Part shown: positions 1 through 64,000 of the stretch, one piece after another | Layout: every line of letters starts with the position of its first letter | Position numbering within the stretch: the stretch's first letter is position 1 | Assembly: GCA_051418035.1 (NCBI GenBank) | Contig: JBPRGE010000058.1 | Coordinates: 11,135 to 75,134, forward strand | DNA from: Candidatus Longimicrobiales bacterium M2_2A_002 | Lineage (GTDB): Bacteria > Gemmatimonadota > Gemmatimonadetes > Longimicrobiales > RSA9 | DNA length: 64,000 nucleotides | Direction: 5' to 3' | The notes under the pieces: model-generated | Told to the model about the DNA's origin: nothing | What the model saw: only the letters and a program-made list of their open reading frames with translations | Database searches by the model: none | Translations under genes and position numbers: made by a program

Positions 1-363
1 CAGCGTCTTCCGGACCAGTCCCCGGACCTCGACCCCCCGGATCTGGCTGATCGGCATGTCGATCACTTTCCGGGTGACCGGATCCCGACCCTTGATGCAC
101 AGCAGCCGCCGGTCGGTCACGAGCACCAGCCACCGGCTCTGGGCCAGACGGCCGGACCGGACCACGGTGCCGGATCCCACCGCCACCAGGAGCTCTGCCG
201 GTCGCAGGACGTCCGGGATCGCCCGGACCTCCTCGCGATCCGACCACCGGGCCAGCAGCTCGCTCTGGCCCACGGCCTGGTCACCCGATCCGTGCCCGCC
301 GCCGAGCGCGCCCCCCGCGTCTTCCGGCGATCGGACCGCGCCAGCGCTCGATTCCCGTTCCAT
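1..363 (-). CDS. PH-domain-like protein, N-terminal part only (gene runs off the left edge)
   Basis: Absent from the ORF track because it has no stop in the window. Reverse translation from ATG 363-361 (GAGGAG just upstream) reads MERESSAGAV...RWLVLVTDRRLLCIKGRDPVTRKVIDMPISQIRGVEVRGLVRKTL and stays open to position 1. GC3 is high. The pattern resembles bacterial PH (bPH/YokE-like) domains. Confidence 0.45.
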   Translation of the reverse strand, partial: MERESSAGAVRSPEDAGGALGGGHGSGDQAVGQSELLARWSDREEVRAIPDVLRPAELLVAVGSGTVVRSGRLAQSRWLVLVTDRRLLCIKGRDPVTRKVIDMPISQIRGVEVRGLVRKTL

Positions 364-508
364 GAAAGGACTCCTCGCCACTGTGGAGACGTGACTCTCC
401 GGGTGCTGTCGGTCGGAGCGTACGGGACGAAGGAATACAGCAGGCCCGGCCTCCACGCCAGTCGCCACCATCGACGACGGCGGGGAGGGCGGGTCAGCGG
501 GCGGTCAC

Positions 509-541
509 GTGCTGCCGCGGGCTGCCAGCGGGCTGCCAGCG
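509..541. repeat. three tandem copies of an 11-bp unit (gtgctgccgcg ggctgccagcg ggctgccagcg)
   Basis: Read directly from the sequence. It lies in the intergenic gap between the DinB stop (560) and the PH-like gene start (363). Confidence 0.8.
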
Positions 542-559
542 GTGCTCAACCCGTCGGGC

Positions 560-1102
560 TCAGCCGCTCCACGGCGGTGCGACGCCCACCGACCGGGCGT
601 AGGCGATGGACTGGCCGAGATGCTCGTGCATGTGGGTGGTCAGGAGGAGCATCACGTCGCCGACCGTGTACGTCTGACCGAAGAGCGCGACCTCGTCATC
701 CAGCTGTGCGACCGGCGTGGATCGGAAGGCGTCGCGGATGTGGGGGAACACGTTGCGGAGGAGCGCGACGACCCGGTCCTTCTCCGTGACCTCATCGAGG
801 TTCTCCGGCGCGTTCTCGATCCCCACGTCCGCCGGGCGGCCCTCGGCGAACTGGCCGCTGAAGAAATAGCCGCCCGCCACGACGTGGGCGTACACCTCGC
901 CGATCGACCGGATGCCCTCGGCAGGCCGCCAGTCGTACTGGTCGGCCGGCACCGCCTCGGCGAGGGCGATGTACTTCTGCTCCAGCGTCTCGAGGTCCTT
1001 CAACAGAGCGCTGCGCAGTCCGTCCACCTCCTGCGCGGCGGTCACGGCGGGAGCCACGAGCGCGACCGTCAGTACGGCCAGAATGCGGGACACGTTCTTC
1101 AT
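560..1102 (-). CDS. DinB-family protein, secreted
   Basis: ORF 560..1141. I moved the start to ATG 1102, which gives the signal peptide MKNVSRILAVLTVALVAPAVTAAQE. DinB-like His-containing helices are present (EVYAHVVAGGYFF, LLTTHMHEHLGQ). Confidence 0.8.
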   Translation of the reverse strand: MKNVSRILAVLTVALVAPAVTAAQEVDGLRSALLKDLETLEQKYIALAEAVPADQYDWRPAEGIRSIGEVYAHVVAGGYFFSGQFAEGRPADVGIENAPENLDEVTEKDRVVALLRNVFPHIRDAFRSTPVAQLDDEVALFGQTYTVGDVMLLLTTHMHEHLGQSIAYARSVGVAPPWSG

Positions 1103-1169
1103 TGGGGAGCCTGCCTTTCTCGAGTGGGGGAATCGCGACACCGGCCGGCGGTCGGCGTCGGAGCGGAGC

Positions 1170-1820
1170 CTAGACCGAGGACGCGAGCAGCAGCTGTGCG
1201 GCGAAGTAGAGCGGCAGCCCGATCAGCCGGTTCATCGCCTCTTCGTCCACGAATCGGTGACGCGCCACCAGGATGTCCGAGGCGGCGAACGCGACCGCGC
1301 CGAGCACGATCGCCTGACCGATATCGGTCCGGCCGAGGACGACCAGGTCGGGCCAGGCGGTGCCGATGGCCAGCGCCACCATGACCCCGATGGCCGCCAC
1401 GTACGCCACTACCGGCGGCCGGTACCGGACCGGGAGCTGCGCGGCCAGCAGCCAGCGCATGACGCTCATCCCGACCACCGCCATGACCGCAGCACCCGCG
1501 GCCGCCGGGACCAGCTCCACGCCGCGGATCAGGAACGCAGCGGCATACGCCACGTGCGCCACGAGGAACGCGCCGAGGCCCGCGAGGAACAGCCGCCCCG
1601 TCCCGATCAACAGGAGGTCGCCGAGCCAGGAGAGGAGCAGCGCCGCCAGGACGACCCGGCCGTACGTGGTCTCCGTGGCACCGAGCTGTACGGCGAACGC
1701 GATGTAGGCCGAGGCGGCCAGCATCTTCAGCACGCCGGCCACGATCGGGCGGCCCAGCGCGCCGGCCACGGCCGCCGACAGGCCGGTCAGGAGGCAGAAC
1801 ACGGCGGTGAGGGCATGCAT
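1170..1820 (-). CDS. YhhN-family (lysoplasmalogenase-like) membrane protein
   Basis: 216-aa polytopic membrane protein. Motifs are typical of YhhN/TMEM86 proteins (SWLGDLLLI, FLVAHVAYAAAF, AFAASDILVA). Confidence 0.7.
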   Translation of the reverse strand: MHALTAVFCLLTGLSAAVAGALGRPIVAGVLKMLAASAYIAFAVQLGATETTYGRVVLAALLLSWLGDLLLIGTGRLFLAGLGAFLVAHVAYAAAFLIRGVELVPAAAGAAVMAVVGMSVMRWLLAAQLPVRYRPPVVAYVAAIGVMVALAIGTAWPDLVVLGRTDIGQAIVLGAVAFAASDILVARHRFVDEEAMNRLIGLPLYFAAQLLLASSV

Positions 1821-1919
1821 ACAGTCAATCTCCGACCTGTCTCGATGATGAGGTCAGCGTCCAGCGCCCGATCGATCCGGACCCCGATCCCGGCTGCCGG
1901 CGTTCATGACCTGCTCGTG

Positions 1920-2165
1920 TTAGAAGCTGCGGGTTCGCCGCTCCGACGGCATCAGCAGCCAGAGCACGAGGTAGACGATGATCCCGGGAAACGCCGCGGA
2001 CAGGACCGAGATCCCCACGTAGGCGGCCCGGACCCGGTTCGGTTTCCAGCCGTAGAACCGGGCGATGCCGCCGCACACACCGGCGATCAGCCGGTCCTCG
2101 GTGGAGCGGACCAGCCTGGTCGGCTTCTCGTCCCGTTTCTGGATCCAGTCATCCCGGTCCGGCAT
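1920..2165 (-). CDS. PspC-domain protein
   Basis: 81 aa. It has the PspC signature RLVRSTEDRLIAGVCGGIARFYGWKPNRVR followed by a TM helix. Confidence 0.8.
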   Translation of the reverse strand: MPDRDDWIQKRDEKPTRLVRSTEDRLIAGVCGGIARFYGWKPNRVRAAYVGISVLSAAFPGIIVYLVLWLLMPSERRTRSF

Positions 2166-2247
2166 GGCACTCCCTCGGCGCAGTGGACGGTCTCCCGCCG
2201 CTACGATGCACGCACCGCCGACCGGCTGTAAAGAGCCATGGCAGGCG

Positions 2248-2820
2248 TCAGGCGCCGGGCCAGAGCCAGCCGAAGACGCCGCCCGTGAGCAGCGCGTAGA
2301 TGACCCCGTCGATGGTGTTCTTCAGTGTCACGCTCCACCGCCGGCCCCACCAGATGCTCTGCGGCCACTCGCCCACCACGTACGCCAGGAACGCGACGGT
2401 GGTGCTGTAGCGGAACACCTGCGTGTACTCGGCGCCCGGCCCCAGCGCACGGCCCGCGATGTACGCGGCGAAGACGCCCACGATGACGGAGAACAGGAAC
2501 CAGAGGGTCATCTGCTTCGCCATCCCCTGCTCCGGTCCCGACGGGAAGACCGTGAGGAGCGCCACGGGCCCCCTTTCCCGCTTCTCCACGTACGCGGGCT
2601 CCTTCATCGCCGCCAGCGACGCGGCGTGCGGGATGCTGTAGTTGCCCGGTGAGACCCCGGTCTCCCGCAGGGCGTCCATCACCGCCTCCTCCCGCGGCAC
2701 CGGCGACCAATCCGACCAGTGGTACGGCAGGAACATGTGGATGACGGCGCTCGCCAGGAAGACGAGGATCGCGGCCACCAGGATCGGCAGCCACAGCGAC
2801 AGCACGGGAACCATCTCCAT
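2248..2820 (-). CDS. integral membrane protein, unknown function
   Basis: ORF 2248..2985. I moved the start to ATG 2820 (AGGAGG upstream), giving MEMVPVLSLWLPILVAAILVFLASAVIH. About 4 TM helices and high GC3. Confidence 0.65.
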   Translation of the reverse strand: MEMVPVLSLWLPILVAAILVFLASAVIHMFLPYHWSDWSPVPREEAVMDALRETGVSPGNYSIPHAASLAAMKEPAYVEKRERGPVALLTVFPSGPEQGMAKQMTLWFLFSVIVGVFAAYIAGRALGPGAEYTQVFRYSTTVAFLAYVVGEWPQSIWWGRRWSVTLKNTIDGVIYALLTGGVFGWLWPGA

Positions 2821-2975
2821 CAGCACCTCCTGTTGGGGGACAGGGATCGTTGGTACGACCGCTACCACGGTGCAGCCTCCACCGCCGAAACGCCAGCGTC
2901 CCGACCGCCGGGATTCACGTACGCCGCGTTCTTGCCTATCGTAATGCTCATGCCGAACCGAGCCGACGACCTTCG

Positions 2976-3359
2976 ATGACCGCACTGCCCCCGGGCCTGT
3001 CCGACGTCCGCTTCTTCGACCTCGAGGAGGCCGACCGCCAGCTGCCGCTCGTCCGGCGGATCGTGGAGGACATCCTGGCCCAGTACCGGGCGGGGAACCG
3101 GGATGAGGTCCAGGCTCTCGTCGACGAGCTCCACGACCTGGGCTGCCACTTCAAGGGCTTCGGCGAGGGGCTCGTGGACTGGTACAGCTACTACGCCGGC
3201 CGGCCCGTCTTCCTGTGCTGGAAGCTGGGCGAGCCGGAGATCGCCTACTGGCACCAGACCGACGCCGGGTTTGCAGGCCGACAGCCGATCCTGCCGGGCC
3301 AGCGGGACGCGTTCCGGGGCGAGCCGCCGGGGGCACTCACCGTCACCGACGACGACTGA
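2976..3359 (+). CDS. DUF2203-family protein
   Basis: ORF 2850..3359 with the start moved to ATG 2976. Sequence RFFDLEEADRQLPLVRRIVEDI...GLVDWYSYYAGRPVFLCWKLGEPEIAYWH...GFAGRQPI matches my recollection of DUF2203. Confidence 0.7.
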   Translation: MTALPPGLSDVRFFDLEEADRQLPLVRRIVEDILAQYRAGNRDEVQALVDELHDLGCHFKGFGEGLVDWYSYYAGRPVFLCWKLGEPEIAYWHQTDAGFAGRQPILPGQRDAFRGEPPGALTVTDDD

Positions 3360-3451
3360 TGCCAGGAGGATCGGGCGTCGCGTGAAACCACGGCCCACAC
3401 AGTGCCGTAGATTCCCTCGACCAGGGACACAACCGAACAGGATCGTACGCC

Positions 3452-4531
3452 ATGCTCCGCTCCATGTACGACGCCATCCGCGCAGCCGTCCTCGCGGCGC
3501 TCCTCATCCTCTTCGCCGCAGCGTCGATCGACGCCCAGGGGCTCAAGATCGCGGCCGGCGATGTGGGGCTCGCCATCGGCCCCGTCCCCGAGATTACGGG
3601 ACTGCGGCTGAACTTCCGTGACGACGCCCGGTTCCTGCGGGCGACCGGCATCAACCTCACGATCTGGAGCCCGAAGGGGATGGTCGACAGCGAGGTGACC
3701 GGGCTGGCGCTCGGCGTCCCGCTGACGGGCGCCGGGAAGCTGGCCGGGATCGGGCTGGGCGCGGGCATCGGCGTCGACGACACGTTCGAGGGGATCGGCG
3801 TCGGCATCGTCGGGCTCGGCGCCGGCGACGCGATGAGAGGGGTGATGGTCGGCGGCCTGGGCGTGGGCGGCGGCGGCTCGATCACCGGGATCGCCATCGG
3901 CGGGATCGGCGTCGGCGCCGGCGGGTCCGGCACCGGCATAGTGGTGGGCGGGCTCGGCGCCGGCGTCGGCAACGACATGAGCGGCGTCCTCATCGCCGGA
4001 CTGGGTGGCGGCGCCGGCAACACCATGACCGGGATCGCCATCGGCGGGCTCGGCGTCGGCGCCGGGGACCGGATCGAGGGGATCGCCCTGGGCGGACTGG
4101 GCGTCGGCTCGGGCGGGTCGATCGAAGGCGTCGTGGCTTCCGGCGGCGGGATCGGCGCCGGCGGCGACCTGACGGGGCTGTCGGTGGCCGGCCTGGGGAT
4201 CGGCGCGGCCGGGCGGCTGCGGTATGTCGCCATCGCCGGGATCGGCATCGGCGCACCGGAGATCACGGGCTTCGCCGCCGCCCTCGGGATCGGCGGCGAA
4301 TCCGTGGAGGGCCTGATGCTGGCGCCGGCCTACTTCCGGATCCGGGAGGGCGGCGAGCTGAGGGGCGTCTCGGTGAGCGCCTACAACGACATCCGGGGAA
4401 GCCAGAACGGCCTGTCGATCGGGATCGTGAACATCGCCGAGGAGCTGCACGGGCTCCAGATCGGGCTCATCAACATCGCCCGCAACAAGGAGCGCTTCCC
4501 GGTGCTCCCGCTGTTCAACTACCACCCGTAG
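3452..4531 (+). CDS. secreted Gly-rich repeat protein with C-terminal GLQIGLINIA motif (LA_2272-like surface-repeat family, tentative)
   Basis: 359 aa. Signal peptide AAVLAALLILFAAASIDAQG. About 12 tandem 16-aa units of the type GIAIGGLGVGAGDRIE. C-terminal part reads NGLSIGIVNIAEELHGLQIGLINIARN...PLFNYHP. Confidence 0.8.
   Translation: MLRSMYDAIRAAVLAALLILFAAASIDAQGLKIAAGDVGLAIGPVPEITGLRLNFRDDARFLRATGINLTIWSPKGMVDSEVTGLALGVPLTGAGKLAGIGLGAGIGVDDTFEGIGVGIVGLGAGDAMRGVMVGGLGVGGGGSITGIAIGGIGVGAGGSGTGIVVGGLGAGVGNDMSGVLIAGLGGGAGNTMTGIAIGGLGVGAGDRIEGIALGGLGVGSGGSIEGVVASGGGIGAGGDLTGLSVAGLGIGAAGRLRYVAIAGIGIGAPEITGFAAALGIGGESVEGLMLAPAYFRIREGGELRGVSVSAYNDIRGSQNGLSIGIVNIAEELHGLQIGLINIARNKERFPVLPLFNYHP
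3698..4312 (+). repeat. coding tandem repeat, ~48-bp (16-codon) period, ~12 copies
   Basis: Protein residues ~83-287 split into units TGLALGVPLTGAGKLA / GIGVGIVGLGAGDAMR / GVMVGGLGVGGGGSIT / GIAIGGIGVGAGGSGT / GIVVGGLGAGVGNDMS / GVLIAGLGGGAGNTMT / GIAIGGLGVGAGDRIE / GIALGGLGVGSGGSIE / GVVASGGGIGAGGDLT / GLSVAGLGIGAAGRLR, and so on. Confidence 0.85.
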
Positions 4532-4546
4532 CGGGCCCCGCGCACC

Positions 4547-5422
4547 CTACTCCTCGGCCCGGTGCTCCTCCAGCAGCCGGGTGGTCTCGTCGTCGAGGAT
4601 GGCCGGGTAGTGATACCCCAGGTCCCGGGCCACGGCGCGGGCGGCCTTCCGGAACAGCTCGAGGGTCGCGTCCAGCGCACGCCCGTGGCTGGCCAGCGTG
4701 TCGGCGGCGTACGTCCGGTCCAGCAGCTCCCGGTCGTCGAGATCGAGGAGCCACCGGAGCCCGCGGCCGCGGACACCCACCGACTGCTCCCAGTCCCGGG
4801 TGATCTGCACGTACCACTCGAGCATCGGGACCAGGCACTCGTATCGGAGCACCGCCTCCAGGCTGTAGCGCGCCGGCAGGAGCTCGTTCCGGGAGACGTA
4901 CTTCCCCACGTACAGCGTCTCCCACCAGAACTCGTTGACCAGCGCGCTGTACTCGGCGGCCGTGGGCGGCCGCGGGACATAGGCCGCTGCCGAGGGCGGG
5001 AGGAGCCGCGAGGCGTCGCCGTCCCGATCGAGCAGGACCCGGTACCCCGCACCGAGCCAGTCGGGAAGCGCCTCCTGCTCCGCGATCCGGTGCAGCAGAT
5101 CCACCCGGGAGAGCGTGAAGTCGATCCGATGCCCGCCCCGGTACTGGACCAGACGCGTGGGCACCGTCTCGCCCCGGTGCTCCGTGGTCTCCCTCAGGAC
5201 GATCAGCGGCCGGCCGAACGTCTCGATCCAGTCGTCCCGCTGCGCCAGCCGCGCCCCGGGCTCCAGGAAGAGCACGACGTCGTGGTCGCTGTACCCATCG
5301 CGCGCCCCCTGCGGTGTCGCCCGCGACCCGATGAGCAGCGCCGCCCGGACCCCGGGCTGACGTTCCGCCCATTCGCCGAGCTTCGCTTCCAGCGGACCGA
5401 TCGACGGCTTCTCTTGCTCCAT
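4547..5422 (-). CDS. aminoglycoside 6-adenylyltransferase (ANT(6)/AadK) family nucleotidyltransferase
   Basis: ORF 4547..5506 with the start moved to ATG 5422 (MEQEKPSIG). LLIGSRATPQGARDGYSDHDVVLF is the nucleotidyltransferase core. PRPPTAAEYSALVNEFWWETLYVGKYVSRNELLPA resembles the ANT(6) C-terminal domain. Confidence 0.7.
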   Translation of the reverse strand: MEQEKPSIGPLEAKLGEWAERQPGVRAALLIGSRATPQGARDGYSDHDVVLFLEPGARLAQRDDWIETFGRPLIVLRETTEHRGETVPTRLVQYRGGHRIDFTLSRVDLLHRIAEQEALPDWLGAGYRVLLDRDGDASRLLPPSAAAYVPRPPTAAEYSALVNEFWWETLYVGKYVSRNELLPARYSLEAVLRYECLVPMLEWYVQITRDWEQSVGVRGRGLRWLLDLDDRELLDRTYAADTLASHGRALDATLELFRKAARAVARDLGYHYPAILDDETTRLLEEHRAEE

Positions 5423-5689
5423 GCTCTGCAGCTCCGGTGCACTGCGCGTGCCCTGTGGGTCCCTGGGCTCCGGGTCGAACGTACGACGCCGGAACGGCAC
5501 GGCCAAGGGTCACGCGCGCCCACGACCGCCCGCCCGGGAGCCCGCCGACCGCACCGGCGATGTATCAACAGCGTAACAGGACTGTAGCAGGAACCCCGAA
5601 TGCGGTGTCACGGGGTGTTGGCCACCCGCCGTTCGATGCCATCATCGGTGTGTGGAGGCAGCCCCTCCCCGGGGCGCGCGTACGAACCC

Positions 5690-5911
5690 ATGGCAACGCG
5701 AGAGCGCATGACGACCACCGACCGCTACGAGGTCTACTTCCGGCGACCGAACGACGCCGTCGTCTACGCCGCGGTCGACGAGGTGAGCGAGGTCTCGCTC
5801 CTCCACCGCTACCCCGACGGCCGCTGGCACTGCGCTCTCTGTAACGCCCACGAGTGCCGCCACATCGAGGTCGCCCGGGGCGCCGCCGTCGACCGGGCCG
5901 CCGAAGCCTAG
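5690..5911 (+). CDS. small hypothetical protein with CxxC...CxH cluster
   Basis: ORF 5600..5911 with the start moved to ATG 5690. High GC3. Contains WHCALCNAHECRH (SWIM-like but not canonical). Confidence 0.45.
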   Translation: MATRERMTTTDRYEVYFRRPNDAVVYAAVDEVSEVSLLHRYPDGRWHCALCNAHECRHIEVARGAAVDRAAEA

Positions 5912-6042
5912 GGTCCGGACCCGCGCGACCTGCCCCACCGGCCCTGCCGTTCGCCAGCGGGCGGAAATTGGAACGTCAACGGCGTCCGGGGTAACAACCC
6001 CGTGACCGGTGGAAGACGAAGCATCCTGCCAGCGCGAATACA

Positions 6043-7956
6043 TTGCATAACGCCCCTGCTGGAGAACATCCCGATGGACGAGTGCGCGGCCCGAGCATCC
6101 TCTCGCGGCTGGGCGCGGCCCTTTCCGACCGTGCCCGAGCCTACAGCCGGGTCATGGTGGCGCTGGCGCTCAATGTCCCCTTCCTCATCGCGGCGCTGAG
6201 CCGGTATCCCGACGGGGTCAGCTGGACGAGCCTCAGCGGACTGTACGCCGGACTGGTCTTCCTCGGGTACTACGTGCTGGTCCTCCTGGCGCTCCTGAGC
6301 ATCCTGTTCCTCGTCACGGGCGTCTCGACCCGCCTTTTCGTCGGCGCCAGCGCTGTCCTCCTGACGGGGGCGCTCTACTACTTCACCGTGAACGGCGTGG
6401 TGTACCGGATGCTCCGGATGCACATCGACGCCTTCTGGCTGCAGTACCTGTTCACCACCTTCGGGGGACTGGGGATCGGACCGGCCGAGATCGCCGGGGG
6501 CGTCGCGCTCCTCGCGGTGATCATCGCGCTGGAGTGGTGGATCTTCCGGAAGGCCGCCCGGATCCGCGCCCGGAAGCGGTGGGTCATCAGCCTGGTGGCC
6601 GCCAGCGTCGCGGCCTTCGCGGGCAGCCAGGTGCTCCATATCGCCGCCTACGAGGCCAACGACAGCCGGATCACGGCGATGACGCCGCAGCTGCCGTTCT
6701 ACTACCCGGTCACTTCCCACCAGAACGCGCTCAAGTACGGCGACGAGATCGGGCTGATCCGGGAGGCGGCGGGATCCGGGGCGGCCGACGGGCCGAACAG
6801 TCTCCGGTACCCGCTGAAGGAGGTGACGTGCGAGGTCCCGGACGACGAGCGGCCTCCGAACATCCTGCTCATCCTCCTGGAGAGCTGGCGCTTCGACGCC
6901 ATGGACTCCGTCGTCACGCCCGAGATGTACGACTTCTCCAGGCGGTCGTCGGTCTTCCTGAACCACTTCAGCACGGGAAACTCCACCCCGGCGGGCGTCT
7001 TCCCCGTCTTCTACGGCCTCCACTCCACGTACTGGACCGCGGTCAAGGTCAACAACCCGGCCATCGACAACCCCGTCCTCATCGATGTGCTGGAGGACAA
7101 CGGCTACGCCTTCGGGATCTACGCCGACTCCCACTTCGAGCGCCACAAGATCAAGGACACCGTGTTCCGCGGGATCCCGGTCCACGAGTCCTTCGACGGG
7201 GAGACCGTCGCAGCCCGGGACCGCGACCTGACCGACCGGCTCATCGACTTCATGGAGCGCCAGGACAGCGCCGGCACGCCCTTCTTCGGCTTCGCCTTCT
7301 ACAAGTCGACCCACTACTCGTATCACTCGCCGCCGGACGTGGCCCCGTTCCAGCCGACCCGTGAGCTCAACGTCCTCCTGGCCGACGGCGAAGAGGACCG
7401 CACACCGGTCCTGAACGACTACCGGAACTCCGTCCACTGGGTGGACCGCCTCGTTGGCGACATGCTCGATCGCATGGAGGATACCGGCGTGCTGGAGAAC
7501 ACGATCGTGGTCATCACCACCGACCACGGCGAGGAGTTCGATGACAACGGCGAGAACTACTGGGGGCACACCGGGAACTTCACCCAGTACCAGACGCGCG
7601 TCCCGCTCATTGTCTACATGCCCGGGAAGGAGCCGCGGCGCGTCTCGAAGGTCACCTCCAATGTCGATCTCCCGGCGACACTGCTGGAGGAAGGACTCGG
7701 CTGCGACCTGGACACGGAGAGCTACAGCGACGGGCTGAACCTCTTCGATCCACTGCCGGACACCCGTCCCGTGATCACCTCGAGCTACGTCAATCACGCG
7801 CTCATCCTCGAAGACGATGTCCTCGTGGTCTGGCCCATGTACGTGCAGAGCTACAAGCTCGATGACATCCGGCAGACCGGGGGGCGCCCCGACCCGGCGC
7901 TCATGCAGCGCGCGCTCCGCGAAATGGCCCGGTTCTACGGCGCCGCCTCCCCGTAG
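6043..7956 (+). CDS. DUF3413 + sulfatase-domain inner-membrane protein (YejM/PbgA-like)
   Basis: N-terminal multi-TM region followed by a sulfatase-like domain (NILLILLESWRFDAM, VITTDHGEEFDDNGENYWGH). The start is uncertain: TTG 6043 as tracked, or GTG 6082. Confidence 0.8.
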   Translation: MHNAPAGEHPDGRVRGPSILSRLGAALSDRARAYSRVMVALALNVPFLIAALSRYPDGVSWTSLSGLYAGLVFLGYYVLVLLALLSILFLVTGVSTRLFVGASAVLLTGALYYFTVNGVVYRMLRMHIDAFWLQYLFTTFGGLGIGPAEIAGGVALLAVIIALEWWIFRKAARIRARKRWVISLVAASVAAFAGSQVLHIAAYEANDSRITAMTPQLPFYYPVTSHQNALKYGDEIGLIREAAGSGAADGPNSLRYPLKEVTCEVPDDERPPNILLILLESWRFDAMDSVVTPEMYDFSRRSSVFLNHFSTGNSTPAGVFPVFYGLHSTYWTAVKVNNPAIDNPVLIDVLEDNGYAFGIYADSHFERHKIKDTVFRGIPVHESFDGETVAARDRDLTDRLIDFMERQDSAGTPFFGFAFYKSTHYSYHSPPDVAPFQPTRELNVLLADGEEDRTPVLNDYRNSVHWVDRLVGDMLDRMEDTGVLENTIVVITTDHGEEFDDNGENYWGHTGNFTQYQTRVPLIVYMPGKEPRRVSKVTSNVDLPATLLEEGLGCDLDTESYSDGLNLFDPLPDTRPVITSSYVNHALILEDDVLVVWPMYVQSYKLDDIRQTGGRPDPALMQRALREMARFYGAASP

Positions 7957-7984
7957 ACGCGACGCCGCTGACCCACCGCCCGCC

Positions 7985-9982
7985 ATGATCTCCGTCTCCA
8001 GCCTGGCCAAATCGTTCGGCGACACGGTCCTCTTCGAGGGCGTCTCGTTCCAGCTCAATGCGGGCGAGCGGTACGGCCTCGTGGGCGCCAACGGCTCCGG
8101 CAAGACGACGCTGCTCAATATCCTCGCCGGGCGAGAGCCGGCCTCCGAGGGCACCGTCAGCGTCCCTTCGCGGGCCGACCTGGGCGTGCTCCGCCAGGAC
8201 CAGTTCATCTACGACGATGAGGAGATCCTCGGAGTCGCGATGCGGGGCAACCCGGAGCTCTGGGACGCCATCATCGCCAAGGAGGCGCTGCTGGCCGAAG
8301 CCGAGACGGAACCGGACGCCTTCGACGCCGAGCGGTACGGGAAGCTGGAGGAGACGATCCAGCGGCACGACGGCTACGCCGCCGAGGCCCGGGCCGCCGA
8401 GATCCTCGAGGGACTCGGGATCCCCGGCGAGGTGCACCGTCGTCCCATGTCGACGCTCTCGGGCGGGTTCAAGCTCCGGGTCCTGCTGGCCCAGGCGCTG
8501 GCCGGCGCGCCCGACGCGCTGCTGCTGGACGAGCCGACCAACCACCTGGACATCCTGAGCATCCGGTGGCTGGAGAAGTTCCTCCGGCAGTTCGATGGCC
8601 CCATCGTCGTCATCAGCCACGACCACCGGTTCCTGGACAACGTGGCCACCCACATCCTGGACGTGGACTACCGTACGGTCACCCTCTACCACGGCGACTA
8701 TACCCACTTCACGGAGAAGAAGGCGCTGGAGCGGGCCCGGCGGGAGAAGGAGATCGAGCAGCGGGAGAAGGAGATCGCGAAGCATCAGCAGTTCGTGGAT
8801 CGGTTCCGGGCCAAGGCGAGCAAGGCCCGCCAGGCCCAGAGCAAGCTCCGGCTCATCGAGAAGAGGGAAGAGGAGCTGGAGCCGCTCCCGCCGTCCTCAC
8901 GCCGCTACCCCACGTTCCGGCTCGAACAGCGGCGACCGAGCGGCCGGGACGTGCTGAAGGTGAAGGGATTGGAGAAGTCGTACGGCGCGAACCGGGTGCT
9001 CCCGGGCGTCGATCTGGAGGTCCGCCGGGGCGACCGGCTGGCCATCATCGGCCCGAACGGGATCGGGAAGTCGACGCTGCTGAAGATCATCGTCGAGGAG
9101 GTCGAGGCTGACGCGGGCAGCATCGACTGGGGCCACGAGACGTACCCCGGCTACTTCGCCCAGGACCACCACGAACAGCTGAGCGACGAATCGACCACGG
9201 CCGAGCAGTGGCTCCGGAACCGGGTCCCCGGTCTGACCACCACCTACCTCCGGGGCGCCATGGGGCTCGTCCTCTTCAGCGGGGACGAGGCGGAGAAGCC
9301 GCTCAGCGCCCTGTCCGGCGGCGAGGCGGCGCGCCTCAACTTCTGCCGGCTATCGCTGGAGAAGCCGAACGTGCTGATCCTCGACGAGCCGACCAACCAC
9401 CTCGACCTGGAGTCCATCGAGGCGCTGGTCGACGGGCTCCGGGCCTTCGATGGCACGCTCGTGTTCGTCTCCCACGACCGCTGGTTCGTCGGGCAGCTGG
9501 CCGACCGGATCATCGAGATCTCGCCCGATGGCCTCCGCGACTACCGCGGCACGTACGAGGAGTACGTCCACTCGCTCGGCGATGACCACCTCGACGCCGA
9601 CGCGGTCGTCGAACGGGAGCGGAAGAAGGCCGGACGCCGGAAACAGGAGTCGGGACGCAGGAGCCAGGAGACCGGAGCCCGGGACACGTCCGGCGATGCG
9701 GTGGATGGCCGGCGACCCGACAACCCGGATGCGCCGCGGCCGCGGTCGCGGAACCCGTACAGGCTCCGGCAGCGCCGGGACGAGCTCGAGGCCCGGATCG
9801 ACGCCATCGAGGAGCGGCTCGAGGCGATCGAGAGGGCGTTCGCCGATCCGTCGCTCTACGACGCCGAGCGGGTGGACGAGGTCCGCGCGCTGGAGTCGGA
9901 GCGGAGCGAGCTCCAGTCGGAGCTCGAGCACCACATGGCCGAGTGGGAGGGCGTGGCCCGGGAGCTGGAGACGCTGGAGTAG
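7985..9982 (+). CDS. ABC-F family ATPase with C-terminal coiled-coil tail (Uup-like)
   Basis: ORF 7817..9982 with the start moved to ATG 7985 (MISVSSLAKSFG). Two ABC cassettes: GANGSGKTT/LSGGFKLR and GPNGIGKST/LSGGEAAR. No TM domain. Basic linker plus a coiled-coil end. Confidence 0.9.
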   Translation: MISVSSLAKSFGDTVLFEGVSFQLNAGERYGLVGANGSGKTTLLNILAGREPASEGTVSVPSRADLGVLRQDQFIYDDEEILGVAMRGNPELWDAIIAKEALLAEAETEPDAFDAERYGKLEETIQRHDGYAAEARAAEILEGLGIPGEVHRRPMSTLSGGFKLRVLLAQALAGAPDALLLDEPTNHLDILSIRWLEKFLRQFDGPIVVISHDHRFLDNVATHILDVDYRTVTLYHGDYTHFTEKKALERARREKEIEQREKEIAKHQQFVDRFRAKASKARQAQSKLRLIEKREEELEPLPPSSRRYPTFRLEQRRPSGRDVLKVKGLEKSYGANRVLPGVDLEVRRGDRLAIIGPNGIGKSTLLKIIVEEVEADAGSIDWGHETYPGYFAQDHHEQLSDESTTAEQWLRNRVPGLTTTYLRGAMGLVLFSGDEAEKPLSALSGGEAARLNFCRLSLEKPNVLILDEPTNHLDLESIEALVDGLRAFDGTLVFVSHDRWFVGQLADRIIEISPDGLRDYRGTYEEYVHSLGDDHLDADAVVERERKKAGRRKQESGRRSQETGARDTSGDAVDGRRPDNPDAPRPRSRNPYRLRQRRDELEARIDAIEERLEAIERAFADPSLYDAERVDEVRALESERSELQSELEHHMAEWEGVARELETLE

Positions 9983-9986
9983 TCGT

Positions 9987-10250
9987 CTACCAGACCTGGC
10001 CGTGGCACGAGAAGCAGCTCGGCTGCCCACTGGACCCGCCCATGAGGTCCTGGCCGTGACACGCGGTGCAGTTGGCCTCCGGGTCCGAGAACCCCGGTGC
10101 GTGGGCAACACCATCCTGGTTGACGGTGTGGCCCTGCGGCGCGTCGGGCGGCAGGGTGGGATCGTCGTCGCCGCACGCGGCGAGCGCCGTGACGGCCAGG
10201 GCGAGGACGACCGCAGACAGAAGTGCGCGGAGTGAGATCGTTTCATGCAT
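9987..10250 (-). CDS. small di-haem c-type cytochrome lipoprotein
   Basis: ORF 9987..10283 with the start moved to ATG 10250. Lipobox LAVTALAAC. Two CXXCH motifs (CTACH, CFSCH). Confidence 0.6.
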   Translation of the reverse strand: MHETISLRALLSAVVLALAVTALAACGDDDPTLPPDAPQGHTVNQDGVAHAPGFSDPEANCTACHGQDLMGGSSGQPSCFSCHGQVW

Positions 10251-10416
10251 GGCGGGGACCCCCCGGTAGAAGTGAGCCAACAATCTTGCGTCGGTGCGGG
10301 AAGCTGGTCCAGAGTTTCGGTCCGTGAGCGGGCGGGCGTTGACACGCGGCCGACGTCCTGCGACCTTGCGTCAAGGCGAAAAGCTCCGGCACGGCCGGAA
10401 CCAGTAACGAAACCGG

Positions 10417-10446
10417 GACCTGGGCGCTAGCGTCCGGGTCTTTTTT
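10417..10446 (+). terminator. intrinsic-terminator-like hairpin + T6 in the cspA leader (attenuator or sRNA 3' end)
   Basis: gacctgggcgc-ta-gcgtccgggtc forms a 9-10 bp stem (two G-U pairs). It is followed directly by tttttt at 10441-10446. T-runs are very rare in this window. Confidence 0.6.
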
Positions 10447-10535
10447 GTTGCACGCCGACTAAACAGGTGAGTTCGAGAGGTACGGATATGCCGCACCCCG
10501 AGGGCACCGGTAATCAGAACAGGGAGTACGGCACA

Positions 10536-10742
10536 ATGAGCACGACCGGAACCGTGAAGTGGTTCAACGACGAGAAGGGCTTCGGCTTCATCGAGCCCGA
10601 GGACGGCAGCGACGACTGTTTCGTCCATCACAGCGACATCCAGGGCACCGGCTTCAAGAGCCTGTCCGAGGGTCAGAAGGTGGAGTTCGAGCGGGTCCAG
10701 GGGCAGAAGGGCCCCGCTGCACAGAACGTCCGCCCGGCGTGA
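10536..10742 (+). CDS. cspA: cold-shock protein (CspA family)
   Basis: [36 protein letters not shown], with RNP1/RNP2 motifs. AGGGAG lies 10 nt upstream of ATG 10536. Confidence 0.95.
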
Positions 10743-10783
10743 CCCCACGCTGAGCGCCGCGCGGCCCCCACGGCCGCAGCGCG

Positions 10784-10818
10784 GAACGGCCGTCCCGGAC
10801 TACCCGGGGCGGCCGTTC
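10784..10818 (+). terminator. 15-bp stem hairpin downstream of cspA
   Basis: gaacggccgtcccgg-actac-ccggggcggccgttc (one G-U pair). It lies 42 nt after the cspA stop. No U-tract follows. Confidence 0.5.
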
Positions 10819-10905
10819 GTGCATCGGTAGACTCCTTGCTCTCGGGCGAGGGCGTGTCGCATCATTGGATGTTGGCGCCGGCGAGCCCCCGAGCCAGGAG
10901 GAGCC

Positions 10906-12213
10906 ATGACCACCGCAGCCCCCGCTTCCACTACCCTCGACGCGCTGAGGGACCTCTTCGACGGGATCGAGATCCGCAACTTCGACGTCCGACTCTGGGA
11001 CGGGACCACCTGGGCGCCGGACGGCGCCGCCGACCCGGCCTTCACCCTGGTGGTCGAGCGGGCGGGTGCGCTCCGGTCACTGCTGCACGCCGGGAGCGAG
11101 GCGGCCCTGGTGGAGGCGTACCTGGTCGGCGACCTGTCGATCGAGGGCGATATCTACGCCGTGCCGCCCTTCGGTCGCGCCCTCCTCCGGCAGCGACTCG
11201 GGCTCGGCAGACGGGCCAGGATCGCACTCCGGCTGCTCCGGCTGCCGAAAGACGACGGCGACGGCGCGCTTCCGGGCGAAGAGCCCGGCGGACTGCCGGC
11301 CGCGAAGCTGCATGGCGAGCTCCACTCCATCGAGCGGGACCGCGCCGCCGTGACCCACCACTACGACCTCTCGAACGCGTTCTACTCGCTGTTCCTCGAC
11401 CCGCGAATGGTGTACAGCTGCGCGGTGTTCCGACATCCCGACGAGGATCTGGAGACCGCACAGCTCCGGAAGCTGGACCTCATCTGCCGCAAGCTCCGGA
11501 TCCGCGAGGGCGACCGTCTGCTGGACGTGGGGTGCGGCTGGGGCGCCCTGATCATCCACGCCGCCCGGGAGTACGGCGCTCTTGCTACCGGGATCACGCT
11601 CAGCCAGCGCCAGGCGGAGCTCGCCCGGAGCCGGATCCGGGAAGCCGGCCTCGACGGCCGCTGCCGGGTGGAGGTCCGGGACTACCGGGAGCTGCAGGAC
11701 GAGGCGTTCGACCGCATCGCGAGCGTGGGGATGTTCGAGCACGTCGGTCACGAACGGGCCGCCGAGTACTTCGCCACGATCCACCGACTGCTCCGCCCCG
11801 GCGGCAGCTACCTCCACCACGCCATCACTGCCAACCCGCTGGGCCCGCCGCAGCCGGGCCCCAGCCTTTCCGATACGTTCGTCTTCCCGGACCACGAGCT
11901 CATCCCCATCGGCGAGACGCTGACGTACGCCGAGGAGGAAGGGTTCGACATACGCGACCTCGAAGCGCTGCGGGAGCACTATGCCCTGACCCTCCGACGC
12001 TGGATCGCAGCACTGGAGCGGAACCGGGCGGCGGCCGTGGCCGAGGTCGGCGAGCCGACATGGCGGGCCTGGCACCTGATGTTCGCCGGCTCGGCCATCG
12101 ATTTCGAGGCCAACCGGCAGGAGATCAGTCAGGTCCTGATGGTCAAGCCCCGGGCCGATGGCTCCGCCGGGATCCCCCTGGGCCGCGAGGACTGGTACGA
12201 CGGCGCGATCTGA
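10906..12213 (+). CDS. cfa: cyclopropane-fatty-acyl-phospholipid synthase family SAM methyltransferase
   Basis: 435 aa. HYDLSNAFYSLFLDPRMVYSCAVF, LLDVGCGWGAL and MFEHVG are typical CMAS motifs. Confidence 0.85.
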   Translation: MTTAAPASTTLDALRDLFDGIEIRNFDVRLWDGTTWAPDGAADPAFTLVVERAGALRSLLHAGSEAALVEAYLVGDLSIEGDIYAVPPFGRALLRQRLGLGRRARIALRLLRLPKDDGDGALPGEEPGGLPAAKLHGELHSIERDRAAVTHHYDLSNAFYSLFLDPRMVYSCAVFRHPDEDLETAQLRKLDLICRKLRIREGDRLLDVGCGWGALIIHAAREYGALATGITLSQRQAELARSRIREAGLDGRCRVEVRDYRELQDEAFDRIASVGMFEHVGHERAAEYFATIHRLLRPGGSYLHHAITANPLGPPQPGPSLSDTFVFPDHELIPIGETLTYAEEEGFDIRDLEALREHYALTLRRWIAALERNRAAAVAEVGEPTWRAWHLMFAGSAIDFEANRQEISQVLMVKPRADGSAGIPLGREDWYDGAI

Positions 12214-12236
12214 GAGCGGCCGGGGCACGATGTCCG

Positions 12237-12725
12237 TCAGCGCTCGTCCGCCGTCGGGCCGTAGATCGGCGGCAGCGGCACGTCGAGGAGCCGCAGGTAC
12301 ACCGTCAGCTGGCCGCGATGGTGGATCAGGTGGTTCAGGTGGTTCCGGGCGGCGACGCTCCGCGGGGCCGTGAACAGCTCCATGTCCGCCGACTTCAGCG
12401 TCCACCCCTCGTCCAGCGCCTCGCCGGTCACTTCCTCGATCGCCGTGCGTGCGGCCGCCGCGTTCCGGTCGAGCGCCGCCAGCAGCACCTCCGTCGGCTC
12501 GAAGCTGTACTCGACCCCCTGCTCGACGAAGTCGTACGCATCGTCCCGGAGCGCGCTGGTGACCCAGCCGGGCATCCAGCTCACCAGCTGGGCCAGGTGA
12601 CCGAGAGGGAAGGACTTCTCGTGGGGCTTCCACTCCCCCTGCTCCGTCGGCACCCGCTCCAGCAGGCGCCGGGTGGCATCCATCTCGTAGTCGAACTCGT
12701 CCAGCGGGATCGCGTGCTCGGGCAT
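12237..12725 (-). CDS. DinB-family protein
   Basis: ORF 12237..12803 with the start moved to ATG 12725 (GAAGGAGG upstream). Contains LNHLIHHRGQLTVYLR. Confidence 0.8.
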   Translation of the reverse strand: MPEHAIPLDEFDYEMDATRRLLERVPTEQGEWKPHEKSFPLGHLAQLVSWMPGWVTSALRDDAYDFVEQGVEYSFEPTEVLLAALDRNAAAARTAIEEVTGEALDEGWTLKSADMELFTAPRSVAARNHLNHLIHHRGQLTVYLRLLDVPLPPIYGPTADER

Positions 12726-12945
12726 GGGGGCCTCCTTCGCCGGTCGCCTCGGGGTCTCTGGAGTCGGTCCCTCAGCATGGCGCCGCCTGCGCCACACCGT
12801 CAAGAATCGCGTACCCGAGCGGCCCCACCACCGGCGACCGGTGCGAGCCGATCGTCAGAGCGCGTACCGGACGCCGGTCAGGGCTTCCGACCGCCCCCGG
12901 AGGCCGCGGGCGCGCGACGTGCCCGGGGCACTACACACCCGACGC

Positions 12946-15501
12946 TCAGCCACATTCGCTGTAGCCACAGCTCAGACACTTCACGCACCCCTCGGCGAAC
13001 TGGAGGTCGCTGGAGCATTCGGGGCAGGTTCCGATGAAGGCGTCGCCCGGGTCGTAGGCCTGGGGCGTGCCCTGGACCTGCACGCCAGAGCCGGACGCCG
13101 TCGGCGGGCTCTCCACCGTGCTGGCCGGTGCCGCCTCGGTCCGCGGTGCCGCGGCGCCACCGAGACCCAGGTCCTCCTGGATCCCTTCCTTCTCCTGCAT
13201 GTGGAGCTGGAGGACCTGGCCGATCGCATCGGGCATGGACAGGACCTTGTTCGGCCCGATGCCGACGGCCCGGTCGCACGAGATGCCCCGGAGCTGGTTC
13301 ACCACGTCCTGCATGGGGATCCCGGACCGGAGCGCCAGCGAGATCATCCGGCCGATGGCCTCGGAGTGCGCCATGGCGGCGCCGCCGGCCTTCCCGAGGG
13401 TGGCGAAGACCTCGAACGGACGGCCTTCCTCGTCCTCGTTCACCGTGACGTAGAGCTCGCCGAGCGGGCTCCGGATCTTCCGGGTGATCCCGTGGAGCTT
13501 CTGGGGCCGCGTCCGCTTGTGGAGCCGCTTCTGGCTCTTGGCCTCCAGCTCCTGCAGCCCCTCCTGCAGCGCCTCCATCTCCTGCCGGAGCTGGTGGTTC
13601 TCCTCCCGGGCATCGGCCAGCTTCGCTTCCAGGTCCGCCGTCTTCGGCGACGCCTCGCCCTTCGCCGTCTTCCCGGTGCTGAGCACCTGCGCCGGCCGGC
13701 TCCCATCGCGGTAGACGGTGACGCCCTTGCAGCTCAGCTCGTACGCCTGGATGTAGATCTCGCGGACGTCGTCCTCGGTGGCTTCCTGGCTGAAGTTGCA
13801 CGTCTTGGAGATGGCGCTGTCCACGTGCTCCTGGAAGGCCGCCTGCATCCGGATGTGCCATTCCGGGCTCACGTCGTGCGACGTGACGAACACCCGCTGG
13901 ACCTCTTCGGGGACCTCGTCGAAGTGGATGTGGCCCTCCTCCGCGATCCGCTCCATGAGCTCCTCGGAGTGCCAGCCGCCCTCCTTCGCGATCCGGACGA
14001 AGTCCTTGTTGACGTCCGGCATCATGCTGCCCGCCTGGTTCCGCATGAACGCCACCGCGAAGAGCGGCTCGATCCCGCCACTGCAGTCCGCGAAGATGGA
14101 GATCGTGCCCGTGGGCGCGACCGTCGTGATGTTGCTGTTCCGCAGCCGCCGCATCGGACGGACCCGCTCGCCGTCGACCCTCGCCGCCGTCTCGTCCGGG
14201 CCCCAGATGCTGTGCTCCCAGGCCGGGAAGGTGCCCCGGTCCTCGGCCAGCTTCTCCGACGCGTTCCGGCTCTCGGCCTCGATGAAGCCCATGACCGACC
14301 GCGCCGCCTCGATGGCCCCGTCGCTGTTGTACGGGATCCCGAGCCGGATCAGCAGGTCCGCCCACCCCATCACGCCGAGGCCGATCCGCCGGATCTGCTG
14401 CGCCAGCTCCGTGATCTCGTCCAGCGGGTAGTTGTTCGCGTCGATCACGTTGTCCAGGAAGTGCACCGCCGTGTGCACCACGCTCCGGAACGCGTCCCAG
14501 TCGATCTTCTCGTCGAGCGGCGCGTCCGCGGCCACATCGTCCTGCACGAACATCCCGACGTTGATGCTGCCCAGGTTGCACACGTCGTACGGCAGGAGCG
14601 GCTGCTCGCCGCACGGGTTCGTCGCCTCGTAGCTGCCCAGCTCCGGGACCGGGTTGTACCGGTTCGCCTCGTCGATGAAGAAGACCCCCGGCTCACCCGT
14701 CGCCCAGGCGCCGTGGATGATCATGTCGAAGATCTCGCCCGCATCCTCCTGGCCCACGACCTCACCCGTCCGCGGACTCTTCAGGTCGTACGCCTCCCCC
14801 GCCTTCAACGCCTCCATGAACGAGTCCGTGATGGCCACGCTGATGTTGAAATTCGTGACCTGGCTCACGTCGCTCTTGCACGTGATGAAGTTGCGGATGT
14901 CCGGGTGATCGACCCGCAGGATCCCCATGTTCGCGCCCCGCCGCGTCCCGCCCTGCTTCACGACCTCCGTCGAGCTGTCGTACAGCTTCATGAAGCTGAC
15001 CGGACCACTCGCCACCCCCATGGTGCTCTTCACCACGTCGTTCGCCGGACGCAGCCGGCTGAAGCTGAAGCCCGTCCCGCCACCCGACTGATGGACCAGC
15101 GCCATCGACCGCAGCGTGTCGTAGATCCCGTCCTTCCCGTTGCTCAGCGCGTCCTCCACCGGCAGCACGAAGCACGCGCTCAGCTGGCCCAGCGGACGGC
15201 CCGCGTTCATCAGCGTCGGACTGTTCGGCTCGAACAGTCGCTCCGTCATCAGCCGGTAGAACTCCCGCGCCAGCTCGTCCACCCCGCCCTCGCTCGCGCC
15301 GTAGTCCGCGTCGACCTCCGCGATCACCCGCGCCACACGCCAGAACATCTGCTCCGGCTCCTCGATCGGATCGCCGTCCTCGTTCTTCTTCAGGTACCGC
15401 TTGCCCATGATGATCCGGGCATTCTCGGTCAGGTCCGCCGCCTTCAGGTCCTCGGGCAGAACGTCCGCGGGTGCGGGGGAGTTCGCGGGCTTACGGGTCA
15501 T
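12946..15501 (-). CDS. nrdJ: adenosylcobalamin-dependent (class II) ribonucleotide reductase
   Basis: ORF 12946..15600 with the start moved to ATG 15501 (MTRKPANS). Motifs: NSPTLMNAG, SACFVLP, GGGTGFSFSRLRP, NPCGEQPL. C-terminal Cys cluster CPECSS...CVKCLSCGYSEC. Confidence 0.95.
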   Translation of the reverse strand: MTRKPANSPAPADVLPEDLKAADLTENARIIMGKRYLKKNEDGDPIEEPEQMFWRVARVIAEVDADYGASEGGVDELAREFYRLMTERLFEPNSPTLMNAGRPLGQLSACFVLPVEDALSNGKDGIYDTLRSMALVHQSGGGTGFSFSRLRPANDVVKSTMGVASGPVSFMKLYDSSTEVVKQGGTRRGANMGILRVDHPDIRNFITCKSDVSQVTNFNISVAITDSFMEALKAGEAYDLKSPRTGEVVGQEDAGEIFDMIIHGAWATGEPGVFFIDEANRYNPVPELGSYEATNPCGEQPLLPYDVCNLGSINVGMFVQDDVAADAPLDEKIDWDAFRSVVHTAVHFLDNVIDANNYPLDEITELAQQIRRIGLGVMGWADLLIRLGIPYNSDGAIEAARSVMGFIEAESRNASEKLAEDRGTFPAWEHSIWGPDETAARVDGERVRPMRRLRNSNITTVAPTGTISIFADCSGGIEPLFAVAFMRNQAGSMMPDVNKDFVRIAKEGGWHSEELMERIAEEGHIHFDEVPEEVQRVFVTSHDVSPEWHIRMQAAFQEHVDSAISKTCNFSQEATEDDVREIYIQAYELSCKGVTVYRDGSRPAQVLSTGKTAKGEASPKTADLEAKLADAREENHQLRQEMEALQEGLQELEAKSQKRLHKRTRPQKLHGITRKIRSPLGELYVTVNEDEEGRPFEVFATLGKAGGAAMAHSEAIGRMISLALRSGIPMQDVVNQLRGISCDRAVGIGPNKVLSMPDAIGQVLQLHMQEKEGIQEDLGLGGAAAPRTEAAPASTVESPPTASGSGVQVQGTPQAYDPGDAFIGTCPECSSDLQFAEGCVKCLSCGYSECG

Positions 15502-15635
15502 CGTCGTGCCTCTCCTGCTGATCTGGATGTACGAGCCTTTACGTGGATAACTTCGATCTGTGCGGGGGCGGTCGCCGCCACCGAACGTCTGCCGCCTCAC
15601 GCAGGTCGACCCACAGGGGTGGGGTCGCTCGGAAT

Positions 15636-15651
15636 GCCCTACATGTTGTGC
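15636..15651 (-). promoter_or_regulatory. NrdR-type box A (gene-strand GCACAACATGTAGGGC)
   Basis: Shares the core ACAT(G/A)TTGTG with box B. The centres are 31 bp apart. It lies downstream of the predicted -10. Confidence 0.5.
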
Positions 15652-15660
15652 GGGGTAACC

Positions 15661-15689
15661 AAGCTACCACCACATATTGTGGGTGTCAA
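15661..15689 (-). promoter_or_regulatory. sigma70-like nrdJ promoter: TTGACA - 17 bp - TAGCTT
   Basis: Gene strand reads cTTGACAcccacaatatgtggtggTAGCTTgg. The -35 is at 15689-15684 and the -10 at 15666-15661, ~160 nt upstream of the nrdJ ATG. Confidence 0.5.
15667..15682 (-). promoter_or_regulatory. NrdR-type box B (gene-strand CCACAATATGTGGTGG)
   Basis: Near-palindrome of the form CAC-N8-GTG. It fills the promoter spacer exactly and resembles the aCaCwAtATaTwGtGt NrdR consensus. Confidence 0.55.
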
Positions 15690-15924
15690 GACGCGAGTTG
15701 TGCACAGACTTATACACTCCAGAGGCGCCTGGTTTCCCTTGGGTTTGGGCGGTTTTCCACACTGTCCACAACGCGCTCATCCGTCGGTTCACGGCCGCCG
15801 CGGGGTGCCGGATCGGGCTGCCATCTTGCCGCACGGCACCCCCGTGCCGCAGGTTCGGGGGTACCGGTCGGCAGTGGCGAGAGACGGCCCCGAGGGTCGG
15901 GGCCCCGGACCTGGGGAGCGGGCG

Positions 15925-16719
15925 ATGTCGGAGAGCGGGCGAGGCCATCGGGTGGAGCCGTTCACGTCGAGCCGTCGTCTGGTGGCGGCGAGCACGGCGG
16001 TGGGTCGGGAGCGGAACACGATCCACACCCTTTCGGAGGTGGACATCAGCCGGGCGCGCCACCGGATCCGTGAGCATCGGGAGCAGACGGGGGAGCGGCT
16101 GTCGCTCACCGCCTACATCGTCGCCTGCCTGGCCGGTGCGCTGGCGGAGCAGCCGGAGCTGAACGCGTTCCGTCGTGGCCGGAAGCTGATCCTTCTGGAC
16201 GACATCACGATCAACACGCTGGTGGAGCGGGAGCTCGCCGGGGGCGAGCGGGTCCCCGAGCCGTGGCCGGTGAAGGCTGCGGAGTCGAAGAGCTACCGTG
16301 AGATCCACGAGGAGATCCGGGCGGCGCAGTCGCACCGGAGCGACCGGCTGGGCACGCTGTCCGGCTCGCCGTGGTACCTGCGGCTCCTCCCGGAGATGCT
16401 GGCGCGCTGGTTCGTCCGGTGGGCCACCCGGAGCACGGCCATGGCGAAGCGGTACGGCGTGGTAGGCGTCACGGCCGTGGGGATGTTCGGCTCGGGCGCG
16501 TCGTGGGCGATCCCGCTGACCGCGGCGACCGTGACGGTGACCGTCGGCAGCATCATCCGGCGTCCCGTCCTCGACGACGAGGGCTGGCTCCGGGATCCGG
16601 AGCACCTCTGCCTCACCGTCTCCTTCAACCACGATATCGTGGATGGCGCGCCGGCGGCCCGGTTCATGGCCCGGTTCGCCGAGATCCTCAGCAGCGGGGC
16701 GCTCCTGGAGGACGTGTAG
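15925..16719 (+). CDS. 2-oxoacid dehydrogenase acyltransferase (E2) catalytic-domain-only protein
   Basis: This is the C-terminal part of the 1331-aa tracked ORF. ATG 15925 gives MSESGRGHRVEPFTSSRR...; the catalytic-site-like segment is CLTVSFNHDIVDGAPAARF. No lipoyl or E3-binding domain. Confidence 0.7.
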   Translation: MSESGRGHRVEPFTSSRRLVAASTAVGRERNTIHTLSEVDISRARHRIREHREQTGERLSLTAYIVACLAGALAEQPELNAFRRGRKLILLDDITINTLVERELAGGERVPEPWPVKAAESKSYREIHEEIRAAQSHRSDRLGTLSGSPWYLRLLPEMLARWFVRWATRSTAMAKRYGVVGVTAVGMFGSGASWAIPLTAATVTVTVGSIIRRPVLDDEGWLRDPEHLCLTVSFNHDIVDGAPAARFMARFAEILSSGALLEDV

Positions 16720-16787
16720 CTTCTCGGCCGGCTGTCGGCTCGCCCCCTGACGCCTGCTCGACCTTCCGTTCCATCTCGTCGCTCGGG

Positions 16788-17036
16788 TCACTCATCCTCG
16801 TCCTCCGACTCGATGTTCCCGCGTGCGCGGCTCAGTTCGTCCGCCCGGTCGGACCGGGCCTGCTTCTTCTGCTGCTCCAGCAGCTCCTGGGGCGTCGGCG
16901 GGCGGTCCGGCGTGGCCCCTGCGGGCTCGTCGGTCTCCCGGTCGGGGTCCGGGTCGTCCGGGTCCCGGCGGAACTTGTGGTCGGTGGTCCCGGCCTCTTC
17001 CTCGTCGATGTTGTGCTGGTCCGGTCGCTTGGTCAT
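16788..17036 (-). CDS. small acidic hypothetical protein
   Basis: ORF 16788..17078 with the start moved to ATG 17036 (MTKRPDQHNIDEEE...). High GC3. Low-complexity D/E/P-rich. Confidence 0.45.
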   Translation of the reverse strand: MTKRPDQHNIDEEEAGTTDHKFRRDPDDPDPDRETDEPAGATPDRPPTPQELLEQQKKQARSDRADELSRARGNIESEDEDE

Positions 17037-17179
17037 GCCTGGGTCTTCCCTGCTGCGAGTCGGGTGACGGGCGATCACGCATCATGATGTTCACGATCCG
17101 TGCCGGGAGCCGCCCGGTCGGGCCTCCAACTGGCTCGCCCGGTTGCCTTCCCCGCGGTTCCCCGCGACCGTTGCGCCCC

Positions 17180-19435
17180 ATGAGCCACCCACGACGCGCA
17201 CGCACGGCCCCGCTTCCCGCCCTGCCCCACGCCCGAGCCCTCGTCATCGGCGTGCTCCTGGGCTTCGGCCTGCCGTCCGCGCTCCGCGCCCAGGCCGGTG
17301 AGCGGGCGGACACGATCCCCCGGCCGGCCGACACCACGGCCATCCCCATCGCTCCGATCCGCGTCACCGTGCTCCGCACGCCGCTCCTCCTCTCCGAGAC
17401 CCCGTACGCGGTGACCGTGGAGCGGGTCGAGACTGCGGGCCCCGGGCTCACATTGGCCGGAGCGCTGGGCTCGGTCCCCGGGCTCCAGGTCGACAACCGA
17501 TACAACTTCAGTCAGGGTGATCGGATCAGCGTCCGGGGCTTCGGCGCCCGGGCCCAGTTCGGTGTCCGTGGCGTGAAGGTGCTGGTGGATGGGATCCCGG
17601 CCACGCTCCCGGACGGGCAGACGACGCTCAGTCACCTCGACCCCCGCTGGATCGAACGGGCGGAGGTGGTCCGGGGCCCGGCCTCCTCGCTCTGGGGGAA
17701 CGCCGCGGGCGGCGTGATCCAGCTGGAGACGGCGGCACCACCGCGCGTCGGGACGGAAGCCTCGGCGAGCGTGCTTGCCGGCTCCCACGGCCTGGTCCGG
17801 TACGGCGGCGAGGCGGGCTGGGCCGGGGGCGGCGGCGGCGAGTCCGCTTCCCGTGGGGCGGGTTCCCGCGACGGCGCCTTCGGCGTGCGGGCCGCCGCGA
17901 GCCGGCTCCTCTACGACGGCTTCCGGGACTACGCCACCGCCGACAAGCGGTTCGCCACGGCCCGCGCCCGGTGGACCGGCGCCCGGAGCGAGCTGAGCGT
18001 GGTCGCGCACGGCGTGGCCTACGAGGCCGACAACCCGGGCTCCCTCTCGGCCGAGCTGCTGGCGGAGGACCGTACGCAGGCCTACCCGTTCAACGTCCAG
18101 CAGCGCACGGGCGAGCAGGCGCGCCAGGCGCAGGTCGGCGTGACGTGGCGGCGCTCGCTCGGGGCCGCGGGCCGTGCGGCAGGGAGCGGGGCCGGGGGCG
18201 AACCCGCCCTGCCCGGAAGTGGGCCCGACCGGCCGGCCGACGCGTCGGGCGCGCAGCTGGAGCTCACCGCCTGGACACTGGCCCGGGACCTCGACAACCC
18301 GATCCCACCGGCGGTCATCGACCTCTCGCGCTGGGCGGCCGGCCTCCGGGCGGCGCTCCGGGGCGGCAGCACCGTCGCGGGCCGGCCCGTGGCATGGGTG
18401 GCCGGCGTGGACGTGGAGGGGCAGTGGGACGACCGGCTCAACTTCGAGAACGAGGCCGGTGCCCGTGGCGGACTGACCCTGGACCAGGGGGAGCGCGTGA
18501 CCAGCGTATCGCCGTTCGTCGAGGCATCGGCCCCGGTGGCGGGCCCCGTCTCGGTGCTGGCGGGCCTCCGGTACGACCGGCATCGGTTCGCAGTCGACGA
18601 TCGGCTGCTGACGGCCGGGGACCCCGCCACGGACGACTCGGGCTCCCGGGTGATGGACCAGGTCAGCCCGTCGGTCGGGATCACCGCCGAGCTGGGCGTC
18701 GTGAGCGTATACGGCAGTGTGGCGTCCTCGTTCGAGACGCCGACCACCACGGAGCTGGTGAACCGACCCGGCGGTGGCCAGGGGTTCAACCCGGAGCTCG
18801 AAGCGCAGCGGGCGTGGTCGCTGGAGGCGGGGCTGCGGACCCGTCTCGGGACTCGTGCCCGAGTGCACGTGGCCGCCTATCGGACCGCGATCCGCGACGC
18901 GCTGATCCCGTTCGAGGATTCGACCTCACCGGGCCGGACCTTCTTCCGGAACGCCGGCAGCGCGCTCCACAGGGGCGTGGAGCTCGACGGCTGGGCCGAC
19001 CTCGGGGCCGGACTGAGCGCCCGCCTCGGCTACGCGTGGACCGACGCCCGGTTCGACGACTTCGTCACCCCGGACGGCGACTTCTCCGGCAACCGCGTCC
19101 CCGGCGTCGCGCCCCACCGCGCCACCGGCTCGGTCACATGGAACGCCGCTGGACGCGGCCGGGTCGCGCTCGAGGGCCGCTGGGTCGATGCCGTACCGAC
19201 CGTCGACGCCAACACCGCCAGCGCCGGGTCGTACGGGCTGCTCGATCTGCGGGCCGCCACCCCGACGATACCGGTGGCCGGCGGCTCGGTCGCGCTCTAC
19301 GGCGGCATCGACAACGTGCTCGACACCGAGTACGTGGCGTCGGTGGTGGTCAACGCGTTCGGCGGCCGGTACTACGAGCCCGGGCCCGGGCGAGCGTTCT
19401 ATGCGGGCGTCCGGGTCGGCGGCGCCGACCGGTAG
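17180..19435 (+). CDS. TonB-dependent receptor
   Basis: ORF 16823..19435 with the start moved to ATG 17180. Signal peptide ...LGFGLPSALRAQA. Plug motifs DRISVRGFGARAQFGVRGVKVLVDGIPATLPDGQ and VVRGPASSLWGNAAGGVIQL. Confidence 0.85.
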   Translation: MSHPRRARTAPLPALPHARALVIGVLLGFGLPSALRAQAGERADTIPRPADTTAIPIAPIRVTVLRTPLLLSETPYAVTVERVETAGPGLTLAGALGSVPGLQVDNRYNFSQGDRISVRGFGARAQFGVRGVKVLVDGIPATLPDGQTTLSHLDPRWIERAEVVRGPASSLWGNAAGGVIQLETAAPPRVGTEASASVLAGSHGLVRYGGEAGWAGGGGGESASRGAGSRDGAFGVRAAASRLLYDGFRDYATADKRFATARARWTGARSELSVVAHGVAYEADNPGSLSAELLAEDRTQAYPFNVQQRTGEQARQAQVGVTWRRSLGAAGRAAGSGAGGEPALPGSGPDRPADASGAQLELTAWTLARDLDNPIPPAVIDLSRWAAGLRAALRGGSTVAGRPVAWVAGVDVEGQWDDRLNFENEAGARGGLTLDQGERVTSVSPFVEASAPVAGPVSVLAGLRYDRHRFAVDDRLLTAGDPATDDSGSRVMDQVSPSVGITAELGVVSVYGSVASSFETPTTTELVNRPGGGQGFNPELEAQRAWSLEAGLRTRLGTRARVHVAAYRTAIRDALIPFEDSTSPGRTFFRNAGSALHRGVELDGWADLGAGLSARLGYAWTDARFDDFVTPDGDFSGNRVPGVAPHRATGSVTWNAAGRGRVALEGRWVDAVPTVDANTASAGSYGLLDLRAATPTIPVAGGSVALYGGIDNVLDTEYVASVVVNAFGGRYYEPGPGRAFYAGVRVGGADR

Positions 19436-19453
19436 GCCGCCGGTCGCTGGCGC

Positions 19454-22423
19454 CTAGAACCCGGTCCCCAGGTAGAGCACCGGTCCGCTCCCGCCCTGCA
19501 GGCGCTGGGCGAGCCCCACCGCCAGCCGGGCCCGGCTGCTGTGGAATATGCCCAGGTCGAACTTGAGCTCCGCGCCCGCGGAGACGAGGGGGGCCGCGTC
19601 GGCGGGCCGACAACCGGACAGCACGTCCCGGTCACGGTCGGCTTCGGTGCACCAGGCGTTGCCCGCGTCCGCGAACAGCGCGCCGGAGATGGACACGAGC
19701 GAGAAGCCGAGGACGCGGCCGGGCGCATTCCGCATGTGGATCGGGAACCGCCACTCGGCGCTGGCGCTCCACCCGCGGGTCCCCCACCGGTCGCCCTCGC
19801 TGAAGCCGCGGACCGGCAGCTCGCTCCCATCGGCACTGCTGACGAGGACCTCCACCTCGCCCGTCCCGCCGATCGACCGGACCGGCGCCCGGTCACCCTC
19901 CCGCACGTAGCCGGCGCCGTGCGCCGCGAGCACGTGGTTCGCGAACCCCCAGAGCGGGATGGCGAGGTAGCCGGTGAGGCTGCCCTCGAGCTCGTCGTAT
20001 TCGAGACGGCCGGAATCGACGTCCCACCACCGGCCCACACCCAGCCCGAGGCCGATCCCGTCCTCCGGGCTGATGGAGAACGGATGGGTGCGGGCGGTGC
20101 CGAGCCCGGGCGAGACCGAGACGCCGGCCAGCGTCCGGGCCCTCCAGAGCTGGATCCCGCCGGCCGCCAGCTCTGTCCGCGTCAGCTCCCGGCCCTCCAG
20201 TGCACGGTGCTCCACCTCCCCGGCGACCTGGAGCGCCGTCGTGCTCCGCCACCGGGGGCGCCGGAACAGCACGCCCGCCTGCAGCTCGTCCTCCCGCAGC
20301 AGGACCGTCGCTTCCACGCCGTCGGTGGTCGTGGTCGTCCCGTAGACTGCCCAATCCCGGTCCGCGGCCAGGAAGAGGTCGGCGCTCCCGAGGCCGCGGT
20401 AGACCCAGGACCCGCTCCCCTGCAGCCGACCCGTGTCGATATCGACGGCCCCGGCCAGCAGCCAGCTGTGCCGCCCGACCACGTCGGTCCCGCTCAGGGC
20501 CGCGCCCAGGAACCGCAGTCCGGTCCCGGTGGTGCTGCCCACCGCCTCCCAGGTGGGGAGCCAGTAGTAGGGCCGGAGCGTCGGCCACGGGGAGTACGGC
20601 CTCGCCGCACCGTCGGCGGGCGCGGGCGGGTCCGGCGCCGGAAGGACGGCATCACCGTACCGGTCGGTGGGGGGCGGCGCGTCGCGCCAGGCCGTGGGGT
20701 CGAACGGCAGCGACTCGATCCGCCAGCCGTCGGCGTGGTAGGCCGCCAGGTAGAGCGTCCGGCCGTCGGGGCTCACCTCCGGGTCGACCACACCCGTGAT
20801 CACGCTGGTGACCTGTCGCACCGGACCGACCGGCCGGCCGGCGACCATCTCCACAGCCATGATGTTCGGGATCCCGGTCCGATCGGACCACCAGAGCAGC
20901 CACCGGCCGTCGGGGCTCCACGCCGGCGCCAGGTCCAGCGCCGTGTCATCGGTCACCCGCGTCACGGCACCCGTCTCCGTATCGATCACCACCAGGTCGG
21001 CGCGCCCGTCCGCGTGCCGGCCGGCGGCGACATGGCGGCCGTCGGGGCTCCACCGCGGCCGATCGAACGCCTCGCCCGGCCGGGCCTCCGCGATCACCCG
21101 GGCCTCGCCGTCACGCATGTCGTACAGCACCAGCCGCATCCCCGCCCGGTGGTCCTGGACCGCCGCGACCCGTCGGCTGTCGGACGCCACGTCCGGCTGG
21201 GCCAGGCGCAGCCCTTCCGTCAGGCGGGTCTCGGCCCCGTCCATGTCCACGCGCCAGAGGTCGCTGAAGAGCCGGTACCGCCCGTCATACTCCAGCTGAG
21301 CCACCACCACGCCCGACCCGTCCGGCAGCCAGCTCGCCGGGTCGAGGATCATTCCGAACTGGTTCCGCTCCGCCAGCCGCCGGACCCTCCCCGTGCCGAG
21401 GTCGACGATCCGCGTTGCGGGGTTCGACCGCCAGCTGCTGGCGGCGAACGTCAGCGCGTCGCCGTCGGGCGAGACCCGTGGCGCCAGCGCGTACGGCCCG
21501 CGGCCCGCCACCGGGCGCGTCGCCGTGATCCCGGCCGCCCGCACCTCCTGCTCGGTCGCGCGGGCCGAGTCCGTGGCCCCCGCCCGCCACTCGGCGTAGA
21601 GCGCGTCGAACGGGCGGCCGAGGGCGCTCTCGGCCACATGGTCGAAGCGGAGGAAGGTCGGCCAGACGGAGCCGGCCGTTGCGTCGATGAGCGCCCGGTG
21701 GCTCCCGGCGCCATACCGCTCGGCGATCCAGGCCATGAAGTGGCCGCCGTAGATGTACGCGCGGTTGCCGGCCGGCCACACGGGGCTGGGAGCGCTGAGC
21801 TCGTCGAGGGACGGGAAGGCGTCCTCGAGCGCAGCCGTCCGGATGATCACGTCGTGGATCGAGCTCCGGACCCGGCCGGCGCCCGTGAGGCGGGTCTCGT
21901 AATGGGTGGCCAGCCCCTCGGTGTTCCAGGACGGGCTGCCCAGCACCGGGTGGACGGGCCAGAAGACGGGGAGCCGACCGAACACGGCCCGGACGGCGCT
22001 CCCCAGCCGGCCGGACTGCTCCATGTGGAAGATGTGGACCAGCTCGTGGGCCACCACCAGCTCCATCCAGCTGCGGGCGAAGAACTCCCCGGCGGCCGCG
22101 GGACGGGCGAAGAGGAGGACCCGAGGGGACGGGAACGGCCCTGCGAGTCCGTTGGAGTAGTCGGCGTGGTCCGTGACGACGAGGTCGATGACCTCCCGTG
22201 GCGGCTCCGCCAGCTCCCGGCTCAGCACCCGGTGGGTGCGCTCCGCCACGGCGGCCGCCTGCCGGGCCATCGGCTCGAGGCGCTCCAGGAAGGTGACCCG
22301 GAAGTGCTCGGTCCGGAACGTCCGCCAGTCGCCATCGGGTGGCGGCGCCTGGGCCGTCACCGGCGCGGCCGCCATGGCGATGCCGACGAGCAGGAGGAGC
22401 CGGGGCCCGAGGATCCGAGTCAC
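19454..22423 (-). CDS. large secreted protein: zincin-like HExxH region + PD40/TolB-like beta-propeller repeats + C-terminal beta-barrel-like region
   Basis: 989 aa. Signal peptide LLLLVGIAMAAAPVTAQA. HExxH motif in VVAHELVHIFH. Repeated SPDGxxL/PDGRxLxxxSDR motifs (WSPDGRHVAAG, WSPDGRWLLWWSDRTG, SPDGRTLYLAA). The C-terminal ~350 aa alternate in beta-strand style and end ...LYLGTGF (terminal Phe). Confidence 0.8.
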   Translation of the reverse strand: MTRILGPRLLLLVGIAMAAAPVTAQAPPPDGDWRTFRTEHFRVTFLERLEPMARQAAAVAERTHRVLSRELAEPPREVIDLVVTDHADYSNGLAGPFPSPRVLLFARPAAAGEFFARSWMELVVAHELVHIFHMEQSGRLGSAVRAVFGRLPVFWPVHPVLGSPSWNTEGLATHYETRLTGAGRVRSSIHDVIIRTAALEDAFPSLDELSAPSPVWPAGNRAYIYGGHFMAWIAERYGAGSHRALIDATAGSVWPTFLRFDHVAESALGRPFDALYAEWRAGATDSARATEQEVRAAGITATRPVAGRGPYALAPRVSPDGDALTFAASSWRSNPATRIVDLGTGRVRRLAERNQFGMILDPASWLPDGSGVVVAQLEYDGRYRLFSDLWRVDMDGAETRLTEGLRLAQPDVASDSRRVAAVQDHRAGMRLVLYDMRDGEARVIAEARPGEAFDRPRWSPDGRHVAAGRHADGRADLVVIDTETGAVTRVTDDTALDLAPAWSPDGRWLLWWSDRTGIPNIMAVEMVAGRPVGPVRQVTSVITGVVDPEVSPDGRTLYLAAYHADGWRIESLPFDPTAWRDAPPPTDRYGDAVLPAPDPPAPADGAARPYSPWPTLRPYYWLPTWEAVGSTTGTGLRFLGAALSGTDVVGRHSWLLAGAVDIDTGRLQGSGSWVYRGLGSADLFLAADRDWAVYGTTTTTDGVEATVLLREDELQAGVLFRRPRWRSTTALQVAGEVEHRALEGRELTRTELAAGGIQLWRARTLAGVSVSPGLGTARTHPFSISPEDGIGLGLGVGRWWDVDSGRLEYDELEGSLTGYLAIPLWGFANHVLAAHGAGYVREGDRAPVRSIGGTGEVEVLVSSADGSELPVRGFSEGDRWGTRGWSASAEWRFPIHMRNAPGRVLGFSLVSISGALFADAGNAWCTEADRDRDVLSGCRPADAAPLVSAGAELKFDLGIFHSSRARLAVGLAQRLQGGSGPVLYLGTGF

Positions 22424-22436
22424 GTCCCCATCCCCG

Positions 22437-24470
22437 TCAGCGGTCCTGACGGGCCAGCTCCCGGAGCCACGCCTCGAGCCCCCGGACGTGGGCCATCGCC
22501 ACGCGCCGACGGCCGGCCTCGGTCTTCAGGAAGGCCTCGTGCTCCGGGATCATCATGAACAGCGTTTCCGTCAGGACCGACGGGGCCCACGTGAACCGGG
22601 GCTGGTGGAGGTCCGCCCGGCCGACGCCCAGGTCACGGGTCTCCAGCGTCGCCAGCAGCGCCCGCTGGATCGACCACGCCAGCCCGGCGGCCCGGGGGTG
22701 GTTGTAGTACACGCTGGTCCCGCTGTTCGACCACGGCTCCACGCCGTCGGGGAACGCGTTGTTGTGGACACTGATCCAGACGTCCACGTCCCGACGCCGG
22801 GCCAGCTCCGTCCGCTCCACCAGCGAGGTCCCGGCATTCGACGTCCGGGTCATGACGACCCGTGCACCCCGGTCCCGGAGCGCGTCCCGGAGCGCCAGCG
22901 CGACGCCGAGGTTCGCGTCGGCCTCCGTCAGCCCCGTCGGCCCCATGGTCAGTGTGTCGGCGCCGCCGTGACCGGGGTCCACGCCGATGGTCAGACCCCG
23001 CAGCGGCGCCTCCGGGTCGATGGCCGGCGGGCGGTTCAGCCGGAGCACCAGGTCGCCCCCGGACCAGAGCGTCTCATGGCCCCACACGGGCCCACCCAGC
23101 CGGATCTCGAGCCGGAACTCCCGATCCGACGGCTGGCGCCACTCCGCCCGCTCGATGTACGGATCGACGCGGCCATGCTGCAGGAAGTTGACCCGGCTCA
23201 CCGCGCCGTAGACGACGAGGGTCACCGATCGCTCGTCCTCCTCCACCCGGTATGGCAGCCGCCGGTGCAGCGGCACCCGGATGTCCACCCGATCGGGCTG
23301 CGGGTCGAGCCGGACCACCGGGACGCGGGACGCGGGCGGTGGCGTCCCGTCGGCCCGGAGCCGGACATCCGAGGCCGGCGTCCACGCGCTCAGATCGTCG
23401 GTCAGCCGGACCCGGTAGGCACCGTTCCGCTCCCCCGTGAACTCCAGCTCCACCCCGTTGGCCCAGACATAGTGGTACGGGCCGCTGCCGGGGCCCGGCC
23501 GGCCGATCACCCGCCCATCGCCGTTCCGCGCGGCCGGGTCCAGATCGAGCCCGACCCCGACCCGCGGACGCGTCGGGTCCGCCGGCAGCAGGTTCAGCGG
23601 GAGCGGCTTTCGCACGGTGTCGCCGAGGGCGTGGAGCACCACCGCTGCGTCGGCGTCGGGCCACGGGAGCCGGGGCTCCCCGGTGAGCGTCGGCCACGGC
23701 ACGGTCGCATCGGTGCTGACGATCCGGCGGGCGGCGAACACCCCGCGATACAGGTCGAGCCCCTGCTCCTCGGACCCGACCGACTCGTCGGAGTCGGACC
23801 CCCCACCCTCGCGAACCGGCCGGACCTCGAACTCGGTGACGCCCTCCGTGGGCGGGGCCATGGCCGTCAGCGGGATCCGCTCGTCGCCCAGCTCCAGCCA
23901 CGCCTCGCCGCCGGCCGTGCCCGTGAACCCGACCTCGATCCGCTCCCCCGGAAGGGCGACCCACCCGCCCGCGGGGAAGATCGAGCCGTCCACGATCAGC
24001 GCCCGGGTACCGGGCTCCGGCGGCGGCGGCGGGAGCCGGACCGGGACCTCCAGCGTCTGCGACTCCCGCCCCAGGACCGCGCGCAGCCGGTAGACACCGC
24101 TCTCCGGCACCGGGAGGAACGCCAGGAACCCGCCGTTGGGCGCCACGTCCACCTCCTCCCCGTTGATCCAGACCCGGGCCGCCCCGCTCCCCGCCGACCC
24201 GAAGATGAAGTTCCGGTCCCGGGTCTCGATGGCCAGGGAGTCACGGGGGTAGGAGACGCGCAGGTCCAGGGGCCCATCCACGGCCGGGACCGGCGGCAGC
24301 CCCCGTGGCAGGTCCGGTCTCTCCGGGGGCGGCGTCCCCGCGCACGCCGCGACCGCGCCGGCCAGGATCAGCGCCGTCAGGCCGCGGTACCCGTACACCC
24401 GGGCGGGACGGGCGCGGCGATCCCGGCTCGTCCGCTCGTGGAGTCGGGTCCCGGACTCGGCTCGGCTCAT
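22437..24470 (-). CDS. N-acetylmuramoyl-L-alanine amidase (Amidase_3) lipoprotein with long N-terminal extension
   Basis: ORF 22437..24629 with the start moved to ATG 24470. Lipobox LILAGAVAAC. C-terminal domain has IGVDPGHGG...DVWISVHNNA...LTETLFM. Confidence 0.8.
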   Translation of the reverse strand: MSRAESGTRLHERTSRDRRARPARVYGYRGLTALILAGAVAACAGTPPPERPDLPRGLPPVPAVDGPLDLRVSYPRDSLAIETRDRNFIFGSAGSGAARVWINGEEVDVAPNGGFLAFLPVPESGVYRLRAVLGRESQTLEVPVRLPPPPPEPGTRALIVDGSIFPAGGWVALPGERIEVGFTGTAGGEAWLELGDERIPLTAMAPPTEGVTEFEVRPVREGGGSDSDESVGSEEQGLDLYRGVFAARRIVSTDATVPWPTLTGEPRLPWPDADAAVVLHALGDTVRKPLPLNLLPADPTRPRVGVGLDLDPAARNGDGRVIGRPGPGSGPYHYVWANGVELEFTGERNGAYRVRLTDDLSAWTPASDVRLRADGTPPPASRVPVVRLDPQPDRVDIRVPLHRRLPYRVEEDERSVTLVVYGAVSRVNFLQHGRVDPYIERAEWRQPSDREFRLEIRLGGPVWGHETLWSGGDLVLRLNRPPAIDPEAPLRGLTIGVDPGHGGADTLTMGPTGLTEADANLGVALALRDALRDRGARVVMTRTSNAGTSLVERTELARRRDVDVWISVHNNAFPDGVEPWSNSGTSVYYNHPRAAGLAWSIQRALLATLETRDLGVGRADLHQPRFTWAPSVLTETLFMMIPEHEAFLKTEAGRRRVAMAHVRGLEAWLRELARQDR

Positions 24471-24510
24471 CTCTCGGCTCTCGTGTAGGTGTTGCTCAAC
24501 TCTGCGCGCA

Positions 24511-26286
24511 TCATCCCGTGGCCGGCACCCGGTCCCGGAGCCGCCGCAGCCAGAGGTAGCCGACAGCCGCGGCGGCCCCGTTGGCGACGGCCACACCGGG
24601 CCGGAGCAGCACGGCCCCGCCCACGGCAAACATGAGACCGAACAGGACCAGGAGTCCAGCGGCCACCCGCCGCAGGTCCCGGCCCAGGTCCTGGGCGGGG
24701 GTGAGCCCCGTCCGGGCCCGCTGCCGGACCCAGCCGGGGCCGCCGGGCCGGACCCGGCGGTAGAAGCCGTCCAGCGTCGCGTCGCTCTCCGGCCGGGTCA
24801 GGAGCATGACCGGGACCCACACCGCCAGCGTGATCCCGGCGGTGACCACGAGCCGGAGCCCGAAGTCGTCGATCCGGAGCGTGTAGACCGGGTTGTCCAG
24901 CGACGTGAGCGCGCCGACCACGAACCCGGCGACCATCGCCGACAGCTCGGCCCAGGCGTTGATCCGCCACCAGTACCAGCGGAGGATCAGCACCAGCCCC
25001 GGCCCTGTGCCGACGGCCAGGATCAGCCGGTAGACCGTGGTCACACTGTCGGCGTAGAACGCGGCGGTGGCGCCGAGCACGGTGACCAGCACCGACGCCA
25101 TCCGGGCGAACCAGACCAGCTCGCGATCGTCCGCCTCCGGCCGGACGAACCGTGCGTACAGGTCGTTGGTGATATAGCTGGCGGCCCAGTTGATGGCCGT
25201 CGAGACGGTCGACATGAATGCGGCCACCAGCGAGGCCACCACGAGCCCCAGGATCCCGGCGGGGAGGAAGTCGAGCATGAGACGGGGGTAGCCCAGCTCC
25301 GGGTCGTCCAGATCGGGGTAGACCACCAGCGCCACCACCGCCACCACGACCCACGGCCATGTACGGACGACGTAGTTCATGATGTTGAAGAACCAGGCCG
25401 CCTTCTCGGCGTCCGCCTCCGTTCGGACCGCCGACAGCCGCTGGATGAACTCGCCACCGCCATCGCTGCGCCGGAACGCCCACCAGAGGATCGCCACGTA
25501 GCTGAAGAAGGTGAGGGCGCTGATCCCGGCCGCCTTCGACCAGCCGATCAGCGACTCGCCCCCGAACTCGAGCGGCGTGAAGCCGAGCACGTCGAAGTCG
25601 GTCAGTCGCTGTGCGCCCGCCACCACCTCGCCCATCCCGCCGACGTGCGCCACGGCCACCACCGCCACGACAATGGCGCCCGCGAGCCCCAGGAAGAACT
25701 GGAAGAAGTCGGTGGCGACCACGCCCCAGAGGCCGGCGATCCCGGCGTAGAGGAGCACGAAGACCGCCACGCCGATCACGGTCCACAGCTTGGCGGCGGC
25801 GCCGAGCTCCAGCCCCAGCGACGGGAAGACGCCCAGCGCGTCCACCACCTTCACCATCGCCAGCATGGCGTAGCCGATCCCGATGGGACCGATCACGACC
25901 GCGAAGAGGAACCCCTTGGCCGCCCGGAGCACCGCCGCGGGCCGGCCACCGTACCGGATCTCCGTGAGCTCGTTGTCGGTGACGATCTCCGCCCGACGCC
26001 ACAGTCGGGCGAAGACGTAGATCAGGATCACGTGGGCGATGGCGTACCCCCACCACTCCCAGTTCCCGGCGATCCCCCGGGTGCCCACCACCCCCGCCAC
26101 GTAGAGCGGTGTGTCGATGGAGAACGTGGTCGCCGCCATGGACGTCCCGGCCAGCCACCACGGGAGCGTCCGCCCCCCCACGAAGAAGTCGACCATACTC
26201 CCGCTGGCGCGCCGGGCGAGGTAGATGCCGAGCGCCAGCGTCACCAGCATGTAGCCGCCGACGATCGCGAAGTCTAGAGGGCTCAC
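24511..26286 (-). CDS. sodium:solute symporter (SSF) family transporter
   Basis: 591 aa, ~13 TM. N-terminus DFFVGGRTLPWWLAGTSMAATTFS is typical of SSF. GTG start. Confidence 0.85.
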   Translation of the reverse strand: MSPLDFAIVGGYMLVTLALGIYLARRASGSMVDFFVGGRTLPWWLAGTSMAATTFSIDTPLYVAGVVGTRGIAGNWEWWGYAIAHVILIYVFARLWRRAEIVTDNELTEIRYGGRPAAVLRAAKGFLFAVVIGPIGIGYAMLAMVKVVDALGVFPSLGLELGAAAKLWTVIGVAVFVLLYAGIAGLWGVVATDFFQFFLGLAGAIVVAVVAVAHVGGMGEVVAGAQRLTDFDVLGFTPLEFGGESLIGWSKAAGISALTFFSYVAILWWAFRRSDGGGEFIQRLSAVRTEADAEKAAWFFNIMNYVVRTWPWVVVAVVALVVYPDLDDPELGYPRLMLDFLPAGILGLVVASLVAAFMSTVSTAINWAASYITNDLYARFVRPEADDRELVWFARMASVLVTVLGATAAFYADSVTTVYRLILAVGTGPGLVLILRWYWWRINAWAELSAMVAGFVVGALTSLDNPVYTLRIDDFGLRLVVTAGITLAVWVPVMLLTRPESDATLDGFYRRVRPGGPGWVRQRARTGLTPAQDLGRDLRRVAAGLLVLFGLMFAVGGAVLLRPGVAVANGAAAAVGYLWLRRLRDRVPATG

Positions 26287-26377
26287 GGGGCGACCTCAGG
26301 CACGGCGGTTGCACCCGTTGGGGCCGGGCGTCAGGATACCGAACCAAACGGAACACTGAGGCAGGCGGGGAGGCATT

Positions 26378-27055
26378 GTGATAGGCGACCTGTTCTATCG
26401 GCTGGGTACGGTGGCGGGGACGGGGCTCGGCGTGATCCGGAGCCGGATCCCGCCCGTCGACGACGGTGCCGGCCCCGCCGGCTCCGACCCGGATGATACC
26501 GGTGGCGCCGCCGAGGACGAAAGCGGCGGGGGCCCGGAGGACGGCGACTTCCTGGTCGATTCCATCCTCGGCGGCGCCGCCGCCTGGGTGGTGAAGACGG
26601 CGCTCCGGCCGAAGTCCGTCTCCTGGCCGCGGGTCGTGGTGGCGGGGATCGGCGCCACCGTCCTCGCGGACCTGGCGGCGCGCACGCTGGGCTCCGACTC
26701 CGACGACCGCAGCCGGCCGTACGGCGAGGACCCGGACGCGCTGCTGGTCCGCCTCGGGTCCGGGATCGCCATGGCCGCAGGATACGCCGCGCTCCTGTAC
26801 CCCCGCCTCCCGGGCTCGCCGATGACGAAGGGCCTGATCTTCGGAGCCATGGAGGTCGCCGCAGCGCCCCACGGCGGGCTCGTCCGGGTCGCCACCGACA
26901 CGCCGGGCCTCAAGTTCCCGCTCAAGGACCTGGCCGTCCCCATCGACGACGACGCCGGCCCGCTGGCCAATGTGGCCTTCGGCGTGGGGCTCGGGCTCCT
27001 GTACCGCCCGCCGCTGCACGACGACAGCCACGACCACGAGGACCAGGACGAATAG
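26378..27055 (+). CDS. hypothetical membrane-associated protein
   Basis: 225 aa, GTG start, high GC3. The overlapping antisense ORF 26395..27081 is S/P/R-rich and implausible. Confidence 0.5.
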   Translation: MIGDLFYRLGTVAGTGLGVIRSRIPPVDDGAGPAGSDPDDTGGAAEDESGGGPEDGDFLVDSILGGAAAWVVKTALRPKSVSWPRVVVAGIGATVLADLAARTLGSDSDDRSRPYGEDPDALLVRLGSGIAMAAGYAALLYPRLPGSPMTKGLIFGAMEVAAAPHGGLVRVATDTPGLKFPLKDLAVPIDDDAGPLANVAFGVGLGLLYRPPLHDDSHDHEDQDE

Positions 27056-27061
27056 CGCACC

Positions 27062-28822
27062 TCAGCCGTCGGCCCCACCACCGGACCCCGGCAGCCGGGC
27101 CGACGGCTCCGTCGATGCCGCGGACGCCGACACGAGGCCCGGCGGGCAGGGCGGGAACCGGATCGGGCCGGTGGCGTCGCGTTCGATCTCCATCAGCGGA
27201 GGGTCCCACGAGTCCGGCAGGACGCCGAGCAGCGTGGCCCCCTTGCCGGTGGGCTGCTGCCTCCCCCGGATCAGGCAGAAGCGACGCTGCAGCTCCGTGA
27301 CCGCCGGGAGCAGGTACACCTCGGCCGTGCCGCCCAGCTCATCCAGGACCACGTACCGGGCACCCAGTCGGGCCGCCCGTTCCAGCAGCTTCTCGTGGTC
27401 CAGGGTGAAGGGGTAGACCTCGCCGGGGTAGCCGCTGAACCAGTACCACTGGCGGGGCTTCCGTGAGATCACGACGGCATCATCGGGCAGCCGCCCCCGG
27501 GACCACTCTGCCAGCTCGAGGAACGCCCGCTGCTCGGGCGCCAGACAGGCGAACAGCCCCGACTCGCGGACCGCCGCCCGGCACTCCGCCGCCATCGACC
27601 AGAGCATGAACGACGGCGGGAGGGCGAACCCCAGGATCAGTGCGGCCGCGCCCACCCGGACCCGGCCCCGGGCCGCGGGCCACGGCAGCGCGGACACGCC
27701 TGAAGCCGCGTACACGAGCAGTACCGGCAGGAGCGGGAACAGGAAGCGGTCGGACGCCCACGGCTCGGGCCAGAGGAGGAGCATCCCGGCGTAGAGGACC
27801 GCGAAGATCTCGACCGGACCGATCCGGAGCGCCCCCACGCGGGCCGGCCTGGTGGCCCGCGCCTCCCTGGCCGCCCGCGCGGCTCCGGTTGTCCGGTCGG
27901 CCGTGGAGGCCCCGTTGTCGGGGCCCTCCACCCGACCCGCGAGGCGGGCGACGAACCCCGCCGCGGCGGAACCCGCCAGCACCACGCCACCGACCGCCGC
28001 CAGCAGGCCGGCCGCGCCGACCAGGGTCCGCATCAGGATCCGGAGCCCGTACTGCTCGGCATTGCCGACCAGCCGCTCCAGCAGTCCCGCAGCACCGACC
28101 CGACCGAGCTCCGGAACGTACGGGTCCTGGAGCCAGAACTGGGAGACGTACGGATTCTCCACGGCTGGTGCCCGCAGCGTCCAGAGGACCGCCACAGCGA
28201 TGAGCACCGCTGCCGTCGTCAGCGCCGGCCGCCACCGACGCCGGAGCCCGAGCCAGACCACGATCGCGACCAGGAGCGGGAGCCCCGCCGTCCGGAGCGC
28301 CAACGCACAGAACGCCAGGACGATCCCCCAGCCCGTGCGGCCCCGCTCGAGCGCCAGCAGCGCGCCCATGGTCACGGCCCAGAACGGGACGTCCGAGAGG
28401 ATCCACTGGTTCTCGGCCGCCACTCCGGGCGCAACGGCCAGAATCAGCCCGAGCCCTGCTGCGGTGGTCGCCGTGGTCCGGGTGCGCATCCACAGGTAGC
28501 TGAGCCCGACCGCGGCAGCGGAGAAGCCGAGCATCATCAGCTTCATCCCCATCCAGCTCCGGATCCCCAGTGTCCACGCGACCGCCAGGATGACCGGGAA
28601 CCCCGGCGGGTACTGGGTGTGGGGCGGCCGCGCCGGGTTCCAGAGCTCGAGGTACCGGCCGTGATCGAGGAGCGACCGGGCCAGCGCCAGGTAGGCCGTG
28701 TTGTCCCCTCCCACGTGCGGACCGGGATCGAACGCCAGGACGCCGACCACCCCGTGCAGAACGACGAGCCCCGCCGCGACCACCCACGGCCGGTCGTGAG
28801 CCAGCCGCAGCAGGGGCCTCAC
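27062..28822 (-). CDS. GT-C fold (ArnT/PMT-like) membrane glycosyltransferase-like protein with soluble C-terminal domain
   Basis: 586 aa. About 10 TM helices with an early loop DNTAYLALARSLLDHGRY and YPPGFPVILA, typical of GT39/GT83-like proteins. The GTG start at 28822 overlaps the nagZ stop (GTGA). Confidence 0.65.
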   Translation of the reverse strand: MRPLLRLAHDRPWVVAAGLVVLHGVVGVLAFDPGPHVGGDNTAYLALARSLLDHGRYLELWNPARPPHTQYPPGFPVILAVAWTLGIRSWMGMKLMMLGFSAAAVGLSYLWMRTRTTATTAAGLGLILAVAPGVAAENQWILSDVPFWAVTMGALLALERGRTGWGIVLAFCALALRTAGLPLLVAIVVWLGLRRRWRPALTTAAVLIAVAVLWTLRAPAVENPYVSQFWLQDPYVPELGRVGAAGLLERLVGNAEQYGLRILMRTLVGAAGLLAAVGGVVLAGSAAAGFVARLAGRVEGPDNGASTADRTTGAARAAREARATRPARVGALRIGPVEIFAVLYAGMLLLWPEPWASDRFLFPLLPVLLVYAASGVSALPWPAARGRVRVGAAALILGFALPPSFMLWSMAAECRAAVRESGLFACLAPEQRAFLELAEWSRGRLPDDAVVISRKPRQWYWFSGYPGEVYPFTLDHEKLLERAARLGARYVVLDELGGTAEVYLLPAVTELQRRFCLIRGRQQPTGKGATLLGVLPDSWDPPLMEIERDATGPIRFPPCPPGLVSASAASTEPSARLPGSGGGADG

Positions 28823-30282
28823 ACCGCGCCCCGCGCGAGCCGGACGGCGGCCGCCTCCTGCATCAGCGGCTCACCGCCCCATGCGCACAGCACGTTCTCG
28901 CCCGGCAGGTCCCCCGCCAGCCGGGGATGGCCGAACAGCACCACCAGCGACGCCGGTGCCGCCTCGACCGCAGCCCGGAGCCGGCGGCTCGCGGCCTCGC
29001 GGAGCCCGGGGCGACCCTTGAATCCACGGGTGTCGGCGTGCACCGCCACCACGACCGGTCTCCCACCCGTCGGCGACTCGACCGGGATCACCGCCGCGCC
29101 CGCCTTCCGCAGCGTCTCGGGGAACGCCGATCGGGAGGGTGCCGGGTACGGGCCACCCACGTCGTCGTCCACCGTGACCAGCTCGAAGGGTCCGGCCAGC
29201 GCCGCATCGCCACGGATCACATGGACCGCCACGGTCGCCAGCCGGAGCGCCCACGCCCGGTCCGCCGCGGCACCCACGGCGCGCGTGCCGCCCGCCTCAC
29301 CGCCGGCCGCGTCACCGTCCACCCGCGCCGCGAGCCGTCCGATCCGCGCCACGGCCCCATCGATCCGCGCCGCGGCCAGCTCCCGGCCCCGTGCGGCCTC
29401 GAGCCCGGCTGCCACGGCGTGGGGGTCCGGCGGGTAGAGGAGCGCATCACAGCCGGCGGCCACGGCGCGGACGGCCGCGGCCTCGACGCCCCCGTCGACG
29501 CCTCCCGTGAGGCCCTCCATGATCAGCGCGTCGGTGACCACGACGCCGTCGAACCCGAGCCGATCCCGGAGCAGCCCGTCCAGGATCGGGCCCGAGAGCG
29601 TGGCGGGCGCACCCGATGGGTCCAGCGCAGGAAACGCCACGTGCGCGGTCATGATGGCGTCCACGCCGGCCTCGATGGCCGACCGGAACGGCTCGAGCTC
29701 GGCGACCAGCGTCGCCCGATCGGCGTCCACGGCCGGGAGCACGAGGTGGGAGTCGACGGTGGTGCGCCCGTGCCCCGGGAAGTGCTTGGCGCACGACAGC
29801 GCGCCCGCCGACCGGCACCCCTCCACCCAGGCGCCGACGTGTCGGGCGGCCGCCTCCGGATCGGTGCCGAACGCTCGCGTCCCGACGATGGGGTTCGCCG
29901 GCTCCACGTCCACGTCGGCCACGGGTGCGTAGGCCCAGTCCACACCGAGCGCCCGGGCCTCCCGGCCCGTGAGCGCGCCCGCCCGATGGGTCACCGACGG
30001 GTCCTCGAGCGAGGCCAGCGCCGCGGCCGGCGGCAGTGGCGTCGCACCCTCGAACTGCTGACCGGCGCCCCGCTCCAGGTCCGCGCCCACGAGGATCGGA
30101 TGCCGGCTCCCCGACCGGAGCCGGGTCGTGAGCTCGGCTGCGGCCTCGGTCGGGCCGCCGAACACGATGAACCCGCCGACGCCGAGCTCGAGGAAGCCGT
30201 CGATCCGGTCGGCCATGTCCCAGGCCGCTCGCTCCGGGTCCCATCGGACTGCCGGGAAGAGGAGGCGGGCCGCATCGCTCAC
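28819..30282 (-). CDS. nagZ: beta-N-acetylhexosaminidase (GH3, NagZ-like)
   Basis: Part of tracked ORF 28819..31005. The GTG at 30282 overlaps the anmK stop (GTGA). Motifs GADLERGAGQQ, NPIVGTRAFG, KHFPGHGRTTVDSH, VVVTDALIMEG. Confidence 0.8.
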   Translation of the reverse strand: MSDAARLLFPAVRWDPERAAWDMADRIDGFLELGVGGFIVFGGPTEAAAELTTRLRSGSRHPILVGADLERGAGQQFEGATPLPPAAALASLEDPSVTHRAGALTGREARALGVDWAYAPVADVDVEPANPIVGTRAFGTDPEAAARHVGAWVEGCRSAGALSCAKHFPGHGRTTVDSHLVLPAVDADRATLVAELEPFRSAIEAGVDAIMTAHVAFPALDPSGAPATLSGPILDGLLRDRLGFDGVVVTDALIMEGLTGGVDGGVEAAAVRAVAAGCDALLYPPDPHAVAAGLEAARGRELAAARIDGAVARIGRLAARVDGDAAGGEAGGTRAVGAAADRAWALRLATVAVHVIRGDAALAGPFELVTVDDDVGGPYPAPSRSAFPETLRKAGAAVIPVESPTGGRPVVVAVHADTRGFKGRPGLREAASRRLRAAVEAAPASLVVLFGHPRLAGDLPGENVLCAWGGEPLMQEAAAVRLARGAV

Positions 30283-31532
30283 GGCAGGTCGCTCCCCGCC
30301 GGGTCCGGTCGCCGGCCGTCCCGACCGGGCGTGAGGCTGCCCAGGACGCGCGGGCCTGCCGCCCCCGTCACCGACGGCACGTTCGCCGCCCGGCCGGTCA
30401 CGTGCGCCCACGCCAGGACCGCGAACGCCACCGCCTCCTTCGCCGCCGGGTCGATCCCCAGCCGGTCGCCGTGGTGCACAGGCCGCGGCGCGAGCTCGGA
30501 CCGGAGCCACTCCATCAGCACGGGGTTCTCCGCCCCGCCACCGGTGACGATGACCTCGCCGTCCAACGGACCGGCCCACTGTCGGATCGCGTCGGCGATG
30601 GAGCGGGCCACCACCACCGTAAGCGTGGCCACCAGCCCCGCCCACTCCGCCCGGTCCGATGGCCGCGCCCCGGCCACCAGCGACGCCACGTAGTCGGCGC
30701 CGAACCGCTCCCGGCCGGTGGACTTCGGCGGCGGCCGGTGGAAGTACGCGTCCGCCAGCAGCGTCTCCGCGAGCGCCTCGTCCACCCTGCCCCGCCGGGC
30801 CCACTCGCCGTTGGCGTCGTAGTGCCGGGCGCCATCCGTGGCCATCGCCATCGCCGCATCGATGATGGCGTTCCCCGGACCGGTGTCGAACGCGACGACG
30901 GCTTCGTCCGAGCCCCGCGCCGGGACCCGGGTCACGTTGGCCATCCCGCCGATGTTGACGAGCGTCCGTCGCGCATCGCCGGCGAAAAGCAGGGCATCCA
31001 CCCACGGGACCAGCGGCGCACCCTCGCCGCCCGCCGCCATGTCGCGACTGCGGAAGTCGCTGACCACCGGGATCCCCGTCCGCTCGGCGATGGTGGCCGG
31101 GTCGCCGATCTGGAGGGAGTAGCCGCGGCCGGGATCGGGGTCGGGCCCGCCCCCCCGGGGCTGCCGGGGACCGGCGCCCTCACCCCCGCCGTCCGATCCG
31201 GCCTCCGACGCGACGGCCGGCGGGCGGTGCCGGACGGTCTGGCCGTGGGATCCGATCACATCCACGGCCGCCGGGTCGACGCCCGCGCTCCGGCACACCC
31301 GCAGCGCGGCATCGGCGAGCCACCCGCCCAGCGCGACGTGGAGCGCGGCCAGCGTGTCGACGGTGCCGCCGGCAATGACGTCGTGGATCCGCTGGCGCTG
31401 ATCGGGGGTGTACGGCACGGTCTCGAACGCCACGACCCGCCACACCGGAGGCGGCCCCGGCGCCTCGATCTCCACCAGGACGGCATCGATCCCGTCCAGG
31501 GACGTCCCGGACATGAGGCCCACCACCCTCAC
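30279..31532 (-). CDS. anmK: anhydro-N-acetylmuramic acid kinase
   Basis: Part of tracked ORF 30279..32993. GTG 31532 (GGAGG 5 nt upstream) gives MRVVGLMSGTSLDGIDAV. Later motifs: LQIGDPATIAERTGIPVVSDFRSRDMAAGGEGAPLVP, NIGGMANV, FDTGPGN. Confidence 0.85.
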   Translation of the reverse strand: MRVVGLMSGTSLDGIDAVLVEIEAPGPPPVWRVVAFETVPYTPDQRQRIHDVIAGGTVDTLAALHVALGGWLADAALRVCRSAGVDPAAVDVIGSHGQTVRHRPPAVASEAGSDGGGEGAGPRQPRGGGPDPDPGRGYSLQIGDPATIAERTGIPVVSDFRSRDMAAGGEGAPLVPWVDALLFAGDARRTLVNIGGMANVTRVPARGSDEAVVAFDTGPGNAIIDAAMAMATDGARHYDANGEWARRGRVDEALAETLLADAYFHRPPPKSTGRERFGADYVASLVAGARPSDRAEWAGLVATLTVVVARSIADAIRQWAGPLDGEVIVTGGGAENPVLMEWLRSELAPRPVHHGDRLGIDPAAKEAVAFAVLAWAHVTGRAANVPSVTGAAGPRVLGSLTPGRDGRRPDPAGSDLP

Positions 31533-31607
31533 GGGTCCTCCGGTTGCTGGGGTCCGCGGAAACGCTCTACATTCGGCCGGTCCGAAGTTACCCGAGCCGG
31601 TGCTCCG

Positions 31608-32798
31608 ATGCGAGAACTCCTCCAGCACGCCCGCACCTTCGAGTCCGACCTGGTCGAGCTGCGACGCGACATCCACGCGCACCCCGAGCTGTCGTTCCGG
31701 GAGGAGCGGACCGCCGCCCGGGCCGCGGACGCGGTCGAGGCGCTGCGCTGGGACGTCCGCCGCGGCGTCGGCGGCCACGGCGTCGTCGCCGAGATCGGGT
31801 CCGGAGTCGGGCCCGCGGTGGCGCTGCGGGCGGACATGGACGCCCTCCCGATCCAGGAGTCCAGCGACGTTCCGTACCGGTCCACCGTCGATGGCGTGAT
31901 GCACGCGTGCGGCCATGACGCCCACACAGCCATGCTCGTCGGCGCGGCCCGGCTCCTGGCCGACGTCCACGACCGCGACGCGCTCCCCGACGGCACCGTC
32001 CGCCTCCTCTTCCAGCCCGCCGAGGAGCTGGCCGACCAGGAGAACCGGAGCGGCGCCGCCCACATGGTCGAGGCCGGCGCCATGGCCGGCATCGATGCCG
32101 TGTTCGCCCTCCACGTGGGGCCCCACCTCCCGGCCGGGAAGGTCTTCGTGCGGGAGGGTGGCGTCATGGCCGGCAGCGACACCTTCACCGCCCACATCCT
32201 CGGCCGGGCCGCCCACGGCGCCCGGCCCGACGCGGGCGTGGATGCCATCGTCCTGGCCGCCCACGTGGTCCTGGCCGCACAGAACGCCGTGGCCCGCCGG
32301 ATCTCGCCAATGCAGTCCGGCGTCCTCACCTTCGGCGCCGTCCGCGGCGGCACCGCCGAGAACGTGCTGGCGGAGCGGGTGAGCCTGGACGGCACGCTCC
32401 GCTACTTCGACCCCGAGGTCCGGAAGCGGCTCCGGTCCGCGCTCGAGGACGCCCTCTCCGTTGCGGACACCATGGGCGGCGGCCACGAGCTCGAGCTCCG
32501 GTCCGGCTATCCACCGACCCTCAACGATCCGGCCACGACGCGGCTGGCCGCCGGGGCCGCCCGGGAGATCCTCGGCGATGACGGCGTGTGGGAAGCGGAG
32601 CCGATGATGGGCACCGAGGACTTCGCGCTCCTCCTGGCCGAGGCGCCCGGCACGCTCCTCTGGCTCGGCGCCGCGCCGGACCGGCCCCGGGAGCTGCACC
32701 AGGCGGACATGGACATCGACGAGTCCGTCCTGCCCGTCGGCGCGGCGGTGCTCGCCGGCTGCGCGATGGCCGCGCTGCGACAGAACGAACGCGGCTGA
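31608..32798 (+). CDS. M20D-family amidohydrolase
   Basis: Part of tracked ORF 30402..32798. ATG 31608 gives MRELLQHARTFESDLVELRRDIHAHPELSF. Motifs MHACGHDAH and FQPAEE. Confidence 0.85.
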   Translation: MRELLQHARTFESDLVELRRDIHAHPELSFREERTAARAADAVEALRWDVRRGVGGHGVVAEIGSGVGPAVALRADMDALPIQESSDVPYRSTVDGVMHACGHDAHTAMLVGAARLLADVHDRDALPDGTVRLLFQPAEELADQENRSGAAHMVEAGAMAGIDAVFALHVGPHLPAGKVFVREGGVMAGSDTFTAHILGRAAHGARPDAGVDAIVLAAHVVLAAQNAVARRISPMQSGVLTFGAVRGGTAENVLAERVSLDGTLRYFDPEVRKRLRSALEDALSVADTMGGGHELELRSGYPPTLNDPATTRLAAGAAREILGDDGVWEAEPMMGTEDFALLLAEAPGTLLWLGAAPDRPRELHQADMDIDESVLPVGAAVLAGCAMAALRQNERG

Positions 32799-32853
32799 GA
32801 CGTCCTGTGTTCGACAGGCGGCGTTGGACGGACAGTCGAAGGAGCGAGTGGCC

Positions 32854-33204
32854 ATGGAAAGACGGATCGTACCCCGGATGGTGCTGGCTCTGGCCGTAGT
32901 ACTGGGCGCGTGCGCCGCGGGAACCGAGCTCGAGGCCGTGCGGAGCGACCTCACCGTGGAGGCCCGACCCGGCGTCCTCGTGCTGCACAACACCGGTGCC
33001 CGGACGGTGCGCTACGTGGGGCTGGTCAGCGGCGCGCTGGCCCAGGTCACGGAGCCGGACGAGTGGCCCGAGATCGGCTCCGGCGCGACCGTGGAGCTGC
33101 CCAACGAGGAACTCATCGCGTACACATCGCAGACCACCCGGGCGACGATCCTCTGGACCACCGGCGATCAACCCCCCGCTTCGATCGAGGTCGAGCTCCG
33201 CTGA
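32854..33204 (+). CDS. small lipoprotein, unknown function
   Basis: ATG 32854 with AAGGAG 9 nt upstream. Lipobox LAVVLGAC. Confidence 0.6.
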   Translation: MERRIVPRMVLALAVVLGACAAGTELEAVRSDLTVEARPGVLVLHNTGARTVRYVGLVSGALAQVTEPDEWPEIGSGATVELPNEELIAYTSQTTRATILWTTGDQPPASIEVELR

Positions 33205-33208
33205 CCCA

Positions 33209-34072
33209 TCACACCTCCAGCCAGTCGTCGATCAGTGAGCGGGAGAGAGCGTACGGGTCGGGGATCACGACCTCCCCGGACGCCACCGCCTCCCGGAGCT
33301 CCGGCCGCGTGAACCACCGCGCGTCCGCCAGCTCGTCGCCCAGCACCACGGCCCCGGGCGCCGCCTCCGTCCGGAACCCGACCATCAGCGTGTGGGGGAA
33401 CGGCCACGGCTGCGAGGCGAAGTACTCGGTCCGCTCCACGGCCAGGCCCACCTCCTCGTCCACCTCCCGGGCCAGAGCCTGCTCCAGGCTCTCGCCGGGC
33501 TCGACGAACCCCGCCAGCGTGCTGAACCGGCGGTCCGGCCACTCGGTCTGGTGGACGAGCAGCGCCCGGTCCCCGCGCCGGATCAGCGTGATGATCGCAG
33601 GGTCCGAGCGGGGGAACTGGACCTGGCCGCAGCCGTCCGCGGTACAGACCCGCAGGTGCCCCATGCGCTCCGACCGCGTCGGCGCGCCGCACGTCCCGCA
33701 GTGCCGCGCCCGGTCGTGCCACGCCAGCAGCCCCGCGGCGTAGAACAGCAGCCCGGCCTGCCACTCCGGGAGCCGGGCGCCCGCCCAGCGCAGGCTCGTG
33801 AGCTCGCCGCCCGTGGCCGTCTCCAGCCGCTGTGCCTCGGCCTCGTCCACGGACCACGCAGCGTATCGACGGCCCGCCCGCTCGCCGAGCAGCACGAGCT
33901 CCGCGTCGGCGCTCGCGGTGCCGGGCTCGACGAACACCGCCTCCGCGTCCCGAATCAGGGCCCGGTGCCCGCGCACGACCACCACGGCCTCCGGCGCCAT
34001 CGGGGCGTCCAGGCCCCGTATCCCATCGAGCCGGTCGAGGCCCGGCCCCCGAATGTGATCCGCTCTGACCAC
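33209..34072 (-). CDS. nudC: NAD(+) diphosphatase (NudC-type Nudix hydrolase)
   Basis: Part of ORF 33209..34306. GTG 34072 is preceded by GGAGGGGAGGAG. Zinc ribbon CGTCGAPT...CTADGCG. Nudix box GFVEPGESLEQALAREVDEEVG. Also contains SQPWPFP. Confidence 0.85.
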   Translation of the reverse strand: MVRADHIRGPGLDRLDGIRGLDAPMAPEAVVVVRGHRALIRDAEAVFVEPGTASADAELVLLGERAGRRYAAWSVDEAEAQRLETATGGELTSLRWAGARLPEWQAGLLFYAAGLLAWHDRARHCGTCGAPTRSERMGHLRVCTADGCGQVQFPRSDPAIITLIRRGDRALLVHQTEWPDRRFSTLAGFVEPGESLEQALAREVDEEVGLAVERTEYFASQPWPFPHTLMVGFRTEAAPGAVVLGDELADARWFTRPELREAVASGEVVIPDPYALSRSLIDDWLEV

Positions 34073-34274
34073 TCGTCTCCTCCCCTCCAATGCTGTCCCG
34101 TTGGATGGCCCGCCCCCCGGGACCGTTGCCCGTCCTGGACCGGTCTGCCGGAAAGGTAGACACCCGCGCCCGCCGGGTCGAGACGCCCGACGAGGCGGTG
34201 GAACCCGCCCTCCGGGCCTGTGCCGCGGCGACGGAAAACTGGACCCGATCTGCCCGTCCGGTGTACCCCGGTCC

Positions 34275-36059
34275 GTGACCCTGTTCAAGCGGCTGTACCC
34301 GTACATCCGTCCCTACCGGTGGGGCTACGCCGCCGGCCTGCTCCTGGTGGTGCTGGCCAACAGCTTCGCCATCATGGCGCCCCGACTCCTGGGCGACGCC
34401 ATCGACGTGATCGAGGCCGGCGACCCGTCCATGGACATCATCGTCCGGTACGCACTCCTGATCATCGGTGTCGCCGTGCTCGGCGGCGCGGCCCGGTACG
34501 GGATGCGCGAGCTGCTGAACGGGTACAGCCGGAAGATCGAGACGGACCTGCGCCAGGACTTCTTCCGGCACCTGATGCGCCTCGACGCGTCGTTCTACGG
34601 CAGCTGGCGGACGGGCGACCTCATGAGCCGGGCCACCAACGACATCCTGAGCGTCCGGATGGCCGTCGGCCCCGCCATCATGTACACGGTCAACACGGCC
34701 GTGCTCGGCACCCTCGCCATCGCGTTCATGCTGAACGTCAGCCCGCTCCTCACGGGGCTCGCGCTGGTGCCCATGATCCTGCTCCCGCCGGTCACCCTCT
34801 ACTTCGGGAAGCTGATCCACCGGAAGTACGAGAAGATCCAGGACCACCTGGGCACGCTGACCACCATGGTCCAGGAGAGCCTGGCCGGCGCCCGGATCGT
34901 ACGGGCCTACACCCAGGAGTCGGCGCAGGAGGAGGAGTTCGGCCGGCTGAACGAGGAGTACCTGCGGAAGAACATGGACCTGGTGGTCTCCACCGGCGCG
35001 TTCTACCCGTCGCTTTCGCTCATGGCCGGGCTCGGCATGCTCGTGGTCCTCTACGTCGGCGGCCGGCTCGTCATTGCGGGCGATGTCACCATCGGCAGCT
35101 TCGTCGCGTTCGGGTTCTACCTGACCATGATGATCTGGCCGATGATCGCACTCGGCTGGGTCATCAACCTGTACCAGCGGGGCGCGGCGTCGCTGAAGCG
35201 GATCATGGCCGTCTTCGACACCGAGCCGGCCATCGGTGAGCCCCGTGAGCCCGTCGCCCTCGAGCCCGTCCGTGGCGAGGTCGAGTTCCGCGGCGTCGCG
35301 TTCCGCTACCCGGGGACCGAGCGGGACGTGCTGACCGACGTCTCGTTCCGGGTACCGTCCGGTTCCACCACCGCGCTGGTCGGCCCCACGGGCTCCGGCA
35401 AGTCGACCGTGGTCGACCTGGTGGCCCGACTCTACGACCCGACGGAGGGCCAGATCCTCCTGGACGGTGTGCCCATGGACCGCCTCCCGCTCGGGACGAT
35501 CCGCGATGCCATCGGGCTGGTCCCCCAGGACGCGTTCCTCTTCAGCGATACCATAGCCGACAACATCGCCCTCGGAATCGACGCTGCCGGCGACGACGTC
35601 ATGGAGCCCGTCCGCGCGGCCTCGAAGATCGCGCAGCTCGATGAGGCCATCGCCGGGTTCCCCCACGGGTTCGAGACCCGGCTCGGGGAGCGCGGTGTGA
35701 ACCTGTCCGGCGGCCAGCGGCAGCGGACCACGCTCGCCCGGGCGCTGGCCCGCGATCCGCGGATCCTGATCCTCGACGACTCGCTGAGCGCCGTCGACAC
35801 GCACACCGAGCGCCGGATCCTCCAGGGGCTCCGTGATGTGCTGGCCGACCGCACCGCGCTCATCGTCAGCCACCGGGTGACCGCGGTCATGGAGGCCGAC
35901 CAGATCCTGGTCCTCGAGGACGGCCGGATCGTCGAGCGGGGCACCCACGACGAGCTCCTGGCCGCCGATGGCACCTACGCCCGGCTCCTCCGCAGGCAGC
36001 TGCTGGAAGAGCGCCTCCAGGGCGACGAGTCCGCAGCCGACATGGCGGTGGCCACATGA
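34275..36059 (+). CDS. ABC exporter, fused permease/ATPase (MsbA-like)
   Basis: Part of ORF 34101..36059. GTG 34275 gives VTLFKRLYPYIRPYRWGY. Six-TM domain. Walker A GPTGSGKST, signature LSGGQRQR, Walker B ILILDD. Confidence 0.85.
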   Translation: MTLFKRLYPYIRPYRWGYAAGLLLVVLANSFAIMAPRLLGDAIDVIEAGDPSMDIIVRYALLIIGVAVLGGAARYGMRELLNGYSRKIETDLRQDFFRHLMRLDASFYGSWRTGDLMSRATNDILSVRMAVGPAIMYTVNTAVLGTLAIAFMLNVSPLLTGLALVPMILLPPVTLYFGKLIHRKYEKIQDHLGTLTTMVQESLAGARIVRAYTQESAQEEEFGRLNEEYLRKNMDLVVSTGAFYPSLSLMAGLGMLVVLYVGGRLVIAGDVTIGSFVAFGFYLTMMIWPMIALGWVINLYQRGAASLKRIMAVFDTEPAIGEPREPVALEPVRGEVEFRGVAFRYPGTERDVLTDVSFRVPSGSTTALVGPTGSGKSTVVDLVARLYDPTEGQILLDGVPMDRLPLGTIRDAIGLVPQDAFLFSDTIADNIALGIDAAGDDVMEPVRAASKIAQLDEAIAGFPHGFETRLGERGVNLSGGQRQRTTLARALARDPRILILDDSLSAVDTHTERRILQGLRDVLADRTALIVSHRVTAVMEADQILVLEDGRIVERGTHDELLAADGTYARLLRRQLLEERLQGDESAADMAVAT

Positions 36060-36433
36060 CCGACCTGCGTCCGACCGTCCTCCTGGTCGAGGACGACGAC
36101 CTGCTCCGCGAGTCCTTCGCTCTCCTCCTCGAGGACGCCGGCTACCGCGTGCTCCCCGCGGGCACCGCGGCGGCAGCGCTCGAGACGGTCCGGGCCGACG
36201 AGCCCGCACTGGTCATCATCGACCTCGGGCTGCCGGACCGGCCGGGGCTGGAGGTGATCCGCGAGATCCGCGCCGACCCGGCGCTGGACGCGGTCGCCAT
36301 CATCGCTCTGACCGGACGGGTCGGAGCAGAGCACGAGAAGGCGTGCCTCGACGCCGGCTGCGACCGGTTCCTCGGCAAGCCCGTGGCGGCCACCGCCCTG
36401 CTGGACGCCCTCGCGGCGCTCGTCAGGACCTGA
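36056..36433 (+). CDS. single-domain (CheY-like) response regulator
   Basis: 125 aa with VLLVEDDD...VIIDLGLPD...GKP. The ATG overlaps the exporter stop (ATGA). Confidence 0.85.
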   Translation: MTDLRPTVLLVEDDDLLRESFALLLEDAGYRVLPAGTAAAALETVRADEPALVIIDLGLPDRPGLEVIREIRADPALDAVAIIALTGRVGAEHEKACLDAGCDRFLGKPVAATALLDALAALVRT

Positions 36434-36443
36434 GCGTCCGCCC

Positions 36444-37364
36444 TCAGACGCTGAAGCGGTACCCCACCATCTTGTAGGCCAGCTTCGCCACCAGGAAGTC
36501 CGGTGCGTGGAGCCCGGGGATCGGCGCGAGCTCCACGATATCGGCGGCGTGCACGGTCTTCTCGGTGAAGACCCGCCGCAGCAGCTTCAGCACCGGGTAC
36601 CACTGGAGCCCACCCGGCTCCGGCGTCCCCGTCGCCGGGACCAGCGCCGGGTCCAGCCCATCGACATCGAACGTGATATAGACGTCCGGCCCCAGTCGCT
36701 CCACCACCTCATCGATCCACGACTCCGAGTCGTGGATGTCATCGGCGTAGAAGACGTGGAGGTGGTCGCGCTCCCGGACCAGCGCCGCCTCCTCGGAGGT
36801 CAGCGCCCGGATCCCGGTGGCCACCAGCGCATCGACACGGTCGTGGACGCGGTGCATGACCGAGGCATGGCTGTCGGGCGTGCCCTCGTACTCCGCCCGG
36901 AGGTCGGTGTGCGCGTCGATCTGGAGCACGCTCAGACCGCGCCCCTCCGCGTCCAGCCGGTCCAGCCACGCCAGGATCGGCGGGCCCGAGATGCTGTGCT
37001 CACCACCCAGCATCAGGACGAACCGGTCCCCCGCGGCGTCCAGCACCCTGTCGTACGCCGCCCGGAGCTCCGCCATGGCCGCACCGGCTCCCGCGCCGGT
37101 GAGCTGGAGCTGCGGCAGCGTCGCGATCCCCGACGTCCACGGCTCGCCGTCCAGCTCCTGGTCGTACAGCTCGATGTAGCGCGATGCCTCCAGGATCGCG
37201 CCCGGACCCGCCGCCGTCCCGCCGCCATAGCTCGTGGTGGACTCGTACGGCACCGGCAGGACCACCGTTCGGGCCCGGTCGAAGTCGCTCCCCTCCTCGT
37301 CGAGCCCGAGGAAGGTGTGCGGCAGCTCCCACGACAGATCCTGCAACGACTCCGGCAGCCTCAT
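36444..37364 (-). CDS. speB: agmatinase (arginase/ureohydrolase family)
   Basis: ORF 36444..37439. I prefer ATG 37364 (GGGGGAG upstream) over GTG 37439. Motifs GGEHSIS, IDAHTDLR, FDVDGLDP, ELAP. Confidence 0.85.
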   Translation of the reverse strand: MRLPESLQDLSWELPHTFLGLDEEGSDFDRARTVVLPVPYESTTSYGGGTAAGPGAILEASRYIELYDQELDGEPWTSGIATLPQLQLTGAGAGAAMAELRAAYDRVLDAAGDRFVLMLGGEHSISGPPILAWLDRLDAEGRGLSVLQIDAHTDLRAEYEGTPDSHASVMHRVHDRVDALVATGIRALTSEEAALVRERDHLHVFYADDIHDSESWIDEVVERLGPDVYITFDVDGLDPALVPATGTPEPGGLQWYPVLKLLRRVFTEKTVHAADIVELAPIPGLHAPDFLVAKLAYKMVGYRFSV

Positions 37365-37473
37365 GGCTCCCCCATCCGCTGGCTCCGATGACGCGAGGGG
37401 ACCCCGTCCCGGGGCCCCCTCGTCTCGCTGGTTCGGCACGTCGTTCGCGACCCGACCGCTCAGGCGACGCGGC

Positions 37474-38040
37474 TCAGCCGCAGAACACGGCGCTCGCCAC
37501 CGTCGTCACCCAGTGCCCGTTCTCCGGGCCCGTGGCCGCCGCAGCGAAGTTCTGCGTGTTCACGATCTTGCCGCCCAGCTTCCACTGCTCCTTGCGCGCA
37601 TCCCACGCCTCGTCCGGGTCGAACTCCTCGCCCAGCACCGTGGCGAGCATCGAGGCCGCCAGGTCCTCCGAGTAGTCACCGGCCTGTTCTGCCGTACGGC
37701 CGTTCATGTGGACCTCGGAGATGTATCCGTAGTGGTCCCGGTCGTTCGGCAGCGCCAGGCCGATGGACGACGCGATCCGACGGCCCGGCTCGTTCGTCGC
37801 CATCTCGGCCAGCACGGTGAAGAGGATCTGGCCCGGCCGGAGCAGCTCGAGGCCCTCCTCCCGCTCGATGATCTCGCACCGCGGCGGGAAGATGCTCGAC
37901 ACCCGGACCAGGTTGTAGCTCGCGATCCCCGCGTCCCGAAGCGCCTCCTCGAAACTGGTCAGCTTCTCCTTCGCGACGCCCACACCGGTGGTCATGAACG
38001 CCTTGGACGGAACGAACTGCTGTGTCTGCAGTGGTGACAT
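37474..38040 (-). CDS. pdaD: pyruvoyl-dependent arginine decarboxylase
   Basis: ORF 37474..38109 with the start moved to ATG 38040 (MSPLQTQQFVP). YNLVRVSSIFPP holds the expected Ser-Ser self-cleavage site near residue 48/49. Confidence 0.8.
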   Translation of the reverse strand: MSPLQTQQFVPSKAFMTTGVGVAKEKLTSFEEALRDAGIASYNLVRVSSIFPPRCEIIEREEGLELLRPGQILFTVLAEMATNEPGRRIASSIGLALPNDRDHYGYISEVHMNGRTAEQAGDYSEDLAASMLATVLGEEFDPDEAWDARKEQWKLGGKIVNTQNFAAAATGPENGHWVTTVASAVFCG

Positions 38041-38154
38041 CTCGGTGTGACTCTCGTCGGAGGTTCCGGTATCGAAACGAGAAAGTAACCCGGTCATCGA
38101 GCGACGCAAGAACCGGACAGGACCACACCCCGCCCGTCCTCCGGTCGCGCTCCG

Positions 38155-38634
38155 TCAGACCGTCTCGATCGGACAGGTCAGACCCTGCCACTCCACCTCG
38201 TGGCCGGCCTTCTGACAGCTCGCGCACAGCCCGAAGATCTCGAGTCGGTACCGCGATGGGACGAAGCCTTCCTCCCGGGCGACCCGATCCTGGATCCGCT
38301 TCAGCTCGGCCTCCTGGATCTCCGTCACCCTGCCGCACTCCTCGCAGATCAGGTGCCCGTGCACCGGCTGCTGGCCGAACAGGTGCTCATAACGCTTGAA
38401 CCCCTCGCCGAAATCCCGCTCCGCCACCAGCCCGCTCTTCACCAGCATCTCCAGCGTGCGGTAGACCGTCGCCTTCCCGGTCTTCTCACCCCGATCCCGC
38501 AGCTTCGACTCGATCTCCTCCACCGACAGGTGGTCCTCCGAGTCGAATACGACCTCGGCCACCGCCTCACGCTGCTGCGTGACCGGCAGTCCCTGCTCCC
38601 GCAGGTAGCGTCGGAAGAGATGGACGTAGCTCAT
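38155..38634 (-). CDS. fur: Fur-family metalloregulator
   Basis: ORF 38155..38664 (TTG start) with the start moved to ATG 38634. HTH region ATVYRTLEMLVKSGL. Metal sites HGHLICEECG...CASC. Confidence 0.85.
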   Translation of the reverse strand: MSYVHLFRRYLREQGLPVTQQREAVAEVVFDSEDHLSVEEIESKLRDRGEKTGKATVYRTLEMLVKSGLVAERDFGEGFKRYEHLFGQQPVHGHLICEECGRVTEIQEAELKRIQDRVAREEGFVPSRYRLEIFGLCASCQKAGHEVEWQGLTCPIETV

Positions 38635-38662
38635 ATGACCCCGTGGTGGAAACCTTTTCGAC

Positions 38663-38682
38663 AATGATTATTGATAAATGAT
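38663..38682. promoter_or_regulatory. Fur-box-like triple hexamer AATGATtATTGATaAATGAT
   Basis: This is the only strongly AT-rich patch in the neighbourhood (ttttcgacaatgattattgataaatgatc). It lies 29-48 bp upstream of the fur ATG. The 6+1 periodicity fits the GATAAT-hexamer Fur model. Confidence 0.6.
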
Positions 38683-38776
38683 CCGCCGGCCGACCGCAAT
38701 CCGCGCACCTGCGGAGTCGGGTGTGGTACACCGGCGCGGCGCCCGCGTGCCCGCCGGGAGCGCGGGGATCGGCTGC

Positions 38777-39346
38777 TCAGGGCCGGATCCGTCGGTCCCG
38801 CTGCCGCTCTTCCAGGAACGCCTCGGCCAGCTCGTGGAGCGTCTCGTCCCACTGCCGTTCCCGTCCTTCGATCCGGATGGAGCGCGGGGCCCCGGTCGGC
38901 CCCTCCTTGATCCGCTCGACGACCTCCTCCACGAGGCGCCCGACCCGATCGGCGGGGGCGGTCCCGTACTCGTCGACGGCGAGTCGGTGCTGGTCGCTGT
39001 CGTCGAGGGCGGTGTAGTGGGCCGCGTAGACGCGGCGCCGGTCGTTCCCTGTTTCGGTGAAGGCGGCCACGACCACGACGGCCGTCTCGCCCGTCTCGAT
39101 GCGGCGTGGCGGGAAGATCCAGACGTGGTCGATGCGATCGGGCGTGATGTCGTCGGCGAGGGTGCGGAGCAGTGCGAAGAGGGGAGCGTCGGGGAGGTCG
39201 TCGTCCTCGCCGGTCTTCTGCCCCTCGTCGTCGGCGGGGCGCGCCGCGAAGGGGTCGAACGGCGGATCCTCGGCCTCGTCCGCGCCCGCCTCCTCCTCCC
39301 GGTGCTCGGAGAGGAGCGCCTCGAGCCGGTCGCCGGCGTCGCTCAT
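38777..39346 (-). CDS. hypothetical protein (acidic N-terminus)
   Basis: 189 aa with high GC3. The start overlaps the nrnA stop by 4 bp. Confidence 0.6.
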   Translation of the reverse strand: MSDAGDRLEALLSEHREEEAGADEAEDPPFDPFAARPADDEGQKTGEDDDLPDAPLFALLRTLADDITPDRIDHVWIFPPRRIETGETAVVVVAAFTETGNDRRRVYAAHYTALDDSDQHRLAVDEYGTAPADRVGRLVEEVVERIKEGPTGAPRSIRIEGRERQWDETLHELAEAFLEERQRDRRIRP

Positions 39347-40392
39347 GCCCGTCCCCCGTTCTGATGTCCGCGCACCCTCTGTCGGACCGCGTCGAGCACC
39401 CGCGGGATCACCTCGTCGGGCGGGCCCCCGACCACGGCACCGGCCGCCTTGGCGTGCCCGCCTCCGCCGAACTCCCGCGCGATGGCGTTCACGTCGACAT
39501 CGCCGTTGGACCGGAGCGAGATCTTGGTGGCCCCGTCCTTCGTCTGACGGAAGAGGACCGCGACCTCGGTCCCCTCGACGTTCCGGGCGTACTGGACCAC
39601 CCCGTCCAGGTCATCGGCCGTCGCGCCCATCTCGTGGGTGACCCGGGTGGGCACCCGGATCCACGTGATCGGCAGCTCCGGGTCGGTGTCGAGCCCTTCG
39701 AGGGCGAGCCGGAGCATCCGGACCCGTTCGAGAGAGATGGTGGCGTGGAGCCGGCGGTAGACGGTCTCCGGGTCGACGCCCCGGCGGATCAGCTCCGCGG
39801 CCATGGCGTGGGTCCGGGGCGTGGTGTTCGAGAAGCGGAACGAGCCGGTATCGGTCTCGATGGCGGCGTACAGCCCCTGGACCATGGCGTCGGTCCATGC
39901 TTCGACGCCGGCCCGGGCGAAGAGGTCGAAGACGAGCTCGCCCGTGGCGCACGCCGTCGGATCGCGCAGCCCGGGCCCGGGGATCCCGCCCTCCGACGGC
40001 GGGTGGTGGTCCAGTACGGCCACCGCGTCCTCGCGGATCAGCCGGGCCACCCGGCCGATCCGGCCGGGCTCGCCCGTGTCCACGACCAGCAGCAGATCGA
40101 CGTCCCGGACACGGCTGTCCATCGCCGAGCCGGCCTCCGGGAGCTCGATCCCGTCGGGGAGCATGTACCGGAACTGGTCGGGGAACGGCGTGGGGTTGGC
40201 GATCACGACGCTCTTCCCCTGGCCGCGGAGCCAGTCGCCCAGCGCGACCTCGGAGCCCGCGCCATCGCCGTCGGCGTTGACGTGGGTCGTCAGTGCGACG
40301 GAGTCCGCGGCCTCGAGACGTCGCAGGAGCTCGTCGAGGGGTTCTCGCCGGTGGTCCGGCACGGCCAGGAAATCGATCGTGGAGTAGCTCAC
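39343..40392 (-). CDS. nrnA: DHH/DHHA1 phosphoesterase (NrnA-like oligoribonuclease / pAp phosphatase)
   Basis: Motifs HVNADGDG, VVDTGE, LDHHPP, GGGGHAKAAG. GTG start. Confidence 0.8.
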   Translation of the reverse strand: MSYSTIDFLAVPDHRREPLDELLRRLEAADSVALTTHVNADGDGAGSEVALGDWLRGQGKSVVIANPTPFPDQFRYMLPDGIELPEAGSAMDSRVRDVDLLLVVDTGEPGRIGRVARLIREDAVAVLDHHPPSEGGIPGPGLRDPTACATGELVFDLFARAGVEAWTDAMVQGLYAAIETDTGSFRFSNTTPRTHAMAAELIRRGVDPETVYRRLHATISLERVRMLRLALEGLDTDPELPITWIRVPTRVTHEMGATADDLDGVVQYARNVEGTEVAVLFRQTKDGATKISLRSNGDVDVNAIAREFGGGGHAKAAGAVVGGPPDEVIPRVLDAVRQRVRGHQNGGRA

Positions 40393-40441
40393 GCCCGCAA
40401 GGGTATCGGGAGGGTGCGGCCCGGGGCAAGCCTGGCAAGCC

Positions 40442-41701
40442 TCACGGCCAGAGCTTGGCCAGCGTGCTGGCCACGTGCACGAGCACCGAGGCTTCCGACC
40501 CGTGGATCGTGCCCTGCTCCAGCGCCGTCCGGAACGACGACGGCGTGTTGTCGAACGCCGGCAGCTCGACCCACGCGTTCCCGATCTCGCCCAGGGTGTG
40601 GGCGTCCGAGCCCGCGCCGACCGGGAGGTCCCGCTCCCGCGCCCACGTCCGGGCCCGGTCGTTCAGGGCCGGCGTGTGGATCCGGGCATTGAACCCCTCC
40701 ACGATATCGACCAGGTCCTCGATCTCGTCCAGGATCGCGCCGCCCCCGCCCTTCCCACCGGCGAAGGGGTGCGGCACGTAGACCAGCCCACCCTGCTGCC
40801 GGATCCGCTCGCACGTCTCCCGGGCGGGGGTCCCCTTCGGGATCCACTCGTGGAGGTAGAGCCCGATGACATCCACGCCCTCGGCCGTCTTCACCTCCTC
40901 GCCGGGGATGATCCGGTCGGGATAGCGCTCGGCGAGGTCCAGCGCGGCCCGGATCTCGTCGTGGTCGGTGATGCAGATCCGGTGGAGCCCCCGATCGGTG
41001 GCCCGCGCCACCACGGCCTCGGGATCGCTGAGGCAGTCGAAGGAGCTGCGGGTGTGGATGTGCATGTCGACCCGGACGCTCCCGGCCGCGCTCTCCTCCC
41101 GCGCACCGGCCCGCTGCCGGATCTGCTGCCAGACCGCCCGGGCCCGGGCCCGGAGCTCGTCCAGCGTCCCGTCGTTCCCGATGACGACGTCCGCCCGTCC
41201 CCGCTTCGCCGACGCGGCCATCTGGGCGTCGATCATGGACCGGGCCTCGTCCGCCGACAGCCCCCGGTCCCGGACGAGCCGCTCCCGGCGCGTCTCCCGG
41301 GGCGCGTCGACCAGCACGATCATGTCGAACTCGTCCTCGAGGCCGACCTCGAAGAGGAGCGGGATGTCGTGGACCACGATCCCGGCGCCGCGCTCGGCCA
41401 GCCGGGCCTCCTCCCGCTCGCGCAGCCGGGCGACCTCGGGGTGGATGATCGACTCGAGCGTCTCCCGGGCCTCGGGATCGTCGAAGACCTTCCGGCGCAT
41501 GGCGGCCCGATCGAGGGTGTCGCCGTCCATGACCTCGTCGCCGAAGGTCTGCCGGACCCGCTCGAGTCCCGGCGAGCCCGGCTCCACCGCCTCCCGGGCC
41601 AGGACATCGGCGTCCACCACGTGGGCGCCGAGCCCCTCCCAGGTGCGAGCGACCGAGGACTTGCCGCTCGCGACGTTTCCCGTGAGACCGACCCGGAACA
41701 C
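40442..41701 (-). CDS. coaE: fusion protein: dephospho-CoA kinase (CoaE) + TrpH-like PHP phosphoesterase domain
   Basis: Single 419-aa ORF. The N-terminal ~200 aa carry the P-loop GLTGNVASGKS, IIHPEV and VHDIPLLFE. The C-terminal ~210 aa carry VDMHIHTRSSFDC, ICITDHD, VYVPHPF and GAGSDAHT. Confidence 0.8.
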   Translation of the reverse strand: MFRVGLTGNVASGKSSVARTWEGLGAHVVDADVLAREAVEPGSPGLERVRQTFGDEVMDGDTLDRAAMRRKVFDDPEARETLESIIHPEVARLREREEARLAERGAGIVVHDIPLLFEVGLEDEFDMIVLVDAPRETRRERLVRDRGLSADEARSMIDAQMAASAKRGRADVVIGNDGTLDELRARARAVWQQIRQRAGAREESAAGSVRVDMHIHTRSSFDCLSDPEAVVARATDRGLHRICITDHDEIRAALDLAERYPDRIIPGEEVKTAEGVDVIGLYLHEWIPKGTPARETCERIRQQGGLVYVPHPFAGGKGGGGAILDEIEDLVDIVEGFNARIHTPALNDRARTWARERDLPVGAGSDAHTLGEIGNAWVELPAFDNTPSSFRTALEQGTIHGSEASVLVHVASTLAKLWP

Positions 41702-41706
41702 GGCCG

Positions 41707-42144
41707 TCAGCGTCTCATGTAGGCGGGCTCCCTGTACCGGATCTTCTCGACCAGGTCGTCCTCGGTGTCGTACTGGAGGTCCGGTCCGGCAGAGACGATG
41801 GCCAGGCTGTCCCGCGCGGGCAGGATGATGTAGGGCGTGCCCCAGGCGTCGAGACCGTCCTCACCCTCGACCTCCCGCTGCATGTACGCCCGGAAATCGT
41901 CCGGCTGGGGACGGAGGTACCCCATGTTCCGGTCCTGGATCAGCTCGCGCACCGCCTTCCCTATCTCCGACTCCGACTTGAGCCGCCGGTACGGATTCAC
42001 GATCGGCGAGAGCGGGCCGTGCAGCGCTTCCGAGAAGGACTCGCCCGCCCGGTCCAGCACCGGGTCCACGCGCACCCGCAGCTGCGGCACGGTCATGACG
42101 ATCAGCGCGATGACCAGGATGCCCAGCACTATCTTGGTCTTCAT
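41707..42144 (-). CDS. membrane-anchored protein with GspG-like (pseudopilin) C-terminal motif
   Basis: N-terminal TM MKTKIVLGILVIALIVMTV. DAWGTPYIILPARDSLAIVSAGPDLQYDTEDD resembles the T2SS-G fold motif. The family call is tentative. Confidence 0.6.
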   Translation of the reverse strand: MKTKIVLGILVIALIVMTVPQLRVRVDPVLDRAGESFSEALHGPLSPIVNPYRRLKSESEIGKAVRELIQDRNMGYLRPQPDDFRAYMQREVEGEDGLDAWGTPYIILPARDSLAIVSAGPDLQYDTEDDLVEKIRYREPAYMRR

Positions 42145-42416
42145 CGCCGCACCCCTTCCTCTCGCGTACGGTACATTCGGTTGGCCCAGCGGATGTAGCG
42201 ATCCAGCTCGTCGACGGTGGGCGCCCGGCCGTCATCGCCGTACGCCGTATGCATCCGCCACTCCAGGTAGCGGCGGGGCGGGATCGGCAGGAACGGCGGA
42301 TGCCGCCACCAGCCCCGCGCCCGGAACCTCCACGCCGCCCGGATCAGGGAGCCCAGCAGCCGGGGACGGCGGAGCGCCCGGCCGGCGATTCCCAGCATGG
42401 TCCTCGAAGTCGGCAT
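42141..42416 (-). CDS. small basic hypothetical protein
   Basis: 91 aa, W/R-rich (PPFLPIPPRRYLEWRMHTAYG). ATGA overlap with the downstream gene. Confidence 0.5.
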   Translation of the reverse strand: MPTSRTMLGIAGRALRRPRLLGSLIRAAWRFRARGWWRHPPFLPIPPRRYLEWRMHTAYGDDGRAPTVDELDRYIRWANRMYRTREEGVRR

Positions 42417-42574
42417 TGCGGATCGTCGGTTTCTGAGCGCCTCGGGCTCTCGGCCCCCGGGAAAGATACCCGATCCCGGGGGAAGGTGCGAGAATTGCGC
42501 CCGACACTCCCCGGTGGCGTGCGGAGCGCGACCGTTTGTACCTTATCGGGCCTGTACCCTCAACCCGGACGACT

Positions 42575-44737
42575 ATGGCGACGAAGGAACCCAGGACGAG
42601 CAGCGAGGCCGACGTGCAGGAGGACGAGACCACGTCGGAGAACGGCCGCCCGGCCCATGGCCTGGATCGGGACACCCTCGTGGACTTCTACCGGAAGATG
42701 TTCACCGCCCGGCGTACGGACGACAAGGAGATCGGGCTCAAGCGGCAGAACAAGATCTTCTTCCAGATCTCCGGCGCCGGTCACGAGGCGATCCAGGTCG
42801 CCATGGCGTACCATCTCCGGCCTTCCAGCGACTGGTTCTACCTCTACTACCGGGACCGGGCGCTCAGCCAGTCGCTGGGGATGACGCCGTACGACCACCT
42901 GCTCCAGGCGGTGGCCGCGGAGTCCGACCCGGCCAGTGGCGGCCGACAGATGCCGTCCCACTGGGGGCGTCGCGACCTGCGGATCGTCAGCACGTCGTCG
43001 CCCACCGGCACGCAGTTCCTCCAGGCCGTCGGGACCGCCGAGGGCGCCTACCGGGCCGGGCTCGTGGAGGCGATGAAGGACGAGATCGAAGCGTTCGACG
43101 ACGACGAGGTCGTCCTGGTGACCAGCGGCGAGGGGCAGACCTCCGAGGGCGAGTTCTGGGAGGCGCTGAACACCGCATCGAACCTGAAGCTGCCCGTCGT
43201 CTTCCTGGTCGAGGACAACGGCTACGCCATCTCCGTTCCGTCCGAGGTCGGGATCAGCGGCGGGAAGGTCAGCCGGCTCGTGTCCGGGGTCCCCGACCTG
43301 CTCATAGAGGAGGTCGACGGCACCGACGTCCTCGCCAGCCTCGAGGCGGCCGAGAAGGTCGTGACGCACGCCCGTGAACGGAAGGGCCCGGCACTGCTCC
43401 ACGCTCACGTGATCCGGCCGTACTCCCACTCCATGTCCGACGACGAGCGGATGTACAAGACGGAGGCGGAACGAGAGGAAGAGGCGAAGCGCGACCCGCT
43501 GGTCACGTTCCGTGCGTACCTCGAGGCCGAGGAGATCGCCACGTCCGGGGAGCTGGACGCCCTGGAGGAGGAGGTCAACGAGCAGCTCAACGACGCCGTG
43601 GACCGGGCGCTGGACGAGAGTCAGCCCGCGCCGGAGACCGCGCTCCGCTGGCTCTACAGCGAGGAGGTCGACCCGACGTCGGACGCGTTCAGCACGGAGC
43701 CGGAGCTCGAGGGCGACGAGACGACGATGGTCGACCTGCTCAACTCCTGCCTGCGGGACGAGATGGAGCGGGACCCGCGCGTCGTCCTCTTCGGGGAGGA
43801 CGTGGCCGATGTCAGCCGCGAGGAGAACCTCGAGGAAGTGAAGGGCAAGGGCGGCGTCTTCAAGGTGACGTGGGGGCTCCAGCGGAAGTTCGGCGGCCAC
43901 CGGGTCTTCAACTCGCCGCTGGCCGAGGCCAATATCGTGGGCCGCGCCATCGGGATGGCGCTCCGGGGGCTGAAGCCGGTGGTCGAGATCCAGTTCTTCG
44001 ACTACATCTGGCCCGCGTTCATGCAGCTGCGGAACGAGCTCGCCACGATGCGCTACCGCAGCGGCGGGACGTGGAGCGCGCCGGTAGTGGTCCGGACCAC
44101 GTACGGCGGCTACCTGAAGGGTGGCGCCATCTACCACAGCCAGACCGGCGAGACGCTCTTCACCCACTCGCCGGGACTGCGGGTGGTCATGCCGTCCAAC
44201 GCGCTGGACGCCGCCGGGCTGCTCCGGACCGCGATCCGGTGCGACGACCCGGTGATCTTCCTCGAGCACAAGCACCTCTACCGCCAGGTCTACAACAAGA
44301 GTCCGTATCCCGGCCCCGAATACATGGTCCCGTTCGGGAAGGCCAGCGTCGTCCGGGAGGGCACGGACCTGACCGTGGTCACGTGCGGCGCCGTGGTGAA
44401 GCGGTCGCTCGACGCCGCGGCCCAGGCCGAGAAGGACGGGATCAGCGTCGAGGTCATCGACCTCCGGAGCCTGAACCCGCTGGACATGGAGACGATCACC
44501 GAGAGCGTCAGGAAGACGAACAAGGTGATCGTCGCCCACGAGGACTCCCTGAGCTGGGGGATCGGCTCCGAGATCAGCGCCCGCATCGCCAGCGACGTCT
44601 TCGAATGGCTCGACGGGCCGGTCAAGCGGGTGGCGAGCCTCGACACGTGGGTGGCGTACAGCCCGCAGCTCGAGGCGGCGATCCTGCCGAACGCGGAGGA
44701 CGTGTTGGCGGCGATCCGGGAGCTGGCCGAGTACTAG
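42575..44737 (+). CDS. 2-oxoacid dehydrogenase E1 component, fused alpha+beta subunits (TPP-dependent)
   Basis: ORF 42536..44737 with the start moved to ATG 42575. Alpha part: [28 protein letters not shown]. Beta part: [37 protein letters not shown]. Confidence 0.9.
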
Positions 44738-44793
44738 GCGGGGCGGCCATCGGAGGGTCGCCCGGGTTTCCGGGGGCGGCGGGCCGCCGGCGT

Positions 44794-44924
44794 GGCGCCT
44801 CGCTACGCTCGGCGCCGGCGCGGCCGTTCGCGTTCCTCGCCGTCGGCTTCGTTCGCGGCACGTTAGGTTCGCGGCGGAGCCGGGTGCGCTCACTTCGTTC
44901 GCGACGGCTCGCTTTGCTCGCCGC
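44794..44924. repeat. left arm of long imperfect inverted repeat
   Basis: Three blocks pair, in nested order, with blocks in the right arm. ggcgcctcgctacgctcggcgc (44794-44815) pairs with 45363-45383. cgcggcacgttaggttcgcggcgg (44854-44877) pairs with 45300-45323. gctcacttcgttcgcgacggctcgctttgctcgccgc (44888-44924) pairs with 45255-45291. Confidence 0.85.
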
Positions 44925-44936
44925 TTGGCTGCCTGC

Positions 44937-45182
44937 TCAGTACTTCCGGTCCAGCCAGCCTCTCCTGCGGGCGCGGGCGAGCCCTTCGAAATAGATGATG
45001 CGGCGGGTCAGAGCGCCGGTGGCCGAGACGAGGAGCTGGCGGAAGCGGGCCTCCTGCTCCGAATCGATCCAGCCTCGCTCGCCGAGCACGACTGCCGTCG
45101 CCCCGGCCTCGGTGGCCGACCGGCGAAGCGCGCGGCCTCCTGTGCACGTTTCCGGTCCTGCGTTCCCGATTTCTCCGTCATG
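44937..45182 (-). pseudogene. degenerate/truncated four-helix-bundle (23S rRNA intervening-sequence protein-like) ORF
   Basis: The frame of ORF 44937..45293 reads ...GRALRRSATEAGATAVVLGERGWIDSEQEARFRQLLVSATGALTRRIIYFEGL... This resembles the C-terminal two helices of that family (IArGSxxE...LGYI...). GC3 is high only in the last ~65 codons. The only nearby ATG (45181, MTEKSG) is in another frame. Confidence 0.4.
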
Positions 45183-45254
45183 GAGCCAAGTTGGGGCCCC
45201 ATCGCCTCCGCAGGGAATGGCAGGGCGCGACAACCTGCGAACGCGATCGGGCGA

Positions 45255-45384
45255 GCGGCGAGTCCAGCGAGCCGCCGCGAACGAAGTGAGCAAAAATCCC
45301 CGCCGCGAACCTAACGTGCCGCGAACCCCGAGCTCCGCGATGAATCAAAACGCCCCCCGCCAGCGCCGAGCGTAGCGAGGCGCT
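45255..45384. repeat. right arm of long imperfect inverted repeat
   Basis: gcggcgagtccagcgagccgccgcgaacgaagtgagc ... ccgccgcgaacctaacgtgccgcg ... gcgccgagcgtagcgaggcgc. The 24-bp middle block and the 16-bp core of the inner block are exact reverse complements of the left arm. Confidence 0.85.
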
Positions 45385-45417
45385 CGCCGCGAGCCCAGCG
45401 AGCCCCTAACGTTCCCC

Positions 45418-46539
45418 ATGACCTCGACCGTCCGGTTCTTCCGCCAGTACCTCCGTCCCCGCGCGGCGTCCGTCGCCCGTGAGGATACCGTGTACCGGCG
45501 GGGCGACGACGAGCTGCCCGCCTCGCTGTACCGGCCGGCCCGGGCCATGGGCGGCGCTGGCGCCGCGGACCGGGTGCTGCCCGGCTGGGTGGCGCTCCAC
45601 GGCCTCACGTACCGGGGTCGCCAGCACGAGTCGCTGGACGCGTTCGCCCGGGCGCTGGCCGCTTCCGGGGCCGCGGTCCTGGTCCCGGACGTGCCCGAGT
45701 GGCGTGGCCTCCGGGTCGCACCCGGGACCACGGTGGCCACGATCCGGGCGGCGGTGATTGAGCTGGACGGCCGACCGTTCACGGCTCCGGGCCGGGTCGG
45801 CGTCATAGGCTTCTCCTTCGGTGGAACCCAGGCGCTCATGGCGTCCACCGCCGGCGACCTCGACGGGCGCCTGGCGGCGGTGGCCTCGTGGGGCGGATAC
45901 GCCGGACTCCACCGCACGCTCCGGTTCGCGTTCCTCGGACGCCACGAGCTGGACGGCGAGACGTACCGGCACGAGCCGGATCCCTACGGTCGCTGGATCT
46001 TCACCGCCAACTACCTGACGCAGGTCGAGGAGCACGCCGACCGGGGCCCCGCCGCGTCCGCGCTGCTCTGGCTGGCCCGGGAGGTGGGTCGCAGGCAGAT
46101 TCGCGCCTGGCAGCCCGAGACCGACCCGCTGAAGGAAGAGGCCGGATCGCGTCTCGGGCCCGCCGACCGTGACCTGTTCGACCTCGTGGCACCGGGGACC
46201 GGTGTGGAGCCGATCCCTTCGGACCTGCAGCGGCTCGGAGTGCTGGCCGACCGGCTGGCCGATGCCGCCCTCGAGACGGACCCGCTCCTCGACCCCGGAC
46301 CCTACCTGTCGCGCGTGCCGGTGCCGGTCTTTCTGGCCCACGGCCGGGGTGACCGCCTCATCCCCTGGACGGAGCTGACCCGGCTCCGCCGCGCGCTGTC
46401 CGACGACCGCGTGCGCCATTCGCTGGTGACGCGGCTGTTCGCGCACTCGTTCCGGGACCGCCGGCTCCCTGCGCCGGGCGTGGTGGTCGAAGCGGTCCGG
46501 TTCGTACGGGCCGTCAGTCGGATGCTCCGTCTGATCTGA
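45418..46539 (+). CDS. alpha/beta hydrolase
   Basis: 373 aa. Nucleophile elbow VIGFSFGG. Late motif FLAHGRGDRLIP. Confidence 0.7.
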   Translation: MTSTVRFFRQYLRPRAASVAREDTVYRRGDDELPASLYRPARAMGGAGAADRVLPGWVALHGLTYRGRQHESLDAFARALAASGAAVLVPDVPEWRGLRVAPGTTVATIRAAVIELDGRPFTAPGRVGVIGFSFGGTQALMASTAGDLDGRLAAVASWGGYAGLHRTLRFAFLGRHELDGETYRHEPDPYGRWIFTANYLTQVEEHADRGPAASALLWLAREVGRRQIRAWQPETDPLKEEAGSRLGPADRDLFDLVAPGTGVEPIPSDLQRLGVLADRLADAALETDPLLDPGPYLSRVPVPVFLAHGRGDRLIPWTELTRLRRALSDDRVRHSLVTRLFAHSFRDRRLPAPGVVVEAVRFVRAVSRMLRLI

Positions 46540-47554
46540 GCTCCCGGATCGTCTCGATCGCCTGCCGGACCCGGTCCATGACCCACCGGGTGGCCTCGGG
46601 GTCGCCGGGCTCGACGCTGAGCTGGCCGGGCCCCAGGGCGAGGGTGACCCGCGCCATCGCATGGTGGCCGCCGCCCGCACCGGGCTCTTCCGCCAGCTCT
46701 CGGGCCAGCGCGCCGGCGCCGGTCGTGCCGCCCACCCGCCGGATGTTCATGGCCAGCCGGTCCTCGACCAGTCCCGCCGCGGCCGACCAGCTCACCCCCT
46801 GGATCGTCAGCAGGAAGTCCGCCAGCGTGGGCAGCACATGCGACGACGGGTCGTCCAGCCGCCCGGCGTACGCCACTGCCACGTGCCCGTCCACCTCCAG
46901 CCCGGCGACCGCCCGGCCCAGCGCGCGGATCCCCCGCTCGGAGAACGCGGGCCGGCCGATCTTCCGGAGCAGCTCATGGTCGGCGATCCCCTGCAGGAAG
47001 GCGTACGCCTCCACGTCCTCGGGCGTGGTGCCCCGGCGGAGGAGGTCCGTGTCCGTCCGGATCCCGTAGAGGAGCGCCGTCGCCAGCCTCGGCGTGACCA
47101 GCCCCTCACCCGTCGCCCGGAGGTACTGGGTCACCATGGTCGCGGCAGCGCCCATGAGCGGCCGGATGTCGGTGAAGTCGGCGGTCCACCCCTTCCGCAC
47201 GGGGTGGTGGTCGATGACCGCATAGCGGGTCCGGACCTCCGACTCCGACGGCTCGGGCTGCGTGTCCACCGCGATCACCTTCTTCAACCCGTTCAGCTCT
47301 GTCGGGCTGACGCGCACGACCTGGAGCCCCAGCATCTCCGCCATCCGCCGGTTCTCCGGTCGCGTGACTTCGCCCAGGCTGATGATCGGGGTCGCCTCCT
47401 CCTCCCGGTGAAGAAGTCGCCGCAGCCCCATGGCACTCGCCATCCCGTCGGGGTCGGGGTCCCGCTGCACGAGGATCGGCAGGACCTCGACCCCCTCGGC
47501 AAAGGCCTGGAGCTCGCGGACTCGCTCTGGATTGGCGTCGTCGCCGTTGGTCAT
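46514..47554 (-). CDS. DHH/DHHA1-family phosphoesterase (second NrnA-like paralogue)
   Basis: Motifs RDPDPDGMAS, AVDTQP, VIDHHP, GGGHHAMA. The ATG overlaps the upstream stop (ATGA). The 3' end overlaps the convergent hydrolase gene by 26 bp. Confidence 0.8.
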   Translation of the reverse strand: MTNGDDANPERVRELQAFAEGVEVLPILVQRDPDPDGMASAMGLRRLLHREEEATPIISLGEVTRPENRRMAEMLGLQVVRVSPTELNGLKKVIAVDTQPEPSESEVRTRYAVIDHHPVRKGWTADFTDIRPLMGAAATMVTQYLRATGEGLVTPRLATALLYGIRTDTDLLRRGTTPEDVEAYAFLQGIADHELLRKIGRPAFSERGIRALGRAVAGLEVDGHVAVAYAGRLDDPSSHVLPTLADFLLTIQGVSWSAAAGLVEDRLAMNIRRVGGTTGAGALARELAEEPGAGGGHHAMARVTLALGPGQLSVEPGDPEATRWVMDRVRQAIETIRELRSDGASD

Positions 47555-48540
47555 CGGCAGGCGGGGTACCCGGTCGTCTCGGTGAGGATGGTCACCCGCC
47601 CGGCGACCAGCGAGCCGAACACGCCGGTGCCATCCCCTGTGATGCTGGGGACCCGAACCTGGCCCGATGGGTTGAAGGTTCCGCCCCGGACCCAGTTCAC
47701 GTAGTTCTGATCCCCGGCCGCAATTAGGATGTCGGCCGCGGCCCCGGTCGGCAATCCCTGCTGCAGCGCGAGCGCCACGTCCCGGTCCAGCGTGAACCGG
47801 TCGAACACCCCGAGCTCGTTCGGGAAAACGAGGGTCGTATCGGCCTGCCCGACGGCCAGTCCCGTGAGGTCCAGCTCGTCCGGCGGATCGGCGATCCCTC
47901 GGGCCGCCAGCCCGTCGGCGAGCCCCGTGAACGCCGCCTCGATGATGTACGACCGTGCGCCCTCCGACTGCGTCCAGATCAGCTCCAGCCGCTCGTCGGC
48001 CTGGATCACGCAGCTGTCGGCCGCAGGCTCGCGCAGTCCGCCGCCGGTGTCGGGCTGCCGCAGCGCGAAGTCACCCGGGAGGGTGGTGGTCCCCGAGAGA
48101 TCCAGGCCACCGGCCGTCGTCACCTGCAGCGTGTACGTGCGGCCGGGCTCCGGGGAGAGCAGCCCCATGTAGCAGGTGCCGATCCCATCGCCGGACAGCT
48201 GGTCGGAAACGGCACAGACGCTGGCATTGTCGGTCGGGCTGAACTCGACCCGGATCTCTCGGTCGGACCCGATCGGACCGGTAACCACCACGGTCGCACC
48301 ATCCACCTCGAGCGACCCGCTCCCCCGGGGCAGCGTCCGGTAGAGGAACACCTCCTGGACCCCGGCGTGCGCCCGCAGGTACCCCTCCACCACGATCACG
48401 TCCTCCGGCTCGATCTCCACCGACGACGTCAGGTCGCATGCAGTTCCCGTTCCGGCGACGCTTGCCGCGACGAGCGCGCCCACCAGCACGCGCCGACCCG
48501 GCCGGTGCCACCGTAGCCGGCCTCCCTGCCGCGCGCCCAT
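47551..48540 (-). CDS. lipoprotein, DUF4249-like (family call tentative)
   Basis: ORF 47551..48699 with the start moved to ATG 48540, which overlaps the receptor stop by 1 nt. Lipobox-like VAGTGTAC. Its position right after a CarboxypepD_reg TonB receptor is typical for DUF4249. Confidence 0.7.
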   Translation of the reverse strand: MGARQGGRLRWHRPGRRVLVGALVAASVAGTGTACDLTSSVEIEPEDVIVVEGYLRAHAGVQEVFLYRTLPRGSGSLEVDGATVVVTGPIGSDREIRVEFSPTDNASVCAVSDQLSGDGIGTCYMGLLSPEPGRTYTLQVTTAGGLDLSGTTTLPGDFALRQPDTGGGLREPAADSCVIQADERLELIWTQSEGARSYIIEAAFTGLADGLAARGIADPPDELDLTGLAVGQADTTLVFPNELGVFDRFTLDRDVALALQQGLPTGAAADILIAAGDQNYVNWVRGGTFNPSGQVRVPSITGDGTGVFGSLVAGRVTILTETTGYPACR

Positions 48541-50861
48541 CAGAAGCGGACCTCGACGCCGAACGTGGGGACCACCGGGAGCATGGAGATCCGCGTGCGG
48601 ACCGGCGGATCCTCGTCGTATTCGTAGAAGTAGAAGAGCACGTTGTCGCGGCGGTTGTAGACGTTCAGCAGGTCGAGGAACGGCGTGAGCGTCCCCCACG
48701 ACTTCTCGTACCGCTTCCGGAAGCTGATGTCGAGCCGGTGGTACGACGGGTAGCGCTCGGCGTTCCGGTCGCCGAGCACGACAGCCGTCTGCAGCTCGTC
48801 TTCGTCCTGGGGCCTCAGCTGCCCATCGGCGATCTCGTACGACCAGACGGGGTAGGCGCCCACCGGTCGGGTGAACGGGAGCCCGCTCCCGAAGTTGAAC
48901 CGGAGCCCGGCCTGGATCCCTCCGGGGAACGGGGCCCGGAGCACGAGGTCCACATCCACCCGCCGGTCGTAGATCGGCGGATAGCTCACCGTGTCCGCCT
49001 CGGGCGTGAGCGGGTCCGGGAAGCTCCGCCGGGCCCGGAGCAGCGAGATCGTGACCCAGCCATCGACGCGCCGGTCCTCGGCCGGCTCCCGCCGGATCAG
49101 GAGGTCCAGCCCGTACGACGCGCCGGAGCCGACCAGGAAATCGTCCTCCGGGTCGTTCGGGTCGTCCGCGTTGTTCGTGGCGATCACGCCATCGAAGGTG
49201 CGGTAGTACGCCTCGGCGCTGCCACTCCAGCCGCCCCGGAACGCCTCGATCCCGACCTGCGCCTGGTCGGACACCACCACCGGCGCCCGTTCACCGGCCG
49301 TGACCCAGAGGTCGATCCCGATGGGGACCTCCTCGTCCCGGAGCGAGTGCAGCGCCTGGGTGTAGCGACCCGCAGCGAGCTTGACGGCCAGGTCGTCGCC
49401 GAAGAACCGCTTGACGGAGAGGCGCGGCGCGGGCTCCACGAACGGGTCGGTGGACTCCGGGTCCCAGACGTCGAGCCGCCCGCCGAGCTCCAGCCGCCAG
49501 GCCGCGCTCTCCCACGTCAGCTCCGCGTAGGACGCGGCGAGCCAGCCCCGGTCATCGCCCTGCTGGAAGACCGTGCCGCCGGCCTCGAACCGGTTGTCGT
49601 ACTCGAGTCGCACCAGCTCGCCGCCGAGCCCCAGCCGGGCGCTGCCGAGCCCGAAGCCGAGGTCCAGTGCGCCGCGGGTGTCGGCGATCCGGCTCCCGAT
49701 CCGGGTGTCCTCGAAGTCCGGGAACCGGATCTCCGTGTCGAACGCCGACGACGAGACCCGCCCGTCCACCGTCAGCCCCGCCAGCAGCCCGCGCCAGCGG
49801 ACCCCCAGGACGTCGTTCCCCCAGTCCAGCCGGAGCTGGAGCGGGAAGTCGTCGGAAGCCGACAGGTCCAGGATGTCCGCGCCGGCGTACCCGGTGACCG
49901 TCCACACTCCGTTCCGGGTCCACACCTCCGCCACGCCCTGGACGTCGGTCAGGTGGTACGGGAAATCGAAGAACGGGCTCAGGATCACGTCGAAGTAGGA
50001 ACGCCGGAACGAGAGCCGACCGTTCACGGGGCCCACGCCGAGTCCATCGGTCAGGTCGCGGGGCAGTCCGCCGGAGATGGCGGCCCGGGACGCGAGCAGC
50101 GACACACCGGCATCCACGGCGAACGAGCCGTCGCCCGCGTCCGTCCGGACGTCCAGCACCGAGGAGACCCGCCCCCCGTACCGTGCCGGGAACCCGCCCG
50201 CCATCAGCTCCGCCCGCTCCACCATGTCGGCGTTGAACACGCTGAACAGCCCGCCCAGGTGGAACGGGTTGTAGATCGGGATCCCGTCCAGGAGGATCAG
50301 GTTCTGGTCCGCCGCGCCGCCCCGGACGTTGAACGCGGCCGAGAAGTCCGACGTGGAGACCACGCCGGGCAGGACCTCCACCGCGCGGAGCACGTCCGCC
50401 TCGGCCAGCCCGGGCAGCTGCTGGATGTCCGCACCGGCCAGCTCCACCACGGTGGCCCCGACGTCCTCCTCGAATCGGGCCCGCTGCCGCCGAGCCCGGA
50501 CCCGGATCTCCTCCAGCTGCACCGCCGACGCCGCCAGCTCGAGCTCGACCCGGGTCGCACGGCCGGCCTCCACGGCCACGTCACGGACCGTCTCCGCGTA
50601 GCCGAGGGCACGGGCCCCGACCCGATACGCCCCGGGGGCCAGCTCCGGGAAGCGGAACAGCCCGCGGGCATCGGACACGCCGCGCCGCACCACCGCGCCG
50701 TCCCGGACGACCGTGACCTCCGCGGCCACCACCGCCACGCCCTCATCCGTGCGTACCTCGCCCACGATCGAGCCGGCCTGCGCGGCGATCGGCCCGGCAC
50801 CGGCCATTGCCAGTGCCGCGGCCATCAGCGCCCTCCTCACCTCGCGGCCCCACCCGATCAT
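48540..50861 (-). CDS. TonB-dependent receptor with N-terminal carboxypeptidase-regulatory-like domain
   Basis: ORF 48540..51188 with the start at ATG 50861 (signal peptide ...ALMAAALAMAGAGPIAAQA). An alternative ATG at 50825 has a strong GAGGAGG. CarboxypepD_reg part: GSIVGEVRTDEG...DARGLFRFPELAPGAYRV. Plug: FNVRGGAADQNLILLDGIPIYNPFH. Ends ...FGVEVRF. Confidence 0.85.
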   Translation of the reverse strand: MIGWGREVRRALMAAALAMAGAGPIAAQAGSIVGEVRTDEGVAVVAAEVTVVRDGAVVRRGVSDARGLFRFPELAPGAYRVGARALGYAETVRDVAVEAGRATRVELELAASAVQLEEIRVRARRQRARFEEDVGATVVELAGADIQQLPGLAEADVLRAVEVLPGVVSTSDFSAAFNVRGGAADQNLILLDGIPIYNPFHLGGLFSVFNADMVERAELMAGGFPARYGGRVSSVLDVRTDAGDGSFAVDAGVSLLASRAAISGGLPRDLTDGLGVGPVNGRLSFRRSYFDVILSPFFDFPYHLTDVQGVAEVWTRNGVWTVTGYAGADILDLSASDDFPLQLRLDWGNDVLGVRWRGLLAGLTVDGRVSSSAFDTEIRFPDFEDTRIGSRIADTRGALDLGFGLGSARLGLGGELVRLEYDNRFEAGGTVFQQGDDRGWLAASYAELTWESAAWRLELGGRLDVWDPESTDPFVEPAPRLSVKRFFGDDLAVKLAAGRYTQALHSLRDEEVPIGIDLWVTAGERAPVVVSDQAQVGIEAFRGGWSGSAEAYYRTFDGVIATNNADDPNDPEDDFLVGSGASYGLDLLIRREPAEDRRVDGWVTISLLRARRSFPDPLTPEADTVSYPPIYDRRVDVDLVLRAPFPGGIQAGLRFNFGSGLPFTRPVGAYPVWSYEIADGQLRPQDEDELQTAVVLGDRNAERYPSYHRLDISFRKRYEKSWGTLTPFLDLLNVYNRRDNVLFYFYEYDEDPPVRTRISMLPVVPTFGVEVRF

Positions 50862-50963
50862 TCGCGTCCACCGTCCGCGGTTTCGGTTCACCGGTCCCCG
50901 AGCACCCCATACCCGGACACCGGGCCCACGTGCCATCACAGGCCGATCACCCATATTGGAGGC

Positions 50964-51287
50964 ATGCGAACCCGTACGGAGCTCGTCCTGCGCTGGACCG
51001 CGGCCACCGCCGCGATCCTCACTCTGGCCGCCCTCGGGGCCGCCGCCGCGGGCCTCGGCGCGGCGGCGTGGGCCATGCTCGGCCTGATCTACGTAACCGG
51101 CGTCAGCTACGGCCTGAGCGAGATGGTCCGCCTCTTCCAGCGGCACAAGCGCCGCTGCCGGGACTGCCTCGAGGGGGCCGGACCCCACCTCCGGTGGTGG
51201 GCGATCCGGCTGCTCCTCGTCCTCCTGGCCGCCGCCCTCCCCGCCCTCCTGATCCTGCCCCTCTTCTCCAGCTTACGCGGCGGGTGA
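50964..51287 (+). CDS. small membrane protein, unknown function
   Basis: ATG 50964 is preceded by GGAGG. About 3 TM segments. This is the tail of the otherwise spurious ORF 48438..51287. Confidence 0.5.
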   Translation: MRTRTELVLRWTAATAAILTLAALGAAAAGLGAAAWAMLGLIYVTGVSYGLSEMVRLFQRHKRRCRDCLEGAGPHLRWWAIRLLLVLLAAALPALLILPLFSSLRGG

Positions 51288-51358
51288 CGGCCCGAGCCCG
51301 CGTTGCGGCGGGAACGAGGCGCCCCGACCGGGCCGTTGTCCGCGCCCCCGGAGATCGG

Positions 51359-51386
51359 CGCCGCCGGTCCACCCCTCGACCGGCGG
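51359..51386 (+). terminator. 10-bp perfect hairpin gccgccggtc-N8-gaccggcggc
   Basis: Read directly. It lies 72 nt after the small membrane gene. No U-tract follows. Confidence 0.35.
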
Positions 51387-51438
51387 CGGGCAGAGGCCTA
51401 TCTTTCGAGGCTAGGCGAAGTCCACCGTTCCGAGCTCC

Positions 51439-53121
51439 GTGAGCATCCCTTCCTTCCTGCGACGCCTGTGGCCCGGCCGCCGAGGCGAAGCCCCGAGCAC
51501 CTCCGACGCCCTCGAGCTCTCTCGAGAGCGTTTCGAGCGTATCGTGGAGATCGCCGCCGACGCCATCATCTCCGTCGACGAGGATCACTCGATCATCCTG
51601 TTCAACCGGGGCGCCGAGGAGATCTTCGGATACGACCGCGACGAGATCCTGGGCCGCTCGCTCGACCTCCTGCTCCCGCCCCGGTTCCGGCTGCACCACG
51701 CCGCGCACCTCGACCGCTTCGCCGACGGTCCCGAGGCGGCCCGCCACATGGGCCAGCGCCGGGAGATCGCCGGGCTCCGGAAGGATGGGCGCGAGTTCCC
51801 CGCCGAAGCCTCCATCTCCCGGCTCGACTCGCCGGACGGCCGCATCCTCACGGTCGTGCTCCGGGATGTCACCGAGCAGAAGAAGGCGGAGCAGACGCAG
51901 CGGTTCCTGGCCAATGCGAGCTCCGTGCTGGGACGGTCGCTGGACTACGAGGACACCATGGCCGGGCTCGCGCGGATCGCGCTGCCGCACCTTGCCGACT
52001 GGTGCGTCATCGATGTCGTCTCCGACGACGGGCTGGTCCGGATCGGGGCGGCGCACGCGGATCCCGACCTGGAGCCGTACGCCGGGACGCTCAGGAACTA
52101 CCCGCCGGATCCGGCCCGGCCCCATCCCACGCTGACCGTCCTGGAGACGGGCGAGACGGAGCTGATCGAGGAGGTCACCGACGAGTTCCTCCGTGGCATC
52201 GCCGCCGACGGGGAGCACCTCGCGGCGATCCGCCGCCTCGGCATCGCCTCCCTCCTCGTCGTCCCGCTGGTGGCCCGCGACCGGACGCTGGGCGCGTTCG
52301 CGCTGGTCTCCAGCGACCCGGCCCGCCCGTTCGCACCCGACGATGTGCTCCTCGCCCAGGAGCTCGGGCGCCGCGCCGCGCTGGCCGTCGACAACGCCCG
52401 GCTCTACCGGGAGGCCCGGGACGCCATCGCCGCCCGGGACGAGGTCCTCGGCGTGGTCTCCCACGACCTCGGCAACCCGCTCAGCGCGATCCGGGTGGCC
52501 GCGCGAGTCATGGACCGGCTCCTGGAGGGCGGGGGCGTGGAGGCGGCCCGCGAGCAGGTCGAGTCGGTCCGCCAGGCCGCAGCCCAGATGGAGCGGCTGA
52601 TCCGCGACCTCCTGGAGATCCGCCGGATCGAGTCCGGCCGGCTCCGGCTCGTCCGGCGCCCCGAGCAGGTCTCCGAGCTCGTCGACCAGGCCACCCGCTC
52701 CATGCGCGGGCTCGCCCGTGAGCGGGAGGTGCGCCTCGAGCGGTCGCTCACCGACGGGCTGCCGAAGCTGATCCGCGTCGACGCCGATCGGGTCCACCAG
52801 ATCTTCTCCAACTTCATGGGCAACGCGCTGAAGTTCACGCCACCGGGCGGCACCATCACCGTCGGCGCCGAGCCGGCCGGCGAGCACGTGCGCTTCTGGG
52901 TCCGGGACACGGGCCCGGGCATGGCCGAGGAGGATCTGCCCCACGTCTTCGACCGGTTCTGGCAGGCCCGGCAGCAGGGCAGCCACGGGGTCGGTCTCGG
53001 CCTCGCCATCGCCCGGGGCCTGACCGAGGCCCACGGCGGGGAGGTCCGCGTCGAGAGCCGCCCCGGCGAGGGCTGCACCTTCTACTTCGACCTGCCGGCC
53101 GACGGCGCGGCGGACGCATAA
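51439..53121 (+). CDS. PAS-GAF sensor histidine kinase
   Basis: 560 aa, GTG start. PAS region: ERFERIVEIAADAIISVDEDHSIILFNRGAEEIFGY. GAF-like middle. H-box SHDLGNPLSAI. ATPase boxes GNALKFTPPGG, DTGPGM, GVGLGLAIARG. Confidence 0.9.
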   Translation: MSIPSFLRRLWPGRRGEAPSTSDALELSRERFERIVEIAADAIISVDEDHSIILFNRGAEEIFGYDRDEILGRSLDLLLPPRFRLHHAAHLDRFADGPEAARHMGQRREIAGLRKDGREFPAEASISRLDSPDGRILTVVLRDVTEQKKAEQTQRFLANASSVLGRSLDYEDTMAGLARIALPHLADWCVIDVVSDDGLVRIGAAHADPDLEPYAGTLRNYPPDPARPHPTLTVLETGETELIEEVTDEFLRGIAADGEHLAAIRRLGIASLLVVPLVARDRTLGAFALVSSDPARPFAPDDVLLAQELGRRAALAVDNARLYREARDAIAARDEVLGVVSHDLGNPLSAIRVAARVMDRLLEGGGVEAAREQVESVRQAAAQMERLIRDLLEIRRIESGRLRLVRRPEQVSELVDQATRSMRGLAREREVRLERSLTDGLPKLIRVDADRVHQIFSNFMGNALKFTPPGGTITVGAEPAGEHVRFWVRDTGPGMAEEDLPHVFDRFWQARQQGSHGVGLGLAIARGLTEAHGGEVRVESRPGEGCTFYFDLPADGAADA

Positions 53122-53203
53122 TCCCTTCCCACCGGGTGGTGAATCAGCCGGAACCGCACTACATTGGCGGCGAACCAACCGGGAAACTCTTCGGATAGCC
53201 TCG

Positions 53204-53863
53204 ATGCCCAAGAACATCACGATCCTTCTCGCGGACGACCACGGCGTGCTCCGGGCGGGCCTCAAGTCCCTCCTGGACGCGGAGCCCGATCTCCAGGTGG
53301 TCGGCGAGGCCGATACCGGTGAGGACGCCATCGCGAAGGTCAAGGAGATCGAGCCGGACATCGTGGTCATGGACCTCTCCATGCCCGGGATGGGCGGGAT
53401 GGAGGCGACCCGCCGGATCGCCGCCATGGACAGCCCGACCAAGGTTCTGGTCCTGACCATGCACGCGGAGGAGGAGTTCCTGCTGCCCGTCCTGGACGCC
53501 GGCGGCAGCGGGTTCGTGCGCAAGACCAGCGCCGACGAGGACCTGACCCACGCGATCCGGACGGTGGCCCGCGACGAGGTGTTCCTCTACCCCAGCGCCG
53601 CGAAGCTCCTGCTCGAGCGCTACAAGGACGCCGATGCCGACGAGATGCGCGGTCCGCTCAGCAAGCTCACGGAGCGGGAGCGCGATGTCCTCGCCATGAC
53701 CGCCGAGGGGTTCAGCTCCAGCGAGATCGGCGAGAAGCTCTTCATCAGCCCGAAGACCGTCGACACCTATCGGAGCCGGATCATGGACAAGCTCCAGCTC
53801 CGGCACCGCTCCGAGCTCGTCCGCTTCGCGCTCCAGACCGGGCTCCTCCGCGCCGAGCAGTAG
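53204..53863 (+). CDS. NarL/FixJ (LuxR-type HTH) response regulator
   Basis: Receiver ILLADDH...VVMDLSMPGMGG. HTH LTERERDVLAMTAEGFSSSEIGEKLFISPKTVDTYRSRI. Confidence 0.9.
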   Translation: MPKNITILLADDHGVLRAGLKSLLDAEPDLQVVGEADTGEDAIAKVKEIEPDIVVMDLSMPGMGGMEATRRIAAMDSPTKVLVLTMHAEEEFLLPVLDAGGSGFVRKTSADEDLTHAIRTVARDEVFLYPSAAKLLLERYKDADADEMRGPLSKLTERERDVLAMTAEGFSSSEIGEKLFISPKTVDTYRSRIMDKLQLRHRSELVRFALQTGLLRAEQ

Positions 53864-53870
53864 CCCGCAG

Positions 53871-53886
53871 CCGGCCGCGCGGCCGG
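53871..53886. terminator. perfect 16-bp GC palindrome ccggccgcgcggccgg between convergent genes
   Basis: Read directly. It sits between the response-regulator stop (53863) and the kinase stop (53909). Confidence 0.35.
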
Positions 53887-53908
53887 GGCCCCACGGGGCA
53901 GCGCCGTC

Positions 53909-55006
53909 CTACCTGAAGGGGTCCTCGGGCAGCGACGCGGCCGCGCCCGCCGCCGGCACGGCCGCCCGGACCGTCGTCCCCTGCCCGACCACGCTCTCGA
54001 CCTCGACGCGGCCGCCGACGTACTCGGCCCGTTCCCGCATCCCGAACAGCCCGAGCCCGTGGGTGTCGTCGTGCTGGGCCATCACGGCGTCCACATCGAA
54101 CCCGACGCCGTCATCGGTCACGGTGGCCACGACGACGCCATCGCGCCACTCGAGCCGGACCTGGATCCGGCGCGCGGCGCTGTGCCGAAGCGCATTGGTG
54201 ATCGCCTCCTGGACGATCCGGTAGAGGGCGAGCTCGGCCTCCGGCGACTCCAGCCGACCCACCCCCCCGGTCTGCACCTCCACCGGCGCGACCGCGGCAT
54301 CCGTGATGTGGCGGACGTGGGACTCGATGGCGGGCCCCAGTCCCAGCTCGTCCAGTGCCGGCGGCCGCAGCCCCTGGGCGTAGCGGCGGAGCCCGTCGGC
54401 GGTGTCCGCCAGCTCCTTGCGGATCTCCTCCAGCACGGCGTCCTTCGCCGCCGCGTCATCGAGACCCCGGGCCAGCCGCAGCCGCATGAGGATCGCCGCC
54501 AGCCGCTGTGAGGCGTCGTCGTGGAGCTCGAGCGAGATCCGCCGCCGCTCCTCCTCGGCCGCGTTGAGCGCGCTCGCCGCCACATCCCGGAGCCGGGCCC
54601 GGTAGTCGCCGAGGCGGTCGAGCATGGAGTTCGTCGCCCGCGTCAGTCCCTCCATGTCCCGATCGGCCAGCGGCGATGGCGGGACCCGGGCCTCCACATC
54701 GCCCTCCTGCACCCGGTCCACCGTCCGCTTCAGGAGCCGGAGCGGCTCGAGCGCCAGCTGGATGATCACCGCGTTCACCGCCAGGCTGACCACCGCGCCC
54801 GCCACGGCCACGGCGATCATCGGCGGAATCGACGAGCCCGTGCTGCCCAGGTGCACGGCGAGCCAGGTGGCCAGCAGCGAGAAGACGAGCACGATCACCG
54901 CGTTCGCCGCCAGGATCTTGTAGAAGAGCGGGACCCGGAGCAGCCAGTCGCCGGGCCCCCGCTCGCGGTCGGGTTCCAGCCGGGTTGTCTCGGGATCCGG
55001 GGGCAT
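53909..55006 (-). CDS. HisKA_3-type (NarX/DesK-like) sensor histidine kinase with HAMP-like linker
   Basis: ORF 53909..55057. The start is ATG 55006 or GTG 55057. Two TM segments. H-box ISLELHDDASQRLAA. ATPase region VTDDGVGF...GLGLFGMRERA. Confidence 0.85.
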   Translation of the reverse strand: MPPDPETTRLEPDRERGPGDWLLRVPLFYKILAANAVIVLVFSLLATWLAVHLGSTGSSIPPMIAVAVAGAVVSLAVNAVIIQLALEPLRLLKRTVDRVQEGDVEARVPPSPLADRDMEGLTRATNSMLDRLGDYRARLRDVAASALNAAEEERRRISLELHDDASQRLAAILMRLRLARGLDDAAAKDAVLEEIRKELADTADGLRRYAQGLRPPALDELGLGPAIESHVRHITDAAVAPVEVQTGGVGRLESPEAELALYRIVQEAITNALRHSAARRIQVRLEWRDGVVVATVTDDGVGFDVDAVMAQHDDTHGLGLFGMRERAEYVGGRVEVESVVGQGTTVRAAVPAAGAAASLPEDPFR

Positions 55007-55123
55007 GGGCTGTGGAGGCGGACCTTCGGGGTGGCGCTGCGGCGCGGACGAGCGCACTCCAGCGGTACGGACTCTTTGAACGTAACGGGAACACAGCCCG
55101 CCGTCAGTCAGGCGACTCCCGTG

Positions 55124-55171
55124 CCCGCCGGTGGGGTGTTGCCCCGCAGGACCCCGCTCCCCACCGGCGGG
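55124..55171 (-). terminator. 13-bp perfect-stem hairpin downstream of the amidohydrolase gene
   Basis: cccgccggtgggg (55124-55136) pairs with ccccaccggcggg (55159-55171). The stem starts 13 nt after the stop at 55184. Confidence 0.5.
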
Positions 55172-55183
55172 TCGGCCCGGGCC

Positions 55184-56893
55184 TCAGTCGTCTGTGCCCC
55201 GCTCGTAGAGCACCCGCCCCCCGACGATCGTGTAGTCGACCTCCGCCTCCCGGACCTCATCGACGGGCACCGTCATGATGTCGGTGGACAGGACCACGAT
55301 ATCGGCGAGCTTCCCGGGCGTGAGCGAGCCCTTGATGTCCTCCTCGAACGCCGCGTACGCGTTGTTCATCGTGTAGGAGCGGAGCGCCTGGGCCCGGGAG
55401 AGCCGCTGGTCCGGATCGAAGATGGTCCCGTCCGGCAGCTCCCTCGCGATGGTCGCCCAGAAGCTCGGGATCGGGTCCACGTCCTCGACGGGCGCGTCGG
55501 TCCCGTTGCCGACCACGGCACCCGAGGCCCAGAGGTCCTGCCACCGGTACGCGCCCTCATCGGTCCGCTCCTGGCCGAGGCGCGTGGGGACCCACGGCCG
55601 GTCCGATGTGGCGTGGATCCCCTGCATGGCCGCGATCACGCCGAGCTCGGCGAACCGGTCGATGTCCGACGGGTGGAGATGCTGGGCGTGCTCGATCCGC
55701 CAGCGCGGATCCGCTACCTCCGGGTACTCCTCGTACGCTCGCTCGTAGATATCGAGCACCTCCCGGTTCGCACGGTCCCCGATGGCGTGGACGTTCAGCT
55801 GGAACCCGTGCTCCATGGCCAGCTCGGCCGTATGCTCGATCTCACGGACCGGCTCCAGCACCAGCCCCGTGCTCGACGGCATGTCGGCGTACGGCTCCAG
55901 CATCCACGCGCCGTGGGAGCCCAGCGCGCCGTCGATCTGCTTCTTGATCGATCGGACGGTCAGGTGGTGGTCGGCCACACCGACCATCCTGTAGTCCGGG
56001 AGCCGGACCTCGAGCTCGGGATTGGGCTCCCGGACCATCACGTACAGCCGGACCGGCAGCTCGCCCGCCTCCGCCAGCCGGCGGTAGCCGTCGATGGTCC
56101 CGAACGAGGCCCCCGCGTCGTGGAAGGTGGTCACCCCCTTCGAGAGGAGCTCCCCGGCGGCCAGCGACACTACCCGGCGGAAGCGCTCCTCCCGCTCGGC
56201 CTCCGTCATCTCCTCCTCGGACCGCGCCCGTGCCTCCCGCACCGGCGCTTGCGCATTCTCCCGGAGCAGCCCGGTGGGCTCGCCCCCGGCAGCCCGGACG
56301 ACCTCGCCGCCCTCGGGCGGCCGGTAGTCCCGGTCGATCCCGGCGAGCTCCATCGCCCGCGCGTTCACGAATGCCGCGTGCCCGCTGGCATGGGTCAGCA
56401 CTACCGGGTTGTCCGGCGACACCGCGCTCAGCGTGTGATGCGTGGGCACGCCCTCGACGACGCCCTCCGGCACCGCGTCCCACTTCTCCTGGTGCCACCC
56501 GCGCCCCACGATCCACTCGCCCGCCGCCGCCTCGGCCGCGGCGTCCTCGACCATGGCCACGATCTCCTCCCATGTCCGGGCCGTGGTCAGGTCCAGATCC
56601 AGCTGCGCGTTGCCCACGCCCATGAAGTGGCCGTGCCCCTCGATGAACCCCGGGATCGCCAGCCGCCCGTCCAGGTCGATCACCCGGGTCTCCGGACCGA
56701 CGTGGGCGTCCACCTCCTCATCGGTGCCCACCAGCATGATCCGATGGCCCAGGATCGCGACCGCCTCCGCCTCCGGGCGCGTCGAGTCCACAGTCACCAC
56801 GTGCCCACCACGCAGTACGAGGTCCGCCGCCTGCTCCGGGGTCTCGGCGCACCCGACCAGGAGCGCCGCCGCCAACACGATCCACCGTCTCAT
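55184..56893 (-). CDS. Amidohydro_3-type metal-dependent hydrolase, lipoprotein
   Basis: ORF 55184..57028 with the start moved to ATG 56893. Lipobox AALLVGC. Motif GFIEGHGHF, plus HAIGDRA. Confidence 0.8.
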   Translation of the reverse strand: MRRWIVLAAALLVGCAETPEQAADLVLRGGHVVTVDSTRPEAEAVAILGHRIMLVGTDEEVDAHVGPETRVIDLDGRLAIPGFIEGHGHFMGVGNAQLDLDLTTARTWEEIVAMVEDAAAEAAAGEWIVGRGWHQEKWDAVPEGVVEGVPTHHTLSAVSPDNPVVLTHASGHAAFVNARAMELAGIDRDYRPPEGGEVVRAAGGEPTGLLRENAQAPVREARARSEEEMTEAEREERFRRVVSLAAGELLSKGVTTFHDAGASFGTIDGYRRLAEAGELPVRLYVMVREPNPELEVRLPDYRMVGVADHHLTVRSIKKQIDGALGSHGAWMLEPYADMPSSTGLVLEPVREIEHTAELAMEHGFQLNVHAIGDRANREVLDIYERAYEEYPEVADPRWRIEHAQHLHPSDIDRFAELGVIAAMQGIHATSDRPWVPTRLGQERTDEGAYRWQDLWASGAVVGNGTDAPVEDVDPIPSFWATIARELPDGTIFDPDQRLSRAQALRSYTMNNAYAAFEEDIKGSLTPGKLADIVVLSTDIMTVPVDEVREAEVDYTIVGGRVLYERGTDD

Positions 56894-57194
56894 GTCAATC
56901 TCCGGGATGATGCTTCGAAGCCTGATAGGGACCCGCCACTCGCCAAGATGGCCCGCCCGCCCGCCGCCCGAAAGGACCCACGGCCCGGCGTTCTCCACCC
57001 GGATGCCCTCTCGAGTGAGAACCCGCACGCCAGAGGATCAGCGGCCAGGCCGTTCACGATCCGGGCGCCCCCTCCTGACGTTCTCCCGCAGAAAGAGGCC
57101 CGCAGCGATGTCCGCATCGCCACCGGCCTCCCCCCTCGAGCCCTGCCGCGACCCCTGAATCCCGGGGCAGCCCGGCTCCACCAGAGACCTCCCC

Positions 57195-58532
57195 CTACGG
57201 CTCCCCGAGCACCGTCCGGTGGAAGTCCTCCGGCATGTCACGCAGGTCCCACATCTGGGTGGACTCGTAATGGCAGTACGAGCACAGCCCCATGTGCGGC
57301 GCCCGGCCCAGATCGGGCGACGACGGCGGCTGGCGTCCCGCCACCGCGTACGCCTCCTGGATCCGGTCCACGGCGTCCCGCATCAGCTGGTCGCTGAGCT
57401 CCAGGTTGTGCTGACCACCGGCCTGCCGGACCAGCACGACCATCTCCCGGGCCTGCTCGACCAGCGCCCTTGCGCTGTCGGAAGTCGGTGCCACCTGTCG
57501 CGACGCCCGATCCAGGTACTGGCCCACCGCGGTCAGCCGCATCCGCAGCCCCTCCTTCCACCAGGGGAGCACCTGCTCGTACTCCGCCGGGTGACAGCCG
57601 GAGCAGGCCTCGGCCTGGCCGCGGATCGGCTGCGCCGGGTCCCGGACCTCAGGCGGGATATGGCACGACCGGCAGGTGATCCCCGCCAGGAACTTGGCGC
57701 TCGGCGTCACGCCGCTGTCGGGCCGGATCCCCAGCACCAGCCGCTGCTGCGGGGAGTGTACGCCCTCGTGGCACGCCACGCACAGCTCGCTCGTGGACCA
57801 CCCCTCGCGGTCGTTCACCGCCACCCCATGCTCCCGGGCGTGGCAGTCGGAGCATACCAGCTGCACCACCGAGCTCATGGCCCGCACCTCGTGGACGTCC
57901 TCCTGGTGACACGACGTGCACGTGACACCGTCGTGGATCGGATGCAGGTCCCGTCCCACCGCCGCCTCGTTCAGCACCTCCATGTCGTCGTGGCACTGGC
58001 GGCACTTCAGCCCGGAGACGTCGGTCTGCGGCGACGCCACATCGTAGTGGCACCGGACACAGCCGATCTCGAGCCACGGAAGATCCGCATGGGCCACCAC
58101 GACGCCCTGGTCCGTGGCCTCGTCGTGGTCCGACTCCGCGTGGCAGAGCCGGCACTCCTGGGCCTCGGCGCTGGTCACCTCGCTTATATGGCAGAGGGCG
58201 CACGCGTCCACCGACGCCTCCAGCGGCGCCTCTCCCGTCTCGTGGGTGTGGCACCCGGCGCACGTCGGCTGGATGTCGCCGCTCTCGCCGTGGTCCCGGT
58301 GCGGGAAGGTGACGGTGGCCACCTGCACCTCCTCCGGCCCACCCTGGGTGTGGCACCCCGAGCCCGTGCACGACGCCTCCGGTACCGTCGCCCGGCCACG
58401 CTCCCCCTGCGGACCCTGGTGGCACGCCGCGCATGCCAGGTCCGCGTGGGGTGCGTCGCCGGGAGTCGGCGTCCCCTCGTCGCATGCTCCGAGGAGCGCG
58501 ACGACCAATCCGATCAGCAGAACACGGCCCAT
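57195..58532 (-). CDS. multihaem c-type cytochrome lipoprotein (12 CXXCH + 1 CX4CH)
   Basis: ORF 57195..59024 with the start moved to ATG 58532 (MGRVLLIGLVVALLGAC). Haem motifs: CAACH, CTGSGCH, CAGCH, CALCH, CRLCH, CVRCH, CRQCH, CTSCH, CSDCH, CVACH, CRSCH, CSGCH, CSYCH. Confidence 0.85.
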   Translation of the reverse strand: MGRVLLIGLVVALLGACDEGTPTPGDAPHADLACAACHQGPQGERGRATVPEASCTGSGCHTQGGPEEVQVATVTFPHRDHGESGDIQPTCAGCHTHETGEAPLEASVDACALCHISEVTSAEAQECRLCHAESDHDEATDQGVVVAHADLPWLEIGCVRCHYDVASPQTDVSGLKCRQCHDDMEVLNEAAVGRDLHPIHDGVTCTSCHQEDVHEVRAMSSVVQLVCSDCHAREHGVAVNDREGWSTSELCVACHEGVHSPQQRLVLGIRPDSGVTPSAKFLAGITCRSCHIPPEVRDPAQPIRGQAEACSGCHPAEYEQVLPWWKEGLRMRLTAVGQYLDRASRQVAPTSDSARALVEQAREMVVLVRQAGGQHNLELSDQLMRDAVDRIQEAYAVAGRQPPSSPDLGRAPHMGLCSYCHYESTQMWDLRDMPEDFHRTVLGEP

Positions 58533-59413
58533 AGCACCATCCCAATCGTTGCGAGTCCAACCCCCCAGGCGGCGAAGCCGAATACCGCGGCGAACAGCGT
58601 CTCCCCTCGCGTGGGTGACGGGGCCCGTCGGTCCTTTACCGGACGCTCCGAGACCGGCTCGTCCGCCCTGGCTTCGATCGCCTCCATCATCCGCGGGTGC
58701 TCCTCCTCCATGTACTCCAGCGTGGCCCGGCCCGTGAACATGACCGCGTCGAGCGGGAACTTGTCCGGGCGCAGGTGCACGTTGAAGAAATGGATTGTGA
58801 AGAGGAACGCCGCGGCCAGCATGGCCTCCACGCCATGGAACACCGTCGCGACATTGAACATCCAGCCGGGCATGTACTGCCCGAAGAACTCCGGGAACCA
58901 GAGCATGAAGCCGGATCCACCGATCACGAAGAACCCCCAGACCTCGCCCAGGTAGTCCATCTTCTCCAGATAGCCGTAGCGCCCGAACTTCGGTGGACGG
59001 CCCTTCCCGAAGTAGTACTTCCACTGCTGCATGAAGTCCCGGGCGTCATCCGGGTGCGGGAGCAGCGAGTCGCTGCCCCAGAAGAACCGGCTCTTGTTGT
59101 CCATCTTCAGGAACCGGTAGGCCATGTACACGATGTGGATCAGCGTGTACCCGATCATGAACGCCGCCGCGGAGCGGTGGATCAGACCGGCCCGCTGCAC
59201 GCCGCCCCAGAACTGCATCAGCGGCTCCGAGAACGGCGCGCAGGAGAAGCGCAGCGGGATGCCCGTGAGGATCAGCGTGTAGAACGAGATGATCGCGAAT
59301 GCGTGGAACAGCCGGTCCCACGTGTTGAACCGCCAGATGAAGGGGCCGTGGCCCCGCTGGGCCGAGTCCAGCGGGACATCGCCCCGGTCGCGTGCTGCCG
59401 TCGATTCACTCAC
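58514..59413 (-). CDS. b-type cytochrome membrane subunit (FdnI/PhsC/Ni-hydrogenase cyt b-like)
   Basis: 299 aa, ~5 TM. His residues sit in TM helices (WDRLFHAFAIISFY, LIHRSAAAFMIGYTLIHIVY, ATVFHGVEAML, FTIHFFNVH). GTG start. Overlaps both neighbouring genes. Confidence 0.75.
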   Translation of the reverse strand: MSESTAARDRGDVPLDSAQRGHGPFIWRFNTWDRLFHAFAIISFYTLILTGIPLRFSCAPFSEPLMQFWGGVQRAGLIHRSAAAFMIGYTLIHIVYMAYRFLKMDNKSRFFWGSDSLLPHPDDARDFMQQWKYYFGKGRPPKFGRYGYLEKMDYLGEVWGFFVIGGSGFMLWFPEFFGQYMPGWMFNVATVFHGVEAMLAAAFLFTIHFFNVHLRPDKFPLDAVMFTGRATLEYMEEEHPRMMEAIEARADEPVSERPVKDRRAPSPTRGETLFAAVFGFAAWGVGLATIGMVLWAVFC

Positions 59414-60554
59414 CGCCGCCTCCCATCTGTTCTTCGGCCTTTCGACGATCGATCATGATCCGGACCCACCAGAGGAGCGTGTGCAGGCCGAACACTGTCA
59501 GCGTGCCGATCAGCAGTGTGTTCATGAACCAGAAGGAGTAGAAGATGTAGGGGTTCCGCTCCCGGTTCATCGGCTCCGGGTGGGAGTCGTACGCCACGAA
59601 GGACTCCCGGGCGTGCTCGTGACACTCGCCGCACGTGGCCACCAGGTTATCCTCGTGGACCCGGGAGGCCGGGTTGTCCGCCGGCAGCATCTCGTGGGCG
59701 CCGTGACACTCGGCGCACGTGGCCGCGGCCTCCGAGCCGAGCCGTGTGGCCTTGCCGTGGTAGGTGCCCCGGTACGTCTCCGCCGCCCTCTCGTGGCAGG
59801 TGGCGCACCGCTCCACGGCGATCTGGATCATCCCCACATCATCGGCGCCCAGCACCGGGTGCGCGCCGTGACACGACGTGCAGGTCGGGGGCGAGTCGTC
59901 GCCCTCCCAGTCGCCGGACCGAAGCGTCCGCCCATGGATCCCGCCCTCGAACACGGCCGCCACCGAGTCGTGACACGTGCCACAGACGCCGGGCTGCGCT
60001 TGCGGCGCCATCCACGAGCCCGGCTCGTCCACCGGTGTGGTGCCGTGAGGGTCGTGGCAATCGTAGCAGCCGGCGTGGTCCTGGTGGTGCGAGTTCACCG
60101 GCAGCCGCTGGGTCTCGTGACAGCCGACGCACCTCCCGCTCATGGCGATCAGCGCGGGGCCGTCATCCAGGGAGTCCGCCGGGGCGATGTCGTGCACCCC
60201 GTGGCACTCGCTGCACGCCACGGCGTTCCCGCTCTCGCCCCCGCTGTGGGAGCCGCCCTCCCAGATATCGCCGACGTCCTCGTGGCAGCTGGCGCAGCTC
60301 GCCGTGGTGCCCTGCCCCTGGTGGGGGAACCGGCCGAAGCCGGTGTGGCACTCGCTGCACCCCATGCCCGCGTGACCCGAGGCGTCGAGCATCCCGGGCG
60401 GGACCAGCATGGCGCGGGCCTCCTCCAGGGACGTGACGTACTGTCGCAGGAGCTCGAGCTCGCCGTGGCAGCGCTGGCAGTCCAGGTCGCCCTGGGCCTG
60501 TACCGGTACCGCCATCAGGAGCACGGCCGTGGCGATCAACACACCGCGTTTCAT
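59406..60554 (-). CDS. 11-haem c-type cytochrome with signal peptide and C-terminal TM anchor
   Basis: Part of ORF 59406..61679, starting at ATG 60554 (MKRGVLIATAVLLMAVPVQAQG). Haem motifs: CQRCH, CSECH, CASCH, CSECH, CVGCH, CYDCH, CGTCH, CTSCH, CATCH, CAECH, CGECH. C-terminal helix IFYSFWFMNTLLIGTLTVFGLHTLLWWV. Confidence 0.85.
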   Translation of the reverse strand: MKRGVLIATAVLLMAVPVQAQGDLDCQRCHGELELLRQYVTSLEEARAMLVPPGMLDASGHAGMGCSECHTGFGRFPHQGQGTTASCASCHEDVGDIWEGGSHSGGESGNAVACSECHGVHDIAPADSLDDGPALIAMSGRCVGCHETQRLPVNSHHQDHAGCYDCHDPHGTTPVDEPGSWMAPQAQPGVCGTCHDSVAAVFEGGIHGRTLRSGDWEGDDSPPTCTSCHGAHPVLGADDVGMIQIAVERCATCHERAAETYRGTYHGKATRLGSEAAATCAECHGAHEMLPADNPASRVHEDNLVATCGECHEHARESFVAYDSHPEPMNRERNPYIFYSFWFMNTLLIGTLTVFGLHTLLWWVRIMIDRRKAEEQMGGGGE

Positions 60555-61906
60555 TCGTCTATTCCGTATTTGTTGAGACGGTTCCGCACCTGGTGTCGAC
60601 TCATCCCCAGCAGCCTCCCCGCTTCGGTTCGATTGCCTTCCGCCCGGCGCAGCGCCTCCTCCAGGAGGGCACGCTCGAGCTCTTCGAAATCCACCCCTTC
60701 CGGGCCCAGCTCCACCGGGAGCTCCGACGACCCCCGCTCCCGGCCCCGGATCGGCGGCGGCAGCATCTCCGCCGTGAGCACGTCGCTGTCGGCCAGCAGC
60801 ACGCTGCGCTCGATCAGGTTCCGCAGCTCCCGCACGTTCCCGGGCCAGCGGTACTCCTTCAGGAGCTCCATGGCCTCGTCGTCGATCCCGGTGATCGTCT
60901 TGCCGAACTGGTTCGCGAACTCCTCGACGAACGTCTTCACCAGCGCCGGGATGTCCGACGTCCGCTCCCGCAGCGGCGGCAGCCGGATCGGGAAGACCCG
61001 GAGCCGGTAGTAGAGGTCCTCGCGGAACCGGTCCTCCTCCACCTCCTGCTCGAGGTCCCGGTTCGTGGCCGCGACGAGCCGGGCGTCCACCTCCAGGTCC
61101 TTCGTGCCGCCCACCCGCCGGAACCTCTTCTCCTCGATGAACCGGAGCAGCTTGCCCTGGAGCCCGAGCGACAGCTCGCCGATCTCGTCCAGGAACAGCG
61201 TCCCGCCCTCGGCCAGCTCCACCAGCCCCCGCTTCATCGTCCGGGCGTCCGTGAACGCCCCCTTCTCGTGACCGAACAGCTCCGACTCCATGACCGACTC
61301 GGCCAGCGCCGAGCACGTCACGTTCACGAACGGCCCGTCCGCCCGCTGGCTCGCCTGATGGATCGCCTGCGCCAGCATGCCTTTCCCGGTCCCCGTCTCG
61401 CCCTCCAGCAGCACTGTGGTCCCCTCCGCCGGTGCCACCCGCTTCACGAGCTCGAAGACCTCTTTCATCGCGGGGCTCCTCCCGACCACGTCGTCGCCCA
61501 GTCCCGTCTGCTCCCGGAGCGCACGGACCTCGCGCTGAAGCCGCGTCCGCTCCAGCGCGCCCTTCAGCGTGGCCGAGAGCCGGTCGAAAGAGAACGGCTT
61601 CTCCAGGAAATCGACGGCCCCGGCCCGGAGCGCGTCCACCGCCGACTGGACCGTGCCGTGCGCGCTCATCATCACGCACACCGTGTCCCCGCTCTTCGTC
61701 AGCTCCTCCAGAAGCTCCGTCCCCTCGCCGTCCGGGAGCTTGATGTCCAGGAGCGCGAGGTCCGGTGTCTGCTCTTCCAGCACCTCCCGGCCTTCCTCGA
61801 CCCGGGCGGCGGCGGTCACGACATAGCCCTCCCGCTCCAGCCGCTCGGTCGTGACCTCCCGGAGCAGGTCGTCATCCTCGAGGATCAGGATCCGCTCACT
61901 CGCCAC
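60551..61906 (-). CDS. sigma54-dependent (NtrC-family) response regulator
   Basis: Receiver ILILEDDD...LLDIKLPDG. AAA+ domain GETGTGKG, GAFTDA loop, FLDEIGEL. Fis-type HTH NRTEAGRLLGMSRHQVRNRL. GTG start. Confidence 0.9.
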   Translation of the reverse strand: MASERILILEDDDLLREVTTERLEREGYVVTAAARVEEGREVLEEQTPDLALLDIKLPDGEGTELLEELTKSGDTVCVMMSAHGTVQSAVDALRAGAVDFLEKPFSFDRLSATLKGALERTRLQREVRALREQTGLGDDVVGRSPAMKEVFELVKRVAPAEGTTVLLEGETGTGKGMLAQAIHQASQRADGPFVNVTCSALAESVMESELFGHEKGAFTDARTMKRGLVELAEGGTLFLDEIGELSLGLQGKLLRFIEEKRFRRVGGTKDLEVDARLVAATNRDLEQEVEEDRFREDLYYRLRVFPIRLPPLRERTSDIPALVKTFVEEFANQFGKTITGIDDEAMELLKEYRWPGNVRELRNLIERSVLLADSDVLTAEMLPPPIRGRERGSSELPVELGPEGVDFEELERALLEEALRRAEGNRTEAGRLLGMSRHQVRNRLNKYGIDE

Positions 61907-63473
61907 CGCTCACCTCCTGGTCGGCGTCGGATCCCGCAGCTCCCGCATCCGACGCGTCCACTCTCTGCGACCCGGACCCCGAGGCACCTCGTCGATCCGG
62001 CCTCGCTCCCTTCGGCCCCGCATGCGACTTCGCCTCCGCCTCCCCGCCCCTCCGGGCCTGGCCGGCGGAGCGCTCCGCCGGCGTGGACGCAGCCCGCTGC
62101 GTCGGGAAGCTGAGCCGAACGGTCGTGCCGCGGCCCGGCTCGCTCCGGATGTCCAGCTTGCCGGCGTGGGCAGACATGACCCGGGCCACCAGCGGCAGAC
62201 CCAGCCCCGTCCCGGCCGGCTTCGTCGAATAGAACGGCCGGATGATCTTCTCGACCTCCTCCTCGGGGAGCCCCGGGCCGGTGTCGGTGAACTCGGCCAC
62301 CACGCGATCGCCGTCCGCGGACAGCTGGATCTGCAGGGTGCCGCCGTCCTCCATGGCTTCCAGCGCATTCAGCATGACGTTCAGCGCGGCCTGCTCGATC
62401 CGATGCTGGTCCCCCAGCAACGGCGGGAGGTCGTCCTGGTATGTGCGACGGATCGTGTAGCTCGACGTGTCCATGAGCCCCGCCAGCTGACCGAGGGCCT
62501 CGTCGACCGCGTCCCGCAGGTTGACCCGGTCGCTCTCCAGCTCGACCGGTTTCGCCAGCGCGAACAGGTCCTGCATCGTCTCCGTCAGCTTCCCCAGCTG
62601 CCCGTCCACCGCGTCCAGCAGCGACTGGGCCTGGGTGTTCAGCTCGTACTCCTGCTCCAGGAGCGAGACCGCCGAGCGGATCGATGCCAGCGGCCGCTTG
62701 AACTCGTGGGCCATCTCCGCCGCCATCTCGCCCACCTCCGCCAGCCCCGCCTGGCTGGCCAGCCGCTGCTCGTGCTCCCGCTCCTTCCGGACCAGGTCGG
62801 CCACCGACTCCTCCAGGCCGCCCAGCTCGTCGGACCGGCGCGGGCCCTCCGGCCCCAGGATGTCCACCACCCGCTCGATCGGCGTGACCACTTCCCGCTC
62901 GAGCATCGTCGCCACGATCAGGATCACCGCCGCCAGCGAGCCGATGAGCAGGAGCAGCCCCAGCCGCGCCGCCCGGTCCATCGCGGCCTCCAGCGGCGCC
63001 AGCGAGAAGTCGACCTCCAGGATCCCCGCGCCCCCCGCGCGGAGCGGGAGGAACGCGTTCACCTGCTCGCCGCCCTCCACCACCCGCGCCGTGCCCCGGC
63101 TCGGCAGCTCCCTGGGCGACGGCAGCCACACACCGGCCGGACGCGACCCTTCCTCCGACCGGATCGTCGAGACCAGGACCCGGCCGGCCGTGCCGTAGAC
63201 CCGGGCCGCCGTGATCGATTCCAGCTCGACCAGCTCCCGCAGCGCCGACCGGGCCCGACCCGGCTGCCCTTCCGTGATCGCCGACTCCACCGACGAACGC
63301 ACGGAGGCCGCGGCCAGCAGCGCCTGCTGCTCCGCCGCGGCCACCGACTCCTGCCGCCAGTACCGGAACGTCAGCGAAGAGGCGACACCGAACACCACGA
63401 CGGCCGTCCCCACCGCCGTTATGATCAGCTTGGTCCGCAACGGCTGCTCACTCAGCCGTCGGATCCAACCCAT
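61896..63473 (-). CDS. NtrB-like sensor histidine kinase with two-TM sensor region
   Basis: 525 aa. H-box EMAHEFKRPLASI. ATPase boxes NVMLNALEA, DTGPGL, GTGLGLPLV. GAAGGAGG upstream of the ATG. Confidence 0.9.
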   Translation of the reverse strand: MGWIRRLSEQPLRTKLIITAVGTAVVVFGVASSLTFRYWRQESVAAAEQQALLAAASVRSSVESAITEGQPGRARSALRELVELESITAARVYGTAGRVLVSTIRSEEGSRPAGVWLPSPRELPSRGTARVVEGGEQVNAFLPLRAGGAGILEVDFSLAPLEAAMDRAARLGLLLLIGSLAAVILIVATMLEREVVTPIERVVDILGPEGPRRSDELGGLEESVADLVRKEREHEQRLASQAGLAEVGEMAAEMAHEFKRPLASIRSAVSLLEQEYELNTQAQSLLDAVDGQLGKLTETMQDLFALAKPVELESDRVNLRDAVDEALGQLAGLMDTSSYTIRRTYQDDLPPLLGDQHRIEQAALNVMLNALEAMEDGGTLQIQLSADGDRVVAEFTDTGPGLPEEEVEKIIRPFYSTKPAGTGLGLPLVARVMSAHAGKLDIRSEPGRGTTVRLSFPTQRAASTPAERSAGQARRGGEAEAKSHAGPKGARPDRRGASGSGSQRVDASDAGAAGSDADQEVSGGE

Positions 63474-63623
63474 GCCACCTCCTTCGTCGACCCCCGACCG
63501 CGCGATTTCGCGCGGTGCTCACCCTGAATGTGACGTTCGCCGATTCTGACGGTAGAGGGCAACCCCCATGGTGTCGCGCGGGGAATTTCCCGACACGCGC
63601 GCGGGCGCCGCCCACACACGGGA

Positions 63624-63652
63624 GCGGCGGCCCCCCGGAAGGGGACCGCCGC
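63624..63652 (-). terminator. GC-rich hairpin downstream of the CPBP-like gene
   Basis: gcggcggcccccc-ggaa-ggggaccgccgc. It lies 28 nt after the stop at 63680. Confidence 0.4.
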
Positions 63653-63679
63653 CCTGATGTCCGTGCCGAACCCGGGATC

Positions 63680-64000
63680 TCAGCCTGCGATCAGAAGCAG
63701 GGCACTGAGTGCAGTGGCGTGCGCGACCAGCGCCGTGCCGAACCCCCGCTTCCAGAAGAGCCAGCCGAAGGCGATGGCCGGGATCAGCGCGGTGACCGCG
63801 AGGAACCCGACGGCCGTGGCCGCGCTCGGGAACCCGATCTCGAGCACACCCGGCAGGTAGATCAGCGCCTGCACCACCGCGGCCACGGCCACCGCGATAC
63901 CGGCCGCCCGGCCGGCGCTCACGTGGAACTCCCGCAGGAGCAGCCACGCCACGGCCGTCATCAGGAACAGCCGGAGCAGCACCTCATCCACGAGCGCCGT
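63680..64000 (-). CDS. CPBP-family intramembrane protease-like protein, C-terminal part (gene continues past right edge)
   Basis: The frame is open to position 64000. The tracked M at 63991 is a GTG inside ...TALVDEVLLRLFLM (EExxxR-like CPBP motif). Polytopic C-terminus. Confidence 0.5.
   Translation of the reverse strand, partial: TALVDEVLLRLFLMTAVAWLLLREFHVSAGRAAGIAVAVAAVVQALIYLPGVLEIGFPSAATAVGFLAVTALIPAIAFGWLFWKRGFGTALVAHATALSALLLIAG

Follow-up and report, generated by a model that had tools for sequence, protein, structure and literature searches.

In a Longimicrobiales bacterium (Gemmatimonadota), a gene for a fused E1 dehydrogenase and one for an alpha/beta-hydrolase are separated by a spacer that was found to carry a cassette resembling the intervening sequences (IVSs) of 23S rRNA, in which the remains of a PF05635/TIGR02436 four-helix-bundle gene and its own leader lie between two inverted module arrays of about 130 bp each. 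The identity and history of this cassette, as a decayed resident IVS-family gene within inverted arms, are well supported; taken together with a model in which the arms would be processed as RNA, this is the best explanation overall, with a rough probability of 0.6 for the combined reading. The cassette stands at the same position after the E1 gene in ten distinct loci and has diverged in step with E1, and it has the look of a long-standing resident that descended vertically, not of a recent insertion. The window, meaning the whole 64-kb stretch of DNA that was analysed, contains the features listed below (loci are given as L numbers and proteins as P numbers).

44795-45411: IVS-type cassette, PF05635/TIGR02436 four-helix-bundle gene with its own leader between two inverted module arrays of about 130 bp
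44795-44925, no strand: E1-side arm, a GC-rich module array, its modules common to L001, L002, L004, L005, L010 and L019
44797-44815, 44861-44874, 44888-44903 and 44906-44924: modules of the E1-side arm, respectively GCCTCGCTACGCTCGGCGC, CGTTAGGTTCGCGG, GCTCACTTCGTTCGCG and GGCTCGCT..CTCGCC
44937-45123, minus strand: C-terminal remnant, 61 codons and a stop codon (44937-44939), covering the end of helix 3 and helix 4
45123-45124, minus strand: deletion scar, net loss of 199 nt with a frameshift, from alignment with L002, L005 and L001
45124-45181, minus strand: N-terminal remnant, ATG (45181-45179) and 19 codons (MTEKSGTQDRKRAQEAARF), out of frame with the C-terminal part
45182-45253, minus strand: gene leader, inside the arms, with the motif TTGTCG-N8-CATTCC at 45214-45233; candidate promoter
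45254-45383, no strand: hydrolase-side arm, block-by-block reverse complement of the E1-side arm
45385-45411, no strand: extra GCGAGC-type module with CCTAACG, abutting the hydrolase start codon (45418); kept in L001 and L002

The core gene and its family

The first-pass annotation, made from the sequence, had proposed a degenerate gene of the 23S rRNA IVS four-helix-bundle family, set within long arms and outside rRNA, and this was borne out by homology to an intact protein and by Rfam searches that contained no rRNA. The direct HMM search which had been suggested as a check gave no Pfam or NCBIfam match at E <= 10 for any of the three minus-strand frames or for the C-terminal 65 aa, and phmmer with the window frame against the PDB returned noise only. 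A word-indexed search with the C-terminal piece identified two proteins: P0001, an NCBI-annotated hypothetical protein of 50 aa which represents 50 codons of the window's own C-terminal remnant, and P0002 (88 aa). Exhaustive HMMER searching with P0002 led to P0003 (147 aa), giving three proteins in all, the matches being few because P0002 is without the conserved middle of the protein. P0003 is encoded in L002 by an intact gene that has the same E1/hydrolase position; over 65 aa, the window remnant and residues 83-147 of P0003 share 85% identity, and P0003 scored 42.8 bits against PF05635 (cut-off 33.8) and 43.5 bits against TIGR02436 (cut-off 24). The TIGR02436 cut-off was also exceeded by P0006, P0008 and P0009, and that of PF05635 by P0003. 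It is this identity to a protein above both cut-offs, encoded at the orthologous position, that places the remnant in the family and overrides the negative HMM result for the window ORF itself, an outcome which the first-pass annotation had set as a refutation; judged from sequence, the window core is the remnant of a PF05635/TIGR02436 gene.

When the family profile was searched against the PDB, 2gsc (XCC0516) was found with E = 3.7e-6. An AlphaFold model of the intact orthologue (pLDDT 86) has helices at residues 23-44, 49-69, 75-101 and 107-139, and Foldseek matched this model to 2gsc (E = 1e-4, TM 0.82-0.86), to 2rld (TM 0.84-0.89), which is BT_0352, annotated as 'S23 ribosomal protein family', and then to DGR Avd. 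The predicted four-helix bundle belongs to the intact orthologue only, as the window copy keeps the end of helix 3 and helix 4.

From ATG to stop the window gene measures 245 nt, compared to 444 nt for the intact gene in L002, and the 199 nt lost encode the first two helices, the beginning of helix 3 and the motif R-x3-S-x3-N-x2-E. This motif is present in the orthologues (GRSSLSVATNVGE in P0003) and is contained in the family motif GxxRxxxSxxxNxxE (PMC3936711). The reading frame had been described as lacking both a start codon and its N-terminal half; what is missing is the middle of the gene, the ATG at 45181 and 19 N-terminal codons surviving in another frame, and the N-terminal start MTEK(P/S)GTQ is common to the window, P0002 and P0003. 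The high GC3 noted for the last 65 or so codons of the minus-strand frame was reproduced (0.88), with 0.63 for the first 52 codons and 0.95 for the E1 gene. The window copy is a pseudogene, and a function for its protein product is unlikely.

The genes neighbouring the cassette encode CoaE-PHP, small proteins, E1 (100% identical to P0012), the hydrolase, DHH, DUF4249 and a TonB-dependent receptor. Neither a reverse transcriptase gene nor cas genes lie close to the window cassette, and PADLOC and PHROGs searches gave zero matches. Neither rRNA nor any other Rfam family was detected at the gathering score in the window or in L009-L015, and relaxing the threshold to E <= 10 over 44000-46200 added chance matches only. 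With E1 and hydrolase genes as its flanks and Rfam without rRNA, the element was rejected as an rRNA IVS by definition.

The inverted arms and what they may do

The arms are the longest local inverted repeats anywhere in the 64-kb window, and no other long one occurs there. The three paired blocks described in the first-pass annotation were exact apart from the first base, block 1 starting at 44795 and not at 44794: 44795-44815 pairs with 45363-45383 (21/21; 27/29 when extended over 44795-44823 and 45355-45383), 44854-44877 with 45300-45323 (24/24, within a perfect run of 27 bp) and 44888-44924 with 45255-45291 (33/37). Global arm-to-arm alignment gave perfect runs of 21, 27 and 16 bp, with poor matches in the spacers between them, and the weak complementarity reported between the blocks was likewise seen (segment I1, 56 nt, 75%). 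The shortened copy of the right arm noted there corresponds to the extra module at 45385-45411, which is 89% identical to 45255-45273. Local alignment of the two 350-nt flanks scored 127, compared to 22.7 +/- 2.6 for shuffled flanks and 23.6 +/- 3.5 (maximum 40) for 196 random flank pairs from the window.

As RNA, the region 44785-45420 was predicted to fold with -378 kcal/mol on the plus strand (z = -8.9) and -393 kcal/mol on the minus strand (z = -8.1), and no shuffled sequence equalled either value. Like an IVS, the window element thus has inverted repeats at its ends which are predicted to pair into a stable stem enclosing the insert. Differences in stem stability between the strands (G-U versus A-C) were slight and varied in direction, favouring the gene-sense strand in 6/9 loci.

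In the proposed mechanism, a transcript crossing the whole element on either strand would have its arms paired into a long interrupted duplex through the perfect runs of 21, 27 and 16 bp, and RNase III would cut this duplex as it does the terminal stems of 23S rRNA IVSs that carry the same gene family; in Coxiella, the 28-bp terminal stem of the IVS is cut by RNase III and the ORF is decaying (PMC4990558). Such a cut would part the RNAs of E1, cassette and hydrolase, or insulate them from one another. Transcription of the gene itself is probably driven from the conserved leader within the arms, an arrangement which would explain selection in both orientations, and as DNA the arms would be substrates for homologous recombination, by which the core would invert and the arms be kept alike. 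RNase III-type processing of the arms is put forward tentatively and purely by analogy, at less than even odds. An internal promoter, if real, would give the gene an mRNA of its own that is without the 5' arm, which counts against the RNA model, as do the poor pairing of the segments between the blocks and the slight, inconsistent strand asymmetry; and the arms could be kept up by recombination and gene conversion even if they had no role as RNA.

A motif of the form [TTGnCC-like]-N8-[(C/T)AT...] lies 35-55 nt upstream of the ATG in the window, L001, L004, L005, L006, L007, L010, L019 and L020, and may be the promoter of the cassette; a consensus scan for promoters (sigma-70) and terminators found none. 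On the far side of the cassette, a TAACGT box (45407-45412) stands 5 nt before the hydrolase ATG, and a TAnnnT box was present 5-8 nt upstream of this ATG in all loci read.

Flanking inverted repeats were also found around related genes. Flank scores ranged from 46 to 211 in L002, L004, L005, L006, L007, L009, L010, L012, L014, L015, L019 and L020 (shuffles about 20 +/- 3), including four loci with unrelated gene contexts, and no significant flanking repeat was found in L011, L013 or L017; the arms are a trait of this PF05635 subfamily. The search for further copies of the arms, suggested as a check at the outset, gave a divided answer, with no second copy of arms or modules outside the cassette within 64 kb and with arm modules recurring in the relatives L001, L002, L004, L005, L010 and L019. 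The arms of the window are 82% identical to each other over their full length, and Tandem Repeats Finder reported nothing in them. Across loci, arm likeness was 78-85% within one locus and 44-53% between distant loci, which indicates that the arms evolve in concert.

In the paired blocks of the window, L002 and L004, each pairwise comparison of loci gave 68-73 columns identical in all four arms and 3-8 concerted changes, while the spacers between the blocks drift. The 16-mer GCTCACTTCGTTCGCG was identical at 16/16 positions in seven loci (window, L001, L002, L004, L005, L010 and L019) despite dS > 1.5. Conserved block sequences between drifting spacers argue that the blocks have a sequence-specific function, whether alongside pairing or in its place; selection for pairing alone would explain them no better than sequence-specific sites would.

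The main rival to the RNA-processing model starts from the same observation. The arms would be intergenic module arrays of the REP/BIME kind and the four-helix-bundle gene their associated gene, comparable to a RAYT; the protein or a host factor would bind the modules, which would spread or shrink on their own, and long-range pairing would be a by-product. That GCTCACTTCGTTCGCG is kept even in the different gene context of L010, and that the blocks are invariant at such dS, speak for this possibility, as do the tandem arrays that make up the arms of L009 (period 21/42 nt, 4-8 copies per side) and L014 (unit of about 52 nt, present five times upstream and twice downstream). In genome CAZSBL01 (the source of L010 and L021), five intergenic spacers that have no ORF are filled with the cassette modules, and L022 has one module in front of its hydrolase gene with no cassette after E1. 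In the window's 64 kb, however, the modules are confined to the cassette; their dispersal was limited to a single genome, PF05635 proteins are not known to act as nucleases or transposases, and binding of the modules is purely putative. It was judged an unlikely explanation, if the foremost of the alternatives.

Core inversion, synteny and decay

Relative to E1, the gene runs antisense in the window, L001, L002, L005, L009 and L019 and in the sense direction in L004, L006, L007 and L020. Strict blastn between L007 and L019 (dS 0.58) showed the E1 end and the outer arm (L007 100-219) to be colinear, as are the far outer arm (769-827) and the DHH gene (866-999), with the core (278-700) inverted at 85% identity. 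Colinear outer arms around an inverted core place the breakpoints within the arms, where recombination between inverted repeats would put them. An inversion of the core alone is resolved by the L007/L019 pair, the window and L004 having too few side-specific differences for this comparison. An NJ protein tree needs three orientation changes, and recombination within the arms has turned the core around at least twice.

Both orientations of the segment were found between genomes, as would be seen with an inverton, and no site-specific recombinase was found among the neighbouring genes. A classical inverton was rejected, there being no invertase. In a looser form, the cassette might be a reversible DNA switch, the flip of the core setting whether the cassette promoter drives transcription into the hydrolase gene or into the antisense strand of E1. 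The two orientations, the breakpoints inside the arms and the three changes on the tree would suit a switch, and in L006 and L020 the sense-orientation gene points into the hydrolase gene. Besides the missing recombinase, however, the lineages that differ by a flip are at least 0.6 apart in dS, and the flips may be rare evolutionary events; in L004, moreover, the cassette is separated from the hydrolase gene by an aminotransferase gene. A switch was considered improbable.

Synteny was assessed by tblastn with the window E1, hydrolase and DHH proteins. The gene lies directly downstream of E1 in ten loci (window, L001, L002, L004 (=L008), L005, L006, L007, L009, L019 and L020), among which identities are 83%-95% for E1 and about 50%-85% for the cassette protein, values that agree with vertical descent. 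Purifying selection acts on the intact genes (dN/dS 0.14-0.26; by pair, 0.18 for L002/L005, 0.14 for L007/L019 and 0.22 for L006/L020). The comparison of orthologous spacers that had been recommended at first pass was informative: relatives with the same neighbours carry an intact gene of 147 aa, L021 (E1 90% identical) has directly after E1 an ORF-less inverted-repeat hairpin of about 260 nt, and L022 (E1 79% identical) has a 50-nt spacer without a cassette. L001 has a different, in-frame deletion of 177 nt, independent of the 199-nt loss in the window. Together these loci give a decay series from intact gene through internal deletions to a bare hairpin.

The bare hairpin of L021 recalls another explanation, by which the element would be a large terminator or RNA-stabilising hairpin for E1 that encloses a dead ORF by chance, the more so as the window hairpin starts 57 nt past the E1 stop codon. 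Against this, the consensus scan found no terminator-like site, similar arms flank this gene family in unrelated contexts and the enclosed gene is under purifying selection in relatives, which leaves such a hairpin highly improbable.

Related cassettes occur in other gene contexts in L010, L012, L014 and L015; the metagenome scan added little to the set of relatives, and none were found in the plasmid, phage and viral collections. It had been suggested that these cassettes move or exist independently of rRNA: independent existence holds, and was already known (PMC3936711), while for movement the contexts of these four loci argue only weakly. The related suggestion of a recent MITE-like or transposon insertion is very improbable, since the inverted termini, the absence of a cassette after E1 in L022 and the other contexts are outweighed by a single copy within 64 kb, flanks (GCCGGCGTG and TCGCCGCGAG) with no direct repeat beyond GC-rich tetramers and so no target-site duplication, the absence of a transposase, the same position in ten distinct loci with divergence tracking E1, and the lack of relatives in plasmid, phage and viral collections.

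Relation to known systems

The closest known counterparts are the ORF-bearing 23S rRNA IVSs of the Leptospira, Coxiella and Xanthomonas type, whose gene belongs to the same PF05635/TIGR02436 family and 2gsc/2rld fold. In these too the gene is enclosed by stem-forming terminal inverted repeats, ORF-less versions exist, and the stem tends to outlast a decaying ORF (PMC4990558). The window cassette differs in that it lies in an mRNA spacer after the E1 dehydrogenase gene and not in rRNA, in that its arms are modular, interrupted and about 130 bp long compared to the single stem of about 28 bp of an IVS, and in that its gene, found in both orientations, is preceded by its own conserved leader.

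Free-standing S23p/Avd-like genes (BT_0352, XCC0516 and DGR Avd) share the family and the fold outside rRNA, and PF05635-family genes outside rRNA are already documented, for example as copies in cas loci (PMC3936711). For these genes, unlike the present cassette, the literature searched describes neither long inverted module arrays at the flanks nor a conserved position nor inversion of the core.

RAYT genes encode a Y1 transposase and are flanked by inverted REP sequences. The likeness to the cassette lies in a single-copy, vertically inherited gene between inverted short GC-rich modules, and in at least one genome that scatters the modules intergenically; the cassette gene, however, is not a Y1 transposase, and no module dispersal was seen in the window's 64 kb. 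Invertons share with the cassette a core that is found between inverted repeats in both orientations, with breakpoints in the repeats, but the cassette has no dedicated invertase, its arms are long enough for general homologous recombination, and the inversions are between lineages only.

The literature searched, whose coverage was incomplete, contained no description of inverted-repeat-flanked PF05635 cassettes outside rRNA. Apparently undescribed within it are the bracket of long, modular inverted repeats outside rRNA, the conservation of its position, the repeated inversion of the core and the decay to an ORF-less hairpin. The locus presents the gene-plus-inverted-repeat architecture in an ordinary mRNA spacer, with a selected gene, vertical inheritance, repeated flips and stepwise decay to a bare hairpin, and it touches two standing questions, the function of the IVS (S23p) protein and the origin of rRNA IVSs.

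More generally, IVS-family genes may be invertible cassettes between GC-rich module arrays that are recognised by their own protein, with rRNA IVSs and ORF-less hairpin arrays as two end-states. This generalisation is distinctly unlikely on present evidence; if true, the 'S23p/IVS protein', an orphan for 30 years, would gain a nucleic-acid partner, and rRNA IVSs would gain a source. The locus makes several ideas testable, among them the processing of such stems outside rRNA, the status of ORF-less intergenic hairpin arrays in Gemmatimonadota as cassette relics, and the role of arm modules as protein binding sites. Beside GCTCACTTCGTTCGCG, GGCTCGCTGCGCTCGC was named as a candidate target for binding by a P0003-type protein.

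Sequences flanking the element

The interval between the stop codon of the E1 dehydrogenase gene and the arm of the element (window 44738-44794) contains a short GC-rich hairpin (GCCCGG-GTTT-CCGGGGGC), and a similar hairpin (GGGCGCTGACGCGCCC) was found 3' of E1 at two loci from related genomes, L007 and L019. This hairpin may be E1's own 3' structure, lying outside the element.

On the other side, a TAnnnT box (TAACGT, TATCCT or TATCTT) was observed 5-8 nt upstream of the ATG of the alpha/beta-hydrolase gene in each locus read, including L022, which has no cassette after E1.

TAnnnT box upstream of the hydrolase ATG
45407-45412, window
approximately 8026-8031, L004
approximately 876-881, L006
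approximately 8785-8790, L022

This suggests that the hydrolase mRNA is leaderless. Both arms of the window element also hold TAACGT, at 44860-44865 (minus strand) and 45312-45317 (plus strand), and both copies face outward.

Modules and arms in related genomes

In MAG CAZSBL01, whose E1 is 90% identical to that of the window, several intergenic spacers without an ORF were filled with GC-rich modules of 15-28 nt in hairpin or direct-repeat arrangement (for example GCGGCC-N3-GGCCGC, GCGAGC-N3-GCGAGC and CGCGAACGAAGTGAG).

Module-filled spacers without an ORF, MAG CAZSBL01
6146-6400, 7600-7790 and 9190-9390, locus L021
880-1020 and 6700-6880, locus L010

The set includes an inverted-repeat hairpin without an ORF directly 3' of E1, and the behaviour of these spacers is REP/BIME-like.

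The cassette at L014, in a gene context unrelated to the window's, has arms (3600-3850 and 4289-4380) sharing a unit of approximately 52 nt in unequal numbers, with five copies upstream versus two downstream. At L006 (95-175) and L020 (approximately 640-700) a long C/T-rich tract (CCCCCTCCCCCTCC...) separates the gene from an outer 28-nt inverted repeat; in this lineage that single outer block is all that remains of the shrunken arms.

Partial relative and tandem array

In L003 (1-660), protein P0004 is a partial relative of 86 amino acids, abutted on its upstream side by another ORF; it may represent another frameshifted copy or an assembly error from low coverage (1.5x). In the window, the repeat search identified a tandem array (3791-4257, family D1) with a period of 48 nt and at least 8 overlapping copies of 60-74% identity, which is probably a repetitive coding region.

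Follow-up and report, generated by a model that had tools for sequence, protein, structure and literature searches.

A two-gene CbcL-type cytochrome pair in a Longimicrobiales genome, encoded together with sigma-54 regulators and a 13-haem lipoprotein

Main finding

Five overlapping genes in the window, the 64 kb stretch of DNA that was analysed, probably encode an inducible member of the CbcL/MtrH/MtoC family: a menaquinol:multihaem cytochrome c oxidoreductase of the inner membrane that consists of two polypeptides (C1 and B) and has a dedicated periplasmic partner (C2). We give this reading a probability of about 0.7.

Operon organization

The genes are all on the minus strand in the order HK–EBP–C1–B–C2 (Table 1), with successive overlaps of 11, 4, 8 and 19 bp. 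These are exactly the overlaps given in a preliminary description of this DNA, whose coordinates and counts all hold on recheck. Its gap of 300 bp to the next gene measures 301 bp; this neighbour encodes an amidohydrolase and starts at position 56893, a start that is backed by the orthologue in locus L005. The gene starts chosen in the window are consistent with the N-termini of the homologues, and the 4 and 19 bp overlaps are also present in locus L001. A GC hairpin about 60 nt past the stop codon of C2 probably marks where the transcript ends; a simple terminator scan gave no match at this position.

Table 1
Features of the unit and its surroundings
Feature	Coordinates	Strand	Description
HK	61896..63473	-	Sensor histidine kinase, 525 aa, 2 TM
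EBP	60551..61906	-	NtrC-type sigma-54 enhancer-binding response regulator, 451 aa
C1	59406..60554	-	11-haem cytochrome c, periplasmic, C-terminal TM anchor, 382 aa
B	58514..59413	-	FdnI-type dihaem cytochrome b (as modelled), 5 TM, 299 aa
C2	57195..58532	-	13-haem lipoprotein, 445 aa
X (3′ end)	63680..64000	-	Polytopic membrane-protein gene, truncated by window end; tblastn
X–HK intergenic region	63474..63679	-	Sequence inspection, folding, sigma-54 scan
Terminator-like long GC hairpin	57090..57135	-	Fold z = -2.5

The flanks had been described as free of molybdenum, Fe–S and porin subunits. This stands for the two adjoining genes, the amidohydrolase and X, which are the two that were screened for domains, and no ORF with three or more CXXCH motifs lies outside the unit in the whole 64 kb window. 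X, a conserved 5′ neighbour of HK that is absent from the preliminary description, is found directly upstream of HK (of C1 in L001) in 9/9 Gemmatimonadota loci by tblastn. It contains a CPBP-like EExxxR motif, its full-length orthologue from L001 (405 aa) has no Pfam match, and it is likely to be an accessory gene of the locus. The region between X and HK contains a strong GC hairpin after X (63622–63654), the palindrome CCGCGCG-AAAT-CGCGCGG (63497–63516) and the Shine–Dalgarno sequence GAAGGAGG.

C1 and B as a split CbcL-type pair

On recounting, C1 has the signal peptide, 11 CXXCH motifs and single C-terminal TM helix reported before; four of the motifs take the form CxxCHxxH and the anchor helix carries His358. 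B, earlier described as a b-type cytochrome with about five TM helices, indeed has five hydrophobic helices in the AF2 model (pLDDT 80.8) and matches Ni_hydr_CYTB (PF01292) with 33.1 bits, only just above the cut-off of 30.1. Its best Foldseek match is FdnI, the gamma subunit of Escherichia coli formate dehydrogenase-N (1kqf_C from PDB entry 1KQF; TM-score 0.78, same fold), to which the Pfam match and a PDB profile search point as well. In the model, B is a dihaem cytochrome b of FdnI type.

In the profile alignment His37, His79 and His193 of B fall on His18, His57 and His155 of FdnI. The fourth FdnI ligand, His169, aligns with His213, while the helix spacing favours His208. The putative ligands His37, His79, His193 and His208 are present in 81/81 aligned sequences, which is the outcome of the alignment that the preliminary description had proposed. 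Also conserved are His213 and the cytoplasmic loop FGRYGYxEK, which lies where FdnI has its quinone site. B differs from FdnI in having an extra fifth TM helix and some 60 aa inserted on the cytoplasmic side, in a sequence identity of only 20% and in its partner, which is a multihaem cytochrome c rather than an Fe–S/Mo enzyme.

By homology, C1 and B belong to the CbcL/MtrH/MtoC family and are the two halves of a protein that is normally fused. C1 corresponds to the c domain and first TM helix of CbcL, and B to TM2–TM6. The two are one polypeptide in 49/82 relatives, with the split point in the cytoplasmic linker, and are fused or adjacent in 80/80 loci. In comparison with the fused protein of locus L057, identity is 41% for B against its b domain (E = 3e-66) and 31% for C1 against its c domain and anchor (E = 6e-38). 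The L057 protein serves as a proxy orthologue for Geobacter CbcL (GSU0274), which was compared through its published motif coordinates and this proxy rather than its own sequence: the CXXCH motifs of the proxy start at 35, 57, 84, 107, 131, 159, 187, 229 and 257, and those of CbcL at 34, 57, 82, 105, 129, 158, 186, 229 and 257 (Table S2, PMC6295460). The spacing in a Rhodoferax protein (L036) matches that of MtrH (Rfer_4073), and that in C1 resembles the 11-haem fused family members (Table S2, PMC6295460). The anchor histidine of C1 is kept in 78/82 relatives and, like the four ligand-position histidines of B, is conserved across phyla.

CbcL (Zacharoff 2016; Zhong & Shi 2018, PMC6295460) is likewise built from a multihaem c domain, N-terminal and periplasmic, that leads into six TM helices and a dihaem b resembling FdnI/HydC; it has no Fe–S, Mo or flavin partner and shows the same published histidine pattern as C1+B, with one each in TM1–3 and two in TM5. 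It is a menaquinol oxidase, the c domain of which reduces periplasmic PpcA. C1+B differs in being encoded by two overlapping genes, split after TM1, and in having 11 haems in the c domain instead of nine. It also differs in its surroundings: the Gemmatimonadota-specific C2 follows, the conserved membrane gene X accompanies the pair, and an HK/sigma-54 EBP pair precedes C1, whereas Geobacter cbcL is constitutive. The direction of electron flow is not readable from the sequence, and for the MtoC members, which occur in Fe(II) oxidisers, a role as quinone reductases has been proposed.

The preliminary description had taken CbcBA of Geobacter sulfurreducens (GSU0593–0594, with BccR/GSU0596; Joshi et al. 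2021) as the nearest outline, but CbcL/MtrH/MtoC is the closest of the characterised systems. C1+B has six TM helices like CbcL; CbcBA has 4+1. CbcBA shares with C1–B the separate genes with c before b, the anchoring of the c subunit by a histidine-bearing C-terminal helix, an RpoN-dependent response regulator inside the operon, and the oxidation of quinol with delivery of the electrons to extracellular acceptors, a role that we propose for C1–B as well. CbcB has four TM helices and CbcA seven haems, against five and 11 in B and C1. According to the published description CbcB is not sequence-similar to the CbcL b domain (Joshi et al. 2021), while B clearly is of CbcL type. Furthermore, the C1–B unit lacks a detectable sigma-54 promoter and a divergent bccR gene.

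The lipoprotein C2

C2 carries the lipobox LLGAC and, as counted before, 12 CXXCH motifs plus CTGSGCH (CX4CH). Neither the lipobox Cys17 nor any of the 13 haem motifs, CX4CH among them, varies across 36 homologues; the named ones are from Gemmatimonadota only. Like C1, the protein matches the Pfam families Cytochrome_C7, c3_2 and Paired_CXXCH_1.

The N-terminal part of C2 is c3/c7-like. Residues 175–411 give a profile match (E = 4.2e-14) to OcwA (6i5b_A from PDB entry 6I5B), the nonahaem cell-surface terminal reductase of Thermincola potens, which is active on nitrite and hydroxylamine. The C-terminal half of C2 is thus an OcwA/NrfA-type pentahaem module, aligned to haems 5–9 of OcwA, with a three-helix bundle that shares the 'HN..L' helix motif, followed by one last haem that OcwA does not have. 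A generic c3-type cytochrome is ruled out by this half. Helices 315–397 are predicted with pLDDT >90, and model confidence is low outside the bundle; the top Foldseek match is NrfA (1qdb), with a probability of 0.99 but E = 0.07. C2 further differs from OcwA in being a 13-haem lipoprotein of a diderm organism and in an N-terminal half that is not c554-like.

It could be argued that C2 belongs to the NrfA/ONR/OcwA superfamily and is itself a catalytic reductase in the periplasm, with C1–B as its quinol dehydrogenase (compare NrfH–NrfA) and with nitrite, hydroxylamine, sulfite or a metalloid oxyanion as possible substrates. The OcwA alignment, the NrfA match with its poor E value, the activities of OcwA and the metals and metalloids that contaminate the source soil fit this proposal. 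On the other hand, the catalytic pocket of OcwA/NrfA is not conserved: C2 has no CXXCK motif, and the distal His–His pocket of OcwA aligns with an additional CXXCH. With 14 conserved non-motif histidines for 13 haems, bis-His ligation is possible throughout C2. C2 matches no Pfam c552 or HAO family at E < 0.01, and in related Gemmatimonadales loci a porin-like and cytochrome cluster takes its place. We therefore consider a catalytic C2 highly improbable. Membership of a catalytic family of NrfA/Otr/HAO type had been named beforehand as an argument against an electron conduit; the C-terminal half comes near such a family, but C2 does not fall into it.

Regulators

In HK, TM helices 16–34 and 173–191 enclose a periplasmic domain of about 138 aa, which cannot carry haem c because it contains no Cys. 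HisKA (6.9e-10) and HATPase_c (1.1e-24) follow, and there is a weak match to CHASE8. Orthologues that are 39–66% identical occupy the equivalent position in L003–L013. EBP contains REC, AAA+ and HTH_8 domains (Response_reg, 5.8e-27; Sigma54_activat, 4e-68, 228.8 bits; HTH_8, 1.2e-11), and every NCBIfam equivalog scores under its cut-off. The assignment of two-component and sigma-54 regulators to the unit is borne out by these matches. The loop of EBP reads GAFTDA instead of GAFTGA; GAFTDA is kept in the orthologues and counts against the main reading.

A motif scan found no canonical GG-N10-GC (-24/-12) site upstream of HK or C1, in agreement with the preliminary description, nor was such a promoter detected in the most closely related Longimicrobiales loci, so that EBP may have its target elsewhere. 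The earlier statement that CbcBA needs a sigma-54 activator was correct: the cbcBA operon depends on sigma-54 and contains the response regulator GSU0596 (Joshi et al. 2021), so that a co-encoded activator has a precedent and is not the oddity it had seemed.

Distribution

The order HK–EBP–C1–B–C2 is kept in at least eight other Gemmatimonadota loci (L003, L004, L006–L009, L011 and L013), and the arrangement is thus not due to chance. Relatives without HK and EBP retain X–C1–B–C2, which suggests that HK and EBP arrived as a cassette, placed specifically ahead of C1. In L001, L011, L015, L017 and L030, C1–B adjoins a gene cluster for multihaem cytochromes and a porin-like protein; no such cluster or outer-membrane conduit lies beside the unit in the window, which counts against the main reading. 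The source MAG, from metal-contaminated hypersaline soil in a salt marsh, has a complete menaquinone pathway.

Proposed function and alternatives

We infer that the unit oxidizes quinol and exports electrons, probably as a menaquinol oxidoreductase. B would hold two b-haems stacked across the membrane, and its site for electron exchange with menaquinol would be on the cytoplasmic side. The anchor helix of C1 would pack against B, with its conserved histidine near the cytoplasmic end of the helix. Electrons would cross the membrane via the b-haems, and the periplasmic chain of 11 haems in C1 would then carry them to C2, which is likely to form a complex with C1–B and whose OcwA-like module would be the distal donor. 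The recipient could be an acceptor in the periplasm or outside the cell, or else a conduit through the outer membrane whose genes lie elsewhere. HK would sense a periplasmic signal and phosphorylate EBP, which would switch on the system through sigma-54.

Electrons might also run the other way, as proposed for MtoC, with C2 and C1 taking them from a donor outside the cell or in the periplasm (reduced humics, sulfide, Fe(II) complexes, or H2 via a partner) and B reducing menaquinone at the cytoplasmic face, as one half of an Fdn-type redox loop that generates proton-motive force. The family occurs in Fe(III) reducers and Fe(II) oxidisers alike with no direction-specific sequence feature, and B has the fold and a similar cytoplasmic loop to FdnI. 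In Fdn-N (PDB entry 1KQF) electrons run inward to quinone. Longimicrobiales are mostly aerobic heterotrophs, which could use such electrons. However, menaquinone, at about -74 mV, does not readily accept electrons from Fe(II)-type donors, and inward transfer against the membrane potential requires a low-potential donor; in addition, the genetically characterized members (CbcL) are quinol oxidases and C2 resembles a terminal reductase. Reverse flow is thus unlikely. It is also rather doubtful that HK and EBP are mere neighbours of constitutively read-through cytochrome genes, with EBP acting on a distant sigma-54 promoter. The missing -24/-12 element would agree with this, as would the position of the strongest sigma-54 site of the window (26298–26313), far from the unit, and L027 and L053, where a homologous GAFTDA EBP is oriented divergently to a CbcL-like gene and has a strong sigma-54 site and a gene of the NrfD family downstream. 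Against it stand the 4 bp stop/start overlap, an HK–EBP–C1 order found in at least eight loci from two orders, the apparent insertion of the regulators as a cassette before C1, and a GGCAC-N5-TTGC element just 5′ of HK in L007 and L013. A 10/11 sigma-54 site is found immediately 5′ of a fused C1–B homologue in L028.

The proposal of a quinol-linked periplasmic multihaem conduit is supported, with CbcL/MtrH/MtoC as its family. Its novelty in an unrelated GC-rich lineage had been overstated, as an existing catalogue lists this family from 15 phyla and includes one entry from Gemmatimonadetes. Rather than a new kind of system, the unit is a lineage-specific variant of this known one, to which a 13-haem lipoprotein and dedicated sigma-54 regulators are added.

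The gene unit and its surroundings

The source MAG (3.35 Mb, 70.4% G+C), for which the name 'Ca. Terrihalomicrobium hispanicum' has been proposed, originates in the Odiel saltmarshes, from hypersaline soil contaminated with metals, and contains a complete menaquinone pathway (PMC12942990). Five minus-strand genes of the window encode a sensor kinase (HK), an NtrC-type sigma-54 enhancer-binding response regulator (EBP), an anchored multihaem cytochrome c (C1), a cytochrome b (B) and a multihaem lipoprotein (C2). As stated in a preliminary description of this DNA, they overlap by 11, 4, 8 and 19 bp, and its counts agree with ours: C1 combines a signal peptide with 11 CXXCH motifs and a single C-terminal transmembrane (TM) helix, while C2 carries a lipobox, 12 CXXCH motifs and an odd motif, which reads CX4CH. 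The Pfam profile searches that it proposed confirm the domain calls for the unit; a named equivalog is found in NCBIfam for none of the five proteins. The gap after the unit, given there as 300 bp, measures 301 bp and holds a terminator-like hairpin 3' of C2. Together with a strong hairpin 3' of the gene upstream of HK, this fits a five-gene transcription unit. A terminator-scan candidate inside B is at chance level (one found versus 0.8 expected), and the region 53000-64000 of the window has no Rfam match.

The unit is followed by a lipoprotein amidohydrolase (Amidohydro_3), the orthologue of which in locus L005 is 79% identical and is also positioned after C2, and next by a HisKA_3-type kinase. 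No further ORF with three or more CXXCH motifs is present elsewhere in the 64 kb. The sole other CXXCH-bearing ORF encodes 127 amino acids with two such motifs and is without a Pfam match.

Features of the window and of homologous loci in other genomes (L numbers); coordinates without a locus refer to the window
Feature	Coordinates	Strand	Remarks
HK	61896-63473	-	First gene of unit
EBP	60551-61906	-	Second gene of unit
C1	59406-60554	-	Signal peptide, 11 CXXCH, one C-terminal helix with His
B	58514-59413	-	Five helices
C2	57195-58532	-	Lipobox, 12 CXXCH and one CX4CH
X	63680-64000, cut by window end	-	Orthologue at L001:7347-8564
Cytochrome cluster	L001:24-6482		
Cytochrome cluster	L011:11180-16734	-	
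Cytochrome cluster	L015, L017, L030		Downstream of B
GAFTDA loop of EBP	61246-61284	-	EBP residues about 208-220
Terminator-scan candidate	58936-58952		Inside B
Amidohydrolase	55184-56893	-	
HisKA_3-type kinase	53909-55057	-	
127-aa ORF	9987-10370	-	
Sigma-54-like site AGGCACGGCGGTTGCA	26298-26313	+	Intergenic
SSF-family symporter	24511-26286	-	
225-aa ORF	26378-27055	+	Unannotated
X-HK palindromes	63497-63516 and 63570-63600	-	
Shorter c-b module	L044:4013-5957		
Shorter c-b module	L009:12094-14265	-	
Region with CXXCH-bearing kinase	L027:2312-6364	-	Syntrophaceae
EBP frame running into C1-B	L007:5451-6900		

C1 and B resemble a CbcL-type protein divided over two genes

B has 1077 homologues, and a profile of B homologues located no fewer than 505 loci in species-representative genomes of many phyla. 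Directly upstream of B lies a C1 homologue in all 80 of the 80 loci retrieved; these, one further locus and the window make up the 82 sequences of our family comparison. In 49 of these the pair is one continuous ORF, running from a multihaem c domain through a TM helix with a conserved histidine and a cytoplasmic linker to a five-TM b domain. Geobacter CbcL and MtrH/MtoC have the same architecture; these bc-type inner-membrane quinol oxidoreductases contain nine or more c-haems, six TM helices and an FdnI/HydC-like dihaem b domain, and are known from 15 phyla (PMC6295460; bioRxiv 10.1101/2021.04.15.440034).

In the window, two genes with an 8 bp overlap replace the single polypeptide of this family. 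The split form is seen in 33 of the 82 relatives, scattered over the tree, and is therefore a real and recurrent gene fission or fusion rather than an error; an assembly frameshift is excluded by its recurrence in 33 independent genomes. The c domain of the family is defined as periplasmic and N-terminal with 3-23 CXXCH motifs, a description that fits C1, and the anchor of C1 and the five helices of B add up to six TM helices. The spacing of the CXXCH motifs of C1 (40, 21, 27, 28, 21, 28, 34, 25, 30, 28) resembles that of the fused 11-haem members of Table S2 (PMC6295460), among them OIR15077 (41, 21, 30, 28, 44, 28, 30, 25, 34, 28).

CbcL was compared through a proxy, the fused protein of locus L057 (Deferrisomatales), and through the published CXXCH and TM coordinates (Table S2, PMC6295460). 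The proxy has its motifs at 35, 57, 84, 107, 131, 159, 187, 229 and 257, and GSU0274 (CbcL) at 34, 57, 82, 105, 129, 158, 186, 229 and 257; likewise, the motif positions of a Rhodoferax protein (L036) match those of MtrH Rfer_4073 in the same table. B is 41% identical to the b domain of the proxy (E = 3e-66) and C1, anchor included, is 31% identical to its c domain (E = 6e-38). Judged on these alignments, C1 and B together are a split quinol oxidoreductase of the CbcL type. A protein search with another fused member (L029) has no Geobacter name among its best 120 matches, and a comparison of C1 with the PDB gave only weak generic multihaem matches (28pb_A and NrfB).

The b subunit and its haem ligands

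B is an FdnI/HydC-like dihaem cytochrome b according to PF01292, the FdnI profile and Foldseek. The only solved structure matched by its AlphaFold2 model (pLDDT 80.8) is FdnI of formate dehydrogenase-N (TM-score 0.78). The profile alignment places His37, His79 and His193 of B on His18, His57 and His155 of FdnI. His208 and His213 occupy the cytoplasmic end of TM4, the place of His164 and His169 in FdnI, and His208 is found 15 residues below His193, the spacing that is expected of the inner-haem ligand. The preliminary description had made its reading of the unit depend on conserved haem ligands in B, and His37, His79, His193 and His208 are indeed present in all 81 aligned sequences across phyla. 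His213 is conserved in 79 of 81 and His358 of the C1 anchor in 78 of 82. The C1 anchor and B together reproduce the histidine pattern of CbcL, with a single histidine in TM1, TM2 and TM3 each and a pair in TM5. A conserved FGRYGYxEK loop aligns with the FdnI loop that forms the cytoplasmic-side quinone site and would have the same role here. The seven conserved membrane histidines (His358 of the anchor and His37, 79, 93, 193, 208 and 213 of B) could possibly hold a third b-haem. Database names for these proteins are 'formate dehydrogenase subunit gamma' for B and 'cytochrome c3 family' for C1 and C2.

The likeness to Geobacter CbcBA that had been suggested earlier holds only in part. CbcB has four TM helices and CbcA has seven haems and a C-terminal anchor, giving a 1 + 4 arrangement (bioRxiv 10.1101/2021.04.15.440034), whereas B has five helices and C1 has 11 haems. 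The His-bearing anchor of the c subunit is a common feature; the TM count (1 + 5) and the histidine pattern fit CbcL instead. Loci L044 and L009 each contain a second, shorter c-b module, the b part of which is without the fifth TM helix and ∼30% identical to B. These modules may be of the CbcBA/CbcB type, and the copy in L009 is preceded by an EBP gene and a sigma-54-like site.

The lipoprotein C2

C2 has 384 homologues, and all organism-named ones are from Gemmatimonadota. Among the loci retrieved, C2 follows B only in this phylum. All 13 haem motifs are invariant in 36 homologues. Residues 175-411 match OcwA (PDB entry 6i5b_A, E = 4.2e-14), the nonahaem cell-surface terminal reductase of Thermincola (PMC6703420; PMC9250108). 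The aligned region contains five CXXCH motifs and a three-helix bundle and corresponds to the NrfA-type C-terminal module of OcwA; pentahaem module and bundle are the scaffold of NrfA, ONR, HAO and OcwA. The bundle helices (pLDDT > 90) are the sole confidently modelled part of C2. Over the whole model the mean pLDDT is 57.6, at which Foldseek matches other than a weak one to NrfA are meaningless.

This common scaffold favours a possible, though minor, rival reading in which C2 is itself catalytic. In the alignment, C2 has a further CXXCH motif where OcwA has its distal His-His pocket, no CXXCK motif is present in C2, and 14 conserved non-motif histidines are enough for 13 bis-His haems, all of which argues against a catalytic haem. 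Assignment to a catalytic family of the NrfA, HAO or Otr kind, the outcome that the preliminary description had set against its own reading, is not a clean fit for C1 or C2. C2 has a scaffold in common with a catalytic family without fitting that family cleanly.

Regulators and promoters

EBP is a complete NtrC-type protein with REC, sigma-54 AAA+ and Fis-type HTH domains. In its sigma-54 contact loop, GAFTDA replaces GAFTGA. The same variant is found in every Gemmatimonadota orthologue of EBP and in EBPs beside fused CbcL-like genes of two Thermodesulfobacteriota loci (L027 and L053), whereas the other EBPs encoded in GAFTDA-bearing loci have GAFTGA. An activator encoded within the unit had been regarded as an oddity, yet it has a precedent: the Geobacter cbcBA operon is sigma-54-dependent and contains its own response regulator (bioRxiv 10.1101/2021.04.15.440034).

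The failure to see a sigma-54 promoter is borne out, with no -24/-12 site detectable in the unit and nothing convincing in the closest Longimicrobiales loci. The orthologous loci L007 and L013 have CGGCAC(G/A)CGGATTGCG just 5' of HK, embedded in a hairpin that shows compensatory changes, so this element could equally well be a terminator or a promoter. Immediately 5' of the fused gene of L028 lies the sigma-54-like TGGCACGCTTCGTGCT. The best such site of the window, AGGCACGGCGGTTGCA, agrees with the consensus at 10 of 11 positions; it adjoins the start of a symporter gene and is upstream of an unannotated ORF on the plus strand.

Several further observations concern the regulatory genes. The periplasmic domain of the L027 kinase contains a CXXCH motif, which makes this kinase a possible haem sensor. 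Downstream of the GAFTDA EBP of this locus, a gene that diverges from the fused CbcL-like one, are a perfect TGGCACGGGTATTGCT site and an NrfD-family gene. In L007 the EBP frame meets no stop codon before it enters the signal-peptide region of fused C1-B (...RTRMRRYGLLGLVLAAAALWAGPASA...), owing either to a sequencing error or to a start nested in frame. Between HK and gene X (described below) are the GC-rich palindromes CCGCGCG-AAAT-CGCGCGG and GTGTCGGGAAATTCCCCGCGCGACAC, and orthologous loci have similar GTGCGC...GCGCAC motifs at the corresponding place. These could serve as operator or UAS sites, or just reflect GC-rich composition; chance is hard to exclude because CGCGCG is self-complementary.

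Gene order, gene X and related conduit clusters

The order HK-EBP-C1-B-C2 is kept in L003, L004, L006-L009, L011 and L013, which belong to Longimicrobiales and Gemmatimonadales. The earlier layout of the unit omitted a gene, X, that is found in nine of nine Gemmatimonadota loci. It lies directly 5' of HK or, if a locus is without the regulators, directly 5' of C1, as in L001, which reads X-C1-B-C2. The product of X is a polytopic membrane protein that bears a CPBP-like EExxxR motif and matches no Pfam family; it is probably an accessory component.

C1-B adjoins a multihaem-cytochrome cluster in L001, L011, L015, L017 and L030. At its centre is a porin-like protein of ∼490 amino acids with a signal peptide and, at its C terminus, a Y/F-x-F motif such as outer-membrane proteins have, accompanied by a TPR lipoprotein and a monohaem cytochrome c. 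This protein matches no Pfam family, the Mtr and Pcc porin families included. The layout is like that of porin-cytochrome conduits in outer membranes, and the cluster may represent an electron conduit of this kind in Gemmatimonadota that is so far undescribed. As genomic context, its presence in relatives supports a role of the family in extracellular electron transfer. The cluster is absent from the window: no relative of the porin-like protein is encoded elsewhere in the 64 kb, in line with the earlier remark that the flanks lack a porin.

Discussion

Menaquinol would most likely be oxidised at the cytoplasmic-side site of B, from where electrons would cross the membrane via two b-haems to the 11-haem chain of C1 and on to C2. 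The lipoprotein would hand them to an acceptor outside the cell or in the periplasm, or to an outer-membrane conduit whose genes lie elsewhere, and HK and EBP would switch the unit on. With the quinone site on the inner side, the membrane potential would help outward electron flow, which would conserve little energy, as in CbcL and CbcBA (bioRxiv 10.1101/2021.04.15.440034). Next to a catalytic C2, a unit that runs in reverse, in the manner of MtoC, is a possible alternative to this outward route. A more far-reaching proposal, with a probability of about 0.3, is that Longimicrobiales and Gemmatimonadales possess a phylum-specific, sigma-54-inducible pathway for extracellular electron transfer, consisting of a split CbcL-type quinol oxidase, an OcwA-like 13-haem lipoprotein, X and, in relatives, the conduit.

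Earlier publications already cover the family, its wide distribution (with one entry from Gemmatimonadetes) and the control of a sister system by sigma-54. The novel elements are the split architecture, the OcwA-like 13-haem partner, X, the HK/EBP cassette and the phylum. A survey of fused proteins only, like the published list, would miss ∼40% of the family members sampled (33 of 82 being split), and naming of the split CbcL type would correct hundreds of annotations. With its NrfA/OcwA haem module joined to a c3-like chain, C2 is a further example for the 'grafting and pruning' view of how multihaem cytochromes evolve.

Gemmatimonadota are an abundant, poorly cultured soil phylum. The unit is a specific candidate, open to experiment, for the export or uptake of respiratory electrons by this phylum, in a module that appears to be tied to a dedicated two-component/sigma-54 switch. 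If the proposal is true, a phylum regarded as aerobic heterotrophs would include electroactive metal or humic reducers of metal-rich saline soils.
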